This document shows, piece after piece, positions 1 through 64,000 of a stretch of 64,000 nt of DNA (the stretch's first letter is position 1; each line of letters opens with the position of its first letter). The notes under the pieces are model-generated. The model saw nothing but the letters and a program-made list of their open reading frames with translations, had not been told where the DNA came from and did not search any database. The stretch covers positions 248,001 to 312,000 of the forward strand of contig OZ037837.1 in the NCBI GenBank assembly GCA_964035575.1. The letters run 5' to 3'. The DNA comes from Rhynchopus sp. YZ270_cl-10 (lineage: Eukaryota). The translations under genes were made by a program, and so were the position numbers.

Positions 1-442
1 CTTCTGCCAACAAACGTGTGTACCAGAAACACATTAAAGAAGCATGGGAAGAACGCTGTTGGTGTTGAATGAATTGGTGACAATATAAAAAAGAGGCCGA
101 TGAACCTAAGCCTCTCTGTGCTAGTCCCCTTAACAATACATTAACGCAGACCGTGTGTGACTTATTTTGTCTTTGAAAAATTGGTTGTATTAGCGTAGAC
201 ACCCGAGGATGAACTTCCACTATAAGATTTTGCTTTGAGAAATGGGAGAAAACTTATAACGACGTTCAAGCCATGAATCTGCTGTTCCGCTTTTGAAACC
301 CCCACCCCCCCTTTCCCCCGCCTTATCCCATCCTTGAGTGAATCAGAAGCCAGTAAAAATCTTGGGATCAACCCCATTGCACAACGGTGAAACCACAAAA
401 AAAAAGTCAAAACATTTCCTTCACCGCACACAGAGCACATAT

Positions 443-2309
443 CAGTCGCTCCCCCGAAAATGTCAATTTGGTGGACCACCTTTCACTAAATTTCTACTCC
501 ACTAATCTTCTCGATTTTTTTTGCATTTTATTGCGCGGACTCCGGAAACGACGAACAGCGCATTTTCCAGCTCCGGAAAAATAGGCTGATATCCTGGTAT
601 TTTGGAGAGATTTTCGGCAAAAACCGTTTTTTGGGATTTGACTAAATTTGATTTTTTCAAAAGTTCAAAATTCTTGCTCCAATGGAATCAGCGGGCAAAT
701 TTAAGCCCAAAGGGGGGTATGTAATTTGACCGGTTCTGACCGGTAACTCAACCAGTGTGTTGTCAAAAATTCCCGAAAAAATCGGGTATTTTTGTGTACA
801 AATAGTACCCGGTCAAATTAGGGTATGTAATTTGACCGGCACCCCATTTTGACCGGCATTTTGACGGGTACTATTTATACACAAAAAACACGGGTTGCCT
901 ACGACGCTTCTAAGGTGCTCGCTCTCCATACCTAGACCCTCGAATTTTTTTTTTTTGCCCCTATATTGGGCTAATTTCGACGATTTGAGGCCATTAAAAG
1001 CAAAATGTGGCACTTTTGAGCATCTAGGGGGGTCTAAAACGCGGTTCCGCGAACCCAAAATTTCGTGATTTTTACCAAAAACAAGTCGATTTTTGAAAAA
1101 ATCTTTTATTGTTCACTTTGTCAAAATCTCTTTGTTTTTCTCTTTGTCTATTTTTCCTGCATTTTTTATTCTCTTCTTTGTACTTTCTTTTGTTTTGGTT
1201 GTTGTTAGATAAGCTCAATCGCCTATCGAGTTCTGTGAATAGCACGGAACTCCTTTTCATGTGTATCCATGGAAATCAGTATCATATGTGATACCGGGGT
1301 CAAAAAAAAAAAAACCCAAAAATTTTTTTTCACAAGTGTTTTTGAGGCCTGCTCACTACACCCTAGGTCCCCTTCTGGGACCAAAAAGTCAAAAAAAGCA
1401 AGAATTGGGCTGTTTTGAGCATCTAGAGTTAATTCCCCAGTCATTTTCTGTACCACCAGTGCATTTTGTATGGGCCAGCGCCTTGTCAAAAAATCAAAAA
1501 ATCTCAAAAAAAAAAAATTTTTTTTTTCGGGAAAATTTCGACCCCTGAGTTGGGTTTTTGGGCACCAAAAAGTGCAAAAAAACGCAAAAATCGGGTGTTT
1601 TGACGATCTGGGTGTAAACCATATGCATTATGCACCTTATGCATTACTACAGGGGCCCACATTTCGTGTACAAAAACACGCATATTACACATTTCCTTAG
1701 CAATTCTTTTCACAAGTACGGAGTTTGACCTGACAAAATTTTGTTTTATCGCCCAAAATCGGGCGTGGTAGGTCATAAAATGGCCCAAAGAATCCAAAGA
1801 AAACCTCAGAAATAGATGTTCGCGAAAAAATTTCGCAAGTCAAAATTCAGCCGCAATACCCTGTGACTGTAGTGGCTAGAGAACACGCACATGCAGACCC
1901 GTTCCTTGCAATTTCCAGTGTTGTGTTTATCAATGCATGCATCCAGAGGACCCCTGGTTTACGAAATCGTAAGCACTCCTGTGCAAAAATGAAGTCGGTT
2001 TTTGACCCAAAATCGGGGTGGGTGGGTCATAATTTGCTCCAAATTTGGCCGAAAATCGGGATTTTTCTGAAAATTTCATTGTGCCCAGCAAAAATCCTTG
2101 CTTTTTTGAAGAATTTTCCAAAAAATATGCTATACCCCCTATGACTGGACCCAACTCCCCTCACTCTTTTTTTTTTCACCCAAAGGGCCGGTCAAATTTT
2201 ACACACTAATACACAAAGATACATACCCCCCAAATACGTACTTTTTTCAAAAAAAAATTGACTTTTTTTTGGGGGTTTCTCAAATTGACACTTTTCGGGG
2301 GAGCGACTG
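443..2309. mobile_element. Non-autonomous TIR DNA transposon (~1.87 kb)
   Basis: CAGTCGCTCCCCCGAAAA-TGTCAATTTG at 443-470 is the inverted repeat of 2281-2309 (one indel); ATAT on both flanks (439-442, 2310-2313); AT-rich, homopolymer-rich interior with no credible ORF. Superfamily not determined. Confidence 0.8.
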
Positions 2310-2344
2310 ATATATGCACAGCCATCACCCTTACCCCCCTATCC

Positions 2345-3082
2345 CTATTTGTCAGACCGCTCTGATCCCATCTCTGTTGCTGATTTGAAGATGGCACCGT
2401 CTGTGACGCCGAGGCCTGCGAGGGTGATGTTCTTGTCGTGAAGGGGCATGCCGTTGAAGGAGAGCTGCACCTGCGACACGTGGCAGCGACGTGCGTTGGC
2501 GACGCTGAGCTCGAAGACACCGAGGGGCGTGCAAGCAGGGGCGGAGATGTTGGCCACAGACCCCGACGGTGTCTTCACGTAGATATTCATGGGGCCTCCA
2601 CTGACGGGGATGACGTGCAGGACAGAGCCTTGCACGACGTTCGATCTGGAGAGGATGTCAGCATCTTCAAGGTTGACCCCTTCGAAGCACACCTTGTTAG
2701 GTCGCGGGATGTCTACGGGAAAGCGAGCACGCACCATGGATAGGGTTTCCTGCGCACTCAGCTCTAAATCGAATGAACGCCCCTCCGTCACGACCTTGAA
2801 ATGCACTGTGATCAACGTCGCGCGCTGTGCACTAAGCTCCCCCGCCCGCTTCACGAGCTGCCGTTTCGCGAGCCGTGGCATCGATGCTGGCAGGTCATCC
2901 TCCCCTTCTACCATGCAGAACGCACTCATATTCGTCAGACCCTCTGCCGCCAATGCGCCTGCCCACTGCTGCAGACCGAGCTTGATGAGCTCCTGCATGA
3001 CTTCGTCCCCCACACAAGGCACCTCACCACATGGTGCACTTGGTGCAGGTGGTGCAGAGGCCTGGTACCCATCAGCGCCCAT
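2345..3082 (-). CDS. SAM-like domain plus two ubiquitin-like domains (245 aa)
   Basis: LIKLGLQQWAGALAAEGL looks SAM-like; VHFKVVTEGRSFDLELS...VLHVI and MNIYVKTPSG...QLSFNGMPL...ITLAGLGV are ubiquitin-fold patterns; GC-rich coding island; pyrimidine tract+CAG ~30 nt upstream of the ATG. Confidence 0.75.
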   Translation of the reverse strand: MGADGYQASAPPAPSAPCGEVPCVGDEVMQELIKLGLQQWAGALAAEGLTNMSAFCMVEGEDDLPASMPRLAKRQLVKRAGELSAQRATLITVHFKVVTEGRSFDLELSAQETLSMVRARFPVDIPRPNKVCFEGVNLEDADILSRSNVVQGSVLHVIPVSGGPMNIYVKTPSGSVANISAPACTPLGVFELSVANARRCHVSQVQLSFNGMPLHDKNITLAGLGVTDGAIFKSATEMGSERSDK

Positions 3083-3127
3083 TTCGATTATGTTGTGTTG
3101 TATTGTGTTGCGCTGCAGTAGATGAAG

Positions 3128-3292
3128 AAATAATAAAACCTACATTCTTGAGCTCTTCTATACGAAGTGATTTTCATTGGACGCATCCACTACACACACA
3201 ATTTCAATCATTCGAGCCGAAGACACCCAAACATTTCGGCTTGTATTATTTCCTTACAACCGTACGCGTTCCGCTTCGTCTGTTGTATACAA
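3128..3292 (-). mobile_element. Short remnant of YR retroelement family A (5' end fused to 3' end)
   Basis: Reverse complement is a slightly diverged copy of 14178-14279 joined directly to a copy of 25580-25640. Confidence 0.85.
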
Positions 3293-4384
3293 TAAAAAAA
3301 CAAAAACATTACCAACTGATCTCCTTACCAATCTACTATATTGTTTTCATCGACCAGCCATCAGTACATCTGAAAAAAAAAGTTTGTAAAAATACAAGAA
3401 GAGCAATGCCTACTGATAGGTGGAAATGTTCGGAGGAAAATAGTTGAGGATATTTATTTTTAGTTTTTTTGTACAATGAATCGTTGATGAGGCACATTGT
3501 AACGGAAAGGAGGGGGGAAGTTGCGAATTGAATAATTATTTTTTGTTGCATCAACAATCAGCTACCGAGGTAGGATCTGTACACAATGTCGCCCTAAGGC
3601 TTTGTACTTAATCGGTATGGACGGAGGCCATCCTCAACCCGAGAAAGTAGCTTTTATTTGTTGATTTGCATTCAAAGTGCATTTTTTTTTTTGAGAAGAT
3701 GAACCCTAAGCCCCACATGCTTGTCTCACCCACAAATGTGCCCCCTGTAAAGGGAACAATGAATAATCAGAACAAAAGAAAAACAGCAAGAAAGAGCATG
3801 TGTTCCACTGGAGGCGGCTCTGTGACGAAGAACCTTCCACCCAGGGCCAGGGCCAGGGCCGGACTACTGAGTTATACCCCGTGTGACCCTTTTCGAGATG
3901 GGCCCCGAAAAAGCCCTATGAAGAAAGACTGTCACGCAAAATAGGGAAAGGGAAAGGGAAAGGGAAAGGAGATCTGAGATAGATAGAGAGTACCTAAAAG
4001 ACCCGCGAAGGGCGAACAGCAATGATGAAAACGGAGAGGAGGGAAGGGGGATACTTTTATCTCGAAATAGGCGCTACGATGAGGGGGGCGAATGTGGAAG
4101 CCGAAACAACCCAAAACAAATTCCAACAAAAAATCTGATGAAGATGGTGTGGTGATTTGGTGAGGGTAGAGACTGAAACATAAACGGACCCCGGCCAACC
4201 AGGACAAAGCCTGAGGAAAATCAAATAAATATTCTGCCAAATAGCAGTGTGCGTGCCATGTCAAATCAAAAGAACGGTAGTCTCTATCAAAGATCTCCCA
4301 ACACGCAGCGAAGCTGCTCCGCTAAAGCGTGTTTCAGGGGAAAGGGAAAGGGAAAGGGAAAATTTGGCGTTTATATGTCACATA

Positions 4385-5419
4385 CAGTGTGACACAGAAT
4401 TAATGGCCGATGACGACATTTTGTAAAAATTGTTATATTATTCTAAAAAATAGGCAAAATTTGACTCATTTCATGCCTGGCCAGTCAGCTTTAGGGAGGA
4501 ACGAGAAAGGTTGGGAGGAGAGGAATGCTTGAGTAACGTTCGCAGTGTGGCAGGGTGCCCCATCCTGCTGAAACGTGTAGCTACTGTCAGGCAGGAGTTC
4601 TTTTATTTCTTTGAGCGCTTTCTGTAAGACGAGCGTACGGTACTTCTCTGCATTGAGAGCACCGTCATAGAAATAGAGCTTCGTCTTACCTCTGGTGGTG
4701 ATTCCTCCCCAGACGTGAACCTTCTGCGTAGCCCTGACCTTATCAACGGTTGGGGGCGGCTCATCACCATCTGCAACCCAGACAACATCGTTCTTCTTGC
4801 TCACCCGAGAAAAAAGCCAAAAGTCTTTTTCATCGGTGAACATCACCTTTGACCAGTCGGTGTTTCGATGCGTTTCAGCAAACTCTATCCGGGCAGTGAT
4901 GTTCTTTTCCGAGAGCTTTGGTTTGCTCTTCGTTTGAACGGGCTTCAGCCCCTTCTCCTTCAGGCACCTGCGGACACTCTCCCTCGAAATCTGTAGTCGC
5001 GACGCTACTTTCCTGCAAGACTGAAACCGCTTGCCCCGCATGTGTCTAACCACCCTATTCTTAACGGTGTCGGTGGTGGCCGATCTCTTGCGTCCCCTCC
5101 CTGGCTTGTCCGAAAAATTCCGCTCTCCAGCGCGGTACTCCTTCACCCACCTACCCAAACTCCTCTTCGCAACGTTCAGCAACTCCGCCACCTCATCATG
5201 GCTCTTACCGCCAACAACGACTAGCGACGCTGCCTGTAGGCGCAACCCTTCCCTCGTGGCCTCAGTGTTCACTTTACCCTTAACCATTATATTTTTGCTT
5301 TTATTGTGTTCCTGGGCGTAAATATTTTATGTTTTGGGGGTGTTTTGAATATGTCCTTGTCAAAATTTGCCGTTTTTTTATAAAATGTCTTCATCGGCCA
5401 TTAATTCTGTGTCACACTG
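4385..5419 (-). mobile_element. Tc1/mariner DNA transposon, internally deleted
   Basis: ~45-bp TIRs beginning CAGTGTGACACAGAATTAATGGCCGATGA (2 mismatches), TA duplication at 4383-4384 and 5420-5421, transposase ORF inside. Confidence 0.93.
4466..5287 (-). pseudogene. Tc1-like transposase truncated before the third catalytic residue
   Basis: Paired HTH region, GRGRK linker, MFTDEK (D1), VHVWGGI, FQQDGAPCH (D2); stops at DWPGMK where WPxxSPDLNPIE is expected. Confidence 0.85.
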
Positions 5420-7745
5420 TACATGACTCGTAGCGCCAAAAAAAAATGGAGGAAATTACCGGATTTTTTGACAGTTTTATTTCCCAACCCAACAACAACA
5501 ATATAGCGTGAAGACAATAAATAAAATCAAAGCGGAATAAATTTTTAGGTTTTGTGAGGCACTCAACGAGTGTGCCGGCTCTGTGGCGTCACGGAGCCAC
5601 CAACACTCCCCAGTCATTTTTCCTGCGCTTCCAGGAAAACTCGCAGTATGCGACCAGGCGAACGAAAAAATTTAATTCACAGCAAACAGGTGTGAGGGAG
5701 AAGAAAAGAAAGTGAACAAAAACGAAAAACAATGTTTTTCTGAAATGTGATGTTGTTGTTGGGGGGAAAAAAAGGAGACGGTCTGTTTGGCAGTATCTCT
5801 GATGTGAAGCTTCTACTGACAGCTTTGCAAATAATAGTACAGTAAAAGTAAGTCGCACAGCCAGGACACACGAAAATGAAACCATCACACCACCCCCGCA
5901 GTGCAAATCTTCATTGTTGTGAAATATTATTCAAAAAAAAATGACATTTTTTTGCAGCAAAGGGAAGAGAGGGAAAACAGAGGGGGAAAGAATGGTAGCA
6001 AAACATAGAAATCAGTGAATGTGAAGCAATGTTGTACAAAAAAAAAAATTGATAACTTCATTTGAGTTTGGGAAAGTAAACTTGGTGCTCCGGGAGGGGG
6101 GTCGATATTTGACAGGTCGCTGACCGACTTCCGAAAGCACCAGAACTGTGTTTCTCTTTCCTATCGAACGCAACTAATTTAAAATAAGAATAAGAAGAAG
6201 AGAGTTGCGCTGAATCATACATCTGCCCATTATTTTAAAGACTGTATACTTTTATCATAAATACAAATTCACTCCTGCGAGACATATAGCAACCTATGCA
6301 GATTTCTACGCCGGAAATGAACGGTTGTTTCTCGTGAAGAAAAAAAAAAAATAAAAATACATGTTCTTCTAATTGGGGATAGTGAGAGGGTTTTATTTCC
6401 CACCCCAACAACAACGATAAAGCGATAAAAACAGTGTTTTTCTGAATGTGATGTTGTTGTTGGGGTGAGGAGAATAAAACAGTTCCAAGAAAAGCTCCTG
6501 CGTCGGTTTTCTTTTTGTTAATACAAAGAGTTACCAAATCCAGACAGATTTGCTTCTTGACTGTACACATTTCGCGCAAATTTGGGGGGAAAAAAAGATA
6601 AGCAAACGTAATTTTTGAAAGGGGGTGGAAAGTGGTGAGGAGAGAGCGGCTTTGAACTAGAAACACAGAGTACCCTGTAAGCTATTCGCAGGATAGTGTT
6701 CATGTGCAAGCAAAAAAAGGGATCTCAAAAGAAAAAGGGGGAAGTAGAGTAAGCTTGAAATATACAATCAACAACCTTTCCCAATACGGTTGAAGAACAT
6801 TCTCCTGCAGATTGACACATTGTGCCACATCAAATTTGAGTAGAATTGACGTTTTCACTACAGGGAACCGGATACAGAAAGTAGTGTAATTTGACAGCAA
6901 AGGGTAGTCAAAAAAATGGATAAATGAGGGAGGGGAACCAGGGGCGGGGAAAGTGTGTAACCATAGGTGGCCTGCGATCGAAGCACGATGTTTTACGAGC
7001 GTACCCAAAAACGAGCGTTTACGATCGTAAAATATCGTACCACAATCGTAGGCAACCAGTGGTTAACCCATGCAGGCGAATGTACAAATGCAGCTTTTAT
7101 TTTTTTTGGGATCAAAAAGAGCTCCTTGGCAGAACCGTGGTTGAACCACGGGAGTACCCCTTGGGAACTGGGTTGCTGACCACACCAGGAAGGTCCAGGG
7201 TAAATCGTTGTATTTTTATTTTTTGAACCCCTTTGGAGTTGTTCACAATCACCGTGACAAAAGACAGGTGGATTATGTGTTCTTTTCAGACACTGAAAAC
7301 AGGCAGTTGTCAGACAGAGGGGTTGCACGTGGCCCCGTCACCTCTCCTGATCAGTTTTTTTGTTTATTTTCATTTTTCTCGTTTCTTTTTTCCCGTTTTT
7401 TTTCTGGTTCACAAATCGAATAATAATACAACTGTACCCCTCGTTGCAAAGACTCGTGCACTCACGAAACTGAAGCAGGAAAAACTCTGTTTGCTCTCTC
7501 TTCGTTTGTGGTGCAGTGGAGTCGAGTCGCGTGCAACTCGCCCGTAGACGTGGGTACGACACTACTAATACAAGAATGTAAAAGGAAACGCTAAAGAGTG
7601 GGGGTGGGAAGCATGCAGAATTACAAGAAGTCCAAGAAGTCCAAGAAGGGCGTTGGGCGGGGGCGGGGGGAGGGGCGAGGGGCGGGGCGAGGGGCGGGGC
7701 GTCTAATTTAAGTAATGCTCAGTAAGTGTGCACAGCTGTGCACAG

Positions 7746-10700
7746 CTACATCTCAAAGGTTTCGTTGTGAACGTCCGCTTTCATCCAGGGGTACTGACCT
7801 GCATACGCTGACACAGCCTTCTTCGCCGCACCAGTCAGTGCATGTGGCCCACAGGTGAAAACTGCCAAACTCTCGAAATCCTTTGGGTCACCAAAACCTT
7901 CAAGGACCTTAGCAACTTCCGGCCTCCCGTGCTTGATTTTGCTTCCGAGCATTCCAAACACGTTGTTGTTTCCTTCCACAGCCCCCGTGAAGTTGATCTG
8001 CAGGTCCAGGTCTGGCGCAGCATTGATGCACGAGATCAGCTCGTCTGCAAGGAGCTCAAGAAGCTCGACGTCACGTACAGCCCACACAAGGCTCACTCTG
8101 TGCTGTACTGTCTCTCCCTTGGCTGGCATCTCCTGGTACACGCTGCGTGTCTTCAGGTAGTGCAGTGCAGCAACCAACGGTGTCACACCCACACCACCGC
8201 CAACAAGCAGCACTCTGTCGTAGTTGAGCAGGTCCATCGAGGCAACACCGCAGGGCTCAGACACACGCAGCAGCGAACCTGCCTGCAGGTCTCGGATCAT
8301 GTTGTCCGTCGACGTTCCTTTGCCCATGTTCTTCACAACAATGGAAAAGCCATACGTCTCCGGGTGCACACGCATCACAGAGAAGGGGTGCGACTGCAGC
8401 ATGTTCGACAGCGACTTCACACGCACCCTGATGTACATCCCTGGGAAGATGTCACGGAAGTTGAAGATCGGCTCTCTTGTGGGCGGAACTGCAGGAGCGA
8501 CACGCAGCTTCGAGTATGCCTGCGAAGGGGTGTCGTCCTTGGACACCACTGTGTAGTAGGGCACGATGAAGTTGCGCACAACCCTCTGTGCAATCAGGGA
8601 GAGTATTCCCGGGATCAGGAACAGCACTGTGGATGTGGTGTGGATGATGGCGAAGACGAGGATCAACGGAATGAAGCACCAATGCGCCATCAGGAAGAAG
8701 TGGTACGCACCCCTGCGCACAGGCGGCAGGGACGTCACACACAGCGCAAACATGAAGATAATAGCAAGCGTCCCTGCAAGGTTGTTCACATCCCCACCAC
8801 CCCATTTAAATGCGTTCTCGCCGTCCACAATGTACATCACACCGTGCAGTGTCCCGACTGCCATGAACAGAAACCCGATGATGCCGTGGAAGAACACAAC
8901 CTTCTCGTGAGGCATCCCAAAGCAGATCCAGATCCAGCTCTGCCTCCCAGACGGCATCGAGAAGCTCATGCCCAGGAGCAGCTGCGCAACGTGGCCGAGG
9001 GACTTGTACCACACCAGCCTGTCCTCGTTCGCGTAGTAGAAGCACACTGCCGCGCCTGCCCACATCACTCCCACCACGTAGACACCCACTCCCTTCACCA
9101 TCATCCTACCCAGGAACCGTGGTGCCTCAAACGCCTTGCAGCAGGACAGCTTTGTCAGTGGCACGAAGATCGCAGGCAGCAGCAGCAGCACAAACGTGAG
9201 GATCAGGTACACCAGCTTGTTCTTCCCCACCGAAGCTGAGGCACCAGTGAAAAAGTTGATCCGCTTGCTCCCGAAGCTTCCGCCAGCCTCGTGTGTGTCC
9301 AGGTTTCCAACTGTGTACGGCCCGTACGCCCAGATCACGTCCTGCATTTTGTCAACGATGACAGTGTCGGCAGGGTCCATTGTGTTCACCTTGCGCGAGA
9401 ACGTGTAGTCTGTCGCACCCACGATGCTGTACGAAAGCACGTCGTTCAGCACGTCCTGCACCTGAACAACGTACCCAGAGCAGTGACCATCAAAGCACGA
9501 AGACTGCGAGCATGTGTAAGTGTCCGCATCCGCCATGCTCGTCCCAAACCCAAAGGCACACCACAGACCCGGGCTGCATGTAAAGACGTACGTGATGACG
9601 TCGCCTGTCATGCTCCACGTCATGCTGTACTGTTGTGCAAACGAAACTGAGTATGTCGGTCCAGCCTGCCCAACAACGGGTGCGGGTGTCGGAGGTGCTG
9701 GTGTTGCGGGTGCGACATTCGTGGAGAGCAAGATAGTCGTGGCACCCTTTGTCGCATGTGTCAAACGGATGTCCTCACCCACACCCACACCCCAGATAAG
9801 CGGCTCCGTACCCTGCACAAGCACTTTGTCAATAGAGTCACCAGTGTTCATCAAACGTGTCATCGTGAAGACGGTCCTCCCGTTTGCGGTCACTGCGTTC
9901 ACGTTGTCCAGGTTCTGCACCGCATCACGTGGTGGTTGGAACAGCCCCGCACAGTGAGCATCCTCACACGATCCAGGCGTGGTTGTGGAGCACGTGATTG
10001 TGTCTGCGTCACTCATGCTTGCGCCAAACCCGATGGAACACCACTTTGTGGAAATGCAGTCGAGTGTCATCAACAGTGTTGTCCCGTCTGTGCTCATTGA
10101 CCACTCAAACGACATGTCTTGGTTTGGCTTAAAGAACTGACTTCCAGGGGTGGAACCAGTCCCCGATTGACCAGGTGCCGGTGGTGTGGGTGGCATGGGG
10201 GTTGGCGGTGAAGGACCAGGCTGGCTGGTGACGGGTGGGGACGGTGTGGGCGGGCAAGCGTTGAGCGTGATGTCTGCATCGTCTGCCTCAGGGTGCTCCA
10301 GCCACGTCCCGTCGTTGGGGCTGCCGTACCCCACAGCCCAGCCAAGCTCGAACTGTCTGCCTGACTGCAGGACGTAGTCGTGTGAATCACCTGTCGACAG
10401 CCTTCTCCGGAAGACCACTGTACGCGCTGTCCTCGACACAAAGACACCATCCTGCTGCTCGTCCACACCAGAGGGTGCGGCCTCAGGCACAGTCATGATG
10501 TTGTAGTCCACGATCTTGTCCTGCGACAGGTCCCAAGCAAGAATGTCGTAGTTCTGCATCTCGTCACCAGTCGTCCGGAACCCGATGGACCCGTACTCGT
10601 ACGTGCCCGTGATTCTAACTGTGAACTGCACCGCCTCGTCAGCACCCAGAGAACCCATTTCGTAGTCGATCGTCATCTCGTTCGCTGAGAGGATGCGTGT

Positions 10701-11252
10701 CCCACCACACCCACGCACCCACACAGAGTTCGAGGGCGGCGGTGTTGCAGGAGGCTCGTTGATCGTCAGAAGAATTGTTGCACCTGACTTCTTCGTGTGT
10801 GTGGTCCTGATGTCGAGGTTCGGCCCAATGCCCCAAATGATAGGTGTGGTGCCAAGAACAAGCACTCTGTCCACAGAGTCACCAGTGTTCATCAGACGTG
10901 TCATTGTGTAGGTCGTCTTCCCGTTGCTCGTGGTGGCAGTGATGCTGTCCAGGTTCTGCACTGCGTCGCGTGGTGGCTGGAACAGCCCCGTACAGTGAGC
11001 ATCCTCACACGTGCCTCCTGCTGTGGTGGAGCAAGTGATGGTGTCTGCATCGCTCATGCTTGAGCCAAAGGCAACGGAACACCACTTATCAAAGTCGCAG
11101 ATCAGCGACATCGACATCGTGTTGCCGTCACTGCTGAGCGACCACTCAAACGTCATTTCGCTTGTGGGAGTGAACGACTGCACAAATCCTGACACTGGCA
11201 GAACTGATGCCATAAAAATAGCAAGAAACGGCAGCACCATGTTGGTATGCAT
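7746..11252 (-). CDS. Ferric-reductase (FRE/NOX-like) membrane oxidoreductase with four N-terminal DOMON domains
   Basis: Signal peptide MVLPFLAIF...; four DOMON repeats with Met (SMSDAD-type) and C-terminal His; heme-binding TM His residues (FFHG, TLHG, MAHW, IIHT); FAD motif HPFS; NAD(P)H motifs GGGVGVTP and CGP; terminal ETFEM. Start 11252 or 11240. Confidence 0.9.
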   Translation of the reverse strand: MHTNMVLPFLAIFMASVLPVSGFVQSFTPTSEMTFEWSLSSDGNTMSMSLICDFDKWCSVAFGSSMSDADTITCSTTAGGTCEDAHCTGLFQPPRDAVQNLDSITATTSNGKTTYTMTRLMNTGDSVDRVLVLGTTPIIWGIGPNLDIRTTHTKKSGATILLTINEPPATPPPSNSVWVRGCGGTRILSANEMTIDYEMGSLGADEAVQFTVRITGTYEYGSIGFRTTGDEMQNYDILAWDLSQDKIVDYNIMTVPEAAPSGVDEQQDGVFVSRTARTVVFRRRLSTGDSHDYVLQSGRQFELGWAVGYGSPNDGTWLEHPEADDADITLNACPPTPSPPVTSQPGPSPPTPMPPTPPAPGQSGTGSTPGSQFFKPNQDMSFEWSMSTDGTTLLMTLDCISTKWCSIGFGASMSDADTITCSTTTPGSCEDAHCAGLFQPPRDAVQNLDNVNAVTANGRTVFTMTRLMNTGDSIDKVLVQGTEPLIWGVGVGEDIRLTHATKGATTILLSTNVAPATPAPPTPAPVVGQAGPTYSVSFAQQYSMTWSMTGDVITYVFTCSPGLWCAFGFGTSMADADTYTCSQSSCFDGHCSGYVVQVQDVLNDVLSYSIVGATDYTFSRKVNTMDPADTVIVDKMQDVIWAYGPYTVGNLDTHEAGGSFGSKRINFFTGASASVGKNKLVYLILTFVLLLLPAIFVPLTKLSCCKAFEAPRFLGRMMVKGVGVYVVGVMWAGAAVCFYYANEDRLVWYKSLGHVAQLLLGMSFSMPSGRQSWIWICFGMPHEKVVFFHGIIGFLFMAVGTLHGVMYIVDGENAFKWGGGDVNNLAGTLAIIFMFALCVTSLPPVRRGAYHFFLMAHWCFIPLILVFAIIHTTSTVLFLIPGILSLIAQRVVRNFIVPYYTVVSKDDTPSQAYSKLRVAPAVPPTREPIFNFRDIFPGMYIRVRVKSLSNMLQSHPFSVMRVHPETYGFSIVVKNMGKGTSTDNMIRDLQAGSLLRVSEPCGVASMDLLNYDRVLLVGGGVGVTPLVAALHYLKTRSVYQEMPAKGETVQHRVSLVWAVRDVELLELLADELISCINAAPDLDLQINFTGAVEGNNNVFGMLGSKIKHGRPEVAKVLEGFGDPKDFESLAVFTCGPHALTGAAKKAVSAYAGQYPWMKADVHNETFEM

Positions 11253-11292
11253 ACGGGAATTCCTGCAATGGTGTGTGAGGTGTGAGGTGTGA

Positions 11293-11455
11293 GGGGAGAT
11301 CTGGTGTACAGATCGTGATCCATCGATGAGGTCCCAAAAGCAAAAATAAAACAATGTGAGGAGGGAGTTTCGTCTACTGTGACGTGCAGAGGAAAGGAAA
11401 ACACACCGGGGGGGGGAAATAATTTGTGAAAACTATTCCTGATGAAGGTGGTGTA
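11293..11455 (-). mobile_element. Short remnant of YR retroelement family B
   Basis: Diverged match to 17095-17207 continuing through GGAAAACACACC into a match to 21316-21358. Confidence 0.8.
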
Positions 11456-11556
11456 CAGATGGAAAAATGCTTGTACGACATCAAACGGTGACTTCGCTAT
11501 TATTTTGTGTTAATCGCATTGCATGCACGCCTTTGGTGCACTGTGATTTATCATGA

Positions 11557-11624
11557 AAATAATAAAACCTACAAAGTAACATTCTCGAACTTTTCTCCCA
11601 AAGTGATTTTCATTGGACACATCC
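11557..11624 (-). mobile_element. Fragment of the family A 3' end
   Basis: AAATAATAAAACCTACA...ATTCTCGAAC...AAGTGATTTTCATTGGACACATCC matches 3128-3188 and the reverse complement of 25580-25640. Confidence 0.7.
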
Positions 11625-12427
11625 CCAGAACAAAGACAGGAGACATTCCGCTACACGCAAATGTGCGCCATTTTGCTGCTACTGTGTGCTGTAACTGCAT
11701 GCTGTGCCAGTAAAGAATAGGCGCAGCGGTGTGTAATAGGGTTCAAACAGTGCGCCGCACAACCGTCCGCACTGAGCGCTAAACTAGGTAGTAACAGTGT
11801 ATCCACAAAGAATACGCATAACTGCGAAATAATAAAAACCCCTTTCATCTTTTGTTTAGTTGGTACGTCATACGAGATAAAAGGAAGCAACGGTGCGCTA
11901 CTAGGCTTCGCACGAGCGCCATACAAAGAAGGACACAGATGCCCGCTTTCTTTTTCATTGTATTTGTCTCTTTGATTCATTGATAAATTGATGACGCGTT
12001 GACACCTCGTGATATTTAGGTGACGGGCTAAAAAACGTGTCGTTCTTGTATGACACTTCGATGGCAAAGTGATAAGGAGCACAGTTTTTTTTTTCTTCTT
12101 GATAATGGATTATGTTAATCCAGAGCCAGTGGTACACGCATTTTGAATTAGAAGGAGCAGTATCCAATCATGTGGAAAGTGAGGCAAATGCAACCTGTCT
12201 GTTCCTTGCCACGTCACGACGAGCATGCAGTTCGTTATGTTTTGTCTCAGCATAGAGAGACATACACTCGAGCGTGTCTCCGTTCTAATTGTGACGATCT
12301 GCACGCTGCTGTGTCGCGCCATATGGAAACCTCCTGCCCAAAGCTCGTGTTTGCGACAGTATTCTGCCATTCTTTTCCGTAGACCTTGGCAAACCCGTAA
12401 ACCTGGCGGGTAGACCTTGAAGAAAAC

Positions 12428-13370
12428 ATGAAATTTACATACCACGCTCGCCAGGTTTTACAGCAGTCCTGAAGACATATTAGTGCAGCTATTTTATGAT
12501 TGTATGTACCATCTGTTCAATTCCTTTCCATTGCGACCACTCTCGGTATGATTCGCACAGCAGACATTTGGGTGACGGGCTTAAACACCCTACTTGCAGG
12601 TTAGCGAACTCACTTTTTTAGCAGATTGGTGTGGCAATGAGGAAGAACAGAGGCCTTTTCACACAGCTCACGCCTGGTTCGCGTGCGCGCTTCGCGCGCC
12701 CGCTCACTGTAGCAAGTGGGTGAACCACTGGTGCGGTTGTTAAATGCACCTTTCTGTGCAAACCTTTTGAGTTAAAAAAATAAGTAAACCGGGAAGGTCA
12801 ATAGGGGCAGCCCTGACAGGCGCATGTCCAGGTGCGCAAGCGCCGTGTGATCGATACTTCGTTGACACTCTAATCATTGAAAAGCCTCAGGGAATCCTTT
12901 GTTTAGTGTTGACTCACTATATCCGGTGTGTACCTACAGTGTGTGGACAATAGTTCCCACGGTAACCCAACCCAGAGTTTTGTACCCTCAGGCGCCTTCA
13001 CATTCAATCCTCCAATATCATACAGGCTCTGTTATTGCAAACCTTATGAATTCACTCCTAAGCTCACCACGTCTTACTGCACTGCTACACCTGCACTGCC
13101 AAGACATTTTTTGATTCACAGCACTATGTATAGGATATCCTTCCAATACACCCTAACTCGGTATGATTCATCCTGCACACATTTATTCATTCCCACCTGT
13201 GCGTAAATAGTCGAATGTTTTTAATGTTTTACCCGCAAATATTTATGAAATTTCCATGCTACTCTCGCCAGTATTTACAGCACTCGTACAGTGTTTCTGC
13301 CCTGGTATTTTTTGATCATCCGTACTATGTGTTCGATATCTTTCCATTGCGACCACTCTCGGTATGATTC
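12428..13370. repeat. Diverged ~130-bp direct repeat pair
   Basis: CTTTCCATTGCGACCACTCTCGGTATGATTC near 12524 and 13340, each preceded by a similar AAATTT...CTCGCCAG...TTTACAGCA block. Confidence 0.6.
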
Positions 13371-13424
13371 CCCCCTCACATATTTACTCATTCACACATG
13401 AGCGTAAAAAGTCGAAAATTTTTG

Positions 13425-14178
13425 GTTTTTGTAGCAAATGCCAGCTGGTCTGAAGAGTGATCTGACCATATTCCCCAGGTATAACTGGTACTCAAAAAAT
13501 GAATTGGCGAAGGAATCTTGCACTTTTGACCATCACACATTACATGTGTTTTTAAGGCAAAAATGACCGAAAAAGCTGCTTTTTGGCTGAATGCCAACCT
13601 TCAAAAATATTGTCATTTTTTTATAACGACTGGCAAAACATTTTTTTTTTGCCCACAATATCTCCTAACTATCCGATTTTCTGGTCCGGTAATTTTTTAG
13701 AAGAACAAACAATTTTTCAAATTTTTCATTTTTTTGGTCAAATCCAGCCTATGGTGAGGGTGTGTGTGGGTGGGTAGTGTGTGTGGGTGTGGGTGGCGCA
13801 CATCCTTATAGTAAAAACAAAAAAACTAACGTTTTTTAGAATTTAAATCTGAACTGGAGTGTGTGTACTGGGCAGTTTCACTCCCCAGTACACACACTCC
13901 AGCTAACTGCACTGGGTTTTCAGGCGAAAAGTGGCCTGTTGAAAAAGTGGTGTTTTTGTAGCAAATGCCAGCTGGTCTGAAGAGTGATCTGACCATATTC
14001 CCCAGGTATAACTGGTACTCAAAAAATGAATTGGCGAAGGAATCTTGCACTTTTGACCATCACACATTACATGTGTTTTTAAGGCAAAAATGACCGAAAA
14101 AGCTGCTTTTTGGCTGAATGCCAACCTTCAAAAATATTGTCATTTTTTTATAACGACTGGCAAAACATTTTTTTTTTG
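13425..14178. repeat. Identical 227-bp direct repeat (13425-13651 / 13952-14178)
   Basis: Base-for-base match at offset 527; the second copy is cut at its T10G tract by element A. Confidence 0.9.
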
Positions 14179-14413
14179 TATACAACAGACGAAGCGGTAC
14201 GCGTACGGTTGTAAAGAAATAATACAGACCGAAATGTTTGGGCGTCTTCGGTTCGAATGATTGGAATTGTGTGTGTAGTTCAGACATAAATACTGGCTCT
14301 TCTATCTTGTTCTTTTATTCATTGTTTTCCTTTCATTGCCCTTTGCTTGTGCTCCCCGACTCCAATTCAACCAACACTTACAGAGGGGGGTCAAAAAGTT
14401 ATTAGCGTTTTTC

Positions 14414-14446
<33 letters not shown>

Positions 14447-14449
<3 letters not shown>

Positions 14450-17100
14450 CCGTTTGAGGGCAGATCCAGAGACACTTTTGTTTTGGATGAGGTGGACTGG
14501 GTGAGCGCTAGACCTTTGCCTATTCCGGCGCAGCCCGCTCTCCTTCAACATGGTTGCGTCTTCCCCTCATGCCCCGTCGCTCATACCTCGCAGTATTGCT
14601 GGATCTGCGGATACGGCGCCCATCAGCAGTGTGTCAAGGATAAGCTCCCCACGCAAGCCATCGCCGCCGCTTTTCTCGTCAATTACCACACCGGTGAGTT
14701 TACCTGCCCTGTATGCGCCTGGGTGGACGAGGAGCCGGCCGATGTAGACCCTGTTGCGAACCTGCCTCAGCCGCCACTACACCAGGATCCTGAGCCTATT
14801 CCGCAGGGGGACCCGATTCAGGACCAGCCGCAGCCTCAGTTGGCACAGCTCATTGCACAGCTCATCGCACAGCAGCAGGACCAGCCGCCACCGCAGCTAC
14901 CCGTACCGCAGGAACAGCAGCAGCCAGGGCACGTGGCGCAGCATCCGCAGCCGCCTGTGCTCCCGGCGCAGCATCCCGTACATCAGAACCAGCAGCAGCC
15001 AGGGCACGTGGCGCAGCATCCGCAGCCGCCTGTGCTCCCGGCGCAGCATCCCGTACATCAAAACCAGCAGCAGCCAGGGCACGTGGCGCAGCATCCGCAG
15101 CCGCCTGTGCTCCCGGCGCAGCTCCCAGGACAGCCGAATCAGCAGCCGCCTCCGCAGATGGCGCAGCTTCCTGCCCAAGGTCTCGCGCAGGCCATCGCGC
15201 AGCTACTCGGGCCTCACGCGGCCCCCCCGCCGGGTCCGCAGCAGCAGCAGCAGCAGCAGCAGCAGCCGGCACAGCTGATCGCGCAGCTCCTGGCCCTACC
15301 GGCCCAACAGCCCCCTCCTGCCCAGCAAGCCCAGCCGCCGGCCCCGGGCGCGGCTCAGCAGCAGGGGGTCCCTCAGCAGGCGCAAGCCGTGCCCCAGCTT
15401 GATGCGCTAGCGCCGATCCTGCAGCAACTCTTGGCTCCGCAGCTGGCCCTACAAAACGTCATCCGGGACGTGGCCCAGCTGCGGAGCCAAGCCGGTATGG
15501 CCCTCCCCCACAATTTTAACCCCTTTTGTGCCATTGATTGGCGTCCCTTCCTCCACAACCCACAGAAGATCGGCGTACTTCGCTGGAAGCTGAAGGAGGA
15601 AGGCGGCGCACCCGCGGTTGCCTTGCGCTCCCTCCCTGCCGCCGCTAGCGCAGAAGATTGTGCCCTCGCACAAGCGCACGACAGAGTGCACGCCACTCTC
15701 TCGGGAATGCGCCGCGAGGACCCCCCCGCCAACGACGACCGCTTGTCCGACCTCCACCAACTGCTCACTTGGGCATATCGGTGTTTGTTGGTCAAGAAGT
15801 ATGATCTCGCAACGGGACATGCTTACCTTGTGCTGGCACTCGAGAAGGATTGGCAATCCTTTTCGACGGGCCACCAGGCACGCTACTCCGACCAGGCCAT
15901 ACGGACTGGGAAGGACGCGGCCCTGGATCGCAAGGACCGGTTTCGAGGGTCGCGGGGGTCGGGGAACAAGCGAGAGAGGGATACCGATAGGGAGCAGGGA
16001 AAGGGGGGGAAGCAGGGGGGGAAGCAGGGGGGGAAGCAGGGGGGGAAGCAGGGGGGGAAGCAGGGGGGGAAGCAGGGGGGGAAGCAGGGGGGGAAGCAGG
16101 GGGGGAAGCAGGGGGGGAAGCAGGGGGGGAAGCAGGGGGGGAAGCAGGGGGGGAAGCAGGGGGGGAAGCAGGGGGGGAAGCAGGGGGGGAAGCAGGGGGG
16201 GAAGCAGGGGGGGAAGCAGGGGGGGAAGCAGGGGGGGAAGCAGGGGGGGAAGCAGGGGGGGAAGCAGGGGGGGAAGCAGGGGGGGAAGCAGGGGGGGAAG
16301 CAGGGGGGGAAGCAGGGGGGGAAGCAGGGGGGGAAGCAGGGGGGGAAGCAGGGGGGGAAGCAGGGGGGGAAGCAGGGGGGGAAGCAGGGGGGGAAGCAGG
16401 GGGGGAAGCAGGGGGGGAAGCAGGGGGGGAAGCAGGGGGGGAAGCAGGGGGGGAAGCAGGGGGGGAAGCAGGGGGGGAAGCAGGGGGGGAAGCAGGGGGG
16501 GAAGCAGGGGGGGAAGCAGGGGGGGAAGCAGGGGGGGAAGCAGGGGGGGAAGCAGGGGGGGAAGCAGGGGGGGAAGCAGGGGGGGAAGCAGGGGGGGAAG
16601 CAGGGGGGGAAGCAGGGGGGGAAGCAGGGGGGGAAGCAGGGGGGGAAGCAGGGGGGGAAGCAGGGGGGGAAGCAGGGGGGGAAGCAGGGGGGGAAGCAGG
16701 GGGGGAAGCAGGGGGGGAAGCAGGGGGGGAAGCAGGGGGGGAAGCAGGGGGGGAAGCAGGGGGGGAAGCAGGGGGGGAAGCAGGGGGGGAAGCAGGGGGG
16801 GAAGCAGGGGGGGAAGCAGGGGGGGAAGCAGGGGGGGAAGCAGGGGGGGAAGCAGGGGGGGAAGCAGGGGGGGAAGCAGGGGGGGAAGCAGGGGGGGAAG
16901 CAGGGGGGGAAGCAGGGGGGGAAGCAGGGGGGGAAGCAGGGGGGGAAGCAGGGGGGGAAGCAGGGGGGGAAGCAGGGGGGGAAGCAGGGGGGGAAGCAGG
17001 GGGGGAAGCAGGGGGGGAAGCAGGGGGGGAAGCAGGGGGGGAAACAGGGGGGGAAGCAGGGGGGGAAGCAGGGGGGGAAGCAGGGGGGGAAGCAGGGGAG
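14447..17100 (+). CDS. Family A Gag-like ORF, 5' part (PHD-like finger, Q/P-rich region, GGKQ repeats); continues at 21502-22675
   Basis: C-x4-C...CxxC-x4-H-xx-C...CxxC at the N-terminus; 3x75-bp internal repeat; array variation (AAG/AAA) is synonymous in the GGKQ frame. Confidence 0.75.
16003..17094 (+). repeat. 12-bp tandem array (GGGGGGGAAGCA) x~91
   Basis: Directly visible; one AAA variant near 17043. Confidence 0.97.
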
Positions 17101-17322
17101 ATCTGGTGTACAAATAGTGATCCGTCGATGAGGTCCTGAAAGCGCAACAAAAACAATGTGAGGAGGGGTTTCGTTTATTGTGACGTACGAGGGAAGGAAA
17201 ACACACCATATACCGCTTTGGTACATCGTTTCCAGTCCGATTGACATGTGTACGACCACCACACTCTTTTGAAGAAAGGACAAGAGAAAAAGAGAAAGAA
17301 TAAAAGAAATCACAAATGCATA

Positions 17323-19866
17323 TCACTCTGAAAAACCAAAAGAATCAACCTTCTTGTGAACACGGTCCCAACACAGCGGTACCGCTATCGTTCCCTCAGA
17401 GAGATGTGTGCGCCGGGATAACTGATCCGCAGTGCTGTTCTCCTCTGAGGCGATCCACTCAACACGAAGGTGGTGTGGTTGCACAAAAGAAAAAATATAA
17501 CGTAAAAATAGGTTCCCTAGACGAGACTTTGTATGTCCCCGTCTGATCGCATGCGCCAAGCCCTCGTTGTCCACCAGCAGGAGGGTCCCACTCTTTGAGG
17601 AACCGCTCTCCAATGCAGCTCTGATGCCCTTCATCGCAGCTTCTGCCTCCAGCAGGAAGATGTCGCGGTGCGTCGCAGCCTGCACCCACTGTCCCCAGTC
17701 CGCCCCGGCCTCGGCATCGTCCAGGTGCTGCCACACAATGCCCCAACCAGTCGTACTCGCGTCCGTCCACACCACCGTGTCCCATGCAGAAGCCGGCTCC
17801 GGCAATGAAAAATCCCGAATGGGGCGCACGAAAGCATCGACAATCTCAGCCATCTCCCTCCGCAAGTCATCCGGGATCACCACCTCTACGTCCCAGTCCA
17901 GTTCGCCTCTCACGATCTTCGTGGACCACCCACTGAGGCACCGGAGTATGGCGTCGAAGTGACACAGCGGAACGCCCAGGACATGTAGCACTCGCATAGC
18001 AATACCCACCATCTGCCATATGCGCCGAATCGACAACTTCCACGCAGACGCAAATGAAACAAAAATCAGCATCACCTTCTCCCTCCACGTGCTCGGAAAC
18101 CGCAATACACCCTGCTCAGGTGACCACTCCACACCAATGTACTCCAAAGTCCGCACTGGGCTGAGGCACGATTTCTTCTCGTTTATTTCTGCTCCTGCAA
18201 AACTGAACCGTTCCAGGATCCCTGCTACCGATGCCTGAACTCCTTCACAAGACTCTCCGAAGACAAGGATGTCGTCCAAGTACACCATCGCACGCACGCC
18301 CACTGCTCTACCCACAAGCGCTTCCGCTGTGTTCTGTGCTATGTAGGGGGCCACAGACCAGCCCATCGGCACCCGAGTCCATCTGTACCAGCTTTGCCCG
18401 ACGCGAAAACAGAAGAAAGAGGAGACGTTGTTGTGGATAGGAAGTTGGTGGAAGAATCCTTTCAGGTCTATTTTTGCCAACCACGTAGCCTTCCTGTGCT
18501 TCAGGATGTGGAACAGGTGCGGCGGGGCGAAGAGGTGGAACTTTGGGGGCTTTGGCATCACGCAGTTGATGGGACGGCCGTCAATCACCGTGCGGTGAAT
18601 CAGCGGATCAGACTTCGGAACCGTAAACACCTTGACCACTCCGCGGACACACTCACGTTTCGTCACCTTCATGCAGACACCAGCCTTCAAACATGCCGAC
18701 ACAAAAGAGGGAGGGAGGTTGGATTTCGGTCCTGGGATGGGGATCTTGCCTGACTTCACCTCCGAAATAGCGTTAGGGTTCGTCATCCAGCTTGCGAAAT
18801 GTGGGTCCATACCCGCTTCCGTCGCCAGTTGCGACAGACGTTGCACGTTGATGGTGGAGGTCGGGAAGGAGTCAAGCTTTGCCTGTCTGGGGGGTGGCTT
18901 ACCCAAATCGGGCCACGTCAGGGAAGACTCTCCGGACTGCTCACCCGATACCTCATTCTCATGTTCCTCCAATATCCCCCGATAGCCCTCCTGCAGACCC
19001 CGAATCACTGAAGAGAAGACAGCAGATTCGCCTCCAGCGTTCGTCGACCCCGTGTGTTCGTCCTCAGGTAACGCACCGTCTCTGCTTCGTTCGCGTGTCT
19101 GAGGAGCTCCCGCAGCTCGCTTCTTTCCACTCCCGTCTTCTCCACCTCCTGGATCGCCCCCCGTCGTAACGAATGTAGCCATGCTGCGTTGGGAAACACC
19201 TTCTTCATAGCACGTTTCAGGCTTTCGTACACATTTGAATTCCCGCCGAAGACTAGCTGTTTTTCGTCCTTGATGCTTCGCATGAATCTCACCGCTACCG
19301 CAGTCAGTCTCCCTGGAGGCATGTTGATGGGGGGCCGCCATCCCTTGCATCCTTTCTCCCGCGCAAAGAATTCCCCCCCCACGGTGTCCAGCTTCTGCGG
19401 TGTGTCCGAGCGGAATTCCCTCCAATCTACCTTCGTGATGAAGCGCAGGTCGGGAACGCGAGCTCTCGATACCCATGCAATCGCGGCCAGTGCTGCAGCC
19501 GGCTTGTTCCCTTGCGACCACAGCGTCTCTATTGCAGTTGAAGCTTCTGTGGTGGTCATTGGTGGTGCCTGTCGCGGGCGGATCATCGTGCTCAAACGTA
19601 TAAGTCCTTTCTTTGCCTCCAGCAGCTTCCGCGTTCGAACTCCTCGCATGCCCATGCTCAGCGACTTTCGCACGATCACCTCCACGTAGGTCTGTACAGT
19701 CTTCGGAGAAGCCGATGCCAGCATCCTGTGCGCGTAGCCGATGATGAGGTCGTCGGGGGGGAGGCCGTCGCGCTGCGTCGCACGCCACTCCATAAACCGG
19801 TCGAAGACCCGGTCTTGCTCCGCCCGGTACTTCGGGGCGTTCGCAAACTGACCGAGCTGGTCCCAT
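17323..19866 (-). CDS. Reverse transcriptase / RNase H (family B)
   Basis: VFTVPK, IDGRPIN, KIDLKGFFHQ, RVPMGW, VYLDDIL, LEYIG; RNase H WTDAS..GWG, IFLLE, LVDN, NSTADQLSR. True start uncertain. Confidence 0.93.
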   Translation of the reverse strand: MGPARSVCERPEVPGGARPGLRPVYGVACDAARRPPPRRPHHRLRAQDAGIGFSEDCTDLRGGDRAKVAEHGHARSSNAEAAGGKERTYTFEHDDPPATGTTNDHHRSFNCNRDAVVAREQAGCSTGRDCMGIESSRSRPALHHEGRLEGIPLGHTAEAGHRGGGILCAGERMQGMAAPHQHASRETDCGSGEIHAKHQGRKTASLRREFKCVRKPETCYEEGVSQRSMATFVTTGGDPGGGEDGSGKKRAAGAPQTRERSRDGALPEDEHTGSTNAGGESAVFSSVIRGLQEGYRGILEEHENEVSGEQSGESSLTWPDLGKPPPRQAKLDSFPTSTINVQRLSQLATEAGMDPHFASWMTNPNAISEVKSGKIPIPGPKSNLPPSFVSACLKAGVCMKVTKRECVRGVVKVFTVPKSDPLIHRTVIDGRPINCVMPKPPKFHLFAPPHLFHILKHRKATWLAKIDLKGFFHQLPIHNNVSSFFCFRVGQSWYRWTRVPMGWSVAPYIAQNTAEALVGRAVGVRAMVYLDDILVFGESCEGVQASVAGILERFSFAGAEINEKKSCLSPVRTLEYIGVEWSPEQGVLRFPSTWREKVMLIFVSFASAWKLSIRRIWQMVGIAMRVLHVLGVPLCHFDAILRCLSGWSTKIVRGELDWDVEVVIPDDLRREMAEIVDAFVRPIRDFSLPEPASAWDTVVWTDASTTGWGIVWQHLDDAEAGADWGQWVQAATHRDIFLLEAEAAMKGIRAALESGSSKSGTLLLVDNEGLAHAIRRGHTKSRLGNLFLRYIFSFVQPHHLRVEWIASEENSTADQLSRRTHLSEGTIAVPLCWDRVHKKVDSFGFSE

Positions 19867-20549
19867 TCCAGCGTCCGGTGCAGCAGCTTCCCCAGTACCT
19901 TCCCGTCTCGTTCCGCAAACACCAAGTCCTCCACAGCTTTCGCCCTCTGCAGCGACATCTTCCTCGTCCCAAGCGACATGTGCTCCGGTAGGTGTGGTGG
20001 GGGCAGGACCTCCTTGGGCGGGGTCACCGGGTCCGTCACCAGTTTCGGCCCTGTTCGCCCCGTGTCGCTCTGTCGCACTGTGACCCAGTTCCTTGGGGAG
20101 TTCCTCGTCCCTGTTCGTCCCTTTTCTCCCTTCTGTCGTCCCTCGTCCCTCTTTGTTTGTTGTAGTTGATGTGATTTTTGACGTCGATTCACCCCATAGT
20201 TCGTTCTGTTCGACCCAGTATTTTGACCCTTGTTTCCCCCGGAGTTGTAGATGGTGTTGTTGTTGATGTTGACGCGGTGGTGGCTACTGGCGAAAAGGCT
20301 TCCCCCCTTTGCCTCCTTTCCGTCCGAAGGTCGCCGATGGGTCGAACCTCGTGCGCTTCGATCCCCTGTCGTTGTAGTTGTTGGAGGAGGTGGTGCTGTG
20401 GCGTCTCTTCGTGCCTGCAAAGCGCGCATTCGCTGCCGTCGCTGCCAGCATCGCTGCACGGCGTTGGGGGGTGGTCGAAGTGCCCATCGATGTACGGGAA
20501 CGGAACGCCCTGGCCGCCTCCAGCCCCATCGTGAAACGGTAGTGCACAC
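19005..20549 (-). CDS. Tyrosine recombinase (family B)
   Basis: Catalytic set intact: SRARVPDL (R), HSLRRG (HxxR), LRH, TVRY. Start uncertain; low-complexity N-terminus overlaps gag. Confidence 0.9.
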   Translation of the reverse strand: MCTTVSRWGWRRPGRSVPVHRWALRPPPNAVQRCWQRRQRMRALQARRDATAPPPPTTTTTGDRSARGSTHRRPSDGKEAKGGSLFASSHHRVNINNNTIYNSGGNKGQNTGSNRTNYGVNRRQKSHQLQQTKRDEGRQKGEKGRTGTRNSPRNWVTVRQSDTGRTGPKLVTDPVTPPKEVLPPPHLPEHMSLGTRKMSLQRAKAVEDLVFAERDGKVLGKLLHRTLEWDQLGQFANAPKYRAEQDRVFDRFMEWRATQRDGLPPDDLIIGYAHRMLASASPKTVQTYVEVIVRKSLSMGMRGVRTRKLLEAKKGLIRLSTMIRPRQAPPMTTTEASTAIETLWSQGNKPAAALAAIAWVSRARVPDLRFITKVDWREFRSDTPQKLDTVGGEFFAREKGCKGWRPPINMPPGRLTAVAVRFMRSIKDEKQLVFGGNSNVYESLKRAMKKVFPNAAWLHSLRRGAIQEVEKTGVERSELRELLRHANEAETVRYLRTNTRGRRTLEANLLSSLQ

Positions 20550-21288
20550 ATAGCAGGTCGTCCAGGAGGATCACGAGGAGGTCCCCCATGTTCTTCCCCT
20601 TCAGAATCTTCTGGATCAGGTTCAGAGTTCCGCGTGCCGCGTCCCGTGTGTCCCCTTCCTTATCAGGCACGTATTTTGCGAGTTGCTCCAACAGTTCGGT
20701 TTGGCCAAACCTGTCGAGTTCTTGCCAACGCGTCGGATTGAGTGCCACGGTTTCAGCGTCGGGCCCCATGTCGTCACTGCGGATGTCGCTGCGGTCGTCC
20801 GGTTGGTCGTCTGGGAAGTCCTGTGCGGCCTCGAAAGCGGCGATGCGGTCCTGCCCATCAGTCTCGCGTACCACCGGCGCAAACACAAAACGTTTCTTCA
20901 CTGCCTCGGCCGCCACTGCCTGCTCCTCTGTCTCCACAGAGGCCTTCGGAGAAGATACGTCCTCAGAGCAAGGGAAAGATGCCGCGTCCTCGCCACTCAG
21001 CAACTGCGCAAAGGTCACGTCCCCAAGGCCGTTCCTCACCGTGGCCAGAAAGAGGGCGAGACGGCGGGGCTTCGTCTTCTCCCACGCCGCCTCATTCGAC
21101 CTGGTGACCTCAATCATCACCACACCCCCCAATCCTGCCAGGGTTGCCAGGATGTAGTCCCCCGGCAAGAAGGAATCCTTCAGCGCCGTCTTCACCACAT
21201 CTGGCGCTCCCGCACAACATACGCGCATCACTTCACTCACCTTGAAGTGACAGGCCTTGCGCCCCTCAAACTCAGCTGTCAAGTCCAT
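20284..21288 (-). CDS. Gag-like ORF1 (family B)
   Basis: First ORF of the element; ATG (MDLTAEF) directly after the 24-bp repeat; basic tail ending RKGGKGGKPFRQ. Assignment is positional. Confidence 0.7.
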   Translation of the reverse strand: MDLTAEFEGRKACHFKVSEVMRVCCAGAPDVVKTALKDSFLPGDYILATLAGLGGVVMIEVTRSNEAAWEKTKPRRLALFLATVRNGLGDVTFAQLLSGEDAASFPCSEDVSSPKASVETEEQAVAAEAVKKRFVFAPVVRETDGQDRIAAFEAAQDFPDDQPDDRSDIRSDDMGPDAETVALNPTRWQELDRFGQTELLEQLAKYVPDKEGDTRDAARGTLNLIQKILKGKNMGDLLVILLDDLLCVHYRFTMGLEAARAFRSRTSMGTSTTPQRRAAMLAATAANARFAGTKRRHSTTSSNNYNDRGSKRTRFDPSATFGRKGGKGGKPFRQ

Positions 21289-21501
21289 ATTCGTACGAGG
21301 GAAGGAAAACACACCGGGGAAACAAATTTGTGGAAAAAATTCCTGATGAAGGTGGTGTGTTTTGACTTTCCCGTTCCAACCTTTGCAGAGCAAAGAGGTA
21401 ATAAAAGCAAAAATGGACCAAAGCATCTTATACTATCATCTACAGTAACACCAGATCTCCCCATGTCGCAGCAAAGCTGCTTTAACAAGTTAACTGGGGA
21501 G

Positions 21502-22675
21502 GGGGAAGCAGGGGGGGAAACAGGGGGGGAAGCAGGGGGGGAAGCAGGGGGGGAAGCAGGGGGGGAAACAGGGGGGGAAGCAGGGGGGGAAACAGGGGGG
21601 GAAACAGGGGGGGAAGCAGGGGGGGAAGCAGGGGGGGAAACAGGGGGGGAAACAGGGGGGGAAGCAGGGGGGGAAACAGGGGGGGAAACAGGGGGGGAAG
21701 CAGGGGGGGAAGCAGGGGGGGAAGCAGGGGGGGAAGCAGGGGGGGAAGCAGGGGGGGAAGCAGGGGGGGAAGCAGGGGGGGAAGCAGGGGGGGAAGCAGG
21801 GGGGGAAGCAGGGGGGGAAGCAGGGGGGGAAACAGGGGGGGAAGCAGGGGGGGAAGCAGGGGGGGAAACAGGGGGGGAAGCAGGGGGGGAAACAGGGGGG
21901 GAAACAGGGGGGGAAGCAGGGGGGGAAGCAGGGGGGGAAGCAGGGGGGGAAGCAGGGGGGGAAGCAGGGGGGGAAGCAGGGGGGGAAACAGGGGGGGAAG
22001 CAGGGGGGGAAGCAGGGGGGGAAGCAGGGGGGGAAACAGGGGGGGAAGCAGGGGGGGAAGCAGGGGGGGAAACAGGGGGGGAAACAGGGGGGGAAGCAGG
22101 GGGGGAAACAGGGGGGGAAACAGGGGGGGAAGCAGGGGGGGAAGCAGGGGGGGAAGCAGGGGGGGAAGCAGGGGGGGAAGCAGGGGGGGAAGCAGGGGGG
22201 GAAGCAGGGGGGGAAGCAGGGGGGGAAGCAGGGGGGGAAGCAGGGGGGGAAGCAGGGGGGGAAGCAGGGGGGGAAGCAGGGGGGGAAGCAGGGGGGGAAA
22301 CAGGGGGGGAAGCAGGGGGGGAAGCAGGGGGGGAAACAGGGGGGGAAACAGGGGGGGAAGCAGGGGGGGAAACAGGGGGGGAAACAGGGGGGGAAGCAGG
22401 GGGGGAAGCAGGGGGGGAAGCAGGGGGGGAAGCAGGGGGGGAAGCAGGGGGGGAAGCAGGGGGGGAAGCAGGGGGGGAAGCAGGGGGGGAAGCAGGGGGG
22501 GAAACAGGGGGGGAAGCAGGGGGGGAAGCAGGGGGGGAAGCAGGGGGGGAAGCAGGGGGGGAAGCAGGGGGGGAAGCAGGGGGGGAAGCAGGGGGGGAAG
22601 CAGGGGGGGAAGCAGGGGGGGAAACAGGGGGGGAAACAGGGGGGGAAACAGGGGACAAAACCTGCGACGCAATGA
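21502..22675 (+). repeat. 12-bp tandem array x~96 (mixed AAG/AAA), the 3' part of family A gag, ending GGKQGTKPATQ-stop
   Basis: Directly visible; TGA at 22673-22675 in the GGKQ frame. Confidence 0.93.
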
Positions 22676-25395
22676 CTAGGGTCCGCTCTTCCGAGCAACT
22701 CTCATCAAGATTCTTTTTACTCTCACCTTCTTTTTCCCCCCCCCTCCAAGTGGGGACGTTCCCGTCAGGTAGTAGCGTCTTTGGGAACTTTTCAGAGGGA
22801 ACAGATCGAGGCCTCTCTCAGGGAAACCCTCGTTCAGTCCCTCGCCCCGTCCACCCAGTCCTCGATGCAGAGTGTTTTACGCACATACCTGCAATTCAAG
22901 GAAAACTGGGAGTGGGCGACGGGCCAGTCCCTGGAACACGCGGTGGCGGTACTCTTGTTTGCAGAAAAGAAGCGGGGAGAGGGGGCAAAAAAGTCCACAG
23001 TCCTTCAGTATACCATGTCCCTAGCGGGTGCACTGAAGAGGCTGGATGGAGACCTGATTTCCCACTCCCAGCTCGTACAAGATTATCGCCAGGCCCTCAA
23101 AAGAGGCGGCGCATTGCTCTCGGAGCGCCAGGCGAAACCTGCCCTGTTTTCACAGGTGCAGACAGTTCTGGATCGGCTTCCGATGGGGGTGCTCCGTCTC
23201 GCCATTGCTTTGTGTTGGGCGGGGGCGGCTCGTGCGTCGGACGTGCTGCGCTTGAGAAGGTCGGAGCTAGTGATTCGGTCGGACTCGTCGATCCAGGTGC
23301 ACTGGACAAAGACGAAGTCCGATCCTTATCAACTAGGTCGCTTCTCGGGAGTGGTGCTCCGTCCTCAAGAGACCCGTCTTCTTTTTGTTCACCTCTCCTC
23401 CCTCACCCCCCAACAACAACTTTTCCCTTTTTCTCTAACGACAAAGGTCATCTCGGACGAGTTGAAGAAGACCTGCCCGGCGCTCACGTCCCACTCTCTC
23501 AGAAGGGGGGCGGTGCAGCACCTGGTGGGCCGGAATGTGGACCTCGAGATGATTCGCCAGCTCACCCGTCACGCGGACGTGAACTCCGTCGTGCGTTATG
23601 CGCACGAGGCGGGGGGTTCGGTCGCGGCGAGTTCGGCGGAAACATCGCGACTCCTCCTATCCTAAATCCCGCTTTCCCCTCCCCTTTATTTACACCGTGT
23701 TCTCAAAGCTTGTTTACTAATCCTTCTTTTTATTCTGCTCCATTTTCTCCTTCCCCCCCTCCCTTTTCTGTGTCTACGTGTGAGGAAGAAGACTACGGGC
23801 CGGGCCTCGACTCGCTATATGATTCTGTTTGTGTGGTTAAGATTCATAAGTCGAGTGTCAGGGCCCCGGCTGTGGTTAGCCTTTCTGAGAAGCTTGCACC
23901 CATTTGTTCCTCCTTTCTGCATTTGGATAGAGTGAAAGAACTGGACAGAGAAGGTGAGCTCAAAGGGATTTTAGATCTTATTACTGATCCCAAATGTTTT
24001 TACTCAGCCTTCAGACCGGGGTCTCTGGACCTCATTTTTTCCAACCCCAGTGTTTTTTCGTCGTCTATCTCCAGAAACATGGCACACCATCTGGACAGGT
24101 TATTGGAATACGGGGTTGTTAAACGTGTGTCAGCTCGTCAAACAGTGGTATTGCACGCATTCACCGTACCTAAGAAATCTGCGGGTGTTCGTTTTGTCGC
24201 AGATGGGCGTAAATTGAATAAGTTAATGTACCGGCCTCCTGAGATGCTTCTTCCGAAGATACCTCAGGTGATCGACAGAGTTCTGGAGTCTTCCTGGGCA
24301 GTACTTGCGGACGGCAAAAGTTGGTTTTACCAATTTGGCCTACACGAGGAAATCCAGGCTTTTTTCGGTATCAATCTGGGTCATCAGAGAGGAGATTTCA
24401 TCCAAACCAGACTCATTGCTATGTGCATGGGGTGGTCTTTCGCACCTTGTATTGCTCACCGCACTGCGAGGGTGCTCCTCCCTGATGACTCGGGTGTTAC
24501 CTGGGTGGACAACTTCATTGTTTTAGATAAGTCTCGCGAGGCTGTTACTTTTTCGTTTTCTCAGTTTTTAGCACGTTGTAAACACGTGAATGCTGTGCTA
24601 AACTTAGAAGATGAGTTTTACGGTGAACCGTTGCAAGTTTTTTGTGCCTTAGGAATTGAGTTTGATTTGGTGAATCACCGTTTTCGCGCTGAGCACAAGT
24701 GGGTCACCAAGTTGTTAAACTGTGAGGAATGGGAAAAGGTCAAGTCAAATTCTTGCACTATTCGCCAATTTTTCAAAGTTTTTGGTTCTTTGGTGTGGAA
24801 CTCTTATTCTGTTCGTTCACCCCTTTGCTACCTTCCATCTTCCCTTTCTTTTATCCGTGATGTGGCGCGGACCACTACCCAGTCACCCGAGGCGTGGGAC
24901 TTACCCCTCGATGTCAGGAGCTCTACCCTCGCCGAGCTCTCACTCCGTATGAGCGAAGTAGAGGTGAACAATTGGCAAGGGAAGCGTCCGACACAGGAGG
25001 TAACTGTGTGGTCTGATGCGTCTCAGGAAGGGTGGGCGGCGGTTTTCGAAGGTGAGAAGGAAACGGTCGCTCAGGGTCTGTTTACAGAGAACCCCGAGTG
25101 GCATATTTATATTAAAGAAATTTTTGCGGCGGCTAAAGCCATCCAACTTACCGCTTCCATGTTTAATAATAAAAAAGTTTTGTTGATGGTTGACAACATG
25201 GCTGCTGTGTACAGCATTCAACGGGGCCATTCGTCCAACTTCATCTCAAATACACTCTTGGCCAAATTATTTCGAATCGCTGAAGAAGCGAATTTGTATA
25301 TCGTGTGCACTTGGGTATCTACTTTGGTTCAGAAGGCGGATCCCTTTTCACGGGATTCGAAAGCCAAGGATCCTATTTTATTGGATGAGTTGTAA
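22672..25395 (+). CDS. Reverse transcriptase / RNase H (family A)
   Basis: AFTVPKK, RFVADGRKLN, LADGKSWFYQ, MCMGW, TWVDNF, ALGIEFD; RNase H WSDAS..GW, IYIKE, MVDN, ADPFSR. ATG overlaps the gag stop (ATGA); start uncertain. Confidence 0.9.
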   Translation: MTRVRSSEQLSSRFFLLSPSFSPPLQVGTFPSGSSVFGNFSEGTDRGLSQGNPRSVPRPVHPVLDAECFTHIPAIQGKLGVGDGPVPGTRGGGTLVCRKEAGRGGKKVHSPSVYHVPSGCTEEAGWRPDFPLPARTRLSPGPQKRRRIALGAPGETCPVFTGADSSGSASDGGAPSRHCFVLGGGGSCVGRAALEKVGASDSVGLVDPGALDKDEVRSLSTRSLLGSGAPSSRDPSSFCSPLLPHPPTTTFPFFSNDKGHLGRVEEDLPGAHVPLSQKGGGAAPGGPECGPRDDSPAHPSRGRELRRALCARGGGFGRGEFGGNIATPPILNPAFPSPLFTPCSQSLFTNPSFYSAPFSPSPPPFSVSTCEEEDYGPGLDSLYDSVCVVKIHKSSVRAPAVVSLSEKLAPICSSFLHLDRVKELDREGELKGILDLITDPKCFYSAFRPGSLDLIFSNPSVFSSSISRNMAHHLDRLLEYGVVKRVSARQTVVLHAFTVPKKSAGVRFVADGRKLNKLMYRPPEMLLPKIPQVIDRVLESSWAVLADGKSWFYQFGLHEEIQAFFGINLGHQRGDFIQTRLIAMCMGWSFAPCIAHRTARVLLPDDSGVTWVDNFIVLDKSREAVTFSFSQFLARCKHVNAVLNLEDEFYGEPLQVFCALGIEFDLVNHRFRAEHKWVTKLLNCEEWEKVKSNSCTIRQFFKVFGSLVWNSYSVRSPLCYLPSSLSFIRDVARTTTQSPEAWDLPLDVRSSTLAELSLRMSEVEVNNWQGKRPTQEVTVWSDASQEGWAAVFEGEKETVAQGLFTENPEWHIYIKEIFAAAKAIQLTASMFNNKKVLLMVDNMAAVYSIQRGHSSNFISNTLLAKLFRIAEEANLYIVCTWVSTLVQKADPFSRDSKAKDPILLDEL
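22781..23665 (+). CDS. Tyrosine recombinase (family A)
   Basis: AARASDV (R), TKTK, HSLRRG, TRH, VVRY; frame is open back to the gag stop; nested within the RT frame. Confidence 0.92.
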   Translation: MGTFQREQIEASLRETLVQSLAPSTQSSMQSVLRTYLQFKENWEWATGQSLEHAVAVLLFAEKKRGEGAKKSTVLQYTMSLAGALKRLDGDLISHSQLVQDYRQALKRGGALLSERQAKPALFSQVQTVLDRLPMGVLRLAIALCWAGAARASDVLRLRRSELVIRSDSSIQVHWTKTKSDPYQLGRFSGVVLRPQETRLLFVHLSSLTPQQQLFPFSLTTKVISDELKKTCPALTSHSLRRGAVQHLVGRNVDLEMIRQLTRHADVNSVVRYAHEAGGSVAASSAETSRLLLS

Positions 25396-25642
25396 TTCTT
25401 TTTACGGACTGGTTGGTCTTTATTTGTATAACAGTTTCGCACCGTTTTGTATCTCCACCTTAATTCTTCTAATTCGTTTCGTCTATTCCCGTTAAATTTG
25501 TTGTGGGAACTTGTCTGTAAGAATTGTTTTTCTGTTTATCTGTTCGCGTGGCGTCCCTCAGGGTCCTTAGGGTCCTGGAGGATGCGTCCAATGAAAATCA
25601 CGTCGTGTAGAAGAGTTCAAGAATGTAGGTTTTATTATTTTT

Positions 25643-25900
25643 GTATACAACAGACGAAGCGGTACGCGTACGGTTGTAAAGAAATAATACAGACCGAAAT
25701 GTTTGGGCGTCTTCGGTTCGAATGATTGGAATTGTGTGTGTAGTTCAGACATAAATACTGGCTCTTCTATCTTGTTCTTTTATTCATTGTTTTCCTTTCA
25801 TTGCCCTTTGCTTGTGCTCCCCGACTCCAATTCAACCAACACTTACAGAGGGGGGTCAAAAAGTTATTAGCGTTTTTCATTTAAAAAAAAAAAAAAAAAA
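25643..25900 (+). repeat. Second copy of the family A 5' end, head-to-tail with the 3' end
   Basis: Identical to 14178-14435 up to the poly(A) tract, then unrelated sequence; third copy at 30595-30855. Confidence 0.9.
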
Positions 25901-26442
25901 GAAAGAAGGAAAGGAGATAATTGGCGTTATTGTTGTTATTGGGATTTACAGTCTCACATTGTCTTTTTCGTTCGTTGTTCTATTTAGACACGTTGGGCCT
26001 AATGCGCCTGCACTGTTCGATGCTAGTATGTAAGCACAGAGCACCTAGGGTCTGACTATTACGCGCAGTACCGTCGAGGGACGTACTGTTGCAACGAACT
26101 TCACACCAAGAAGGAATCCTTCAGCGCCGTCTTCACCACATCTGGCGCTCCCGCACAACATACGCGCATCACTTCACTCACCTTGAAGTGACAGGCCTTG
26201 CGCCCCTCAAACTCAGCTGTCAAGTCCATATTCGTACGAGGGAAGGAAAACACACCGGGGAAACAAATTTGTGGAAAAAATTCCTGATGAAGGTGGTGTG
26301 TTTTGACTTTCCCGTTCCAACCTTTGCAGAGCAAAGAGGTAATAAAAGCAAAAATGGACCAAAGCATCTTATACTATCATCTACAGTAACACCAGATCTC
26401 CCCATGTCGCAGCAAAGCTGCTTTAACAAGTTAACTGGGGAG

Positions 26443-27628
26443 GGGGAAGCAGGGGGGGAAACAGGGGGGGAAGCAGGGGGGGAAGCAGGGGGGGAAGCAG
26501 GGGGGGAAACAGGGGGGGAAGCAGGGGGGGAAACAGGGGGGGAAACAGGGGGGGAAGCAGGGGGGGAAGCAGGGGGGGAAACAGGGGGGGAAACAGGGGG
26601 GGAAGCAGGGGGGGAAACAGGGGGGGAAACAGGGGGGGAAGCAGGGGGGGAAGCAGGGGGGGAAGCAGGGGGGGAAGCAGGGGGGGAAGCAGGGGGGGAA
26701 GCAGGGGGGGAAGCAGGGGGGGAAGCAGGGGGGGAAGCAGGGGGGGAAGCAGGGGGGGAAGCAGGGGGGGAAACAGGGGGGGAAGCAGGGGGGGAAGCAG
26801 GGGGGGAAACAGGGGGGGAAGCAGGGGGGGAAACAGGGGGGGAAACAGGGGGGGAAGCAGGGGGGGAAGCAGGGGGGGAAGCAGGGGGGGAAGCAGGGGG
26901 GGAAGCAGGGGGGGAAGCAGGGGGGGAAACAGGGGGGGAAGCAGGGGGGGAAGCAGGGGGGGAAGCAGGGGGGGAAACAGGGGGGGAAGCAGGGGGGGAA
27001 GCAGGGGGGGAAACAGGGGGGGAAACAGGGGGGGAAGCAGGGGGGGAAACAGGGGGGGAAACAGGGGGGGAAGCAGGGGGGGAAGCAGGGGGGGAAGCAG
27101 GGGGGGAAGCAGGGGGGGAAGCAGGGGGGGAAGCAGGGGGGGAAGCAGGGGGGGAAGCAGGGGGGGAAGCAGGGGGGGAAGCAGGGGGGGAAGCAGGGGG
27201 GGAAGCAGGGGGGGAAGCAGGGGGGGAAGCAGGGGGGGAAACAGGGGGGGAAGCAGGGGGGGAAGCAGGGGGGGAAACAGGGGGGGAAACAGGGGGGGAA
27301 GCAGGGGGGGAAACAGGGGGGGAAACAGGGGGGGAAGCAGGGGGGGAAGCAGGGGGGGAAGCAGGGGGGGAAGCAGGGGGGGAAGCAGGGGGGGAAGCAG
27401 GGGGGGAAGCAGGGGGGGAAGCAGGGGGGGAAGCAGGGGGGGAAGCAGGGGGGGAAACAGGGGGGGAAGCAGGGGGGGAAGCAGGGGGGGAAGCAGGGGG
27501 GGAAGCAGGGGGGGAAGCAGGGGGGGAAGCAGGGGGGGAAGCAGGGGGGGAAGCAGGGGGGGAAGCAGGGGGGGAAACAGGGGGGGAAACAGGGGGGGAA
27601 ACAGGGGACAAAACCTGCGACGCAATGA
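26443..27628 (+). repeat. Duplicated 12-bp array x~97
   Basis: Same AAG/AAA pattern as 21502-22675 with one extra unit. Confidence 0.93.
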
Positions 27629-30348
27629 CTAGGGTCCGCTCTTCCGAGCAACTCTCATCAAGATTCTTTTTACTCTCACCTTCTTTTTCCCCCCCCCTCC
27701 AAGTGGGGACGTTCCCGTCAGGTAGTAGCGTCTTTGGGAACTTTTCAGAGGGAACAGATCGAGGCCTCTCTCAGGGAAACCCTCGTTCAGTCCCTCGCCC
27801 CGTCCACCCAGTCCTCGATGCAGAGTGTTTTACGCACATACCTGCAATTCAAGGAAAACTGGGAGTGGGCGACGGGCCAGTCCCTGGAACACGCGGTGGC
27901 GGTACTCTTGTTTGCAGAAAAGAAGCGGGGAGAGGGGGCAAAAAAGTCCACAGTCCTTCAGTATACCATGTCCCTAGCGGGTGCACTGAAGAGGCTGGAT
28001 GGAGACCTGATTTCCCACTCCCAGCTCGTACAAGATTATCGCCAGGCCCTCAAAAGAGGCGGCGCATTGCTCTCGGAGCGCCAGGCGAAACCTGCCCTGT
28101 TTTCACAGGTGCAGACAGTTCTGGATCGGCTTCCGATGGGGGTGCTCCGTCTCGCCATTGCTTTGTGTTGGGCGGGGGCGGCTCGTGCGTCGGACGTGCT
28201 GCGCTTGAGAAGGTCGGAGCTAGTGATTCGGTCGGACTCGTCGATCCAGGTGCACTGGACAAAGACGAAGTCCGATCCTTATCAACTAGGTCGCTTCTCG
28301 GGAGTGGTGCTCCGTCCTCAAGAGACCCGTCTTCTTTTTGTTCACCTCTCCTCCCTCACCCCCCAACAACAACTTTTCCCTTTTTCTCTAACGACAAAGG
28401 TCATCTCGGACGAGTTGAAGAAGACCTGCCCGGCGCTCACGTCCCACTCTCTCAGAAGGGGGGCGGTGCAGCACCTGGTGGGCCGGAATGTGGACCTCGA
28501 GATGATTCGCCAGCTCACCCGTCACGCGGACGTGAACTCCGTCGTGCGTTATGCGCACGAGGCGGGGGGTTCGGTCGCGGCGAGTTCGGCGGAAACATCG
28601 CGACTCCTCCTATCCTAAATCCCGCTTTCCCCTCCCCTTTATTTACACCGTGTTCTCAAAGCTTGTTTACTAATCCTTCTTTTTATTCTGCTCCATTTTC
28701 TCCTTCCCCCCCTCCCTTTTCTGTGTCTACGTGTGAGGAAGAAGACTACGGGCCGGGCCTCGACTCGCTATATGATTCTGTTTGTGTGGTTAAGATTCAT
28801 AAGTCGAGTGTCAGGGCCCCGGCTGTGGTTAGCCTTTCTGAGAAGCTTGCACCCATTTGTTCCTCCTTTCTGCATTTGGATAGAGTGAAAGAACTGGACA
28901 GAGAAGGTGAGCTCAAAGGGATTTTAGATCTTATTACTGATCCCAAATGTTTTTACTCAGCCTTCAGACCGGGGTCTCTGGACCTCATTTTTTCCAACCC
29001 CAGTGTTTTTTCGTCGTCTATCTCCAGAAACATGGCACACCATCTGGACAGGTTATTGGAATACGGGGTTGTTAAACGTGTGTCAGCTCGTCAAACAGTG
29101 GTATTGCACGCATTCACCGTACCTAAGAAATCTGCGGGTGTTCGTTTTGTCGCAGATGGGCGTAAATTGAATAAGTTAATGTACCGGCCTCCTGAGATGC
29201 TTCTTCCGAAGATACCTCAGGTGATCGACAGAGTTCTGGAGTCTTCCTGGGCAGTACTTGCGGACGGCAAAAGTTGGTTTTACCAATTTGGCCTACACGA
29301 GGAAATCCAGGCTTTTTTCGGTATCAATCTGGGTCATCAGAGAGGAGATTTCATCCAAACCAGACTCATTGCTATGTGCATGGGGTGGTCTTTCGCACCT
29401 TGTATTGCTCACCGCACTGCGAGGGTGCTCCTCCCTGATGACTCGGGTGTTACCTGGGTGGACAACTTCATTGTTTTAGATAAGTCTCGCGAGGCTGTTA
29501 CTTTTTCGTTTTCTCAGTTTTTAGCACGTTGTAAACACGTGAATGCTGTGCTAAACTTAGAAGATGAGTTTTACGGTGAACCGTTGCAAGTTTTTTGTGC
29601 CTTAGGAATTGAGTTTGATTTGGTGAATCACCGTTTTCGCGCTGAGCACAAGTGGGTCACCAAGTTGTTAAACTGTGAGGAATGGGAAAAGGTCAAGTCA
29701 AATTCTTGCACTATTCGCCAATTTTTCAAAGTTTTTGGTTCTTTGGTGTGGAACTCTTATTCTGTTCGTTCACCCCTTTGCTACCTTCCATCTTCCCTTT
29801 CTTTTATCCGTGATGTGGCGCGGACCACTACCCAGTCACCCGAGGCGTGGGACTTACCCCTCGATGTCAGGAGCTCTACCCTCGCCGAGCTCTCACTCCG
29901 TATGAGCGAAGTAGAGGTGAACAATTGGCAAGGGAAGCGTCCGACACAGGAGGTAACTGTGTGGTCTGATGCGTCTCAGGAAGGGTGGGCGGCGGTTTTC
30001 GAAGGTGAGAAGGAAACGGTCGCTCAGGGTCTGTTTACAGAGAACCCCGAGTGGCATATTTATATTAAAGAAATTTTTGCGGCGGCTAAAGCCATCCAAC
30101 TTACCGCTTCCATGTTTAATAATAAAAAAGTTTTGTTGATGGTTGACAACATGGCTGCTGTGTACAGCATTCAACGGGGCCATTCGTCCAACTTCATCTC
30201 AAATACACTCTTGGCCAAATTATTTCGAATCGCTGAAGAAGCGAATTTGTATATCGTGTGCACTTGGGTATCTACTTTGGTTCAGAAGGCGGATCCCTTT
30301 TCACGGGATTCGAAAGCCAAGGATCCTATTTTATTGGATGAGTTGTAA
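27625..30348 (+). CDS. RT / RNase H (family A), duplicate copy
   Basis: Translation identical to 22672-25395. Confidence 0.88.
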   Translation: MTRVRSSEQLSSRFFLLSPSFSPPLQVGTFPSGSSVFGNFSEGTDRGLSQGNPRSVPRPVHPVLDAECFTHIPAIQGKLGVGDGPVPGTRGGGTLVCRKEAGRGGKKVHSPSVYHVPSGCTEEAGWRPDFPLPARTRLSPGPQKRRRIALGAPGETCPVFTGADSSGSASDGGAPSRHCFVLGGGGSCVGRAALEKVGASDSVGLVDPGALDKDEVRSLSTRSLLGSGAPSSRDPSSFCSPLLPHPPTTTFPFFSNDKGHLGRVEEDLPGAHVPLSQKGGGAAPGGPECGPRDDSPAHPSRGRELRRALCARGGGFGRGEFGGNIATPPILNPAFPSPLFTPCSQSLFTNPSFYSAPFSPSPPPFSVSTCEEEDYGPGLDSLYDSVCVVKIHKSSVRAPAVVSLSEKLAPICSSFLHLDRVKELDREGELKGILDLITDPKCFYSAFRPGSLDLIFSNPSVFSSSISRNMAHHLDRLLEYGVVKRVSARQTVVLHAFTVPKKSAGVRFVADGRKLNKLMYRPPEMLLPKIPQVIDRVLESSWAVLADGKSWFYQFGLHEEIQAFFGINLGHQRGDFIQTRLIAMCMGWSFAPCIAHRTARVLLPDDSGVTWVDNFIVLDKSREAVTFSFSQFLARCKHVNAVLNLEDEFYGEPLQVFCALGIEFDLVNHRFRAEHKWVTKLLNCEEWEKVKSNSCTIRQFFKVFGSLVWNSYSVRSPLCYLPSSLSFIRDVARTTTQSPEAWDLPLDVRSSTLAELSLRMSEVEVNNWQGKRPTQEVTVWSDASQEGWAAVFEGEKETVAQGLFTENPEWHIYIKEIFAAAKAIQLTASMFNNKKVLLMVDNMAAVYSIQRGHSSNFISNTLLAKLFRIAEEANLYIVCTWVSTLVQKADPFSRDSKAKDPILLDEL
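27734..28618 (+). CDS. Tyrosine recombinase (family A), duplicate copy
   Basis: Translation identical to 22781-23665. Confidence 0.9.
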   Translation: MGTFQREQIEASLRETLVQSLAPSTQSSMQSVLRTYLQFKENWEWATGQSLEHAVAVLLFAEKKRGEGAKKSTVLQYTMSLAGALKRLDGDLISHSQLVQDYRQALKRGGALLSERQAKPALFSQVQTVLDRLPMGVLRLAIALCWAGAARASDVLRLRRSELVIRSDSSIQVHWTKTKSDPYQLGRFSGVVLRPQETRLLFVHLSSLTPQQQLFPFSLTTKVISDELKKTCPALTSHSLRRGAVQHLVGRNVDLEMIRQLTRHADVNSVVRYAHEAGGSVAASSAETSRLLLS

Positions 30349-31218
30349 TTCTTTTTACGGACTGGTTGGTCTTTATTTGTATAACAGTTCGCACCGTTTT
30401 GTATCTCCACCTTAATTCTTCTAATTCGTTTCGTCTATTCCCGTTAAATTTGTTGTGGGAACTTGTCTGTAAGAATTGTTTTTCTGTTTATCTGTTCGCG
30501 TGGCGTCCCTCAGGGTCCTTAGGGTCCTGGAGGATGCGTCCAATGAAAATCACGTCGTGTAGAAGAGTTCAAGAATGTAGGTTTTATTATTTTTGTATAC
30601 AACAGACGAAGCGGTACGCGTACGGTTGTAAAGAAATAATACAGACCGAAATGTTTGGGCGTCTTCGGTTCGAATGATTGGAATTGTGTGTGTAGTTCAG
30701 ACATAAATACTGGCTCTTCTATCTTGTTCTTTTATTCATTGTTTTCCTTTCATTGCCCTTTGCTTGTGCTCCCCGACTCCAATTCAACCAACACTTACAG
30801 AGGGGGGTCAAAAAGTTATTAGCGTTTTTCATTTAAAAAAAAAAAAAAAAAAAAAGAAAGAAGGAAAAGAGATAATTGGCGTTATTGTTGTTATTGGGAT
30901 TTACAGTCTCACATTGTCTTTTTCGTTCGTTGTTCTATTTAGACACGTTGGGCCTAATGCGCCTGCACTGTTCGATGCTAGTATGTAAGCACAGAGCACC
31001 TAGGGTCTGACTATTACGCGCAGTACCGTCGAGGGACGTACTGTTGCAACGAACTTCACACCATTTCTCCGACTGTTTAGGTAGCCGCTTACATACAGCT
31101 CACAGGCGTCGCAGGCGGTGCACAAATACATCAGGAAGCACCTCTTGTGCCCCATACACACAGAGGATGTAACTGCCAACAGCGAAGTCCAGGTAGTCGG
31201 AAGAGCACAACTATTAGT

Positions 31219-33288
31219 CTAAAGCACATTGCTGTGTTCCATGTTGTCCTGTGCCTCAAGCACCCGGTAACAACCCTTGTGTTGTACAAGAACGTCTTCA
31301 AGTGCAGACGGCAGTGTTGTCCCTTCAGGAGGCTCGTACAGACACACAACCCCGTCACGCACAGCCTCCTCGCACAGCGCCCAACTCCGACGCACAACAT
31401 CCCCCATCACAGTCACAAAGCGCTGGCTCCGTGCACCAACATCCCCGTGCTGCACAAGGCCGCTTGCAAGCCCAGACCCGTTCAGTGCAGACTTCACAGA
31501 CATGCGTTGCACAAACCGTATCGCGTTCTCCATGTGTGCAGGTGCAGAACGCGACACGTTCCACCCAACACACACACAGTTCCCAAGCAGCGTCACCAGA
31601 CTCCCTCCACTCTGCTCCAGTGCCGTCGTCAGTGTCACGAGTCGTGAGCTCATCTGGTGAAAGGCTATGTTTTGTCCCACGTCACCAACTGCAAGCTGTG
31701 CAACTCCCAGTGTGCCCGAGGTCTGACGTGTGGAGACTGACAGGTTGTTTGTGGATGAAACAGACGACGCACATGTGGAAATAGTCATTGTACGCTTGGC
31801 AGTTGGTGAAGAAGACTCGCAAAGTGGTGTTTCCCTTCGTCCCCCAAGTGAGACAGGCCACACACAGCACATCAACGTGTTCCCAGACACACCCCTCAAG
31901 TGAACTGCCTCTGGCACACCAGCAACAGCACTGCACGACCCAGAGACAGACGTCCACAGGTCAGAGGGAACAGCCACAGCACCAGGCGTGCATGTGCTCT
32001 CAAGGCGTGATGCAACGTTCACTGTGTGTCCGAAGTAGTCTGTCCGTCCCGTCAGTGTGTTCTGCTCCACAGTCACAGGGCCAGTGTTCACACCAATGCG
32101 CACAGTCAGACCACCCCACAGCGACCCCTGACGAGAACAGATGGGTGCATCCTCAAGCAGAGATGCAGGCCAGTCTGCTTCGAAAAGACGTTCCTGCACA
32201 CGCAACCCAAACGCCACACCGTCGCAAGTGGATGCAAAGGCAATCATGAATGCGTCGCCAATGGTCTTCACCTCGTACCCACCACACATCCGCATCACCT
32301 CACGCATCACAGCGTTGTGGATCTGCAGTCCAGCACGCATCCCCTCAGGTGTGTTCTCCCAGATCAACGTCGACGCACGGATGTCTGTGAACACAATCGT
32401 TGCTGTCTCGCTGTCAAGCCCAGGCGGTGCCACAGTCGGCTGCTGCACACCGTCCTCATCCACCTCAAACAGCGCAGCAGGGAGGTACGGACGGTACTTC
32501 CGCAGGTTCTCCTCCAAGTTCCGCAGTGCCGCTGTCATCCCCTCAGGCAGGTCACCCTCATGCGCCTTCAGCAGCTCCGCCACCTGCTCCACGTCGTAGC
32601 CAGCCAGGAGTGCTGCAATTTCCTGCACAGCGTTGATCGTCCGCTCCATTGATGCCTGCTCCTTCAGGAGACCACGTGCAAAGCCTCGTGTTGCGATGAA
32701 GTCGATGATAAACACACCCACAGCAAGGAGGTGGAAGTTCATGCTTCTGCCGGGGCAGGGGAGGTCTGTGCACTGATTTGCTTTCTCCATATAGTCTGCC
32801 CTCACCTCCTGTGGCATGATACCAGGGATGTCGAGGATGCCAAACCTGAACAATTCTTCCAAACCCATGACAACGAAGTACACCACTGCGACACAGACGA
32901 TGCACATGCTGTAGTGTGCGGGCACCTCCATCACAAGGAGGAAGTCCACCACAATCACAAGTACCGGCCATGAATTGTCCCCAAAAGTACGGGCAGTGAT
33001 ATCAGCACTAAAAGTTCCAAGAGCGTAGACGGAGGCGATGAACACTATTGCGGGTGTGGTCAGCTTGACTTTGCAAAGTACTAGCATAATGGCGTAGATC
33101 GCTGCCGCGATTGTTAGCACAGTTGTTACAAAATATAAGTACCGTCCTCGTGGCTCAGACAAGGCTTCCGAAAAGCCAGTCATCATGAAGAAGACTGCAA
33201 TGTTCAAGACGAAGAACAACTTCCGCTTCTGTGTGTCCTTCTTGTCCAGTGTCCCATCCAGCGACAGCACAGCATCCAGACAGCGCAT
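31219..33288 (-). CDS. Multi-TM class III adenylate cyclase, copy 1
   Basis: Hydrophobic N-terminus; VFTDI, YEVKTIGDAFM, VRIG, DYFGHTVNVASRLE; degenerate second cyclase domain; shared start MRCLDAV. Confidence 0.92.
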   Translation of the reverse strand: MRCLDAVLSLDGTLDKKDTQKRKLFFVLNIAVFFMMTGFSEALSEPRGRYLYFVTTVLTIAAAIYAIMLVLCKVKLTTPAIVFIASVYALGTFSADITARTFGDNSWPVLVIVVDFLLVMEVPAHYSMCIVCVAVVYFVVMGLEELFRFGILDIPGIMPQEVRADYMEKANQCTDLPCPGRSMNFHLLAVGVFIIDFIATRGFARGLLKEQASMERTINAVQEIAALLAGYDVEQVAELLKAHEGDLPEGMTAALRNLEENLRKYRPYLPAALFEVDEDGVQQPTVAPPGLDSETATIVFTDIRASTLIWENTPEGMRAGLQIHNAVMREVMRMCGGYEVKTIGDAFMIAFASTCDGVAFGLRVQERLFEADWPASLLEDAPICSRQGSLWGGLTVRIGVNTGPVTVEQNTLTGRTDYFGHTVNVASRLESTCTPGAVAVPSDLWTSVSGSCSAVAGVPEAVHLRGVSGNTLMCCVWPVSLGGRRETPLCESSSPTAKRTMTISTCASSVSSTNNLSVSTRQTSGTLGVAQLAVGDVGQNIAFHQMSSRLVTLTTALEQSGGSLVTLLGNCVCVGWNVSRSAPAHMENAIRFVQRMSVKSALNGSGLASGLVQHGDVGARSQRFVTVMGDVVRRSWALCEEAVRDGVVCLYEPPEGTTLPSALEDVLVQHKGCYRVLEAQDNMEHSNVL

Positions 33289-34260
33289 TTTGTTCGTGTG
33301 TTCTTGTGGAAACAGATGTGTTCTAAACAGAAAAGACACCCCCCCACCACCCAAAAGCTGTGACTGTGTAGTGTGTTCTATGTTTTGAAGTCCCAACCCC
33401 TCTCGTGACTGACAACCTTTGCACTATTGCACAGTGAATGCGCACAAGGATGCAGCTCATTTCCACAGAGCTTTGCACTAGACATAAGGTACGCTAGTGT
33501 GCCCACAACTATGTACCCAATCGAGACACAAAGACATGGTGAATGATGAATATTACATTCATACAAATCTGCATACACAAACGAACTATGATGTGATGCT
33601 GGGGTGCGTGTGGTGAGGGAATAGGAAGTCATATAAAGTGTGCGGGTATGTTAGGTTATTATAGGTCAAGAACACGTGGAGCAGAAGCTGAGAGGTGGCA
33701 ACGATGGAGGACAAACAAAAAGGGGCATTTATTAATTCAAGCACCTCTGCCAACAAACGTGTGTAACAGAAATACTTTGATCCCCCTTCCCTCCCTCCCC
33801 TCCCTATCTGCCTACCTACCTCCTGTCGTGCCTCCCACACACACACACCATCTGCACACCTCATCGGACTCCTCTTGCAGAACACATGCAGTGCATGCTC
33901 CTCCTTCTCCGCCACATGAGATCAACACAACCAAGTCGCCACATGGCACCTTCCCCTTCACGGCAGCAGTTGGCATTAAAGGTTTATTAGGCATGAGTTG
34001 GTGACACGTCGACACGTTGCTGTGGTGTTGCTGCACCGTGCACAGCAATGCTACTGAACATTACCGACACCATCCGTACCCCTAGACTCACATTTCTTCT
34101 CAACGCAGCCCCACAGAGCTCTACTTTGCAGTGACCAGCTTTTTTTTGCAGCACGGACAAAACTCTACTAGTACACGCGAACGGAGCCTCGAGGAGACTA
34201 GTTGTTGCATCGACAAACAGAGCCTCAGCCTAACCACCTTGTTGTGTGGTTGTTGTTTTT

Positions 34261-34626
34261 TCAGCTACAGAGAGCTTCGTGCAGCAGGTCAACGAAGGTG
34301 GGCATGACAACAGATTTATCATAATGCGCACCGTCCTTAGAGAGTTTCAACTGTCCGAGAGATATTTGGAAGAAGTCCAGATGGCGTATCCGCGTGCACA
34401 TTGAGAGTGCATCGCGCGCAATCCTGTTGAAGATGCCCAGACGCGCATTGGTCACCCTGAAGTTGTCGACGCTCGCAGGCTTGCCCTTCGGCCATGCAGG
34501 TGAGCCGAACCACACTGTCTCACCCTTTCGTCTGCACAGCACCTCAGCAACGCCTAACATGTGACGGTGCATCCTGTCGTAGCTCCACTGCCCCCATGAA
34601 GCAGGGTGTGCGCCAAACCCGATGAC
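34261..34626 (-). CDS. SGNH/PC-esterase-like protein, exon 2
   Basis: Acceptor CCAACAG|GTC; reads VIGFGAH... in frame with exon 1; DGAHY (DxxH) near the C-terminus. Confidence 0.75.
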   Translation of the reverse strand, partial: VIGFGAHPASWGQWSYDRMHRHMLGVAEVLCRRKGETVWFGSPAWPKGKPASVDNFRVTNARLGIFNRIARDALSMCTRIRHLDFFQISLGQLKLSKDGAHYDKSVVMPTFVDLLHEALCS

Positions 34627-34987
34627 CTGTTGGTGTTGTTGTTTTACAGAGGAGGGCCGAGGGGAGGAAGGGGGGAGGTAAAAATATTTGAAAATATGCC
34701 TACCAGACGAAGGGGTGGGGTGGACCCAAATAGCTGCCGGACGCGTAACACATTTATACTCTATTGCGCCCTAACCTGAGTTACTAGTAATTTAACTTAA
34801 ACCTCCGTATTTTTGATTGAAAACGTGGTTCTATTCGTGTTAGACACCCGAGGATGTGCTTCCACTATTTTTCAAGATATGTTCACAAATCTTTCAAAAG
34901 AAACATAGGTTCCGACAGACACTCGGACCTTAACCAAAAATACCCTTCTTTTTCAACCTATGTTTGGCCATTTGGCAAACACCATAC

Positions 34988-36022
34988 CAACACGTCCTCC
35001 TCGTAGGCCGTGACGTTCTGCAGATATGAGTCCAGGGTGTAACTGAGCGCCACGCCTCCAGCCGCCGTCGCTGCACTCACAACCTTGGCGCGCAGTGCCG
35101 CGTACCCAGCCTCCTTGCCGCCTTCAAGGCGGTGCTTAACAGCGTGGTACACACTCCGTGCCTGCGAGTCTCCGACCACACGCACGGTCACACCCTTTCC
35201 GCTCCCATTGATACCCCTCTTCAAGCACGACCCTAGGTCCCCACCACGTGGCGTGACACCATTGTACCACTGCCACTCCCACTCCGCACCACGTAGCTTA
35301 GTGTCGAGGTGGCGGTTGTGGCGCACCCAGCGGCCAAGATGTCGTGCCTTTGTGCCCTGTGGAGATGTGGTGCAGGAATATGTGGGCAGCCAGGCAACGT
35401 CTTTGTTGCGCCAGTGTCTTGTGTTATGGATTCGTTCGTTGACGCCCCAGAAGTTGTCGAGCTGCAGGCGAAACTTCGCTGTGTACTCACCCCTCCTCGT
35501 GAACCCAAAGCGAAGCCGATATCCGCACGATGTTGCGTTGAACTCCTGCAGCGCAACCAACAGCTCCGGCCCCGTGAGAAGCAAGCGAAACAGGTCAGGC
35601 CCCACCACCGCACGCAGGTACTTCTCCCACGCAGGGTGCGCTGAGATCCCCTCCTGCAGCGCACAGCCGCGGGACACAACGCGCACCTCACCCGCACACT
35701 GCACCGGGTCGTAGCACGACTGCACCGTGTACTCCTTCAAAAGCGCGGCCACTGTGGTGCAGTGTCCAGGCACCTCCTGTACAGGCACTGCACCAGCATC
35801 GACGTCAAGTGGAAACAGAGGGAACGTCGTCGGCAGGTACACCTCCTGCACTACATTCTGTGCGGTGTGCTGGGGTAAGGGCGATGGTGGTGATGGTGGT
35901 GGTGATGTATTCTTCGGTGCCTCCGTCAGTGCCGCGCGCCCATCAATGCTCCAGAACAGCAGAAGCAGCGTCAGCGCACAACACACCAGTGTGTAAAGTG
36001 GCGCAGCACCCAGTCCCGTCAT
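34988..36022 (-). CDS. SGNH/PC-esterase-like type II membrane protein, exon 1
   Basis: N-terminal TM helix, Pro-rich stem, GRW motif, VVGDSQAR (GDS); donor TTG|GTATGG; 361-nt GT-AG intron 34627-34987. Confidence 0.75.
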
Positions 36023-36859
36023 ACGAGGGAGCAACTGACACTATGTTCGAACCAAATGCGTTCTGGGCAGGTGCAGTCTCAGTGCAAGACCAAGACGTCC
36101 TCACCAATTAAACCTCAAATTCAAAGAAAATGTAATAACTAAGCAGTGCCTGATGGGCAACATCCCTGTGGTGTGTAGGTGTGACCATGTGTGATGACCA
36201 TTTCGTCCGATATTGGCCGAGCTTCCAGCATGGTGATAACAGGTCTGCACTCAACGTCCCTCGTACCATGAAGGGAGACACAGTGAACAAAAGACAAACG
36301 GCATTAAACTACTTTACGACATGACATGCAAAAGGTGAACGCTACGCTTCCCCTGTGTTTCAATTTTGGGGTGGGTTCGGGCAGAGCCCACTTCACCAAC
36401 GTGTCGAGGTGCGTACGTTTCACCATGAGAAGACTCAGAAAGATACTCAGACCAGATATGGGTTTTGGCATTTGCGTGCATTCCTTTATTTTGCACGTAC
36501 CGCGTAAGGTATTACTGACCACTTCTTTTGGCAGAAAGTACTACGCGTCCACTCGACGTTTGTATAAAGAAAACTAGAGATGAAAGGGGGTTGGAGGGGA
36601 AGAGTTAAATTCTTGAACGCATCCCCACACTCAGGCACACTAACCAAATGCACACATGTCTTGTAAATAATGAAAATCTGAAAAACCCCCACCCTGTCCA
36701 TCCCGTCACACCTGAGAATGACCGTCCGTCCTGTAAAGAACTCTGGACTTCGCAGACAGATGTAACGCAGCAAATGCTCTAAAATGTTGCAAACACTCAC
36801 TCACTTTGCACTACATGAGAGCTTGCAACCGTACAGACGCAACAGTGTCAAAAGCACAA

Positions 36860-38935
36860 CTAAAACACATTGCTGTGTTCCCTGTTGTCCTGTGCCTCAA
36901 GCACCCGGTAACAACCCTTGTGTTGCACAAGAACGTCTTCAAGTGCAGACGGCAGTGTTGTCCCTTCAGGAGGCTCGTACAGACACACAACCCCGTCACG
37001 CACAGCCTCCTCGCACAGCGCCCAACTCCGACGCACAACATCCCCCATCACAGTCACAAAGCGCTGGCTCCGTGCACCAACATCCCCGTGCTGCACAAGG
37101 CCGCTTGCAAGACCAGCACCGTTCAGTGCAGACTTCACAGACATGCGCTGCACAAACCGTATCGCGTTCTCCATGTGTGCAGGTGCAGAACGCGACACGT
37201 TCCACCCAACACACACACAGTTCCCAAGCAGCGTCACCAGACTCCCTCCACTCTGCTCCAGTGCCGTCGTCAGTGTCACGAGTCGTGAGCTCATCTGGTG
37301 AAAGGCTATGTTTTCTCCCACGTCACCCACTGCAAGCTGTGCAACTCCCAGTGTGCCCGAGGTCTGACGTGTGGAGACTGCAATATTCTTTGTGGATGAA
37401 ACAGACGACGCACATGCGGAAATAGTCATTGAATGATTGGCAGTTGGTGAAGAAGACGTGTACTCGCAAAGTGGTGTTTCCCTTCGTCCCCCAAGTGAGA
37501 CAGGCCACACACAGCACACCAACGTGTTCCCAGACACACCCTTCAAGTGAACTGCCTCTGGCACACCAGCAACAGCACTGCACGACCCAGAGACAGACGT
37601 CCACAGGTCAGAGGGAACAGCCACAGCACCAGGTGTGCATGTGCTCTCAAGGCGTGATGCAACGTTCACTGTGTGTCCGAAGTAGTCTGTCCGTCCCGTC
37701 AGTGTGTTCTGCTCCACAGTCACAGGGCCAGTGTTCACACCAATGCGCACAGTCAGACCACCCCACAGCGACCCCTGACGAGAACAGATGGGTGCATCCT
37801 CAAGCAGAGATGCAGGCCAGTCTGCTTCGAAAAGACGTTCCTGCACACGCAACCCAAACGCCACACCGTCGCAAGTGGATGCAAAGGCAATCATGAATGC
37901 GTCGCCAATGGTCTTCACCTCGTACCCACCACACATCCGCATCACCTCACGCATCACAGTGTTGTGGATCTGCAGTCCAGCACGCATCCCCTCAGGTGTG
38001 TTCTCCCAGATCGACGTTGACGCACGGATGTCTGTGAACACAATCGTTGCTGTCTCGCTGTCAAGCCCAGGCGGTGCCACAGTCGGCTGCTGCACACCGT
38101 CCTCATCCACCTCAAACAGCGCAGCAGGGAGGTACGGACGGTACTTCCGCAGGTTCTCCTCCAAGTTCCGCAGTGCCGCTGTCATCCCCTCAGGCAGGTC
38201 ACCCTCATGCGCCTTCAGCAGCTCCGCCACCTGCTCCACGTCGTAGCCAGCCAGGAGTGCTGCAATTTCCTGCACAGCGTTGATCGTCCGCTCCATTGAT
38301 GCCTGCTCCTTCAGGAGACCACGTGCAAAGCCTCGTGTTGCGATGAAGTCGATGACAAATACACTCACAGCAACGAGGTGGAAGTTCAGGTCATTGCCGG
38401 GGCAGGGGAGGTCTGTACATTGCAGGGCTTCATCCCTGTAGGCTGCCCTCTCCTCCTGTGGCAGGATACCAGGGATGTCGAGGATGCCAAACCTGAACAA
38501 TTCTTCTGCACCCATGACAACGAAGTACACCACTGAGACACAGACGACACACATGCTGTAGCGTGTGGGCACCTCCATCACAAGGAGGAAGTCCACCACA
38601 AGCACGAGCAATGGCCATGAATTGTTCCCTGTAGCACGGGCAGTGATGTCAGCACTAAAAGTTCCAAGAACGTAGATGTAGGCGATGAACACTATTGCGG
38701 GTGTGGTCAGCTTGACTTTGCAGAGCACCAGTATAGTGGCGTAGATCGCAGCGCAGATAACAAACAGAACTGTGGTGCAATATAAGTACCGTCCCTGTAG
38801 GTTGAACCACACCTCCAAAGTGCCAAGAGTCATCAACAAGACTGCCACGTTCAAGACGAAGAACATCGTCCGCTTCCGCGTGTCCTTCTTGTCCAGTGTC
38901 CCATCCAGCGACAGCACAGCATCCAGACAGCGCAT
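36860..38935 (-). CDS. Multi-TM class III adenylate cyclase, copy 2
   Basis: Same motifs as copy 1; start at shared MRCLDAV. Confidence 0.92.
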   Translation of the reverse strand: MRCLDAVLSLDGTLDKKDTRKRTMFFVLNVAVLLMTLGTLEVWFNLQGRYLYCTTVLFVICAAIYATILVLCKVKLTTPAIVFIAYIYVLGTFSADITARATGNNSWPLLVLVVDFLLVMEVPTRYSMCVVCVSVVYFVVMGAEELFRFGILDIPGILPQEERAAYRDEALQCTDLPCPGNDLNFHLVAVSVFVIDFIATRGFARGLLKEQASMERTINAVQEIAALLAGYDVEQVAELLKAHEGDLPEGMTAALRNLEENLRKYRPYLPAALFEVDEDGVQQPTVAPPGLDSETATIVFTDIRASTSIWENTPEGMRAGLQIHNTVMREVMRMCGGYEVKTIGDAFMIAFASTCDGVAFGLRVQERLFEADWPASLLEDAPICSRQGSLWGGLTVRIGVNTGPVTVEQNTLTGRTDYFGHTVNVASRLESTCTPGAVAVPSDLWTSVSGSCSAVAGVPEAVHLKGVSGNTLVCCVWPVSLGGRRETPLCEYTSSSPTANHSMTISACASSVSSTKNIAVSTRQTSGTLGVAQLAVGDVGENIAFHQMSSRLVTLTTALEQSGGSLVTLLGNCVCVGWNVSRSAPAHMENAIRFVQRMSVKSALNGAGLASGLVQHGDVGARSQRFVTVMGDVVRRSWALCEEAVRDGVVCLYEPPEGTTLPSALEDVLVQHKGCYRVLEAQDNREHSNVF

Positions 38936-40148
38936 TGTGTTCTTGTGGAAACAGACGTATCTAAGAAGAAACCCCACCCACCTGAGACTGTGAATGTGTA
39001 AAATTAGTGTTCTTTGCAACACAGCATCCGCACGAGGAATCCGAAGAAGATGTTCTTGTATTGCACGTGCATCCTGTTCACATGTCAGGTGGTTTGGACG
39101 GGAAGTGAGGGCCAGGACCATGTGAAGGGTGTAAATGATATGTGGGGATGGAGAGGTCTCTTGGTCAATAAATGAACGAACAACATATTCTGAGACAAAA
39201 CACAAGAAACAAAACAGGAACAGAAAACGTGCTATTCAACATAATTCTCAAAAACCTCACAAACCCCAAGAAGGCGGAGACTTTGAGAGCCTTTACCCTG
39301 AACTTGCTAAAACCAAAATGGAGTGAAGGCAGTCTGCGTTTAGTACAGCACCCAAAAGCTGAGTACTACACTTTGTACAGCGCAGGGCATGGTACAGGAA
39401 ACACGGTAAACGGGGGTTTTGGGTCGGGGTTATATTTTTCTTCCTTCCAGGTTGGTCCTGAAAATGGGGAAACGTTTGGGTCAAGTTGTCCTAAGGTCCG
39501 CCATGTTGCAGTCAAGGTACTCGGAGAGGAGGTGTCATCGAGTTGTGCTGGAGGATGGGTTTCATATTCGCTTTTTATTTTTCCTTCTTTCAAAACTTCA
39601 CACACAACGCTTTTGGATTATGGGAGACACACAAGGTGCCAGGCTCTATGATATACACGGAACCACCCTGCACCTGTTCGTCATGTTGTTTCCCGTGCAA
39701 TACATGGAGAAAAGATTCCTACTTGAAACTAGGTAAGCTTTTATCAAAATGAGTGAATCACAAAAACCAGCGCGCTTGGAAGAAAAAAGAAGAGGAAAGA
39801 TATTTGAAAACTTCGTTGTATTAGTGTAGACACCCTAGAGTGGACACCCCATAACATGAACAAGCCAATGTACCTTCTAAGAAGCTTGGGAATTACTGCG
39901 CATTGACCACTACTAGGTAGTGTTGACATCTCAAGCATGTTCACATCGTAAGTAAACAAAATTGACGACTCCTTCCTTTGACAGAAAAAAGACTGCAAAA
40001 AACCCCACCCTGTACCTGAGAATGACCGTCCGTCCTGTAAAGAACTTCTGGACTTCTCAGACAAACAACACAGCGTGTGAAGAAAATGTGGCCAAAAACT
40101 CACTCACTTTGCACCATCCTCACACACGCCACAGTTGAAAGAGCACAA

Positions 40149-42230
40149 CTAAAACACATTGCTGTGTTCCATGTTGTCCTGTGCCTCAAGCAGTCGGTAA
40201 CAACCCTTGTGTTGCACAAGAACGTCTTCAAGTGCAGACGGCAGTGTTGTCCCTTCAGGAGGCTCGTACAGACACACAACCCCGTCACGCACAGCCTCCT
40301 CGCACAGCGCCCAACTCCGACGCACAACATCTCCCATCACAGTCACAAAGCGCTGGCTCCGTGCACCAACATCCCCGTGCTGCACAAGGCCGCTTGCAAG
40401 CCCAGACCCGTTCAGTGCAGACTTCACAGACATGCGCTGCACAAACCGTATTGCGTTCTCCATGTGTGCAGGTGCAGAACGCGACACGTTCCACCCAACA
40501 CACACACAGTTCCCAAGCAGCGTCACCAGACTCCCTCCACTCTGCTCCAGTGCCGTCGTCAGTGTCGTGAGTCGTGAGCTCATCTGGTGAAAGGCTATGT
40601 TTTCTCCCACGTCACCAACTGCAAGCTGTGCAACTCCCAGTGTGCCCGAGGTCTGACGTGTGGAGACTGCAATGTTGGTTGTGGATGAAACAGACGACGC
40701 ACATGTGGAAAAACTCACTGTATGATTGGCAGTTGGTGAAGAAGACGTGTACTCGCAAAGTGGTGTTTCCCTTCGTCCCCCAAGTGAGACAGGCCACACA
40801 CAGCACACCAACGTGTTCCCAGACACACCCTTCAAGTGAACTGCCTCTGGCACACCAGCAACAGCACTGCACGACCCAGAGACAGACGTCCACAGGTCAG
40901 AGGGAACAGACACAGCACCAGGTGTGCATGTGCTCTCAAGGCGTGATGCAACGTTCACTGTGTGTCCGAAGTAGTCTGCCCGTCCCGTCAGTGTGTTCTG
41001 CTCCACAGTCACAGGGCCAGTGTTCACACCAATGCGCACAGTCAGACCACCCCACAGCGACCCCTGACGAGAACAGATGGGTGCATCCTCAAGCAGAGAT
41101 GCAGGCCAGTCTGCTTCGAAAAGACGTTCCTGCACACGCAACCCAAACGCCACACCGTCAAAAGTGGATGCAAAGGCAATCATGAATGCGTCGCCAATGG
41201 TCTTCACCTCGTACCCACCACACATCCGCATCACATCACGCATCACAGTGTTGTGGATCTGCAGTCCAGCACGCATCCCCTCAGGTGTGTTCTCCCAGAT
41301 CGACGTTGACGCACGGATGTCTGTAAACACAATCGTTGCTGTCTCGCTGTCAAGCCCAGGCGGTGCCACAGTCGGCTGCTGCACACCGTCCTCATCCACC
41401 TCAAACAGCGCAGCAGGGAGGTACGGACGGTACTTCCGCAGGTTCTCCTCCAAGTTCCGCAGTGCTGCTGTCATCCCCTCAGGCAGGTCACCCTCATGCG
41501 CCTTCAGCAGCTCCGCCACCTGCTCCACGTCGTAGCCAGCCAGGAGTGCTGCAATTTCCTGCACAGCGTTGATCGTCCGCTCCATTGATGTCTGCTCCTT
41601 CAGGAGACCACGTGCAAAGCCTCGTGTTGCGATGAAGTCGATGACAAACACACTCAAAGCAGTGATCTGACGGTTCAAAGCATTGGTCCTGATGGGGCAG
41701 GGGAGGTCTGTACACTGATATAAGTCATCCCTGTGGGCTTCCCTCTCCTCCTGTGGCATGATACCAGGGATGTCGAGGATGCCAAACCTGAACAATTCTT
41801 CCACACCCATGACAACGAAGTACACCACTGCGACACAGACGATGCACATGCTGTGGCGTGTGGGCACCTCCATCACAAGGAGGAAGTCCACCACAAGCAC
41901 GAGCAACGGCCATGCAGTGTTACCTATAGTACGGGCAGTGACGTCAGAACAAAAAATTCCAAGAACGTAGACGGAGGCGATGAACACTATTGCGGGTGTG
42001 GTCAGCTTGACTTTGCAGAGCACCAGTGTAGTGGCGTAGATCGCAGTGCAGCTTATGAACACAGTTGTGGTGCAATATAAGTACCGCCCTCGTGGGTCTA
42101 CCCACGCCTCCAACGTGAAAGTCATCATGAACAAGACTGCAACATTCAAGACGAAGAACATCGTCCGCTTCCGCGTGTCCTTCTTGTCCAGTGTCCCATC
42201 CAGCGACAGCACAGCATCCAGACAGCGCAT
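40149..42230 (-). CDS. Multi-TM class III adenylate cyclase, copy 3
   Basis: Same motifs as copy 1. Confidence 0.92.
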   Translation of the reverse strand: MRCLDAVLSLDGTLDKKDTRKRTMFFVLNVAVLFMMTFTLEAWVDPRGRYLYCTTTVFISCTAIYATTLVLCKVKLTTPAIVFIASVYVLGIFCSDVTARTIGNTAWPLLVLVVDFLLVMEVPTRHSMCIVCVAVVYFVVMGVEELFRFGILDIPGIMPQEEREAHRDDLYQCTDLPCPIRTNALNRQITALSVFVIDFIATRGFARGLLKEQTSMERTINAVQEIAALLAGYDVEQVAELLKAHEGDLPEGMTAALRNLEENLRKYRPYLPAALFEVDEDGVQQPTVAPPGLDSETATIVFTDIRASTSIWENTPEGMRAGLQIHNTVMRDVMRMCGGYEVKTIGDAFMIAFASTFDGVAFGLRVQERLFEADWPASLLEDAPICSRQGSLWGGLTVRIGVNTGPVTVEQNTLTGRADYFGHTVNVASRLESTCTPGAVSVPSDLWTSVSGSCSAVAGVPEAVHLKGVSGNTLVCCVWPVSLGGRRETPLCEYTSSSPTANHTVSFSTCASSVSSTTNIAVSTRQTSGTLGVAQLAVGDVGENIAFHQMSSRLTTLTTALEQSGGSLVTLLGNCVCVGWNVSRSAPAHMENAIRFVQRMSVKSALNGSGLASGLVQHGDVGARSQRFVTVMGDVVRRSWALCEEAVRDGVVCLYEPPEGTTLPSALEDVLVQHKGCYRLLEAQDNMEHSNVF

Positions 42231-43606
42231 TGTGTTCGTGTGTTCTTGTCACAGCCGTATCTTAGGCAGAAGACACCCGGCACTAAGACCTGTGACTGTC
42301 CTGAACCGCGCCAGTACCGGTACGGGTGGTACCCGGTGCCCTCTTGTGGGGAACACTTGCAGCGGGTGTTGATGTCCACTATTGGCACAGTTGCTGAGCA
42401 AGACCGAGGTAAATATTGGAAAATGATAATTGCCTGGACGCAGGTGTGAAGGTAAAATAGTGAGAAAAAAAGCACAAAAACGGAAACGGCCCCTTGCCCA
42501 GCAGCAGAGTGAAACACCTGCTGTGTAGTGTACGAACGAATGAAGAAAGAAGCAGGACAGTGGCACGGCTGCCAAAAAGTACCAGTAGTCAGCGTCACGT
42601 ACTTCGTAGGTCACAGTGATAAGTAACAGGATCAATAAAAACGGACATCTGTGTTTTTCTCTTTTATTAGAGTTCCCTGAAAAGGGTGTACGAAAAGAGG
42701 TTGCACGGCAACCATGAAGGAAAAATAACTAAACTTGAAAAGGGGTGCAGAAAAACAGGAAAAAGCCGCACCAGAGCGAATGTTGATGACGAAAAGACTA
42801 AGTTTAAAAGAAACGTGACGATACCTCCAAACGCACACTGTGTTGTTGATTCTAAACACGTGGCAAAAAGAACGATACACAATATGGGGAGACACCCTGA
42901 GAGCTTTGAAATACTTCTCTAGTCACGTACCCGCATCATGTTGTGCACGGAACCACCCTGCACCTGCTTGTCATGTTGTTTACCGTGCAATACATGGAGA
43001 AACGTTTCACTGTCGAAACTAGGGGAAAGATGACAACACAGGTAGCAGGGGTTTTAAACTAGAGGCGTTTGCATCTACTTCTCATATTTGACCCAAGACA
43101 AGAGAAACGTAAGAAGAGCAGCACGCCGGTTGTCTGTGTACTGAGAGAGAAAAACGAAGCATATTCATGCTCCCGAGGGAGGGAGCAGAGAAACCTCATA
43201 AGAACGCCACGCAGAGGTGGCAGAAATATCGTAAGAAAGACACATGAAAACGCATAACAGCATCCAGCACCGACCACAAGATCACTTCTCAGGACGGGCC
43301 AAAATAACACAACATCTTAAATTAAGCACTACAGGTTACAAATTCATGCGTCTTCAGGCAGCAGAAAAGATAGCAAATAGTGTGCAAACAGCACAGAGAG
43401 AGACAACACGACACATCCGAGCATAAATACACAGTAATACACCCCCCTCTGTTTTCTCGTACACTGAGAATGACCGTCCATCCTGTAAAGAACGTCTGGA
43501 CTTCGCAGACAGATGTAACTACACAGCGTGTGAAGAAAACTATATCACCAAAAACTCACTCACTTTGCCCCATATGAGAGCTTGCAACACAGTTGTAAGA
43601 GCACAA

Positions 43607-45682
43607 CTAAAACACATTGTCGCGTTCCATGTTGTCCCGTGCCTCAAGCACCCGGTAACAACCCTTGTGTTGCACAAGAACATCTTCAAGTGCAGATGGC
43701 AGTGTTGTCCCTTCAGGAGGCTCGTACAGACACACAACCCCGTCACGCACAGCCTCCTCGCACAGCGCCCAACTCCGACGCACAACATCCCCCATCACAG
43801 TCACAAAGCGCTGGCTCCGTGCACCAACATCCCCGTGCTGCACAAGGCCGCTTGCAAGCCCAGACCCGTTCAGTGCAGACTTCACAGACATGCGCTGCAC
43901 AAACCGTATTGCGTTCTCCATGTGTGCAGGTGCAGAACGCGACACGTTCCACCCAACACACACACAGTTCCCAAGCAGCGTCACCAGACTCCCTCCACTC
44001 TGCTCCAGTGCCGTCGTCAGTGTCGTGAGTCGTGAGCTCATCTGGTGAAAGGCTATGTTTTCTCCCACGTCACCCACTGCAAGCTGTGCAACTCCCAGTG
44101 TGCCCGAGGTCTGACGTGTGGAGACTGCAATGTTGGTTGTGGATGAAACAGACGACGCACATGTGGAAAAACTCACTGTATGATTGGCAGTTGGTGAAGA
44201 AGACGTGTACTCGCAAAGTGGTGTTTCCCTTCGTCCCCCAAGTGAGACAGGCCACACACAGCACACCAACGTGTTCCCAGACACACCCTTCAAGTGAACT
44301 GCCTCTGGCACACCAGCAACAGCACTGCACGACCCAGAGACAGACGTCCACAGGTCAGAGGGAACAGACACAGCACCAGGTGTGCATGTGCTCTCAAGGC
44401 GTGATGCAACGTTCACTGTGTGTCCGAAGTAGTCTGTCCGTCCCGTCAGTGTGTTCTGCTCCACAGTCACAGGGCCAGTGTTCACACCAATGCGCACAGT
44501 CAGACCACCCCACAGCGACCCCTGACGAGAACAGATGGGTGCATCCTCAAGCAGAGATGCAGGCCAGTCTGCTTCGAAAAGACGTTCCTGCACACGCAAC
44601 CCAAACGCCACACCGTCAAAAGTGGATGCAAAGGCAATCATGAATGCGTCGCCAATGGTCTTCACCTCGTACCCACCACACATCCGCATCACATCACGCA
44701 TCACAGTGTTGTGGATCTGCAGTCCAGCACGCATCCCCTCAGGTGTGTTCTCCCAGATCGACGTTGACGCACGGATGTCTGTAAACACAATCGTTGCTGT
44801 CTCGCTGTCAAGCCCAGGCGGTGCCACAGTCGGCTGCTGCACACCGTCCTCATCCACCTCAAACAGCGCAGCAGGGAGGTACGGACGGTACTTCCGCAGG
44901 TTCTCCTCCAAGTTCCGCAGTGCTGCTGTCATCCCCTCAGGCAGGTCACCCTCATGCGCCTTCAGCAGCTCCGCCACCTGCTCCACGTCGTAGCCAGCCA
45001 GGAGTGCTGCAATTTCCTGCACAGCGTTGATCGTCCGCTCCATTGATGTCTGCTCCTTCAGGAGACCACGTGCAAAGCCTCGTGTTGCGATGAAGTCGAT
45101 GACAAACACACTCACAGCAACGAGGTGGAAGTTTATGCCTCTGCCGGAACAAGGGGGGCTTGTACACTGCTGTGCTTCGTCCCTGTAGGCTGCCCTCTCC
45201 TCCTGTGGAAGGATACCAGGGATGTCGAGGATGCCAAACCTGAACAATTCTTCTGCACCCATGACAACGAAGTACACCACTGAGACACAGACGACACACA
45301 TGCTGTAGCGTGCAGGCACCTCCATCACAAGGAGGAAGTCCACCACAAGCACGAGCAACGGCCATGCAGTGCTACCTATAGCACGGGCAGTGACGTCAGC
45401 ACCAAAAGTTCCAATAACGTAGCTGTAGGCGATGAACACTATTGCGGGTGTGGTCAGCTTGACTTTGCAGAGCACCAGTATAGTGGCGTAGATCGCAGTG
45501 CAGATTATGAACACAGTTGTGGTGCAATATAAGTACCTCCCTCGTGGGTTGACCCACGCTTCCAGTGTGCCAAGAGACATCAACAAGACTGCAATGTTCA
45601 AGACGAAGAACAACTTCCGCTTCCGCGTGTCCTTCTTGCCCAGTGTCCCATCCAGCGACAGCACAGCATCCAGACAGCGCAT
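43607..45682 (-). CDS. Multi-TM class III adenylate cyclase, copy 4
   Basis: Same motifs as copy 1. Confidence 0.92.
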   Translation of the reverse strand: MRCLDAVLSLDGTLGKKDTRKRKLFFVLNIAVLLMSLGTLEAWVNPRGRYLYCTTTVFIICTAIYATILVLCKVKLTTPAIVFIAYSYVIGTFGADVTARAIGSTAWPLLVLVVDFLLVMEVPARYSMCVVCVSVVYFVVMGAEELFRFGILDIPGILPQEERAAYRDEAQQCTSPPCSGRGINFHLVAVSVFVIDFIATRGFARGLLKEQTSMERTINAVQEIAALLAGYDVEQVAELLKAHEGDLPEGMTAALRNLEENLRKYRPYLPAALFEVDEDGVQQPTVAPPGLDSETATIVFTDIRASTSIWENTPEGMRAGLQIHNTVMRDVMRMCGGYEVKTIGDAFMIAFASTFDGVAFGLRVQERLFEADWPASLLEDAPICSRQGSLWGGLTVRIGVNTGPVTVEQNTLTGRTDYFGHTVNVASRLESTCTPGAVSVPSDLWTSVSGSCSAVAGVPEAVHLKGVSGNTLVCCVWPVSLGGRRETPLCEYTSSSPTANHTVSFSTCASSVSSTTNIAVSTRQTSGTLGVAQLAVGDVGENIAFHQMSSRLTTLTTALEQSGGSLVTLLGNCVCVGWNVSRSAPAHMENAIRFVQRMSVKSALNGSGLASGLVQHGDVGARSQRFVTVMGDVVRRSWALCEEAVRDGVVCLYEPPEGTTLPSALEDVLVQHKGCYRVLEARDNMERDNVF

Positions 45683-45867
45683 TGTGTTCGTGTGTTTTTG
45701 TTACAGCCGTATCTTAGGCAGAAGACACCCGGCACTAAGACCTGTGACTGTCCTGAACCGCGCCAGTACCGGTACGGGTGTTACCCGGTGCCCTCTTGTG
45801 GGGAACACTTGCAGCGGGTGTTGATGTCCACTATTGACACAGTTGGTGAGCAAGACCGAGGTAAATA

Positions 45868-46291
45868 CTTTAGTAGGGACTAAAGATAATTCCTCTGTAT
45901 TTTACTAAGGGAAAATCCCTAGTAAAATACAGGCAAAAATCCAGGTAAAAATCACTTTGTCTTGATTTTTAAGTAAAAATACAGGGTGCAACGAAACCAG
46001 AAAAAAACTTCGCCAATGGACGTTTCTGCGTTCCGAGCTTCCAACACAAAATTTTTGTATTTTTTTTTCGCGATTTTTTTTAACTTAGCACTGCATGTGC
46101 TTAGAAAACCCGAATTTTTTACCCTTCAAAATTGCATTTGAGGAACTCACAGCGCGTCAAAACGAAAAGGTCGTTTTTGGCACTTTTAAAACCGGGCTCC
46201 GCTGAGTTCACCATATTTTTGCTCGATTTATTTAGTGGAGTAACTAATTAGTAATCGCATTCTCGGACAAAAACTCGGGACGAGGTGTAAA
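45868..46291. mobile_element. ~420-bp AT-rich insertion upstream of cyclase copy 4
   Basis: Absent from the paralogous upstream regions near 42410 and 50020; no clear TIR pair. Confidence 0.55.
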
Positions 46292-47371
46292 AATATGATA
46301 ATTGCCTGGACGCAAGTGTGGAGTTAAAATTGTGACAAAAGAAGCACACAAACGGAAACGGCCCCTTGCCCAGCAGCAGAGTGAAACACCTGCTGTGTGG
46401 CACCAACAAATATAGGAAGAAGCAGGACTAGTGGCACGGCTGCCAAAAAGTACAGTATCCACGAAGCGCACTCCCAGATGCAGGGCGGGTACGGCGGTGA
46501 CAACAGAGTGCACAGTGTGCGTGAGGTGGCCAACCAGGGGGTTGTGCGTGGTGGAGTCAACGTCATGTACTTCGTAGGTCACAGTGATAAGTAACAGGAT
46601 CAATAAAACGGACATCTGTGTTTTGTCTTTTATTAGAGTTCCCTGAAAAGGGTGTACGAAAAGAGGTTGCACGGCAACCATGAATAAGGAAAAATAACTA
46701 AACTTGAAAAAGGGTGCAGAAAACAGGAAAAATCCGTACCAGAGCGAATGTTGATGACGAAAAGACTAAGTTTAAAATAAACGTGACGATACCTCCAAAC
46801 TCACACTGTGTTGTTTATTCTAAACACGTGGCAAAAAGAACGATACACAAAAATAGGGAGACACCCTGAGAGCTTTGAAGTGCTTATCTCGTCACGTACC
46901 CGCATCATGTTGGCAGTACGGTACTTAGAGGCTAAAGACGTAAGGTGTAATGCATAATGTGCAGCGGAGAGCAATCACGCAAGGTTCGCGGCGGACTTTG
47001 ACGTACAGAAAGAAAGCGCAAAAAATCTTAACGTACACTCTCTGTTGATTCTAAAACGGGGGAGGGTAAAAAAGGCGTGAAACGCCTTTTGCCCATTGGG
47101 GAAGAGGTTGAAAAGTTGGAACGCTTCCTCACCCCAGATCACCTACATTGAACTATATAAGATATGTAAGATTGAACTATATTTCACAAGTGTCATGTCA
47201 CCGAGAAAAAAAAAAGGTTTATCCGAAGACCCCGCGCCTATCGCAATTAGTAACCTTGATCACATTCATTATTGCGCATCAGGAGCGTAGGTTTGAATAA
47301 GTTTGTTCTTCGCGATGATGTCATTTCCCCGACTGGAATTAGTAATCTTGGGCCGAACGATGTCGTAATTC

Positions 47372-47516
47372 CTTGACAATCGCGGCCACTGTGGTGCAGT
47401 GTCCAGACACCTCCTGTACAGGCACTGCACCCGCATCGACGTCAAGTGGAAACAGAGGGAACTTCGTCGGCAGATACACCTCCTGCACTACATTCTGTGC
47501 GGTGTGCTGGGGTAAG
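47372..47516 (-). pseudogene. Fragment of the SGNH esterase gene
   Basis: LPQHTAQNVVQEVYLPT...HCTTVAA nearly identical to ~35740-35880; no start or remainder. Confidence 0.8.
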
Positions 47517-47813
47517 CAAAGAATCCTCGAAATCACTGCGCACTGGCTACTAGGCAGTGTTAACATCCCTTGCATGCGCAACCTGAGTGTACGCATGGGG
47601 TGATTACTCCTTTCTGGAAAACGCTACAAAAGTAAACCCACCCTGTCCTTCCCCTCACACCTAATAATAACCGTCCGTCCTGTAAAGAACGTCTGGACTT
47701 CGCAGACAGAAGTAACTAACACAGTGTGTGAAGAAAACGTTCCCAATAAATCACTCACTTTACACAATATGAGAGCTTGCAACCGTACAGAAGCAACAGT
47801 TGTAAGAGCACAA

Positions 47814-49886
47814 CTAAAACACATTGTGTCTGCTGTTGTCCTGTGCCTCAAGCACCCGGTAACAACCCTTGTGTTGCACAAGAACGTCTTCAAGTGCAGA
47901 CGGCAGTGTTGTCCCTTCAGGAGGCTCGTACAGACACACAACCCCGTCACGCACAGCCTCCTCGCACAGCGCCCAACTCCGACGCACAACATCCCCCATC
48001 ACAGTCACAAAGCGCTGGCTCCGTGCACCAACATCCCCGTGCTGCACAAGGCCGCTTGCAAGCCCAGCACCGTTCAGTGCAGACTTCACAGACATGCGCT
48101 GCACAAACCGTATCGCGTTCTCCATGTGTGCAGGTGCAGAACGCGACACGTTCCACCCAACACACACACAGTTCCCAAGCAGCGTCACCAGACTCCCTCC
48201 ACTCTGCTCCAGTGCCGTCGTCAGTGTCGTGAGTCGTGAGTTCATCTGGTGAAAGGCTATGTTTTCTCCCACGTCACCAACTGCAAGCTGTGCAACTCCC
48301 AGTGTGCCCGAGGTCTGACGTGTGGAGACTGACAGGTTGTTTGTGGATGAAACAGACGATGCACATGTGGAAAAACTCATTGTATGATTGGCAGTTGGTG
48401 ACGAAGACGTGTACTCGCAAAGTGGTGTTTCCCTTCGTCCCCCAAGTGAGACAGGCCACACACAGCACATCAACGTGTTCCCAGACACACCCTTCAAGTG
48501 AACTGCCTCTGGCACACCAGCAACAGCACTGCACGACTCAGAGACAGACGTCCACAGGTCAGAGGGAACAGCCACAGCACCAGGTGTGCATGTGCTCTCA
48601 AGGCGTGATGCAACGTTCACTGTGTGTCCGAAGTAGTCTGCCCGTCCCGTCAGTGTGTTCTGCTCCACAGTCACAGGGCCAGTGTTCACACCAATGCGCA
48701 CAGTCAGACCACCCCACAGCGACCCCTGACGAGAACAGATGGGTGCATCCTCAATCAGAGATGCAGGCCAGTCTGCTTCGAAAAGACGTTCCTGCACACG
48801 CAACCCAAACGCCACACCGTCGAAAGTGGATGCAAAGGCAATCATGAATGCGTCGCCAATGGTCTTCACCTCGTACCCACCACACATCCGCATCACCTCA
48901 CGCATCACTGTGTTGTGGATCTGCAGTCCAGCACGCATCCCCTCAGGTGTGTTCTCCCAGATCGACGTTGACGCACGGATGTCTGTGAACACAATCGTTG
49001 CTGTCTTGCTGTCAAGCCCAGGCGGTGCCACAGTCGGCTGCTGCACACCGTCCTCATCCACCTCAAACAGCGCAGCAGGGAGGTACGGACGGTACTTCCG
49101 CAGGTTCTCCTCCAAGTTCCGCAGTGCTGCTGTCATCCCCTCAGGCAGGTCACCCTCATGCGCCTTCAGCAGCTCCGCCACCTGCTCCACGTCGTAGCCA
49201 GCCAGGAGTGCTGCAATTTCCTGCACAGCGTTGATCGTCCGCTCCATTGATGTCTGCTCCTTCAGGAGACCACGTGCAAAGCCTCGTGTTGCGATGAAGT
49301 CGATGACAAACACACTCACAGCCAGGAGATTGAGGTTCAGGCCTCTGGTGGGGCAGGGGAGGTCTGTACACTGCTGTGCTTCGTCCCTGTAGGCTGCCCT
49401 CTCCTCCTGTGGCATGATACCAGGGATGTCGAGGATGCCAAACCTGAACAATTCTTCCAAACCCATGACAACGAAGTACACCACTGCGACACAGACGATG
49501 CACATGCTGTGGCGTGTGGGCACCTCCATCACAAGGAGGAAGTCCACCACAAGCACTAGTAACGGCCATGCAGTATTCCCTACAGCACGGGTGGTGATGT
49601 CACCACCGAAGGTTCCAAGAGCGTATACGTAAGAGATGAACACTATTGCGGGTGTGGTCAGCTTGACTTTGCAGAGCACCAGTATAGTGGCGTAGATGGC
49701 CGCACAGAGTGCAATGACACTTGTGACAAAATTTATGTACAGCCCGTTTACGTGAACCCACGATCTCCAATTGCCAAGCATCAGCAGCATCCCAGTCGCG
49801 TTAAAGACGAAGAACATCGTCCGCTTCTGTGTGTCCTTCTTGCCCAGTGTCCCATCCAGCGACAGCACAGCATCCAGACAGCGCAT
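47814..49886 (-). CDS. Multi-TM class III adenylate cyclase, copy 5
   Basis: Same motifs as copy 1; start at shared MRCLDAV. Confidence 0.92.
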   Translation of the reverse strand: MRCLDAVLSLDGTLGKKDTQKRTMFFVFNATGMLLMLGNWRSWVHVNGLYINFVTSVIALCAAIYATILVLCKVKLTTPAIVFISYVYALGTFGGDITTRAVGNTAWPLLVLVVDFLLVMEVPTRHSMCIVCVAVVYFVVMGLEELFRFGILDIPGIMPQEERAAYRDEAQQCTDLPCPTRGLNLNLLAVSVFVIDFIATRGFARGLLKEQTSMERTINAVQEIAALLAGYDVEQVAELLKAHEGDLPEGMTAALRNLEENLRKYRPYLPAALFEVDEDGVQQPTVAPPGLDSKTATIVFTDIRASTSIWENTPEGMRAGLQIHNTVMREVMRMCGGYEVKTIGDAFMIAFASTFDGVAFGLRVQERLFEADWPASLIEDAPICSRQGSLWGGLTVRIGVNTGPVTVEQNTLTGRADYFGHTVNVASRLESTCTPGAVAVPSDLWTSVSESCSAVAGVPEAVHLKGVSGNTLMCCVWPVSLGGRRETPLCEYTSSSPTANHTMSFSTCASSVSSTNNLSVSTRQTSGTLGVAQLAVGDVGENIAFHQMNSRLTTLTTALEQSGGSLVTLLGNCVCVGWNVSRSAPAHMENAIRFVQRMSVKSALNGAGLASGLVQHGDVGARSQRFVTVMGDVVRRSWALCEEAVRDGVVCLYEPPEGTTLPSALEDVLVQHKGCYRVLEAQDNSRHNVF

Positions 49887-51768
49887 TGTGTTCGTGTGTT
49901 CTTGTGGGTACAGCCGTCTGTTACACAGATGACACCCGGCACCAAGACCTGTGACTGTGTAAAATATCTGTCCTGCAGGTGTTGATGTTTCTTCTGGCAC
50001 AGTCACCGAGCAAGACCAAGGCAAATATTGGAAATATGATAATTGCCTAGACGCAGGTGTGAAGTTAAAATAGTGACAAAAAAAAGCACTTGCCCACAGC
50101 AGAGTGAAACACCTGCTGTGTAGTACACGAACGAATGAAGCAAGAAGCAGGACCAGTGGCACGGCTGCCAAAAAAGTACCAGTAGTCAGCGTCACGTACT
50201 TCGTAGGTCACAGTGATAAGTAACAGGATCAATAAAACAGGCATCTGTCTTTTGTCATTTATTAGAGTTCCCTGAAAAGGGTGTACGAAAAGAGGTTGCA
50301 CGGCAACCATGAATAAGAAAAAATAACTAAACTTGAAAAGAGGTGCAGAAAAACAGGAAAAAGCCGTACCAGAGCGAATGTTGATGACGAAAAAGACTTA
50401 GTTTAAAGGAAGTAAAGAAAAGTTCATCCCATGCGGCTGAGCCTCAATATAACCTCTCTGGGCATCGAGTACGTACCGGGCTTTGCAAATCCCATATATT
50501 ACCCGGGTTTATTTTACCCGGTCACGGTGGTACTGATGAAAGATGTAAAATATGTAGAGATTATAATAAGACGTAATACGCGACGTGAATGATGTGCAGA
50601 GAGCAATCACGCAAAGATCGCGGTGGATTTTGATGTACATAAAATAAAAAGAGAAGTCGAAACTGCACTCACTATACATGCATCAGCGTTTGCGGGGGGT
50701 GGGGGCAACCACTTCGTTATCGAACCCCCTCAGAGAGCCTTTCATATGATTTATAAACAAAAATGCTGTTTCTTTTGTTGCTGTTCGACAAGCACACACC
50801 CCCCGACGTCGTTTCTTTCTCTCTCGTTGTCATCATGCGGTTCATGCAGGGATATGTGTCTGCCTGATGTTCACTTACAACCCTACAGTGACACCAGCCA
50901 CCTCGGGACAAGGTTATCTTCTGTTCCACGTAGTTCTATTTCCCATATGCCCTGAGAGGTGGGTTGATTAGAAAATCTAACAGCGTTAACTGAGTGTGAA
51001 ACAAGCGCTATTTCTGTGGGTCGTTTTTCGAAAAGGCTTCCCTCCGCTCCTAGAACAGGGCGAGAGATGGTTACCTAAAAACAATAAAATGACAACCAGC
51101 TGGCCGAGGGGTACACGGAAGGGGGGTAAGAAAAAAAGTACAGGGGTGGGAAAGGTTCGTCAACGCAAATGACAGTGTATAGGCCCCGCTGCAAGGGACA
51201 CACATAATATTGTTTAAAAACAAATGCGGCAAAAAAAAAAAAAATAACTCTGATAGGTAATCGTTGCTCAACCCTGTTGGAGGGGGTGGTGATTGCCGAC
51301 CGTATCTGAGGAACTATTTTTCCTTTAAGCTTGTAGGTCTAAATTAAAATAGACCTTGCATGCAATTTGCGGAAAAGCGTCTTGGTTCGTGGGTGACAGA
51401 GAAAATGCCACCGACGACAAAGATAAAAGGAAAAAAAGGGAGGTTGAAAAAGTGCAAAAACGCCTCACCGTTCATCGGCGGACGTCAGGCACTCTTTAAA
51501 ACAAAAAGAAGAAATAAACGGAAATAAACGTTTTGCTTTGCATAGATGAGCCTGAGCCTCGCTGTGCTGTTGTCTTGAAAGATAACAGCTACTTTGTCAT
51601 AGTTCTTCATTTTGACAAATCTTTTATTGTAACACCAAGCTCAGATCTCAAATAGTTTGGGTGAGGCCTGACATTTGAGACAAAAAAAAACAACAAAACA
51701 GACTTCTGAACAAACGACAAAAACAAACAAACAAAACAAACGAAAAAATTTAGCACCCCCCCCCCGTA

Positions 51769-53154
51769 GGGGGTCGCATTGTCCTCACAAAAAGTGAAAT
51801 AAAAATTTTTTGCAACATAGAAACTCGTTTCCCGTGGAAAACTAGACACATACCCACCCCAAAAATGTTCGGAGGATCCAATGAAACCATTTTTTTACAC
51901 TTTGGTGGGCTCAGAAATACCAAAAATGGGGAAAATTAGTGAAAAATGGACTTTTCCCCCAAAATGGGCAAAAGTGGTTTTTTAGCAAAAAAATTGATTT
52001 TTTTGGATCACCAGAGGTCTATTTTGGTGACTCTCTGGTGCAAATCGGGTCCCAGGGGTCCTGTGGACCTGATTTCAACGACTAACAGACTTCTAGACCA
52101 CTTACAAATGATTTTTTTTGAATTTTGGAGTCAAAAAAAGTGCCTGTCCAGTGCTTGTCCGGTGCCTGTCCTCTCCGTGACTTTGCCCATGACCATCACA
52201 TAAAGTAGGGTATGGTACAAATTTGGGTACATACCCCCCCCAAAAAATGGTCCGCGGACCCAACGGAACCGGTTTTTTACCCTTTGGAGGACTTAGAAGC
52301 ACCAGAAATGGGGAAAAGGAGTGAAAATTTGCCCTCCCCCCCCAGAGAGGGGGGTAGGGGCGGTTGTGGGCTAAAAAATGCCAAATTAGGGCTGCCAGAG
52401 GCCTCTTGGGGCCACTCTCCTGTGGAAATCGTACTCCTGGGGGTCCTGTGGGCCTGGTTTCGACGAGCTGCACCCTTTTGGGCCCCTCGAACCGATCTTG
52501 GTTTGAAATATTGAGTCGAATATGACCCGCTGAGCCCGTCTGTATGCGTGTAAAACACCCCCCTCCCCCCTCCCCCCTCCCCCCTCCCCTCACTGCCCAA
52601 CTTCTCCTCCTCTGTCAAGCGTAACAAATATAAAACGACCTCCCCCTTACAAAAAGCGTCTGGGAATGCTGCCGAGTTCGTGAGGAGGTTCGTGGATGGG
52701 GAGCGGATCAAGGGCGTATGCATGGCGTGTTCTGATGAAGTGATTCAGTTGCGCAGCAACATGTACGGCTGTGGGGGGAGGCAGAAAATGCCAAATTAGG
52801 GACGCCAGAGGCCTCTTGGGGTCACTCTCCGGTGTAAATCGTACTCCTGGGGGTCCTGTGGGCCTGATTTCGACGAGCTGCACCCTTTTGGACCCTTCGA
52901 ACCGATCTTGGTTTGAATTATTTAGTCAAATATGTCAAATTCCTCCAATCATAGGCTGTATACAGTACAAAAACATGAAAACACCAATAACAACGCATTT
53001 TTTTTTCGTTTTTTCACGTTTTTTGTCGCAAAACCCCCCAAAAACCCCCGGAAACCCATTTTTGGGGTGGCACAGGGTGTGGGTCACCACTGAAATGGCC
53101 CACCGGCGAAAAAATAATAAAAATTACATAAAAACGTTAGCCAATGCGACCCTC
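51769..53154. mobile_element. Probable non-autonomous TIR element (~1.39 kb)
   Basis: TA-GGGGGTCGCATTG ... CAATGCGACCCTC-TA (13-bp TIR, 1 mismatch); internal ~135-bp repeats near 52375 and 52785 and a partial one near 52010. Confidence 0.6.
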
Positions 53155-53254
53155 TAACCCCCCCCCGAGTTTTCAGACAAAACAAAATATACTACAATGT
53201 GTTTGCCTCCCTCCACCCCCCTCCCACTTTGCCTCTTTCCCAACCCCACGCCTT

Positions 53255-56200
53255 TCACTTCTGCAGCATGATCATAGGCATGGTAGGAACACTATGCAGT
53301 GGCGACGTCACAGGCGTGACGTGGGAGGGTGTGTGCCAGACACGATGGTCACCAGGACTGCTTCCTGAAGGCGAACCCAGCGGCGACGTGGGCGAACCAC
53401 CCCAGCTACGCCGTCTTGCGTGCCTCGGTGGGGGCGAGACCCCGAGAAGGGGGAGGCCAACGGGAACTGGGGAGCGGGGAGATCTGGGGAGCCCAGGGGA
53501 GCCGCAGAGGGAGCGTGGTGTGCGTCTGCGTGCTGCCGCAGGCACACAGGAGAGACCGGGGCAGAGCGGGGAGGTTGGGGAGCGGTTCCCGCTGTGGCTC
53601 GCACCCACCACGAGGCTACTGTTCCGCAGACGTGACGGCGGCGTGATGTGACCGTTCCTCGCAGTTCTTCTCTGTTCCAAAGTGTTTCTGCGTGCACGAC
53701 GCCCTGTGAACATATCAGGGCTCCCCAAAGCTGATTCACACGAAGAAGAAAGCTCACCCTCCGACTGCACCGTGCGGAGTGTAGGTACATCGAGCGGATG
53801 CGTCTTGCGCCGTGCGGCTATATCACGCGGCGGCTCGACAGGGCAGCCAGGGTGCTGCTGTGTGCTTGCCTGCCGACGTACATTGTTCTCAAGATTGTCG
53901 GAACTAAACGTTGGCGAAAAATCCTCCAAAGAACACTCACTTTTAACACTATTCTTCAACGCACAAAGCTCAAGACTTCCCTCCAACCCTTGCAGACGTA
54001 GTGAAAAATTGGGCAACGATTCGGTAGTATGAGTGTGAGACATTTCTAGTCGTTCTTGCCCAGCCCATTCTTCCTCCTGCAGACGTACACGCACACGGCT
54101 GCACAACACTACGATTTCGGTGGCTCCGTCCATCAGGCCCTTCAGCACCAAAGCAAACATCGCAACTAGGAGAAGCGTGTTCCCTATGTCGAAGACCCAG
54201 GCGTCAGGGTTGTTTGTGTAGTACCCTGCTGCTGTCAGGAGCATGGCGACACATTGGAGGGTCAGGATCACAATGCCAAGGAAGTTGTCGCGGGGGCGTA
54301 CGTGGGGGCGTATAGTGAACATCAGGAGGAGGTGGAGGAAGAGGACCACTGCGCCGGCAAGGCGTTCATGCCCGCACGCAGCCATGTTCGGCGTATCCAT
54401 AGATTGCGTCGCGGCAAGCGCAAAGCTAGAGGCAAATTCGACGCACGACCACCATACACTCCTCGGGCGGTACCGACGCATGACTGACGCGTATCGGAAC
54501 ACCCAATGGCAGTCGCGGCACAACGATACCCACTCACCCGGACCCGCAAAGTGCTTCATAAACCAGCCCCGCGAAGGGTCGCGGACATACCGTGCACGGT
54601 GCACCTCGCAGTGCAATACTCGAAACAAATAGAGGGGTACACACAGACACACCAACACAGTGATCGTTCCCATCAGAAAGAGTGCAGCATCTTCCGCCTG
54701 AACAAGAAGTATGGTGCCAGCGAAGGCAGACCCCTGGTAGAGCACAACAAAGATGAAGAGGGGTATCGAAGGGAAGCGAGCCGCTGCTCGGATGTCGGCG
54801 ATTTTGTGTGCAAACAGACCGGTTGCCCCCGCGATGGCAATAAGCAGGACGCTTGCAAGGGTGACGAAGACGATGATGCTCATGTTCCCCACTACCGCCC
54901 CGCCAGCACTGCTCCCCTTTACCCGGAAGCGTGTCGGGTGCAGAGGCACCGGGATCTCCTTCTCGCCAGTCAAAATGCAATCCTGCGCAAGCAGCACAAT
55001 CTGCGTCGCAGCTCCAGCATTCGCCGCACCCGTCACGACAACGACAGCGGCAGTGACACCGCCAGATGTCTGCATTGCACCGTTCGTAGCAACCTTCTGC
55101 AGAGGAGCAGGTGTCACGTCGTGTGTGCCGTTCAGGGGTGCCTCGGTCGGTATGGGCGGTGTAGGTGTGTCCGGCATCAGTGTAGGTGGCACTGCTGTCG
55201 GTGGAGATGCTGTCAGTGGTGCAGGTGTTGGTGGGTGTGGTGTGAGCGGTGGCAGCGTTGGTGGTGCAGGTGTCAGTGGTGCAGGAGTAGGTGGCAGCGA
55301 TGTGGGTGGCGCAACGGTTGGTGGTGCCGGCGTTTGCGGTGACGGTGTCAGTGGTGCTGGTGTCGGTGGGGACACAGTCGCGGGAAACGGTGTAGGTGGA
55401 GCCACTGTCAATGGTGCAGGTGTCGGGGGCGATGGTGTTGGTGGTGATGGTGTGGGTGGCGCAACTGTTGGTGGAGACGGAGTCGGTGGTGCAGGTGTCG
55501 GGGGCGACGGTGTAAGTGGTGCTGGTGTGGGTGGCGCAACTGTCGGTGGCGATGGTGTTGGCGGTGATGGTGTAGGTGGGGACACTGTCAATGGTGCAGG
55601 TGTAGGGGGAGACGGTGTTGGTGGTGATGGTGTAAGTGGTGCTGGTGTGGGTGGCGCAACTGTTGGTGGAGACGGTGTCGGGGGCGATGGTGTTGGAGGT
55701 GATGGTGTCGGTGGGGACACTGTGGCAGGAAACGGTGTAGGCGGAGCCACTGTAGGTGGAAAAGGTGTTGCTGGTGCCGGTGTGGGTGGTGCTGGTGTAG
55801 GTGGCGCGGGTGTTGGTGGCGCCAGTGTCAACGGTGCTGGTGTGGGTGGTGCTGGCGTAGGCGGTGCTGGTGTTGGGACGTTCTCGAAGTACGCGACCTT
55901 GAGGAAGGAGATACAGTCGATGGTATCGCAGGCGCTGTCCTCACGGTACCAGCCCACGACGAAGGTGTCCTCAGGGCCGTCACAAAAACCTGTGTTCCCT
56001 GTCGCCATGCACGTGCGCACGTCTGCGTAGCCAACATCCGCACGCACAAGCACCTCTGCCTGCGTACGCAGCTTGCAGCAGCGGATCTGATGCAGGCAGC
56101 TGATGCCGTCGCACGCCGCGTTGCCCAGTGTGTTCCACCCACGCATGACTTCGTCCACACCGGGACACTCCGCCCAGCCACGGTCCACAAAGCTTGGGTA

Positions 56201-56824
56201 GTAGTACGTGCAGTCTGAGATGAGCAGGTCCACATTCAGCTTTGTCGCACTGCAGTGCAGACGCGACATCGACGAGAACCCAGACGACTCATTCCTGTAC
56301 AACCCTACAAGCGCCGTGTCCGCTGGACACTGCGCACGGTCGTTGCTCCACGGCGCTGTCTTGAGGGCTAGGTTCACATCCCTCTTGTCGCCCCCATAGC
56401 GCAGGATCTCCTCAGGCACTGCCGCAGCAGCAACTATACGGTACACCGAGAGTCGGTCGAGCGCACCACACGTACGCGACGTGTCGGGAGCTGCGCACAC
56501 TGTGCTGCACTCTGCGTCGGGCACGACGCCGTTTCTCCCAAAGGTGAACCCACACCAGCACAGCGTGTGTCCCGAGGCGCCTGATGCACTGGACAGACCC
56601 ATCAAGGGGTACGGCCCGCCCACAGCACCCAAGCAGTGCGTCTGGCACGCAGTCGGTGTTCTTGTCGTCCCGACAGAAGTACTCATAACGGCCATATCGC
56701 GTGACAGCGCTGAGTCCACGGTGCACGCTTCGAACTCAAACCCTGCAGCATACGGAAGAAGCAACATGAGCAGCAGCACGACATTGACATGGTGAACATA
56801 ACACAGGATAAAACGAAACCCCAT
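53255..56824 (-). CDS. Surface protein: WSC domain, Cys-rich domain, PT-rich stalk, multi-pass TM domain, disordered tail
   Basis: Signal-like hydrophobic start; WSC pattern CQTHC...LCWCG...CSTVC...TCGA...LSVY; (PPTPA/S)n stalk; several TM helices with GPGEW. Start uncertain. Confidence 0.82.
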   Translation of the reverse strand: MGFRFILCYVHHVNVVLLLMLLLPYAAGFEFEACTVDSALSRDMAVMSTSVGTTRTPTACQTHCLGAVGGPYPLMGLSSASGASGHTLCWCGFTFGRNGVVPDAECSTVCAAPDTSRTCGALDRLSVYRIVAAAAVPEEILRYGGDKRDVNLALKTAPWSNDRAQCPADTALVGLYRNESSGFSSMSRLHCSATKLNVDLLISDCTYYYPSFVDRGWAECPGVDEVMRGWNTLGNAACDGISCLHQIRCCKLRTQAEVLVRADVGYADVRTCMATGNTGFCDGPEDTFVVGWYREDSACDTIDCISFLKVAYFENVPTPAPPTPAPPTPAPLTLAPPTPAPPTPAPPTPAPATPFPPTVAPPTPFPATVSPPTPSPPTPSPPTPSPPTVAPPTPAPLTPSPPTPSPPTPAPLTVSPPTPSPPTPSPPTVAPPTPAPLTPSPPTPAPPTPSPPTVAPPTPSPPTPSPPTPAPLTVAPPTPFPATVSPPTPAPLTPSPQTPAPPTVAPPTSLPPTPAPLTPAPPTLPPLTPHPPTPAPLTASPPTAVPPTLMPDTPTPPIPTEAPLNGTHDVTPAPLQKVATNGAMQTSGGVTAAVVVVTGAANAGAATQIVLLAQDCILTGEKEIPVPLHPTRFRVKGSSAGGAVVGNMSIIVFVTLASVLLIAIAGATGLFAHKIADIRAAARFPSIPLFIFVVLYQGSAFAGTILLVQAEDAALFLMGTITVLVCLCVPLYLFRVLHCEVHRARYVRDPSRGWFMKHFAGPGEWVSLCRDCHWVFRYASVMRRYRPRSVWWSCVEFASSFALAATQSMDTPNMAACGHERLAGAVVLFLHLLLMFTIRPHVRPRDNFLGIVILTLQCVAMLLTAAGYYTNNPDAWVFDIGNTLLLVAMFALVLKGLMDGATEIVVLCSRVRVRLQEEEWAGQERLEMSHTHTTESLPNFSLRLQGLEGSLELCALKNSVKSECSLEDFSPTFSSDNLENNVRRQASTQQHPGCPVEPPRDIAARRKTHPLDVPTLRTVQSEGELSSSCESALGSPDMFTGRRARRNTLEQRRTARNGHITPPSRLRNSSLVVGASHSGNRSPTSPLCPGLSCVPAAARRRTPRSLCGSPGLPRSPRSPVPVGLPLLGVSPPPRHARRRSWGGSPTSPLGSPSGSSPGDHRVWHTPSHVTPVTSPLHSVPTMPMIMLQK

Positions 56825-57966
56825 CCCCAAACAACGGGGCGTGGGGTGGGGGTGGGGGTGGGGGTGTGGTGGGGAACAAGGCACACAAAGGGGTGTATCT
56901 GTGATGCTCTTGTAGTGTACTGGGCGAGAATAGGTCCTGTGGTGGTGAGGTGTCAAAAGGTCAGCCACGATTCAACAAACCCTCCCCTCCCCGCCCCCGC
57001 ATACAGTAACCCTCAGGGTGACTTCAACACACCCGACCCATTCGGTACTTAGGAATTCCACAACAGCAGCCTTCACACACACCCCACCTCAACAGTGCAG
57101 TGTCACAAAACCAAGCTCGGGGGCTGCAGTCCACGGTGCGTCGGCAATCCCCGCCCACCGAGGATCATACAACCGGTCATACCAAGGTACACTGTCACGC
57201 GAGGGGTTTGTATTTCAACACTACCTTATTTAGTATCGGGGTGCTCAACGCGACTGAAGGGGTGTTGTGTGTGCTTTCACACATAGACGCAAACCTAGTA
57301 TTATATTATTCAATACGTTACAAAAAGGGGGGGAATCTTAGGGGGGGGATGGCTTTTTTGTGTTGTTGCATTACAAAGTGCAGAAAACAATGTGAAAAGG
57401 GTCGAACCACGTATGAAATACAGGGATTGATACACATTTTTTGTTCGCTTTTTTTATTCAGCACACTTTTTATGAAACAAAGAAACGTTTGTCGAGATGA
57501 ACCTCAGCCGTGCTTCGTCACCTCACTACTCATACACATGTCGCAAAACTGCTGTACTCTTGTCTATTTTTCGTTCACTCCGCACCTCATGCTAAATGGC
57601 AAATAAAACGTTTCATTGTGTTTCCTTTCATATTTCTTCAAACCCCCAAAAGACCCGAAAACCCCCGCGCATCCTGAAGTAAGGGACACCCTCTCATCCT
57701 AATTAGGAACCCACCCTTGCCCTTACCTTTTATCACCCAAACCCCAAAGAATCATCAACGGAATGTCGCCACGCAATAGTGAATTCCAACGGGGTCGGTT
57801 GACTCATTACTGGTGGTAAGTGGATTGATTATGTTGCCAAAAATAGATCAGGGTTGGACCACGTTCTCCTTGCAGAGGCCTTCTTGCTGTGTAGTGCAGA
57901 GCAGCCGTGCAGCAGACGAGAAGATGCACAACAACAACTGCTGCAAAGTGAACGCCTTCCAGCTTC

Positions 57967-59553
57967 TCAATTGCGTAAGTGATCAGGAAGACTACTGAGT
58001 ACATCATTGCTGCACTTGTCCTTTCCATGTAAGGTCTTCAACGCTGTGCACCCTTCGAGAAACCACTTCCCCATCGAGAATACATCTTGTAATCCACTCA
58101 GATCAACTGTCTTCAATGATGTGCACTCCATGAGGAACCTGTCCCAAATTGAGGTGACACCTTGTAATATACTCAAATCAACTGCCGCCAATGATGTGCA
58201 CCCTTCGAGGAAGCTGTACCCAATCCAGGTGACACCTTGTAATGCACTGAGATCAACTGTGGTCAATGATGTGCACCCTTCGAGGAACTCATTCTCAATC
58301 CAGGTGACACCTTGCAATCCATTCAGATCAACTGTCGACAATGATGTGCACTCTTGGAGGAATCCGTTCCGAATCGAGGTGACACCTTGTAATCCACTCA
58401 GATCAACTGTCCTCAATGATGTGCACCCATGGAGGAACTCGGACCCAATCGAGGTTACAGCTTGTAATGGACTCAGATCAAGCGTCGTCAATGATGTGCA
58501 CCCGTGCAGGAACCAGCCCCCAATCGATGTGACACCTTGTAACCCATTCAGATCAACTGTCGTCAATGATGTGCACCCTTCGAGGAACCCGATCCTAATA
58601 GAGCGGACACCTTGTAATCCACTCAGATCAACCGTCATCAATGATGTGCATCCTTCGAGGAAGTTGTCTCCCATCAAGATGACAGCTTGTAATCCACTGA
58701 GATCAACTGTCATTAATGATGTGCACTCGTAGAGGAAGTCGTCTCCAATAACAACCAAAGCAGATGCGTAACTGACATCAATGCACGTCACATCAGTTTT
58801 CTTGAAGAAATTATGTGGAATCGCAGTCGCAGCTCCTGCCTGGAGGAGCAAGCAAGCCAGCTTCGGATCACTGCCTTCATCAGTCACCTGTTTGAACCGC
58901 TCTGCTGTAAGTGTCGTCTCACCCAACGCACGAAGTGCTGCAATGGCATCCTGCGCAGCAGCAGAAACCACAAGGCGGTGGCGGTCTCCACTCGCTGCCA
59001 TGCTGTCGATGCTCCGCACAACGGCCTGCGACTCTGTGACCGCACGCAGCACCTGGTCGTCCCCAAGCTGGCACACCGCCTCGCACTCAGCAATCATGTG
59101 TCCTGCCTTCGCAACAAACGTATTCAGTGCACACACCTCCTCCTCAAGCACACGGCACTTCTCCTTTGCATCAGTCTGCTGTGTTGTCAGGTCTGCCACG
59201 TGCGAGTGGAGGATGTCACTCTGGCGTTTCATGTAGTCCGTGATGCCAACTGTCTTGTGTCCCGCATGTGTGTCGCAACGGTAACAGAGCTCGCAGATCA
59301 ACGCGTCTCCACACGCAGGGTCTTCACAGACGAGGCTCAGCTTCTCTCCTGGGTGCTGTGCACAAGTCATAGAAGCAAGATGTTTCTCACGGTCACGTGC
59401 CCTTAAGGATGAGTGGAACACTTCGAAGCACGCAGGCTTGGCGCACAAAAATAGCTCCGTGCAGTTCCCGCACTGCAGCTGTGCAGGCTTGCCACATTTC
59501 TCGTTCTCACAGCTCGGCATCTGTGGTGCGGTGGGCTGCGTGTCAGACACCAT
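57967..59553 (-). CDS. B-box zinc finger / coiled-coil / LRR protein, copy 1
   Basis: CxxC and CAQH...LVCEDPAC...CELC...HAGH B-boxes; 25-aa LRRs (CTSLTTVDLSGLQGVTSIG.FL); start placed after CCCCTTCCAG (alternative 59616). Confidence 0.85.
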   Translation of the reverse strand: MVSDTQPTAPQMPSCENEKCGKPAQLQCGNCTELFLCAKPACFEVFHSSLRARDREKHLASMTCAQHPGEKLSLVCEDPACGDALICELCYRCDTHAGHKTVGITDYMKRQSDILHSHVADLTTQQTDAKEKCRVLEEEVCALNTFVAKAGHMIAECEAVCQLGDDQVLRAVTESQAVVRSIDSMAASGDRHRLVVSAAAQDAIAALRALGETTLTAERFKQVTDEGSDPKLACLLLQAGAATAIPHNFFKKTDVTCIDVSYASALVVIGDDFLYECTSLMTVDLSGLQAVILMGDNFLEGCTSLMTVDLSGLQGVRSIRIGFLEGCTSLTTVDLNGLQGVTSIGGWFLHGCTSLTTLDLSPLQAVTSIGSEFLHGCTSLRTVDLSGLQGVTSIRNGFLQECTSLSTVDLNGLQGVTWIENEFLEGCTSLTTVDLSALQGVTWIGYSFLEGCTSLAAVDLSILQGVTSIWDRFLMECTSLKTVDLSGLQDVFSMGKWFLEGCTALKTLHGKDKCSNDVLSSLPDHLRN

Positions 59554-61431
59554 GTTGTGTGTTTCGAAGAGGTGGGAGGGTGCAGGGGTGTCTGGAAGGG
59601 GTTGGGTGGGTGGCATGGGATGGAAACAGAGTGTGAGAACACAAAATGAGAGGCTGGTGGGTGTGGCGATCGTTGTTAAGCTTCTGCACCACTCACCACC
59701 CCAGAAGTGACAATCGCAATAAAATAGAGCAGATTCTATTTTGCAAGCAAGACAAAAACAAAGGAACGACGGGTATAGAGTCAAAGGGGGTGGAGTGACT
59801 TCCGTAACATTCGGGGCTACGCGTGGACTTCTCCTTGTCAGTGAAGGGATGACCTTCCGCACACAGCGAAAGAAATGGGAATGAACGGGGAGTGGAGCGT
59901 TCAGGCGACGGGATGCTCTGCATGGAACGTGGTGAAAGCGACTAGGTGTTTTCGAAGTAAAAGCTGCTTTGGACGCGCTAGAAGGCATCACAAAGAAGGT
60001 GCGGCTTTCGCTCCTCCCAACCGCCCAGACAAAGGCTCCAGGGTTTGATGTCATGGACACAATGAACAAACCTTAACCGCTCCACCCCAAAAGTCACCCT
60101 TGCTGAGGAGTGGTTAATTGCTTCAACTGGTTGGTGGAGGACCTTCCGGTAGCCTGCAGCCGTGGTTGACGAAACGACGTCCCTCTAGCTTTGTGTTGCA
60201 GAAGTGTTTCGCTGTTGATGGACTGATGGGTGCTATGGTGTGCCATGTGGGTTGTGTATAAGGTCTCGGGGAGTAAACAGGAACAAGGAGAGCGGGAATG
60301 GTAACTACAATATTATTACAAAAAAAGGAGTTGTGAACACGGAAACATCCTCAAATACGTTACAAAAAGGGGGGGTGGCTTTTTTGTGTTGTTGCATTAC
60401 AAAGTGCAGAAAACAATGTGAAAAGGGTCGAACCACGTATGAAATACAGTGATTGATACACATTTTTTGTTCGCTTTTTTATTCAGCGCATTTTTTTTAC
60501 GAAACAAAGAAACGTTTGTCGAGATGAACCTCAGCCGTGCTTGGTCACCTCACTACTCAGACACATGTCGCAAGACTGCTGTACTCTTGTCTATTTTTTG
60601 ATCACCCTGTTGTGCAGTCACCACCCAACCCATTCCGCTTCGAAATAACTCCTTCAATGCCCCCCCGCCCCCTCAGTTCTCTATTTATTGCATCCATCTT
60701 CGTCCGTACTTCAGGTTAACGTAAACTCATGTTTGTGGAGGTGAATAAAAAGCTCTTCCTGAAAGTGAGTCACTCCACGCCTCATGCTAAATGGCAAATA
60801 AAACGTTTCATTGTGTTTTCCTTTCATATTTATTCAGACCCCCAAAAGACCCGAAAACCCCCGCGCATCCTGAAGAAGGTACACCCCCTCATCCTAATTA
60901 GGAACCCACCCTTGCCCTTACCTTTTATCACCCAAACCACCAAGAATCATCGACGGAATGTGCCACGCAATAGTGAATTCCAACAGGGTCGGTTGACTCA
61001 TTACTGGTGGTAAGTGGATTGATTATGTTGCCAAAAATAGATCTCAAATATCAGTATTTCCACACACCAGCCAACCCTCTCAAATCCTCCCAATTGTATC
61101 TTATCCAACTCATCCCAACAAACCCCACCACCTCACTCTGTCACTCCCTCCCAAAAAGACAAACCCCCTTTTGTGCTTCACTCCTTCTTTTCTTCCCTTC
61201 CCACCCTTTTTGCTAGTGTCGTCGTTCTCAGCAGCAGCAACAGCAATGGTGTTGTCAGTTGGCGGTGCACATAAGTCGCACCTGTTTCGCTTGACAGGGT
61301 TGCACCACGTTCTCCTTGCAGACCTGCTGCATCACTTCTTGGGCCTTCATGCCGTGTAGTGCAGAGTAGCAGTGCAGCAGACGAGAAGATGCACAACAAC
61401 AACTGCTGCAAAGTGAACGCCTTCCAGCTTC

Positions 61432-63084
61432 TCAATTGCGTAAGTGATCAGGCAGACTACTGAGTACATCATTGCTGCACTTGTCCTTTCCATGTAAGGT
61501 CTTCAACTCTGTGCAGTCATCGAGGAACCACTTCCCAATCGAGAAGACACATTGTAATGCACTCAGATCAACCGTGGTCAATGATGTGCACTCGTGGAGG
61601 AAGCCGTTCTCAATCCAGTTGACACCTTGTAATGCACTCAGATCAACTGTCGTCAATGACGTGCACCCTTCGAGGAACCTGTCCCCAATCGAGGTGACAC
61701 CTTGTAACCCATTCAGATCAACTGTCGTCAATGATGTGCACTCTTGAAGGAACCCATCCTCAATCGAGGTGACACCTTGTAACCCATTCAGATCAACTGT
61801 CGTCAATGATGTGCACCCTTCGAGGAACGCGATCCTAATCGAGCGCACACCTTGTAATCCACTCAAATCAACTGTCGACAATGACGTGCACCTGCTGAGG
61901 AACCCATCCTCAATCGAGGTGACACCTTGTAACCCATTCAGATCAACTGTCGTCAATGATGTGCACCTGCTGAGGAACCCATCCTCAATCGAGGTGACAC
62001 CTTGTAACCCATTCAGATCAACTGTCGTCAATGATGTGCACCCTCCGAGGAACCCGATCCTAATCGAGCGGACACCTTGTAATCCACCCAGATCAACTGT
62101 CGTCAATGATGTGCACCCTCCGAGGAAGTTGTCCCCAATCAAGATGACAGCTTGTAATCCACTGAGATCAACTGTCATTAATGATGTGCACTCGTAGAGG
62201 AAGTCGTCTCCAATCACAACCAAAGCAGATGCGTAACTGATGTCAATGCACGTCACATCAGTTTCCTTGAAGAAATTATGTGGAATCGCAGTCGCAGCTC
62301 CTGCCTGGAGGAGCAAGCAAGCCAGCTTCGGATCACTGCCTTCATCAGTCACCTGTTTGAACCGCTCTGCTGTAAGTGTCGTCTCACCCAACTCACGAAG
62401 TGCTGCAATGGCATCGTGCACAACAAGCGCTGACTTCTGTGCTGTAAGGGCATCGTGCACGTTCGAAACAGGCAGCTTCAGGGAAACCGTTGTGTTTGGG
62501 CCTGCAGCACCCACAAGGCGGTGGCGGTCTGCACTCGCTGCCATGCTGTTGATGCTCCGCACAACGGCCTGCGACTCTGTGACCACACGCAGCACCTGGT
62601 CGTCCCCAAGCTGGCACACCGCCTCGCACTCAGCAATCATGTGTCCTGCCTTCGCAACAAACGTATTCAGCGCACACACCTCCTCCTCTGCATCAGTCCG
62701 CTGTGCTGTCAGGTCTGCCACGTGCGAGTGGAGGACGTCCCGCTGGCGTTTCATGTAGTCCTTGATGTCAACTGTTTTGTGTCCCGCATGTGTGTCGCAA
62801 CGGTAACAGAGCTCGCAGATCAACGCGTCTCCACACGCAGGGTCTTCACAGACGAGGGACAGCTCTTGGCCTGGGTGATGTGCACACTTCGACGACGTCC
62901 CGTACGCAGTCACAGAAGCGCGATGTGTCTCACGGTCGCGTTTCCTTGTGTGGCAAGCATCGTAGCACACAGTTGAGTCGCAGAAGAACATCTCCGTGCA
63001 GATACCACACTGCAGCTGTGCAGGCTTGTCACATATCTCACAGCTCGGCATCTGTGGTGCGGTGGGCTGCGTGTACGGTTCCAT
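61432..63084 (-). CDS. B-box zinc finger / coiled-coil / LRR protein, copy 2
   Basis: Tandem paralogue of 57967-59553 with duplicated flanks. Confidence 0.85.
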   Translation of the reverse strand: MEPYTQPTAPQMPSCEICDKPAQLQCGICTEMFFCDSTVCYDACHTRKRDRETHRASVTAYGTSSKCAHHPGQELSLVCEDPACGDALICELCYRCDTHAGHKTVDIKDYMKRQRDVLHSHVADLTAQRTDAEEEVCALNTFVAKAGHMIAECEAVCQLGDDQVLRVVTESQAVVRSINSMAASADRHRLVGAAGPNTTVSLKLPVSNVHDALTAQKSALVVHDAIAALRELGETTLTAERFKQVTDEGSDPKLACLLLQAGAATAIPHNFFKETDVTCIDISYASALVVIGDDFLYECTSLMTVDLSGLQAVILIGDNFLGGCTSLTTVDLGGLQGVRSIRIGFLGGCTSLTTVDLNGLQGVTSIEDGFLSRCTSLTTVDLNGLQGVTSIEDGFLSRCTSLSTVDLSGLQGVRSIRIAFLEGCTSLTTVDLNGLQGVTSIEDGFLQECTSLTTVDLNGLQGVTSIGDRFLEGCTSLTTVDLSALQGVNWIENGFLHECTSLTTVDLSALQCVFSIGKWFLDDCTELKTLHGKDKCSNDVLSSLPDHLRN

Positions 63085-64000
63085 GTTGTGTGTTTCGAAG
63101 AGGTGGGAGGGTGCAGGGGTGTCTGGAAGGGGTTGGGTGGGTGGCATGGGATGGAAACAGAGTGTGGGGAAAACACTGGAGAACACGAGAGGCTGGTGTG
63201 TGGTGATCGTTGTTAAGATTCTGCACCACTCACCACCCCAGAAGTGACAGCGTTCTTGCTCCTCCTCTGCCCCTCCCCACCCACGTATCCACTTCCACCT
63301 CCGGCAAGTCAGCAAGATAGCGCACAGTCCAGCTATGTCCTGCAGCTGCGAGGATAAGACATGTGTGTCTCTCGTTGTCTGTGACACGCACTCCCGCACC
63401 TGAATACAACTGCTCGTTCGTCCTTTGAAACAAAGTAAGAAAAGCGGAGAGGAGAGAGGTGGTCCTTTTGTCTCTTTAATTTTGAAAACTTCGTTTTCAA
63501 GATAAAATAAAATAAAAACAAGGATAAAATAACAAAACACTTCTCGTTAAAGCAGGATGACGTAACGTGACCCCTTATTTGCAGCTCCAAAGTGTCGAAC
63601 ACTGTTTCCATTCCCAAATCTTCCGCACACGTTTGTGTTCCAACGACGCAGTTTTCCGTGAAAGAAAAGGGAGTCCTTGTTCATCTGTTCTCTTCATCTG
63701 GTCTAGCTTGCTGGAGGGAGTTCAAGACAAGACACCTCTTCTCGCTGTGTCTGTACCTACAAGGGTATGTCATTCAACCCCCCCAGTGAGCCAGTCGTGC
63801 CTGGCGTCCAGGTGGGGAAAAAAAGAAGAGGAGACTGTGAACTGAAATGTGCGATTTTGTGCACACAGATGTTAGGAAGAATGACATAAAAAACAAATGT
63901 GACTTGAAACGCAAAGCCCTCTCGTGCACAGTGTATGACCGGTGCACCGTGGGTGGGTGCAGTCCTACATCCATTTCGTGATGATAAAAATTTGACAAGA

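Follow-up and report, generated by a model that had tools for sequence, protein, structure and literature searches.

How two enzymes could be made from overlapping reading frames behind a single gag stop codon, and whether a long G-rich repeat within the gag gene has a part in it, are the questions raised by a retrotransposon-like element, hereafter called element A, in the genome of Rhynchopus sp. YZ270_cl-10. The stretch of 64,000 nucleotides which was analysed (assembly GCA_964035575.1, contig OZ037837.1, positions 248,001 to 312,000 of the forward strand), hereafter called the window, provides all coordinates given below. An earlier, sequence-only reading had proposed that the repeat acts as a G-quadruplex (G4) switch for -1 frameshifting, the number of repeat units tuning the output. 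From the analysis described here it appears probable that the array is a locally expanded G/K-rich gag tail of a VIPER-like element, in which readthrough would produce a Gag-recombinase fusion and a -1 slip at the heptamer G_GGA_AAG a Gag-RT/RNase H fusion.

Organization of element A and its repeat arrays

Element A lies on the plus strand and begins with a terminal repeat (A1, 14173..14438) which ends in poly(A) and matches positions 25638-25900 and 30590-30855 with 100 % identity. It is followed by a gag-like ORF, the unique part of which (14447..16002) corresponds to 519 amino acids in translation. This ORF was assigned as gag by its position; no Pfam family was found above the cut-off, searches of two length classes returned no homologs, and an atlas search with the element A gag gave weak leads at most. 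The depth of the gag contigs was near that of YR/RT in run X3. The ORF of the tyrosine recombinase (YR, 22676..23665) lies in frame behind the gag stop and was identified by PF00589 (E 1.3e-8). Its first ATG corresponds to residue 64, and homology to protein P0002 already begins at residue 47.

The RT/RNase H ORF (22672..25395) is in the -1 frame and overlaps the entire recombinase gene. It had no Pfam match but has 27 homologs, among which the named ones are Diplonema papillatum proteins at the 45-47 % identity level, and the RT cluster consisted of 11 member sequences. The element A RT grouped with D. papillatum proteins at 98 % in a quick tree, and the top cluster of the atlas search was Euglenozoa; a diplonemid is the likely host. 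The searched protein collection contained no exact counterpart of the gag, YR or long RT protein from the window. Across the YR gene the RT frame is free of stop codons over 329 codons, compared with 13.6 stops expected, and none of 20,000 synonymous randomisations reached zero. The N-terminal part of RT is likewise kept in other copies (P0031 and P0037), and related RT proteins have an alternative-frame extension resembling it, P0004 and P0022 aligning to it.

The 3' end of element A (25580..25900, plus strand) contains the repeats B1 (25580-25640) and A2 (25638-25900). No B2 repeat follows A2, and the right end of the element is rearranged; solo A-B remnants are present, and A-to-B joints were seen in contigs. 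An Rfam search returned seven weak matches, all far under the gathering score. Element A is likely a VIPER-like YR retrotransposon, and its membership is given as likely only because B2 is missing and the tree includes no named VIPER.

The interval 16003..22675 had been described as one coding array of ~187 units inside gag. It does consist of G7-AA(G/A)CA units which read GGKQ in the gag frame, but they form two arrays parted by a second element of 4.4 kb, element B. Array 1 (16003-17094, plus strand) has 91 G7-AAGCA units, with one AAACA variant, and encodes (GGKQ)n, whereas array 2 (21501-22654, plus strand) has 96 units, of which 27 are AAACA, in a variant pattern with higher-order repeats. 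The figure of 187 units is a reconstruction which assumes that element B split one array. The four and five G residues at the two junctions of element B with the arrays fit this assumption; the share of AAACA differs between the halves (1/91 vs 27/96, Fisher p 4e-8). G7 is exact in all array units except the split one, and each 31-mer of the array occurs in 169-192 exact copies within the window alone. A pattern of three units had no match in viral contigs.

The alternation of AAG and AAA, the sole variant of the unit, is indeed synonymous in GGKQ, as had been pointed out. It was not used as evidence, since duplication has spread what was one mutation, and synonymous changes in the gag frame make up 8 of the 36 possible substitutions in the unit anyway. 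The open -1 frame within the array was also set aside as trivial: all frames of the array are open on the plus strand because the unit has no T, so that no stop is possible.

Element B (17095-21500, minus strand) is a second gag/YR/RT-RH element, with gag at 20284-21432, RT/RH at 17323-20283, which continues the gag frame after its TAG, and YR at 19005-20570 in the +1 frame, all on the minus strand. Its RT has 25 % identity with that of element A. Beyond array 1, stops are reached at 17131 in the gag frame and at 17139 in the -1 frame, both inside element B; therefore no ribosome started at gag reaches RT in this copy as assembled, and the assembled copy cannot make Gag-RT. The statement that the -1 frame stays open through the array and on into RT/RH to 25395 holds from array 2, but not from array 1.

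Positions 21166-26108 are present a second time as a tandem duplicate (26107..31063, plus strand, 99.7 % identity), which is either a real copy or an assembly error and which includes array 3 (26442-27607, plus strand, 97 units). The duplicate differs from the original only at homopolymers, by one unit and by one base, and no contig bridging the duplicate junction at 26107 was found among the contigs listed.

Proposed recoding at the gag junction

The last stop codon of the -1 frame before the junction is a TAG at 15988..15990 (plus strand). The frame opens past it, and six bases on lies G_GGA_AAG (15997..16003, plus strand), a candidate -1 shift site; the unique part of gag has no other strict X XXY YYZ heptamer in its reading frame. 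G_GGA_AAG is canonical in form (Y = A/U), is read in the 0 frame and is followed by an open -1 frame; by chance, a strict heptamer would be found in a 13-codon window in ~3 % of cases. G_GGA_AAG is reported as shifty in Escherichia coli and in an archaeal virus, and lies outside the best mammalian sites (PMC5009743). A site ending in AAG may be poor on eukaryotic ribosomes. Downstream of a single unit, no significant stimulatory fold was predicted (z -0.35 to -1.0).

Beyond the arrays, the gag tail (22655..22679, plus strand) includes an ATG (22672) overlapping the stop and a stop of the leaky type, TGA CTAG (22673-22679). In a public contig, one unit is followed by identical sequence, and in this one-unit allele eleven codons separate G_GGA_AAG from the gag stop. 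Readthrough is known for the context UGA CUAG (10.1101/2021.04.18.440353), and in element A a conserved in-frame ORF lies behind it. The YR and RT ORFs of element A end in TAA and the host genes in TAG or TGA. Because the host genes use TAG and TGA, these were regarded as true stops, and reassignment of stop codons in the host was rejected.

According to the proposed scheme, most ribosomes would terminate at the gag TGA and release Gag, some would pass TGA CTAG and continue into the recombinase, and some would slip by -1 at G_GGA_AAG, just upstream of the repeat, and continue into RT/RNase H.

Relatives of the element were collected in a metagenome scan which returned 43 loci. Nine contigs start past the junction, and 31 junctions were scored, leaving 28 after the subtraction of 3 duplicates. 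Three further loci (L024, L035 and L043) were viewed later, of which L035 is wired like element A. The relatives scored are distant from element A (23-39 % RT identity), its own clade being represented by proteins only, and the RT tree used to place them was a quick tree.

One enzyme ORF was in frame behind the gag stop in all 28 relatives. The wiring of element A, with the recombinase in frame and RT in the -1 frame, was observed in 17/28, and the wiring of element B, with RT in frame and the recombinase in the +1 frame, in 9/28, other arrangements being found in 2/28. The gag stop was TGA or TAG in every relative, and TAA occurred in 0/28 compared with 16/61 YR/RT ends (p 0.002, a value which is overstated since the relatives counted are themselves related). 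Among relatives wired like element A, TGA was followed by CT at 12 of the 14 TGA stops, or at 12 of 15 once L035, which ends in TGA-AT, was added.

A strict heptamer formed the last two gag codons in 6/17 relatives with the A wiring (6/18 with L035, which has no heptamer), compared with 0/9 relatives with the B wiring and 13 of 6,518 gag codon pairs elsewhere. Ten of the 17 A-wired relatives had a strict heptamer at most 12 codons from the gag end, and in the other 7 none was found there. The end heptamers were A_AAA_AAC, U_UUA_AAC, G_GGU_UUU and G_GGA_AAC, which occur on separate branches of the tree and are the four most shifty on mammalian ribosomes (PMC5009743). An AAG-ending heptamer was present in L010 and L031 at a distance like that in element A. 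Several B-wired relatives had antizyme-like UCC-UGA stops. Conserved blocks in one clade of relatives could represent a stimulator, yet 0/11 pairs had a double change.

This comparison supports the earlier suggestion, as inferred from sequence, that a single mRNA could serve for Gag, for Gag-YR through readthrough and for Gag-RT/RH through a -1 slip. We tentatively extend it to the family, and suggest the possibility that in VIPER-like elements a single gag stop divides the ribosomes among three fates, to end there, to read through into one enzyme or to shift frame into the other, in two swapped wirings (readthrough recombinase with -1 RT, or readthrough RT with +1 recombinase), and that in the lineage of element A the unit behind the heptamer could serve as a G4 stimulator from two or three copies.

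Alternative explanations and the length of the array

An unlikely alternative retains readthrough for Gag-YR but has RT produced by reinitiation at the ATG which overlaps the gag stop. The ATG at 22672, overlapping the TGA at 22673, does open an RT-frame ORF of 907 amino acids, also called in the copies P0031 and P0037, and the same overlap is present in the relative L010. L010 is, however, the only one among 14 TGA-ending A-wired relatives which has it; the overlap is missing from the close relative L031 and from the diverged relative of element A described below, and any codon ending in A before TGA creates ATGA. The overlap, which had been thought to couple the gag stop to an RT start, thus exists but occurs at the level of chance, and it was discarded as evidence.

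It is quite unlikely that YR and RT are instead translated from separate spliced-leader trans-spliced mRNAs, processed at the pyrimidine tracts that follow the gag stop and the YR gene, which would make recoding unnecessary. Tracts with AG are present on the plus strand at 22711..22750, a possible trans-splice acceptor, and at 23667-23791, and nearly all D. papillatum mRNAs bear a spliced leader (PMC10161547). Separate mRNAs would, however, leave unexplained the 329 stop-free RT-frame codons over YR, the heptamers, the lack of TAA at the gag stop and the homology of YR upstream of its first ATG. Trans-splicing could still add to the output of YR.

The proposal that the array itself is a G4 frameshift switch, its length setting the ratio of Gag to Gag-RT, is very unlikely to be correct. 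G4Hunter gave 2.3 for the whole array and 2.2 for the first 25 nt downstream of G_GGA_AAG, a G4 being predicted only with several units, and the number of units varies among copies. RNA G4s are known to stimulate -1 shifting, by up to ~7 % behind U_UUA_AAC (PMC3919603), as well as +1 shifting at codon repeats (PMC12809536). The reporters of Yu et al. (PMC3919603) resemble element A in having G-tract repeats downstream of a heptamer, but they need an efficient heptamer and a spacer of 6-8 nt, whereas the tracts of element A are 0-3 or 11 nt off; the one-unit allele has too few G-tracts. Extra G-tracts moreover led to less frameshifting in the same reporters. There was no heptamer in the gag frame of either array, the 27 G_GGA_AAC of array 2 falling in the +1 frame, and near the gag end 0/28 relatives had a G3 motif of four tracts or tandem repetition exceeding 18 nt. 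A toy model with uniform slipping over 187 units distributed ribosomes among all three frames, at most ~38 % being placed in the -1 frame and at least 17 % being lost to the frame which stops at 22677. With, in addition, a one-unit allele whose junction is intact and the interruption of this copy by element B, the array could not be upheld as a -1 shift site or a length-tuned switch. Two or three units may have a small effect on shifting.

The one-unit allele is a contig of 1,432 nt from run X1, which covers 15487-16018 and then continues with the letters of 22655 onward. Its gag ends in GKGGKQGTKPATQ, and its junction is the same as that of element A. The diverged relative has fewer than three units, followed by AAC TGA CTAG; it has a TAA five codons past its TGA and, as read from loose contig ends, is 58 nt shorter there, and we take it to be a broken copy. 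The gag contigs listed for runs X3 and X4 end at 16018-16030, the positions at which one- and two-unit exits would branch. The sequence-only reading had named, as a finding that would speak against it, that most copies have only a few units and a -1 frame closed before RT; few units appear to be present elsewhere, but the -1 frame was still open.

The contig depth of the array bin was 7,945 in X3 and 12,590 in X4, whereas diverged single loci had 95-98 (X3) and 76 (X4), and gag had 877-950. The array thus corresponds to ~80-165 single-locus equivalents in these runs, contig depth being no true copy number, and to ~580 equivalents in run X5, in which all bins were inflated. As a rough estimate, and set against the 169-192 copies of each array 31-mer in the window alone, this depth fits about one long locus; it does not fit 187 units in each of nine to twelve copies.

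That misassembly of a G-homopolymer repeat produced the long array is hardly credible, even though run X1 gave no array contig (a gap which alone proves nothing) and the differences of the duplicate are of the kind given above, since the depth of array words was 9-13 times that of gag in X3 and X4, and the units have an exact G7 in all but the split one and a variant pattern with higher-order repeats; the duplicate alone may be false.

Most likely, the long array is a real, local expansion at one locus in a dead copy, and is probably accidental; G4-aided slippage may have been the cause of the expansion. The gag of element B ends in GRKGGKGGKPFRQ, the short basic tail already noticed in the first reading, whose suggestion that the array is such a tail in expanded form is supported by comparison.

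Relation to known elements

VIPER/TATE elements (Ribeiro et al. 2019, PMC6681497) have the same order of gag, YR and RT/RH as element A, with overlapping YR and RT ORFs in both, and share with it SIRE-like solo A-B remnants and a euglenozoan host; of their split direct repeats (A1, B1, A2 and B2), element A has the first three and is missing B2. The description of VIPER-like elements in PMC12278014 also matches element A. Within the sections of PMC6681497 consulted, frameshift appears only as mutation, and neither translation nor the stop codon is mentioned; the text of PMC12278014 mentions neither frameshift nor readthrough. In the Bodo saltans VIPER record, inspected by eye, G_GGA_AAC precedes the gag TGA by eight codons, and YR lies in frame after that stop. 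No account of readthrough together with frameshifting at the VIPER gag end was found in the literature searched, outside which lies some older work, and no papers were found that combine VIPER, Trypanosoma cruzi and ribosomal frameshifting; those found on DIRS elements, tyrosine recombinases and ribosomal frameshifting did not deal with VIPER.

Retroviral and LTR gag-pol junctions use a -1 heptamer plus structure or, as in MuLV, in-frame readthrough (PMC5009743), whereas VIPER-like relatives would combine both routes at one junction, leading to two enzymes in overlapping frames, and the second wiring swaps the routes. A -1 frameshift into YR has been proposed for Ngaro-like elements (Poulter and Butler 2015, quoted in PMC13003380), which are thus also YR retrotransposons with a programmed frameshift, but there the shift is from the end of RT/RH into YR, over a short overlap and with another gene order. 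The family junction varies a known kind of recoding, and there is nothing unusual in the type of the array.

How YR and RT are made from overlapping VIPER-like frames was not addressed in the literature searched, and the comparison provides exact, short junctions at which a double recoding signal may be studied. Such a signal would occur in free-living protists, which are otherwise regarded as parting their genes by trans-splicing. The 187-unit array is of little weight in itself, though it illustrates how a minisatellite can arise from a G-rich gag tail.

Gag ends and downstream blocks in related loci

Among the nine relatives from the metagenome scan that are wired like element B, the minus-strand element whose recombinase lies in the +1 frame, gag ends in TCC-TGA in three, in ACC-TGA in two and in CCC-TAG in one; in each of these six (L001, L002, L004, L008, L027 and L041) the recombinase occupies the +1 frame. 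The antizyme +1 site is given in the source cited as UCC_UGA (PMC5009743). The remaining three of the nine have instead a +1-frame ATG no more than 4 nt from the gag stop.

Two invariant blocks are found 15-65 nt 3' of the gag stop, past the candidate shift site, in L011, L013, L019, L021, L022, L026 and L030. The blocks are predicted to be able to pair with each other, and no covariation between them was shown in these seven loci.

Forms of related elements

Terminal overlaps were present in 7 of the 43 metagenome contigs (L009, L010, L012, L021, L033, L034 and L035; 4.0-4.5 kb), as would be expected of circular or tandem elements. One relative, P0002, which has homology to the recombinase of element A, is a single-frame fusion of recombinase and RT of 856 amino acids; it is possibly a mutated copy, since its cluster has one member.

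Flanks, solo remnants and host genes

Immediately to the left of element A, an exact 227-nt direct repeat (13425-13651 and 13952-14178) encloses a perfect-looking hairpin between its two copies (13852-13904). The insertion of element B may not be clean. On its 5' side, about 140 nt (21362-21500) lie outside the stretch common to B and its remnant, and contain a 15-nt inverted copy of the opposite end of the element.

Solo A-B remnants, which are SIRE-like, were located at 3128-3300 (A family) and 11293-11454 (B family), the latter extending over the 5' region of one of the host genes. The depth of the A-family repeat was 10-25 times that of the coding part in sequencing runs X3 and X4.

The host genes, all on the minus strand, include a four-DOMON ferric reductase (7746-11432), five tandem adenylate-cyclase-like ORFs (31219-50207, one ORF scanned) and two LRR ORFs (57967-63546, one ORF scanned). 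A Tc3-like transposase (4466-5326, minus strand) was grouped with them.

Follow-up and report, generated by a model that had tools for sequence, protein, structure and literature searches.

How did one tyrosine recombinase (YR) retrotransposon come to lie inside the repeat array of another, and over which bases was it joined to its target? This question is raised by two nested elements, here termed A (host) and B (insert), in the window, i.e., the whole 64,000-nucleotide stretch of Rhynchopus DNA that was analysed. The first-pass annotation had described an intact YR element inserted into a second one through a 6-bp GGGGAG core. The nesting itself was borne out in the sequence, both elements carrying gag-like, YR and reverse transcriptase/RNase H (RT/RH) ORFs. 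Our main reading, to which we assign a probability of roughly 0.7, is that B is a young multi-copy YR retrotransposon of the VIPER/TATE gene order that was likely integrated as a circle into an ordinary G7 unit via a core of at most GG, without target duplication. At a single locus, the two junctions can be read against a target of perfect periodicity, and the end-to-start joint of the element is supplied by contigs of public runs.

Element A, a VIPER-like YR retrotransposon on the forward strand, extends over 14170..25907 with the layout A1-ORFs-B1-A2; its repeat B2 was not found in the window. The gag-like ORF of A (14447..22675, + strand) has a Cys/His-rich start, Q/P repeats and a (KQGG)186 tract, and is interrupted by B within a 12-bp G7 array, the left part of which (16002..17098, +) forms the target side and the right part of which lies at 21501..22654 (+). 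The YR ORF (22676..23665, +; PF00589, E 1.3e-8) follows the gag stop (TGA then CTAG) in frame, and the 907-aa RT/RH ORF (22672..25395, +), bearing a WVDN motif, has an ATG that overlaps this stop. The 61-bp repeat B1 (25580..25640, +) is followed by A2 at 25635-25907. A tandem second copy of 21166-26108, comprising the B right end, the 3′ half of A and the flank, is present at 26107..31063 (+, 99.66%), and a solo A-B remnant of the A family, resembling SIRE, was found at 3128..3305 on the reverse strand (93% over 112 bp and 95% over 61 bp).

B itself covers 4402 bp (17099..21500, reverse strand), as delimited by its junctions and its end-to-start joint, and is a VIPER-like YR retrotransposon with the layout A1-ORFs-B1. 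Its gag-like ORF (20284..21288, −; 334 aa counted from the likely ATG) is named by position only, gave no Pfam match and ends with a TAG in frame with the RT ORF; RT would be produced by read-through of the gag stop. The YR ORF (19005..20570, −), with the motifs R...HSLRR...H...Y, overlaps both the end of gag and the frame of RT; it matched PF00589 weakly and under the cut-off (E 0.019), was 26% identical to the YR of A (E 5e-9) and had a single relative at 41%. The catalytic set R, HxxR, H, Y was found in the aligned YRs of both elements, with the Pfam score above the cut-off for A only. The RT/RH ORF (17323..20283, −; 986 codons stop to stop; PF00078, E 2e-21) carries a YLDD motif. A and B agree in the order gag-like, YR, RT/RH and in the overlap of the YR frame with the RT frame. 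The Pfam scan revealed no integrase or transposase among the B ORFs and no methylase domain in the six ORFs of A and B that it covered. When five end or stop-codon regions were folded as RNA, only 21290-21400 stood out (z −2.4, 3/200 shuffles); neither the hairpin at the B 5′ end (z −1.5) nor the two read-through regions were conspicuous. B can be called intact only with respect to its ORFs and catalytic motifs, because the window copy lacks the A2-B2 pair and 24 bp of gag relative to the common form. These 24 bp are present in contigs of the runs X1, X4 and X5 over 21116, and their deletion is flanked by 6-bp direct repeats and keeps the frame.

As previously annotated, GGGGAG stands at both junctions (17095-17100 and 21496-21501), and excision of B with one GGGGAG kept opens a 1275-aa ORF from 14447, reading [KQGG]x90-KQGRG-[KQGG]x95. 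Excision with one GG kept instead yields a perfect [KQGG]x186 array and 1274 aa. The full array units around B contain G7 in 91/91 cases on the left and 95/95 on the right (186/186), and the junction runs alone deviate, with G4 on the left and G5 on the right. Since 4+5 equals 7+2, an ordinary G7 unit plus an element-borne GG accounts for both junctions, the two copies of the GG lying at 17097..17098 and 21501..21502. It is therefore likely that B entered a normal G7 unit with zero bases gained or lost over a core of at most GG, and, with no net base change on insertion, precise excision of B would reopen the gag of A. Measured against the end-to-start joint, the insertion is net-zero, a GG duplication being formally possible in a homopolymer target; for the same reason, the site reads alike for a shared GG and for a blunt or heteroduplex join. 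An in-register 7-bp spacer (GGGGAGG against G7) was rejected, as no more than G4 precedes AGATCT at the left junction.

The end-to-start joint of B was found in contigs of two of the four public runs compared, X1 and X2, and reads GGGGA-GG-AGATCT. It is represented by a 71-nt contig in X2 (47+24 letters) and by 11 letters in X1; none was seen for X4 or X5 among the loose contig ends listed (24 of 66 and 21 of 147). A free circle, an internal B1|A2 junction and tandem copies look the same in such contigs. Given the GG within the joint, the shared core is at most 2 bp, and the joint is three bases longer than the circle junction predicted earlier, TAACT-GGGGAG-ATCTGG. We thus consider it improbable that strands were exchanged over GGGGAG as a 6-bp core, within a variant array unit of 15 bp: the variant unit occurs in 0 of 186 array units, the ordinary unit suffices for both junctions, and several other right ends lack GGGGAG. 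In its favour, an overlap of 6-8 bp is usual for tyrosine recombinases, the hexamer is present at both junctions with the frame kept on excision, and the predicted joint could sit outside the loose ends listed. The old B-family remnant at 11293 does begin with GGGGAG; however, the AG of this hexamer, like that at the left junction, is element sequence, so the remnant gives no independent support for a 6-bp core.

The ends of other B copies were also compared. Right ends run into G5 or more in X5, X4 and X2, and left ends reach 17095, with G4 before AGATCT, in three contigs each of X1 and X4 and in the remnant. Other right ends read GGGGA then TAA (two contigs each in X1, X5 and X4; one in X2), one is followed by a single G and one ends at TGGG. 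These ends do not fit a strict G-run target. They suit an alternative that we regard as rather unlikely, namely that the B recombinase joins ends without base identity, by a blunt join or a short heteroduplex, the GG belonging to one end and G-runs being merely preferred. Short heteroduplex overlaps occur with the coupling sequences of Tn916-type elements. Right ends directly before TAA, or before one G, in four runs favour such joining, as does the solo remnant of the A family (about 93% identical), in which 2 T on the left and 3 T on the right add up without overlap to the 5 T at the B1|A2 junction. On the other hand, these divergent right-end pieces match only the last 40-150 bp of B, with changes (the last 42-57 bp for those flanked by TAA), the cut has G on both sides in several contigs as well as in the remnant and in the window copy, and a shared TT is discernible by eye in TATE.

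The B family shows VIPER-type split-repeat junctions. The 5′ repeat A of B (about 209 bp, 21292..21500, −) holds a 24-bp direct repeat and the inner arm (21448..21462) of a perfect 15-bp inverted repeat that pairs with 17095-17109 (chance about 4e-6); this arm lies 38 bp inside the element end and pairs with one end only. The 3′ repeat B (109 bp, 17099..17207, −) holds the 24-bp repeat at 17184-17207. In the remnant (11293..11454, −; 87% over 115 bp of the B end and 83% over 66 bp), part of repeat A is joined to repeat B via the 24-bp repeat, in a SIRE-like A2-B2 form, and such joints also occur in contigs of X1, X4, X5 and X6. B|A joints, A|B joints and solo AB forms were hence all observed in the family; a full A1-ORFs-B1-A2-B2 copy was not seen among the window and contig sequences examined. 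A mini copy keeping both ends only, with 17141 joined to 21448 by 27 letters, was found in X1 and X5. The depth of repeat A against gag, which does not equal copy number, was 2083/843 in X1 and 4690/834 in X4, and 18 and 46 against 30 in X2.

It is very improbable that a 2-bp GG target duplication was made by another enzyme, or that B is a DNA transposon moving on its 15-bp inverted repeats. The junction arithmetic fits a duplication equally, and the perfect inverted repeat and the mini copy would suit a transposon; however, the B ORFs include no integrase or transposase, the inner arm lies 38 bp inside the end, each run has a single contig of the mini copy, the end-to-start joint itself contains GG, and VIPER and TATE make no target duplication. 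The nesting of B in A at this locus rests on the assembly, since none of the contig pieces listed crosses an array-to-B junction with at least 31 letters on each side. Several features could speak for an assembly error between two repeats: B is flanked by long arrays rich in G, the neighbouring tandem copy of 4.9 kb has almost the same sequence, and the contigs lack the 24-bp deletion. We nevertheless hold such an error to be extremely improbable: each junction is precise to the base, together they add up to a normal unit plus an independently seen GG, the deletion lies between 6-bp direct repeats and keeps the frame, and rare variants are dropped by contigs.

By analogy with YR elements that have split direct repeats, B would move through an RNA intermediate and a DNA circle. 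Its recombinase is predicted to join the circle junction GGGGA-GG-AGATCT (+ strand) to an ordinary G7 unit, sharing a core of at most GG and leaving no target duplication. The window copy may owe its missing A2-B2 pair to recombination of one 109-bp B repeat with the other, or it may stem from a circle that had been resolved at its two B|A junctions before it integrated. The enzyme probably prefers purine runs rich in G, which are C-rich when read on the coding strand, and SIRE prefers polypyrimidine tracts. With such a preference, the 186-unit array of A is a large target, set against 20 G7/C7 runs elsewhere in the window (arrays excluded), and B does not seem to target A as such, specificity of this kind being unnecessary.

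The RT cluster of B has seven members, six of them full length, and these variants differ at only 1-3 of 847 residues; judged from these sequences, B is young, as annotated, and multi-copy, so that the family could be assayed. The RT/RH of A is 45-49% identical to Diplonema papillatum and Rhynchopus euleeides proteins (P0036, P0038, P0041, P0134 and P0029), and YR precedes RT in five fused relatives. A and B shared a single RT clade, separate from the DIRS-like rows (SH-aLRT 97 in one tree and 100 in another); these trees held no named VIPER or TATE proteins, and the RT likeness to VIPER/TATE is one of motifs read by eye. None of 20 tree rows looked up was a kinetoplastid by name, and two were D. 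papillatum. The top atlas clusters for the RT were Euglenozoa, the phylum being known for three members each, and the RT profile matched 2245 clusters at E up to 1e-30, the best 150 of which were examined, suggesting a large unnamed radiation. A metagenome scan with the B alignment gave 34 loci out of 552 candidate stretches, all distant (22-35%) and without termini to compare; a genome-contig scan with the A+B alignment confirmed 0 of 42 stretches, and a PDB search returned generic RTs only. No VIPER protein was named among the database matches for either RT, and, in keeping with the earlier suggestion that both families may be new, the literature searched yielded no description of them, while Repbase may already list diplonemid families. 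A and B look like undescribed elements of the VIPER/TATE kind, which would extend VIPER-like elements beyond kinetoplastids, likely to diplonemids.

A more far-reaching reading is tentative and, in our judgement, doubtful: B may be an active lineage apart from VIPER and TATE, belonging to a YLDD RT clade of which only members from unnamed assemblies are known. It would insert losslessly into G7/C7 runs over a 2-bp core and could move as a circle reduced to A-ORFs-B, relying on the 15-bp inverted repeat, not full split repeats. If this were true, B would offer a tractable system for the integration of split-repeat YR retrotransposons and a source of a compact recombinase targeting homopolymer runs. 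Nested YR insertions and short cores are already known for the order DIRS, in which the VIPER-like superfamily is placed, so the present finding extends this knowledge and does not overturn it.

Among the known systems, DIRS-1-like elements share RT/RH and YR with B, a proposed circle integration over very short identity without target duplication (a 3-bp junction in DIRS elements), and frequent nested insertion (PMC7192593, PMC3266345). However, DIRS has YR last, a methylase, and long inverted termini with an ICR complementary to both ends, whereas B has YR before RT, no methylase match and one 15-bp inverted pair at one end only, and the RT tree separates DIRS from A and B. Ngaro and PAT-like elements resemble A and B in split direct repeats and solo AB repeats, but RT/RH precedes YR in Ngaro and PAT-like elements carry a methylase, neither of which applies to A and B (PMC8547959, PMC7192593). 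Gene order and motifs point to VIPER/TATE rather than DIRS/Ngaro, as the first-pass annotation had proposed from the gene order. The D. papillatum and R. euleeides relatives are annotated only as Gag-Pol or hypothetical, and one report mentions TATE-like ORFs in passing, grouped with DNA transposons and without structure (PMC10161547).

VIPER and its solo form SIRE (A2-B2) are known from Trypanosoma cruzi, Crithidia and Bodo saltans, and TATE from Leishmania braziliensis and others; both have the order gag-YR-RT/RH and the repeats A1...B1-A2-B2 (PMC6681497), and make no target duplication (PMC12278014). The literature found gives no core or circle junction for VIPER-like elements. A and B resemble VIPER in ORF order, in the overlap between the YR and RT frames, in having short terminal repeats A and B and in SIRE-like solo remnants, and the net-zero insertion of B, in a homopolymer target, parallels the missing duplication of VIPER. 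By eye, WIDN of C. fasciculata and YLDN of B. saltans compare with WVDN of A, and HSIKRGA on the VIPER side with HSLRRGA. They differ in that the host here is likely a diplonemid whereas VIPER hosts are kinetoplastids, that the window copy of B is A1-ORFs-B1 only, that B has YLDD where the three kinetoplastid copies inspected have xxDN, and that in B a 15-bp inverted repeat lies within repeat A and a 24-bp repeat is common to its A and B repeats. TATE shares the gene order and split repeats, and its YR motif WGFAARACD resembles WAGAARASD of A, although its YR ORF has about 980 aa against about 300-520 in A and B. TATE targets telomeres, and B a G7 run within another element as well as further purine tracts; yet TATE inserts at a fixed position of a G-rich tandem repeat (GGG^TTA), as B does in a G-rich array, and a L. 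braziliensis copy, read by eye, has TT at its start and end and one TT at B1|A2, comparable to the GG of B.

The nested insertion of B, a minus-strand tyrosine recombinase (YR) retrotransposon (17099-21500), in the gag array of the plus-strand host element A is real. As described in the first-pass annotation, GGGGAG stands at both junctions (17095-17100 and 21496-21501), and excision of B with one GGGGAG gives a 1275-aa open reading frame. The accompanying proposal of a six-base GGGGAG core placed in a variant array unit is contradicted by the junction arithmetic and by the end-to-start joint of B. The full array units contain G7 in 91/91 cases left of B and in 95/95 right of it, and the junction G-runs are G4 and G5; since 4 + 5 = 7 + 2, an ordinary G7 unit plus a GG brought by B accounts for both ends. 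Deletion of 17097-21500 leaves an uninterrupted run of 186 KQGG units, none of them the proposed variant unit. The two models differ in the end-to-start joint that they predict. In the comparison of the right end with four public sequencing runs, a 71-nt contig of run X2 matches 21456-21502 and continues with 24 letters equal to 17099-17122, and a contig of run X1 carries the first 11 of these letters after the right end. Together they give the joint GGGGA-GG-AGATCT, three bases longer than the predicted circle junction TAACT-GGGGAG-ATCTGG. X1 and X2 are two samples of one study and possibly come from the same material as the assembly. The shorter joint was absent among the matches listed (24 of 66 in the right-end comparison and 21 of 147 in the other), and runs X4 and X5 had no end-to-start joint among theirs. 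With a homopolymer as target, GG is the upper limit of the shared core, which may be shorter still.

Other copies provided information on the target. Right ends with G5 or more after GGGGA were found in X5 (2 contigs), X4 (2 + 2) and X2 (1), and one X2 contig has a single G there. TAA directly follows GGGGA in X1, X5 and X4 (2 contigs each) and X2 (1); the matches of the TAA-flanked pieces listed are confined to the final 42-57 bp and include 1-5 changes. In X1, a diverged piece breaks off at TGGG. On the left side, X1 and X4 each have three contigs that extend to G4 ahead of AGATCT, as does the remnant at 11293. From these flanks we read a preference for G-rich purine runs that is not strict. 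The A array holds 186 G7 runs, against 20 G7/C7 runs in the window outside arrays, and this abundance makes A-specific targeting unnecessary.

Two repeats lie within B: a direct one of 24 bp (17184-17207 and 21292-21315) and a perfect inverted one of 15 bp (17095-17109 and 21448-21462). In the remnant at 11293-11454 a B 3' segment is joined to a B 5' segment through the 24-bp repeat, and the same type of joint occurs in contigs of X1, X4, X5 and X6. Passages of PMC6681497 give the layout of VIPER and TATE as A1...B1-A2-B2, with SIRE as A2-B2. The joints diagnostic of this layout, B|A as well as A|B, are present in the B family, while the window copy is A1-ORFs-B1. Single-contig depth of repeat A versus gag was 2083/843 in X1 and 4690/834 in X4; in X2 it was 18 and 46 against 30, with 15 for the joint. 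As depth is no copy number, all these values are weak evidence. Family A resembles family B in this build: 3128-3305 holds a solo A-B remnant, and the B1 at 25580-25640 is followed by A2. No B2 was found in the window, and the junctions of family A are T-runs. Short old fragments also occur: one at 4114-4151 resembles repeat A of B (80% over 40 bp), and one at 11556-11631 resembles repeat B of A (78% over 78 bp).

Between its two GGGGAG copies, the 4.4-kb B has three open frames on the minus strand: a gag-like frame (21288-20284) with no Pfam match, a YR frame (20570-19005) with a weak match under the cut-off (E 0.019), and an RT/RH (reverse transcriptase/RNase H) frame (20283-17323) matching RVT_1 (E 2e-21). 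Aligned with the YR of A (26%, E 5e-9), that of B retains R, HSLRR, H and Y. Element A (about 14170-25907, plus strand) has the identical gene order, with a gag-like frame from 14447, a YR frame at 22676-23665 (PF00589, E 1.3e-8) and a 907-aa RT/RH frame from 22672. B gag ends at a TAG that lies in the RT frame, and read-through into RT is predicted. In A, the stop is TGA followed by CTAG (22672-22679), a leaky-stop context that recurs in another A variant in an X1 contig. This stop lies in the YR frame and shares bases with the ATG that opens the RT frame, an arrangement that may permit read-through into YR as well as re-initiation for RT. The end of B gag (20284-20320, minus) reads RKGGKGGK, resembling the KGG-rich end of A gag, there expanded to 186 units. 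AAA-variant units make up 1/91 left of B (16002-17094) and 27/95 right of it (21506-22660; Fisher p 3e-8); recent expansion or homogenisation may have affected the left side.

The youth suggested for B was borne out: its RT cluster has seven members, six of them of 847 aa and 1-3 residues different from the window copy, indicating a young, multi-copy family. The window copy differs from the common form, as contigs of X1, X4 and X5 all have 24 extra bases at 21116; in our reading, the window copy has lost them in frame between 6-bp direct repeats. Internally deleted derivatives occur in X1 and X5: in a mini copy the two ends of B are separated by 27 other letters (17141 to 21448), and another form is without 3.7 kb (17593 to 21291).

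Around the insertion, a 4.9-kb tandem duplication (21166-26108 and 26107-31063) holds the right end of B and the 3' half of A; its copies are distinguished by one array unit, the lengths of two homopolymers and a single base, and they join at a 2-bp (CA) microhomology. The duplication may be either real or assembly-made. A 227-bp direct repeat of 100% identity (13425-13651 and 13952-14178) surrounds 300 bp with a palindrome (13854-13902) and ends in the T-run where A starts. Within 11240-11454, the B remnant has an AG at its end and stops about 50 bp upstream of the point where an intronless DOMON/ferric-reductase gene, read from the same strand, has its start codon; speculatively, the remnant might supply this gene with a trans-splice acceptor. 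The window also contains a Tc1/mariner-type transposon (4377-5427) with 53-bp inverted ends and an apparently truncated 286-codon transposase frame, five intronless adenylate/guanylate-cyclase-like genes in tandem (31195-50400, about 93% alike), and two B-box and BspA-type leucine-rich-repeat genes with 75-bp repeats (57967-63546).

Beyond the observed anatomy, junctions and youth, we infer a cycle in which B would be transcribed and reverse transcribed, with jumps between the split repeats, into a DNA circle whose B|A junction the YR would join to a G-run over GG. Integration over 3 bp without TSD is proposed for DIRS elements (PMC3266345, PMC7192593), and VIPER/TATE elements produce no TSD (PMC12278014). 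That the window copy has no A2-B2 might be due to post-insertion recombination between its B repeats or to a circle that had been resolved; Ngaro elements are known to have solo AB repeats (PMC8547959). Precise excision would reopen A gag, in line with the reversibility proposed earlier; no excised allele was seen.

The B RT has four close relatives at 38-45%, followed by distant RTs at 21-27% (22 matches), two of which carry a methylase domain; one relative of the B YR was found. The A RT (27 matches) resembles Diplonema papillatum proteins (45-47%) and a Rhynchopus euleeides transcript (49%). These matches make a diplonemid the likely host, whose own genes were compared with Pfam. With an E limit of 1e-30, a profile search gave 2245 clusters, of which the best 150 were examined. 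Trees were built with FastTree (194 of 195 rows, protein P0021 being too short and most cluster-member duplicates left out) and IQ-TREE quick (42 chosen rows), with no named VIPER or TATE among the rows. A and B fell in one clade (support 100 and 97, respectively) apart from rows labelled DIRS-like by a methylase domain (2), YR-last order (1) or similarity (the other 5), and B lay within its own YLDD clade in both trees. YR precedes RT in five fused relatives spread over both sub-clades. No description of such elements was found in the openly available literature on diplonemid DIRS, Diplonema tyrosine recombinases (judged by title) and VIPER-like retrotransposons; passages of the D. papillatum genome paper name TATE-like ORFs in passing only (PMC10161547). 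The VIPER/TATE-like class first assigned to the elements was judged right, and A and B are likely two undescribed VIPER-like members. Read by eye in part of the DNA supplements of PMC6681497, the RT motifs are WIDN and YLDN in VIPER and LIDN in TATE, and a TATE copy starts and ends with TT and has one TT at B1|A2, a 2-bp overlap resembling the GG of B.

Follow-up and report, generated by a model that had tools for sequence, protein, structure and literature searches.

The elements at the locus and their proteins

The window studied here (the whole 64-kb stretch of DNA that was analysed) contains a full-length tyrosine-recombinase (YR) retrotransposon, element B, and a second YR retroelement, element C, whose Gag-like ORF ends in approximately 190 GGKQ units and received the insertion of element B in that tail. 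Their main features are:

17097..21500, minus strand: element B, full-length tyrosine-recombinase retrotransposon, with 5' start TCCCCAG and 3' end AGATCTCC
20284..21288, minus strand: ORF1 of element B, 334 codons, Gag-like by position alone
19005..19979, minus strand: tyrosine recombinase ORF of element B, with a candidate ATG start and the R, HxxR, H and Y motifs
17323..18990, minus strand: RT-RNase H part of element B, in a frame open from 20283 that overlaps the recombinase ORF
21292..21315, minus strand: 5' copy of a 24-bp perfect direct repeat, just before the ORF1 ATG
17184..17207, minus strand: 3' copy of the same repeat, 88 bp before the element B 3' end
14170-25907, plus strand: element C, with an A repeat at both ends (273 bp) and a B segment before the second A
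16002..17094, continuing at 21503-22654, plus strand: target 12-mer array, the GGKQ-coding tail of the element C Gag-like ORF

The genes of element B follow the order Gag-like, YR and RT/RH, with overlapping YR and RT frames. ORF1 gave no match in a Pfam scan. The recombinase matched Phage_integrase with an E value of 0.019, under the curated cut-off, and had an Atlas score of 0.98 to YR clusters. The RT-RNase H part matched RVT_1 (E 2e-21) and RVT_3 (E 0.002) and contains YLDD and the RNase H acidic motifs, its ORF stopping about 30 residues past the last of the latter. No methyltransferase was detected, at E values up to 1, in any of the 13 proteins scanned (13/13, those of element B included). 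A repeat comparison of the ends of element B found neither long inverted repeats nor split direct repeats, the longest perfect inverted pair between them being 15 bp. The 24-bp direct repeat was considered as a split direct repeat and rejected, being non-terminal and devoid of a B pair; it is the joining point of short element B derivatives, in a manner resembling solo-LTR formation. Judged from its sequence, element B is a member of the order DIRS that lacks defining features of both the DIRS1-like and the VIPER-like groups.

The RT of element B has seven related clusters (37-68% identity), all of them from ENA assemblies, and is similar to Atlas clusters for which the few members on record are Euglenozoa. 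In an RT core tree (FastTree, 55/55 sequences, 229 columns, LTR-type RT root, with no named VIPER, TATE or DIRS1 among the sequences) it belongs to a clade of 8 sequences (support 0.996), sister (support 0.978) to a group formed by element C, Diplonema papillatum proteins and one distant sequence. The RT-RNase H of element C is 43-46% identical to near-full-length D. papillatum proteins; from this and the euglenozoan clusters close to the element B RT, the host is likely a diplonemid or a relative of one. Element C is a split-direct-repeat-like relative, with no second B segment seen among its repeats. An inverted junction copy in element C was also considered and discarded, since only a 10-nt palindrome was found. 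A remnant at 3128-3305 shows the A-then-B order expected for a SIRE-like end.

Other features accompany these elements. An apparent 4.95-kb tandem duplication (21165-26110 and 26107-31063, 99.9% identical over the 3.46 kb compared) includes the first 345 bp of element B and the 3' half of element C. Long ORFs arranged in tandem on the minus strand (31219-50207 and 57967-63546) are consistent with polycistronic gene arrays; among the ORFs scanned, two in the former encode adenylate/guanylate cyclases and one in the latter a B-box/BspA-type LRR protein. The stretches 389-900 and 2187-2317 are non-coding and AT-rich, with several bounding inverted repeats, and possibly represent a non-autonomous DNA transposon. 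An Rfam scan of the 64-kb window gave no matches.

A 5' module complementary to the element ends

The 5' end of element B and the two shorter elements related to it comprise the following features:

21448..21500, minus strand: 5' module of element B, a hairpin closed by the 5' terminus, then the complement of the 3' end
21448..21463, minus strand: internal complementary segment, 16 nt, element B positions 38-53
17097..17109, minus strand: 3' terminus of element B, partner of the internal segment
21468..21480, minus strand: GCAGC-TTT-GCTGC hairpin, sequence kept in sister element D
21482..21493, minus strand: proposed AT side hairpin, weak and not kept in D
26389..26441, minus strand: identical second copy of the 5' module, inside the 4.95-kb tandem duplication
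3968..4341, minus strand: element D, a non-coding sister element of 374 bp that lies in a (TTTCCC)n run and retains both ends
4276..4300, minus strand: internal segment of D, complementary to the D 3' end (3968-3994)
11295..11458, minus strand: element E, a short copy of the B family with no 5' module, situated just before a DOMON/ferric-reductase ORF

Between 21448 and 21501 (minus strand) the 54 letters read exactly as an earlier note on this DNA had written them, and that note had described the last 16 nt as a complement of the element's own circle junction. The segment does pair with both ends, namely with the terminal 13 nt on the 3' side and the initial 6 nt on the 5' side of the element, the two arms sharing TCC and 3 further pairs beyond a bulge reaching 21445; 21448-21462 and 17095-17109 form a perfect 15-bp inverted copy. 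Its exact identity with the circle junction is unproven, and for element B doubtful, because both the empty-site arithmetic and a head-to-tail contig described below point to a junction that is longer by 3 nt. Of 200,000 head/tail pairs sampled at random from the window, 6 had a 100-nt head with an exact complement of at least 13 nt to a terminus. No segment-like complement was seen near the 3' end of element B. The module copy at 26389-26441 was rejected as an independent copy, as it is part of the tandem duplication.

Pair probabilities (P) were computed for the 54-mer at 37 C as RNA, as element-strand DNA and as cDNA. Two parts of the three-way junction drawn in the earlier note are predicted to form: the outer stem, between the first 7 letters and 21457-21463 (P of each pair 0.93-1.0, whichever of the three molecules is folded), and the GCAGC/GCTGC hairpin (P about 0.9 in element B). 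The junction as drawn fails on its third part, a 5-bp AT stem with a 2-nt loop being sterically disallowed; with a 4-bp AT stem, the three-way structure has a P of 0.002 in RNA, 0.16 in element-strand DNA and 0.20 in cDNA, and ties for the minimum on the cDNA strand only. The element D module folds as a single unbranched bulged hairpin, and the side hairpin is not conserved there, because a different register takes the place of the GCAGC pairing. For D, a CGC/GCG side hairpin was tried as an analogue and rejected (P 0.00).

Element D can be aligned with element B in the 5' untranslated part and over the final 100 nt, and retains the C-rich start, the GCAGC-TTY-GCTGC word and GGGAGATCT. Past this octamer, the internal segment and the 3' end of D both differ from those of B yet match each other: read by eye, 20 of 23 positions of the D segment agree with the D 3' end, given one 4-nt gap, and the cross-family segment-end match between B and D is limited to the shared AGATCTCC octamer. 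The segment occupies the same position in both elements, behind the same hairpin, and in B, D and E the palindrome AGATCT and the following CC are invariant while their neighbours covary. The gain in energy upon cofolding was -17.2 and -19.2 kcal/mol for the cognate pairs as RNA vs. -7.8 and -9.1 kcal/mol for the crossed ones, and -13.2 and -14.1 vs. -6.4 and -9.9 kcal/mol as cDNA. In a duplex test with 1000 shuffles that retained the shared octamer, the cognate energy was reached as RNA by 7 shuffles for B/B and 0 for D/D (6 and 1 as DNA), and the crossed energy by 147 for B/D and 227 for D/B (36 and 148 as DNA, the B/D cross pair, at 36/1000, being not fully null). Compensatory change, which the earlier note had proposed looking for, was thus found: D has changed its segment and its 3' end together, and the cognate duplexes beat the shuffles while the crossed RNA duplexes do not. 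This covariation comprises two families (B and D) and hence one independent comparison, in which D, a non-coding element, is probably old.

In B the 5' arm spans 6 bp, and in D it is weak (P 0.46-0.84). In the RNA cofold of element B both ends sit on the segment simultaneously, with flaps of 1 nt and 2 nt; in D, and in both cDNA cofolds, the 5' arm is displaced when the 3' end binds.

Some further observations concern D and E. A Tc1/mariner-type transposon with 53-bp terminal inverted repeats (4377-5427) directly adjoins element D. The motif CACACCAYCTTCATCAG followed by a T-rich stretch is kept in B (21341-21357), E (11437-11453) and D (4134-4149), all on the minus strand, amid diverged sequence, and could be a splice acceptor, a promoter or a packaging signal. 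SIRE has a role as a splice signal. Element E, with the candidate ATG of the DOMON/ferric-reductase ORF about 55 bp downstream, might supply a trans-splicing signal.

Insertion sites, junctions and copies in public sequencing runs

The earlier note had taken CTCCCC as the core of insertion, which does not hold at this locus. Left flanks differ immediately 5' of the T in TCCCC (among the matches listed), which takes the C at 21501 out of the fixed part of element B; the right end of D terminates after TCC; and, assuming a perfect empty repeat, a 2-nt CC core directly after AGATCT is compatible with the insertions of both elements, longer solutions adding a repeat unit. The core would be 2-3 nt long (CC/TCC), with the C at 21501, like the CC at 17095-17096, belonging to either core or flank. 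Left flanks ending in A also occur, a poor fit to a fixed CC core (among the matches listed).

According to the same empty-site arithmetic, the implied D junction matches the D internal segment, and the implied B junction, AGATCTCC directly followed by TCCCCAG, is 3 nt longer than the segment. A head-to-tail contig found in runs X1 and X3 (one study, among the matches listed) connects the 5' end to the 3' end at the same 3-nt-longer spacing, presuming that the reported place is the last aligned letter, as other rows indicate; it may stem from the junction of a circle or else from tandem insertion at a TCC repeat. Since the shorter junction better suits the copies that have A ahead of TCCCC, both junction forms may exist.

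Most of element B is present in 5 of 10 public runs, from two studies, one of which runs may be the window's own source; runs X6 and X7, with thin coverage of the element, were left out. In X1, the summed contig depth (which is not a copy number) was 8046 and 6918 in the end bins of element B vs. approximately 1100 in the interior, and contigs join its 3' and 5' parts over large gaps, one of them with just 27 letters between 17141 and 21448. The end-bin depth and these gap-bridging contigs point to many short derivatives retaining both ends. The internal segment is present in the shortest derivative seen, and in one diverged relative the similarity to the 5' side of element B spans 54 letters only.

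The comparison of the 5' 88 nt covered 24 of the 47 rows with loose ends and 32 of the 144 pieces, that is, the matches listed. Among these, the similarity of diverged copies ends at 21444-21448, the edge of the segment, with loose ends starting there in 3 rows of X1, 2 of X3 and 2 of X4, the latter from another study. The variants compatible with the pairing, again among the matches listed, are a loop substitution at 21474, a linker insertion after 21463 and a common 1-base insertion after 21483; two within the segment, each in single contigs, go against it (a substitution at 21455 and a 3-base loss at 21459, among the matches listed), and several of the pieces listed differ at 4-5 positions beyond those itemised.

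Relatives were also sought more widely. Protein-guided scans found none in 219 metagenome stretches and none in 38 viral-contig stretches. The DNA pattern common to B and D occurred at 58 metagenome loci, all of them without an RT/YR match and without a distal complement exceeding 8 nt, and at no locus in the viral contigs.

A functional reading of the segment and its place among known elements

The earlier note had proposed a miniature, 5'-located internal complementary region (ICR) without long terminal repeats, a proposal supported by the matched change in D, the diverged copies conserved up to the segment edge and the lack of long ITRs or split repeats. The end signal of element B is probably a functional variant of the DIRS ICR, and, all functional readings being taken together, a functional pairing of the segment with the ends is very likely. 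Among these readings, we lean, at somewhat better than even chances, toward a splint that aligns both termini for joining into a circle. The segment would hold the two termini adjacent in single-stranded RNA or cDNA, the aligned termini would be joined, and the recombinase would insert the resulting circle at a short CC/TCC core in pyrimidine repeats. Trimming of the flaps would yield a junction exactly equal to the segment; their retention would yield the 3-nt-longer junction seen for the B site and the contig. Such pairing would also mark the element boundaries in a genome that is likely transcribed polycistronically. The splint is supported by the 15-bp inverted copy and its low frequency by chance, the matched change in D, the conservation up to the segment edge, the arrangement of the DIRS1 arms and the DIRS-1 model, in which the ICR acts after first-strand synthesis (PMC7192593), and it is weakened by the dependence on one non-coding sister element, the displaceable 6-bp 5' arm, the longer B junction, the A-ending flanks, the B/D cross pair that is not fully null as DNA and the chance that the head-to-tail contig is a tandem insertion. 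Trans-splicing downstream of the module, if it takes place, would remove the module from the RNA, which also counts against the splint.

A part of the same evidence could be read as self-priming, the main alternative though an unlikely one, in which the segment would be a primer-binding site to which the element's own RNA would anneal by its 3' end. The RT would copy the first 40 nt, and the new GGGGA end would jump to the 3' TCC, giving a terminally redundant, circularisable cDNA. The segment sits at a PBS-like place, a short way in from the 5' end; of its two arms, the covarying one is the long arm (13-17 bp) directed to the 3' end; a jump with or without homology would produce both junction lengths; the element strand is weakly favoured by G-T wobbles found in the middle stems of both B and D; and no DIRS primer has been reported (PMC7192593). 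Self-priming would, however, require a precise, non-polyadenylated RNA 3' end; Tf1 and Tj1 are described as self-priming with the 5' end instead (PMC4600332), and reverse transcription of DIRS-1 reportedly starts without the ICR (PMC7192593).

Integron integrases recognise folded attC sites. By analogy, the joined ends and the segment might form a duplex with a 3-nt bulge that would be read by the recombinase as a folded single-stranded recombination site, which we consider improbable. The invariance of AGATCT and CC described above would suit such a site, as would the 3 extrahelical bases left by the inferred B junction and the single-stranded cDNA described for DIRS-1 (PMC7192593), but the inferred D junction has no bulge. 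Least probable of all, with only a slim chance, the segment would be a functionless by-product of RT fold-back or template switching that copied the 3' end into the 5' region; repeated events of this kind would also make the segment follow the 3' end of each family, and the D match is imperfect, but the equal placement of both segments behind the same hairpin, the similarity of diverged copies stopping at the segment edge (among the matches listed) and the retention of the segment in the shortest derivative seen argue against it.

Taking the splint as the preferred reading, element B would in effect combine a predicted DIRS-type ICR with a VIPER-like body. DIRS1-like elements are described as carrying a methyltransferase, ITRs that range from 66 to 316 bp and, at the 3' end, an ICR of 85-130 bp with a 3-bp overlap (PMC3266345, PMC3783388, PMC13465315, PMC8969392), their arms overlapping on 3 nt (PMC3266345); in DIRS-1, the ICR is reported to be required after first-strand synthesis and the cDNA to be single-stranded (PMC7192593). 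Element B shares with them an internal region complementary to both termini (13 nt at the 3' end and 6 nt at the 5' end), but it has neither ITRs nor a methyltransferase, its recombinase precedes the RT, and its segment is 16 nt long at positions 38-53 instead of 85-130 bp at the 3' end. The arms of B share TCC, reminiscent of the 3-bp repeated junction of DIRS1-like elements, but the calculation from the empty site points to a CC core of 2 nt and, for B, to a longer junction.

VIPER and TATE present the order Gag-like, YR and RT/RH with split direct repeats (PMC6681497, PMC12278014). Element B has this gene order, also with overlapping YR and RT frames (PMC6681497, PMC12278014), together with a short non-autonomous derivative like SIRE, insertion into short tandem repeats like TATE and a likely euglenozoan host. 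It differs in lacking the A1...B1-A2-B2 arrangement, and its junction copy is inverted and 5', not direct and 3'. With Tf1 and Tj1 it shares a segment just inside the 5' end that is complementary to the RNA's own 5' terminus (PMC4600332); unlike them, it has no LTR or DDE integrase, and its 5' arm is 6 nt long, the longer arm going to the 3' end. The Diplonema genome paper mentions TATE-like ORFs and defers the analysis of element ends (PMC10161547). A 5'-located ICR was not found in the accessible portions of the YR-element literature searched; Repbase entries and paper supplements could hold a precedent.

The published reviews consulted recognise two end layouts only (ITR plus ICR, and split direct repeats). 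Element B might, tentatively and against the balance of probability, represent a third end architecture: a 53-nt 5' hairpin module on which the RNA 3' end would prime and both ends would be joined. It would have arisen from split-direct-repeat elements of euglenozoans, or in parallel with them, and would be enough in cis for the mobilisation of derivatives of about 130-370 bp. The whole cis signal is seemingly about 53 nt plus 13 nt, so it can be made as oligonucleotides and tested with purified RT and recombinase. With element C in the same window and its RT in the sister clade, the switch between the direct 3' junction copy and the inverted 5' one can be studied within one genome.

Follow-up and report, generated by a model that had tools for sequence, protein, structure and literature searches.

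On our best reading of its sequence, the tyrosine recombinase (YR) of the retrotransposon that we call element A would be made as a Gag-YR fusion by readthrough of the gag stop codon in a UGA-CU context, a reading to which we assign a probability of roughly 60%. In the window (the whole stretch of DNA that was analysed, 64,000 nucleotides), the gag frame of element A ends in ...GGKQGTKPATQ, followed by TGA (22673-22675) and CTAG (22676-22679), and the frame beyond stays open and carries the recombinase, as a preliminary description had proposed. That description was also right that this frame has no ATG until about 22865, the first lying at exactly that position (codon 64), and that an AG stands at 22749-22750. 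Its linker of 35 sense codons holds only as far as a TTG at 22781, as 63 codons precede the ATG, and its statement that gag and YR are in frame and split only by UGA-CUAG is accurate for the junction but not for the gag of the window copy, which is discontinuous. A UGA-CUA(G) context with an in-frame ORF downstream, the combination used to recognise type II readthrough (UGA-CUA/CGG), is present at the window junction. The features around the stop are the following:

22673-22679, plus strand: candidate readthrough site, gag stop TGA plus CTAG (TGA-CT in six of nine gag-YR families)
22676-23665, plus strand: YR frame, in frame with gag, 329 codons, Pfam Phage_integrase PF00589 (E 1.3e-8)
22711-22750, plus strand: candidate splice acceptor, a pyrimidine tract with AG 22749-50; read in the YR frame, it encodes LLFPPPSK
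22733-22864, plus strand: conserved YR-frame stretch upstream of the first ATG, with FPPP, a GR(P)R-like motif, helix 38-54 and the start of helix 58-82
22672-22674, plus strand: ATG of the RT/RNase H (RT/RH) frame, in an AUGA stop-start overlap with the gag stop
22672-25395, plus strand: -1-frame ORF for RT/RNase H, which spans the whole of YR; its next ATG is at 24079

Its gene order (gag-YR-RT/RH) classes element A as VIPER-like, a retrotransposon with a tyrosine recombinase; its YR and RT overlap, and its ORF1 is gag-like by position only. Its remaining parts, and the insertion and rearrangement that affect it, are laid out as follows:

14168-14442, plus strand: 5' terminal repeat A1, 98.9% identical to 25631-25904 and 30583-30859
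14447-16002, plus strand: unique 5' part of ORF1, gag-like by position (ORF 14420-17131, first ATG 14447)
16003-17094, plus strand: 12-nt array, 91 units, GGKQ in the gag frame
17095-21500, minus strand: element B, a second YR retrotransposon inserted in the array (right boundary approximate)
21432-20284, 20570-19005 and 20283-17323, minus strand: gag, YR and RT/RH of element B
21511-22650, plus strand: 12-nt array, 95 units; its GGKQ frame reaches the TGA, and its GGEA/GGET frame is the RT frame
25631-25904, plus strand: terminal repeat A2, after a B1-like end at about 25580-25630
26108-31063, plus strand: tandem duplicate of 21166-26107 (99.86% over 3461 nt, 100% over 345 nt)
3128-3303, minus strand: short non-autonomous SIRE-like derivative, the start of repeat A joined to a B-like end

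Repeat A1 starts after a T-run within a 227-nt direct repeat of the host and forms a direct repeat with A2, which agrees in part with the split A1 ... B1-A2-B2 arrangement of VIPER-like elements. The B-like end is defined from the SIRE-like piece, which gives 90-95% matches to 25630-25744 and 25580-25640; a B2 repeat after A2 was not found in the rearranged copy of the window. ORF1 has a Cys/His cluster near its N-terminus and a Gln/Pro-rich middle. Because it gave no Pfam match above the cut-off and no similarity to seven locus gags or to the protein P0104, "gag" is here a positional label. Exact look-ups of the translations likewise found no gag, and the one of ten queries that was present was the RT of element B. 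The ORF from the ATG at 14447 enters the GGKQ array and stops at 17131 in element B, the GGKQ frame resuming at 21494; from the phase of the repeat we infer that the gag ATG and the TGA are in frame in an intact copy. The window copy itself cannot make a Gag-YR fusion, because element B, which carries a 15-nt inverted repeat at 17095 and ending at 21461, interrupts its gag. The tandem duplicate holds the same junction (TGA 27626-27628), and since it is near-identical and also lacks the gag 5' part, it offers no independent support. In sequencing run X1, about four copies seem to have this junction, at a depth of 26 where a diverged copy has 6.5, and no difference among those listed falls within 22640-22786. 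In run X6, a diverged copy retains TGA-CTAG although the letters before the stop differ; its linker looks about 58 nt shorter, so that the frame would break. The YR and RT of element A are intact and were found on several contigs. Two contigs begin at 22753, which was not counted as evidence.

Within the window, CTAG follows 3 of 2050 TGA triplets on both strands, two of the three being the junction and its duplicate. An open 63-codon linker alone is unremarkable, occurring in 31% of dinucleotide shuffles, and openness is not significant by itself at the gag-YR loci (P 0.05-0.6 per locus); the weight of the case rests on relatives. Reassignment of UGA was ruled out, as 8 of 20 long window ORFs terminate with TGA.

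Nine gag-YR families were compared (the window, L001, L004, L005, L006=L007, L008, L014, L017 and L019), near-identical loci being merged (L002 with L003, L007 with L006). Ten of 22 loci were left out of the junction count: L009, L010, L011 and L018 had no gag or YR hit before RT, the junction was off the contig in L013, L015, L016 and L020, and L021 and L022 had no YR hit and an unclear junction. The RT tree took in window, locus and database proteins only. A YR alignment search found no related loci in viral or metagenome contigs, and an RT alignment search found none in genome or viral contigs. One stop with no frame change separates gag from YR in all nine families; gag is in frame with RT in three further families, and none uses the third frame. 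The TGA-CT context occurs in six of the nine, in four lineages at 32-39% RT identity, against 0 of 26 YR and RT stops of the same elements (5 near-duplicates of 31 having been dropped, none TGA-CT) and 0 of the 20 long window ORFs. Leaving out the window, three of six lineages have it (binomial p 2e-4), and with published VIPERs and gag-RT types added, three of 12 (p 2e-3); both values are optimistic, because CT was picked after the data had been seen and the lineages share ancestry. The conservation of TGA-CTAG and the linker, proposed earlier as a check, is thus mixed: CTAG is kept in one family of nine, while CT is kept in six and indels after the stop preserve the frame. The next letter in the six families is A, G, G, T, C and G; since it varies, and since a Thr codon in the RT frame would not fix the T, CT appears to be fixed as sequence. 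The same layout is found without TGA-CT in L005 (TAG-GA), L017 (TGA-TG) and L019 (TGA-AA). In L004, L006, L007 and L008, AACTGACT is an invariant island, and the distance between the stop and an EE(D/N)P motif common to them varies in steps of whole codons, through changes that precede any YR ATG and the pyrimidine tract. Only the YR frame is open between stop and motif in L006/7. These four loci also share an invariant 4-pair stem with no covariation, and no stable hairpin was found 3' of the window's stop (z -1.2, -0.4 and +1.4 for 60, 100 and 150 nt); mammalian CUAG readthrough needs no such 3' stimulatory structure.

The recombinase itself has intact catalytic residues (R186, H273, R276/R277, H299, Y308), and its AlphaFold2 model (mean pLDDT 82.6) has a Cre-like fold over residues 41-328 (Z 19.4, rmsd 4.7, 271 aligned). 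In this predicted model, the conserved protein before the first ATG includes a counterpart of the first helix of Cre, the alignment with Cre (from its residue 21) takes in residues 41-63, and the first ATG falls within helix 58-82; helix 38-54 has a pLDDT of only about 58-68. No ATG lies ahead of the FPPP/GR motif, and a Met occupies the column of the window's first ATG in 4 of 27 relatives. Conservation of FPPP proves nothing alone, because its codons are the pyrimidine tract. No longer YR form was found among proteins of 582-2000 aa, a weak search. Readthrough is supported by the repeated occurrence of the layout and of TGA-CT in distant families, by indels that leave the frame intact and by conserved YR protein ahead of the first ATG; set against it are the absence of CTAG from eight of nine families and the TGA-A of the five published VIPER junctions.

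The closest known system is kinetoplastid VIPER (PMC6681497, PMC12278014), which has the same gag-YR-RT/RH order, YR/RT overlap, A1...A2 direct repeats and a short derivative such as SIRE. ORF1 (1-1341) and ORF2 (1342-2359) of T. cruzi VIPER are in frame (PMC6681497, PMC12278014; supplement file 7), and stop codons or recoding are unmentioned in the main text of both papers. Read by eye, five published VIPER junctions have gag-TGA-YR in frame, in the context TGA-A and never TGA-CT, and each has a -1 slippery heptamer a short distance ahead of the stop; one of the copies has an interrupted ORF1. In T. cruzi, an ATG directly follows the gag stop, so that readthrough is unneeded there. Element A differs in its host, likely a diplonemid, in TGA-CT, in its long GGKQ array, and in that no CCHC box at the gag end and no B2 repeat were found. 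UGA-CUA(G) readthrough is described for the alphavirus polyprotein and for mammalian OPRL1, OPRK1, AQP4, MAPK10 and MDH1 (PMC4132726, PMC4615788). Element A resembles these genes in its UGA, CUAG and conserved in-frame extension, but the extension is a whole enzyme and its relatives fix CU only. Gammaretroviral Gag-Pol is type III readthrough, with UAG-G and a pseudoknot (PMC4615788). There, as in the case proposed for Tca2, a retroelement limits an enzyme fusion to low abundance through its gag stop, whereas in element A the product so controlled would be the recombinase and not Pol, the context is UGA-CU, no 3' structure was found in the window, and RT lies in another frame. The Candida Tca2 proposal failed in a reporter test (PMC7175516). 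No description of Gag-recombinase readthrough in this element class was found in the literature searched.

An alternative that we regard as unlikely is that YR is translated from an RNA in which AG 22749-50 has been joined to a spliced leader or to a cis donor within gag, (C/A)TGAC serving as branch point; CTGAC matches the branch-point consensus. A pyrimidine tract and AG are present in the window, L001, L004-L008 and L014 (in most families 35-175 nt past the stop), the tract would account for FPPP conservation, and the YR ATG follows tract and AG in six metagenome families. Furthermore, essentially all D. papillatum mRNAs bear a spliced leader (PMC10161547). However, of 13 likely gag start sites, each preceded by a U-rich acceptor-like leader of its own, only one has CTRAC within 150-220 nt, the motif and the tract are 35 to 175 nt apart, and a clear tract is missing in L017 and L019. 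In an RNA that begins at 22751, the first ATG would be the one at 22865, within the core-binding domain. Splicing also leaves unaccounted for the whole-codon indels directly after the stop and the RT frame that stays open from the gag stop.

Still less probable is termination at the gag stop with YR made through reinitiation, or through a +1 shift from the RT frame (AUG 22672), and no fusion. Stop-start overlaps do recur (AUGA in the window and in one C. fasciculata copy, UGAUG in L017, an AUG just past the stop in L012), in T. cruzi VIPER the stop is overlapped by an AUG of the RT frame and followed directly by one of the YR frame, and in three of the six TGA-CT families the junction is TGA-CTG, whose CTG is a near-cognate start. 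Termination-reinitiation at AUGA/UAAUG is known in caliciviruses, influenza B and the SART1 retrotransposon (PMC10275272). Element A has the same AUGA arrangement at its RT ATG, but this overlap is not conserved in most relatives, its A being absent from the X6 copy and from the other five TGA-CT families. For YR, the window, L006/7 and L008 read CTA, CTT and CTC, unusable as starts, and the window's first plausible in-frame near-cognate is the TTG at codon 36, past the conserved GR motif. It is very improbable that the junction is a by-product, through a context that arose by chance or through a nonsense mutation in a defunct copy of what is naturally a gag-YR fusion gene. Speaking for this, element B disables the window copy, TATE copies with a single ORF occur in B. 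saltans (PMC6681497, file 9) and gag-like sequence is fused to YR in P0104, P0105 and P0107 (possibly spliced gene models). Against it, stop and context are shared by four distant lineages and apparently by the X1 copies, YR and RT are intact and occur on several contigs, and the weak search found no longer YR form.

Under the readthrough model, most ribosomes on intact copies would stop at UGA and release Gag, while a few per cent would read through UGA-CU(AG), a near-cognate tRNA decoding UGA in the leaky +4C/+5U context to give the Gag-recombinase fusion. This would keep YR scarce and tie it to the Gag particle. In mammalian cells, readthrough is 1.5% for UGA-CUA alone and 3-4% for UGA-C (PMC4132726, PMC4615788); rates may differ in diplonemids.

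The same stop may also control RT/RNase H. The preliminary description overlooked the open -1 RT frame, the ATG overlapping the stop and the interrupted gag. The RT frame has no stops under YR against 9.3 expected, and a 907-aa protein with a start equivalent to the ATG at 22672 was called on another contig (P0046). The ORF gave no direct Pfam hit; it has 30 relatives, many with PF00078, and 42-51% identity to many PF00078 proteins. In relatives, the RT frame often lacks an ATG for 200-550 codons, yet is open from the gag stop. Five of nine families, against 0.16 expected, have a -1 slippery heptamer (X_XXY_YYZ) in the gag frame immediately ahead of the stop; the window has none. Entry into RT/RH would take place at this point too, in the window by reinitiation on the AUG overlapping the stop and in several relatives by a -1 shift directly upstream of that codon. 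For RT in the L004/L006/L008 clade, readthrough would have to come first and a frameshift second, because the RT frame closes three codons past the stop in L006/7. We tentatively suggest, at somewhat less than even odds, that the gag stop is a three-way switch across VIPER-like elements, with termination giving Gag, readthrough giving Gag-recombinase, and a -1 shift or AUG restart giving RT-RNase H.

How overlapping YR and RT are expressed in DIRS-order retrotransposons is unaddressed in the literature examined. For the VIPER-like branch, the readthrough model supplies a specific answer that can be tested, and published copies from T. cruzi, Crithidia and Bodo show the layout as well. If the model is true, YR proteins are truncated by automatic gene calls, a recombinase would join the products of programmed readthrough, and two recoding events would take place at a single stop codon. 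It would also open a way into recoding in euglenozoans, a group in which trans-splicing was expected to leave no need for it.

In element A, a VIPER-like tyrosine recombinase (YR) retrotransposon, gag and YR lie in one frame, as the preliminary description had proposed: GGKQGTKPATQ ends at TGA 22673 to 22675, followed by CTAG and an open frame of 329 codons that matches phage integrase. The first in-frame ATG of YR is indeed at 22865, and the AG at 22749 to 22750 is present, with a pyrimidine tract from 22711. The linker of 35 sense codons needs correction, since these codons lead to a TTG and 63 precede the ATG. Gag was also said to stand directly upstream of YR; the GGKQ frame does reach the TGA, but gag of the window copy is interrupted by element B, a second YR retrotransposon. 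The gag ORF from 14447 enters the GGKQ array, element B lies within the array on the reverse strand, and the GGKQ frame picks up at 21494. The readthrough claim therefore applies to intact copies of the family, in which, from the repeat phase, we infer that gag would be continuous to the TGA.

GGKQ arrays in the window, all open in all three frames
16003 to 17094: 91 twelve-nucleotide units, nearly pure
21511 to 22650: 95 twelve-nucleotide units, mixed (right array)
26452 to 27603: 96 twelve-nucleotide units

The length of one contig of run X1, which extends 542 letters upstream of 22640, may point to a much shorter array in other copies, in which case the longer arrays here would represent local expansion or an assembly artefact. 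A near-perfect tandem duplication of about 5 kb (21166 to 26107 and 26108 to 31063), including 345 nt of the element B end, is either recent or an assembly artefact; a second junction at 27626 is part of this 99.86% duplicate. An ATG at 21463 in the element B end is in frame with the element A reverse transcriptase (RT) ORF through the array, probably by coincidence.

An RT alignment search retrieved 22 metagenome loci (L001 to L022), 12 with an interpretable gag end. Together with the window, nine families have gag in frame with YR and three with RT, with one stop between in every case; the downstream ORF of L004 runs off its contig and was assigned by kinship, and only 20 codons of gag are visible in L019.

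Context of the gag stop in the gag-YR families
Window: CAA-TGA-CTA
L001 and L004: AAC-TGA-CTG
L006/7: AAC-TGA-CTT
L008: AAC-TGA-CTC
L014: GAC-TGA-CTG
L005 (exception): TAG-GAC
L017 (exception): TGA-TGG
L019 (exception): TGA-AAC

Conservation of TGA-CTAG held in part: the motif had to be shortened to TGA-CT, which is kept in six of the nine families, in four lineages 32 to 39% identical in RT. The full CTAG is kept in a diverged copy in run X6, which lacks the A of the RT ATG and whose linker is apparently about 58 nt shorter, taking the 30 letters shown as nearest the join. TGA-CT was absent from control stops (0/26 YR/RT stops, 0/20 long window ORFs; 0.022 expected per junction). Without the window it occurs in 3/6 lineages (P = 2e-4), and in 3/12 when the gag-RT types are added along with three published VIPERs (P = 2e-3), values that are only rough because the motif was cut from CTAG to CT post hoc and the lineages are related. 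In the clade of L004, L006, and L008, AACTGACT is invariant between variable flanks, and the distance from the stop to a common EE(D/N)P motif varies by whole codons. An RT-frame stop near AACTGACT in L006/7 means that only the gag/YR frame is open there in the whole clade.

We consider UGA readthrough the likeliest route to YR (probability roughly 0.6), and the junction itself is a real feature. Production of YR from an RNA spliced at the pyrimidine tract is improbable. The CTGAC at the gag stop resembles a branch point; of 13 likely gag starts, however, only 1 has CTRAC nearby, and splicing leaves the frame-keeping indels after the stop unexplained. From an RNA beginning at 22751, YR would come out truncated unless translation began at the TTG of codon 36. 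The predicted YR structure (mean pLDDT 82.6) matches Cre from model residue 41 (Z 19.4, root mean square deviation 4.7, 271 residues), and the first ATG falls inside helix 58 to 82, downstream of the helix aligned to the start of Cre's solved chain. Of 27 sequences, 4 have Met in that column and 11 have a GR motif upstream of it, many of the remainder having been called too short for the motif to appear; the window's YR frame has no ATG upstream of the motif. In L001, L005 to L008, and L014, a YR ATG follows the pyrimidine tract, so this argument is weaker for them. In favour of splicing, diplonemid mRNAs are trans-spliced (PMC10161547). The databases also contain predicted proteins that fuse YR to RT or gag to YR(-RT) (P0014, P0054, P0104, P0105, P0107); these may be natural fusions, frameshifted copies, or spliced gene models.

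The A before the TGA completes ATG 22672, missed in the preliminary description, from which an RT/RNase H ORF runs in the -1 frame. This frame is open beneath the entire YR, to 25395, with 0 stops versus 9.3 expected (0/2000 synonymous permutations); among nine other loci, seven gave 0/2000, L019 0.002, and L004 0.03. Such openness argues that RT translation likely begins near the gag stop; the first RT-frame ATG of relatives is often 200 to 550 codons away. Canonical slippery heptamers follow X_XXY_YYZ. Read in the gag frame, they lie no more than 30 nt upstream of the stop in 5/9 families versus 0.16 expected (L001, L005, L014, L017, L019), abutting it in L001, L017, and L019; the window has none before its gag stop and the overlapping ATG instead, and those of L006/7 and L008 lie 144 to 213 nt downstream. 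In the P0017 protein family, the long RT ORF begins Met-Thr, giving TGA-C in the next frame. As a source of YR, reinitiation or a frame change at the gag stop is less likely still than splicing. It is consistent with L017 (UGAUG), L012 (a YR ATG immediately behind the stop, absent from L003), and Trypanosoma cruzi VIPER, whose ATG directly follows the gag stop (PMC6681497 supplement, by eye), but does not suit CTA, CTT, or CTC. That the context arose by chance, or by a nonsense change in a dead copy, is highly improbable.

Element B (17095 to 21500, reverse strand) has the opposite arrangement: gag and RT share a frame across CAG-TAG-CCA, with no ATG for 139 codons, and YR is in +1. Its gag end, CCT-TTT-CGC, resembles a +1 frameshift motif. 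The databases contain seven RT proteins nearly identical to its own, and a short derivative of element B at 11293 to 11454 joins its two end regions beside a GTGTGAG-type tandem repeat. Gag is also in frame with RT in L003:964 (TGA-CGA) and L012:401 (TGA-AAT), where similar GC-rich hairpins after the stop (z -2.2 and -3.0 over 60 nt) make both candidates for structure-stimulated Gag-RT readthrough. L009, L010, L011, and L018 are tandem elements with one long RT/RNase H ORF directly behind a U-rich leader; they gave no gag or YR match and possibly form a nonautonomous RT-only family.

Other features in the window (cyclase-like genes in tandem, 93 to 95% alike)
4466 to 5326, reverse strand: Tc1/mariner-like transposase ORF, by eye, flanked by 53-nt inverted repeats (4377 to 4429, 5375 to 5427)
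31219 to 33423, reverse strand: adenylate/guanylate cyclase-like gene (Pfam Guanylate_cyc tested on this first copy)
36860 to 38947, reverse strand: adenylate/guanylate cyclase-like gene
40149 to 42249, reverse strand: adenylate/guanylate cyclase-like gene
43607 to 45701, reverse strand: adenylate/guanylate cyclase-like gene
47814 to 49907, reverse strand: adenylate/guanylate cyclase-like gene

Judged by its organisation, element A matches the VIPER-like group: its genes run gag-YR-RT/RNase H, YR overlaps RT, repeats A1 and A2 are present, and a short nonautonomous SIRE-like derivative lies at 3128 to 3303; no B2 repeat was found for it in the window. A diplonemid host is likely from the named relatives, which are from Rhynchopus euleeides for YR (47%) and Diplonema ambulator, Flectonema neradi, and D. 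papillatum for RT (31 to 45%), and near-identical YR and RT proteins occur on several other contigs. One RT of the family (P0037) is filed under a Nitrospira metagenome-assembled genome, likely eukaryotic contamination of that bin.

We found no description of recoding in YR retrotransposons in the literature searched, YR-element papers among it; papers behind a subscription, such as those that first described VIPER and DIRS, may mention it. In PMC6681497, T. cruzi VIPER has ORF1 at 1 to 1341 and ORF2 at 1342 to 2359. Read by eye in its supplement, T. cruzi, three Crithidia fasciculata copies (ORF1 is interrupted in one of them), and Bodo saltans share the in-frame gag-TGA-YR layout, each with a slippery heptamer no more than about 45 nt upstream of the stop, but with TGA-A at all five junctions in place of the TGA-CT of element A. 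The in-frame layout is therefore common to the group, whereas the CU signal is not.
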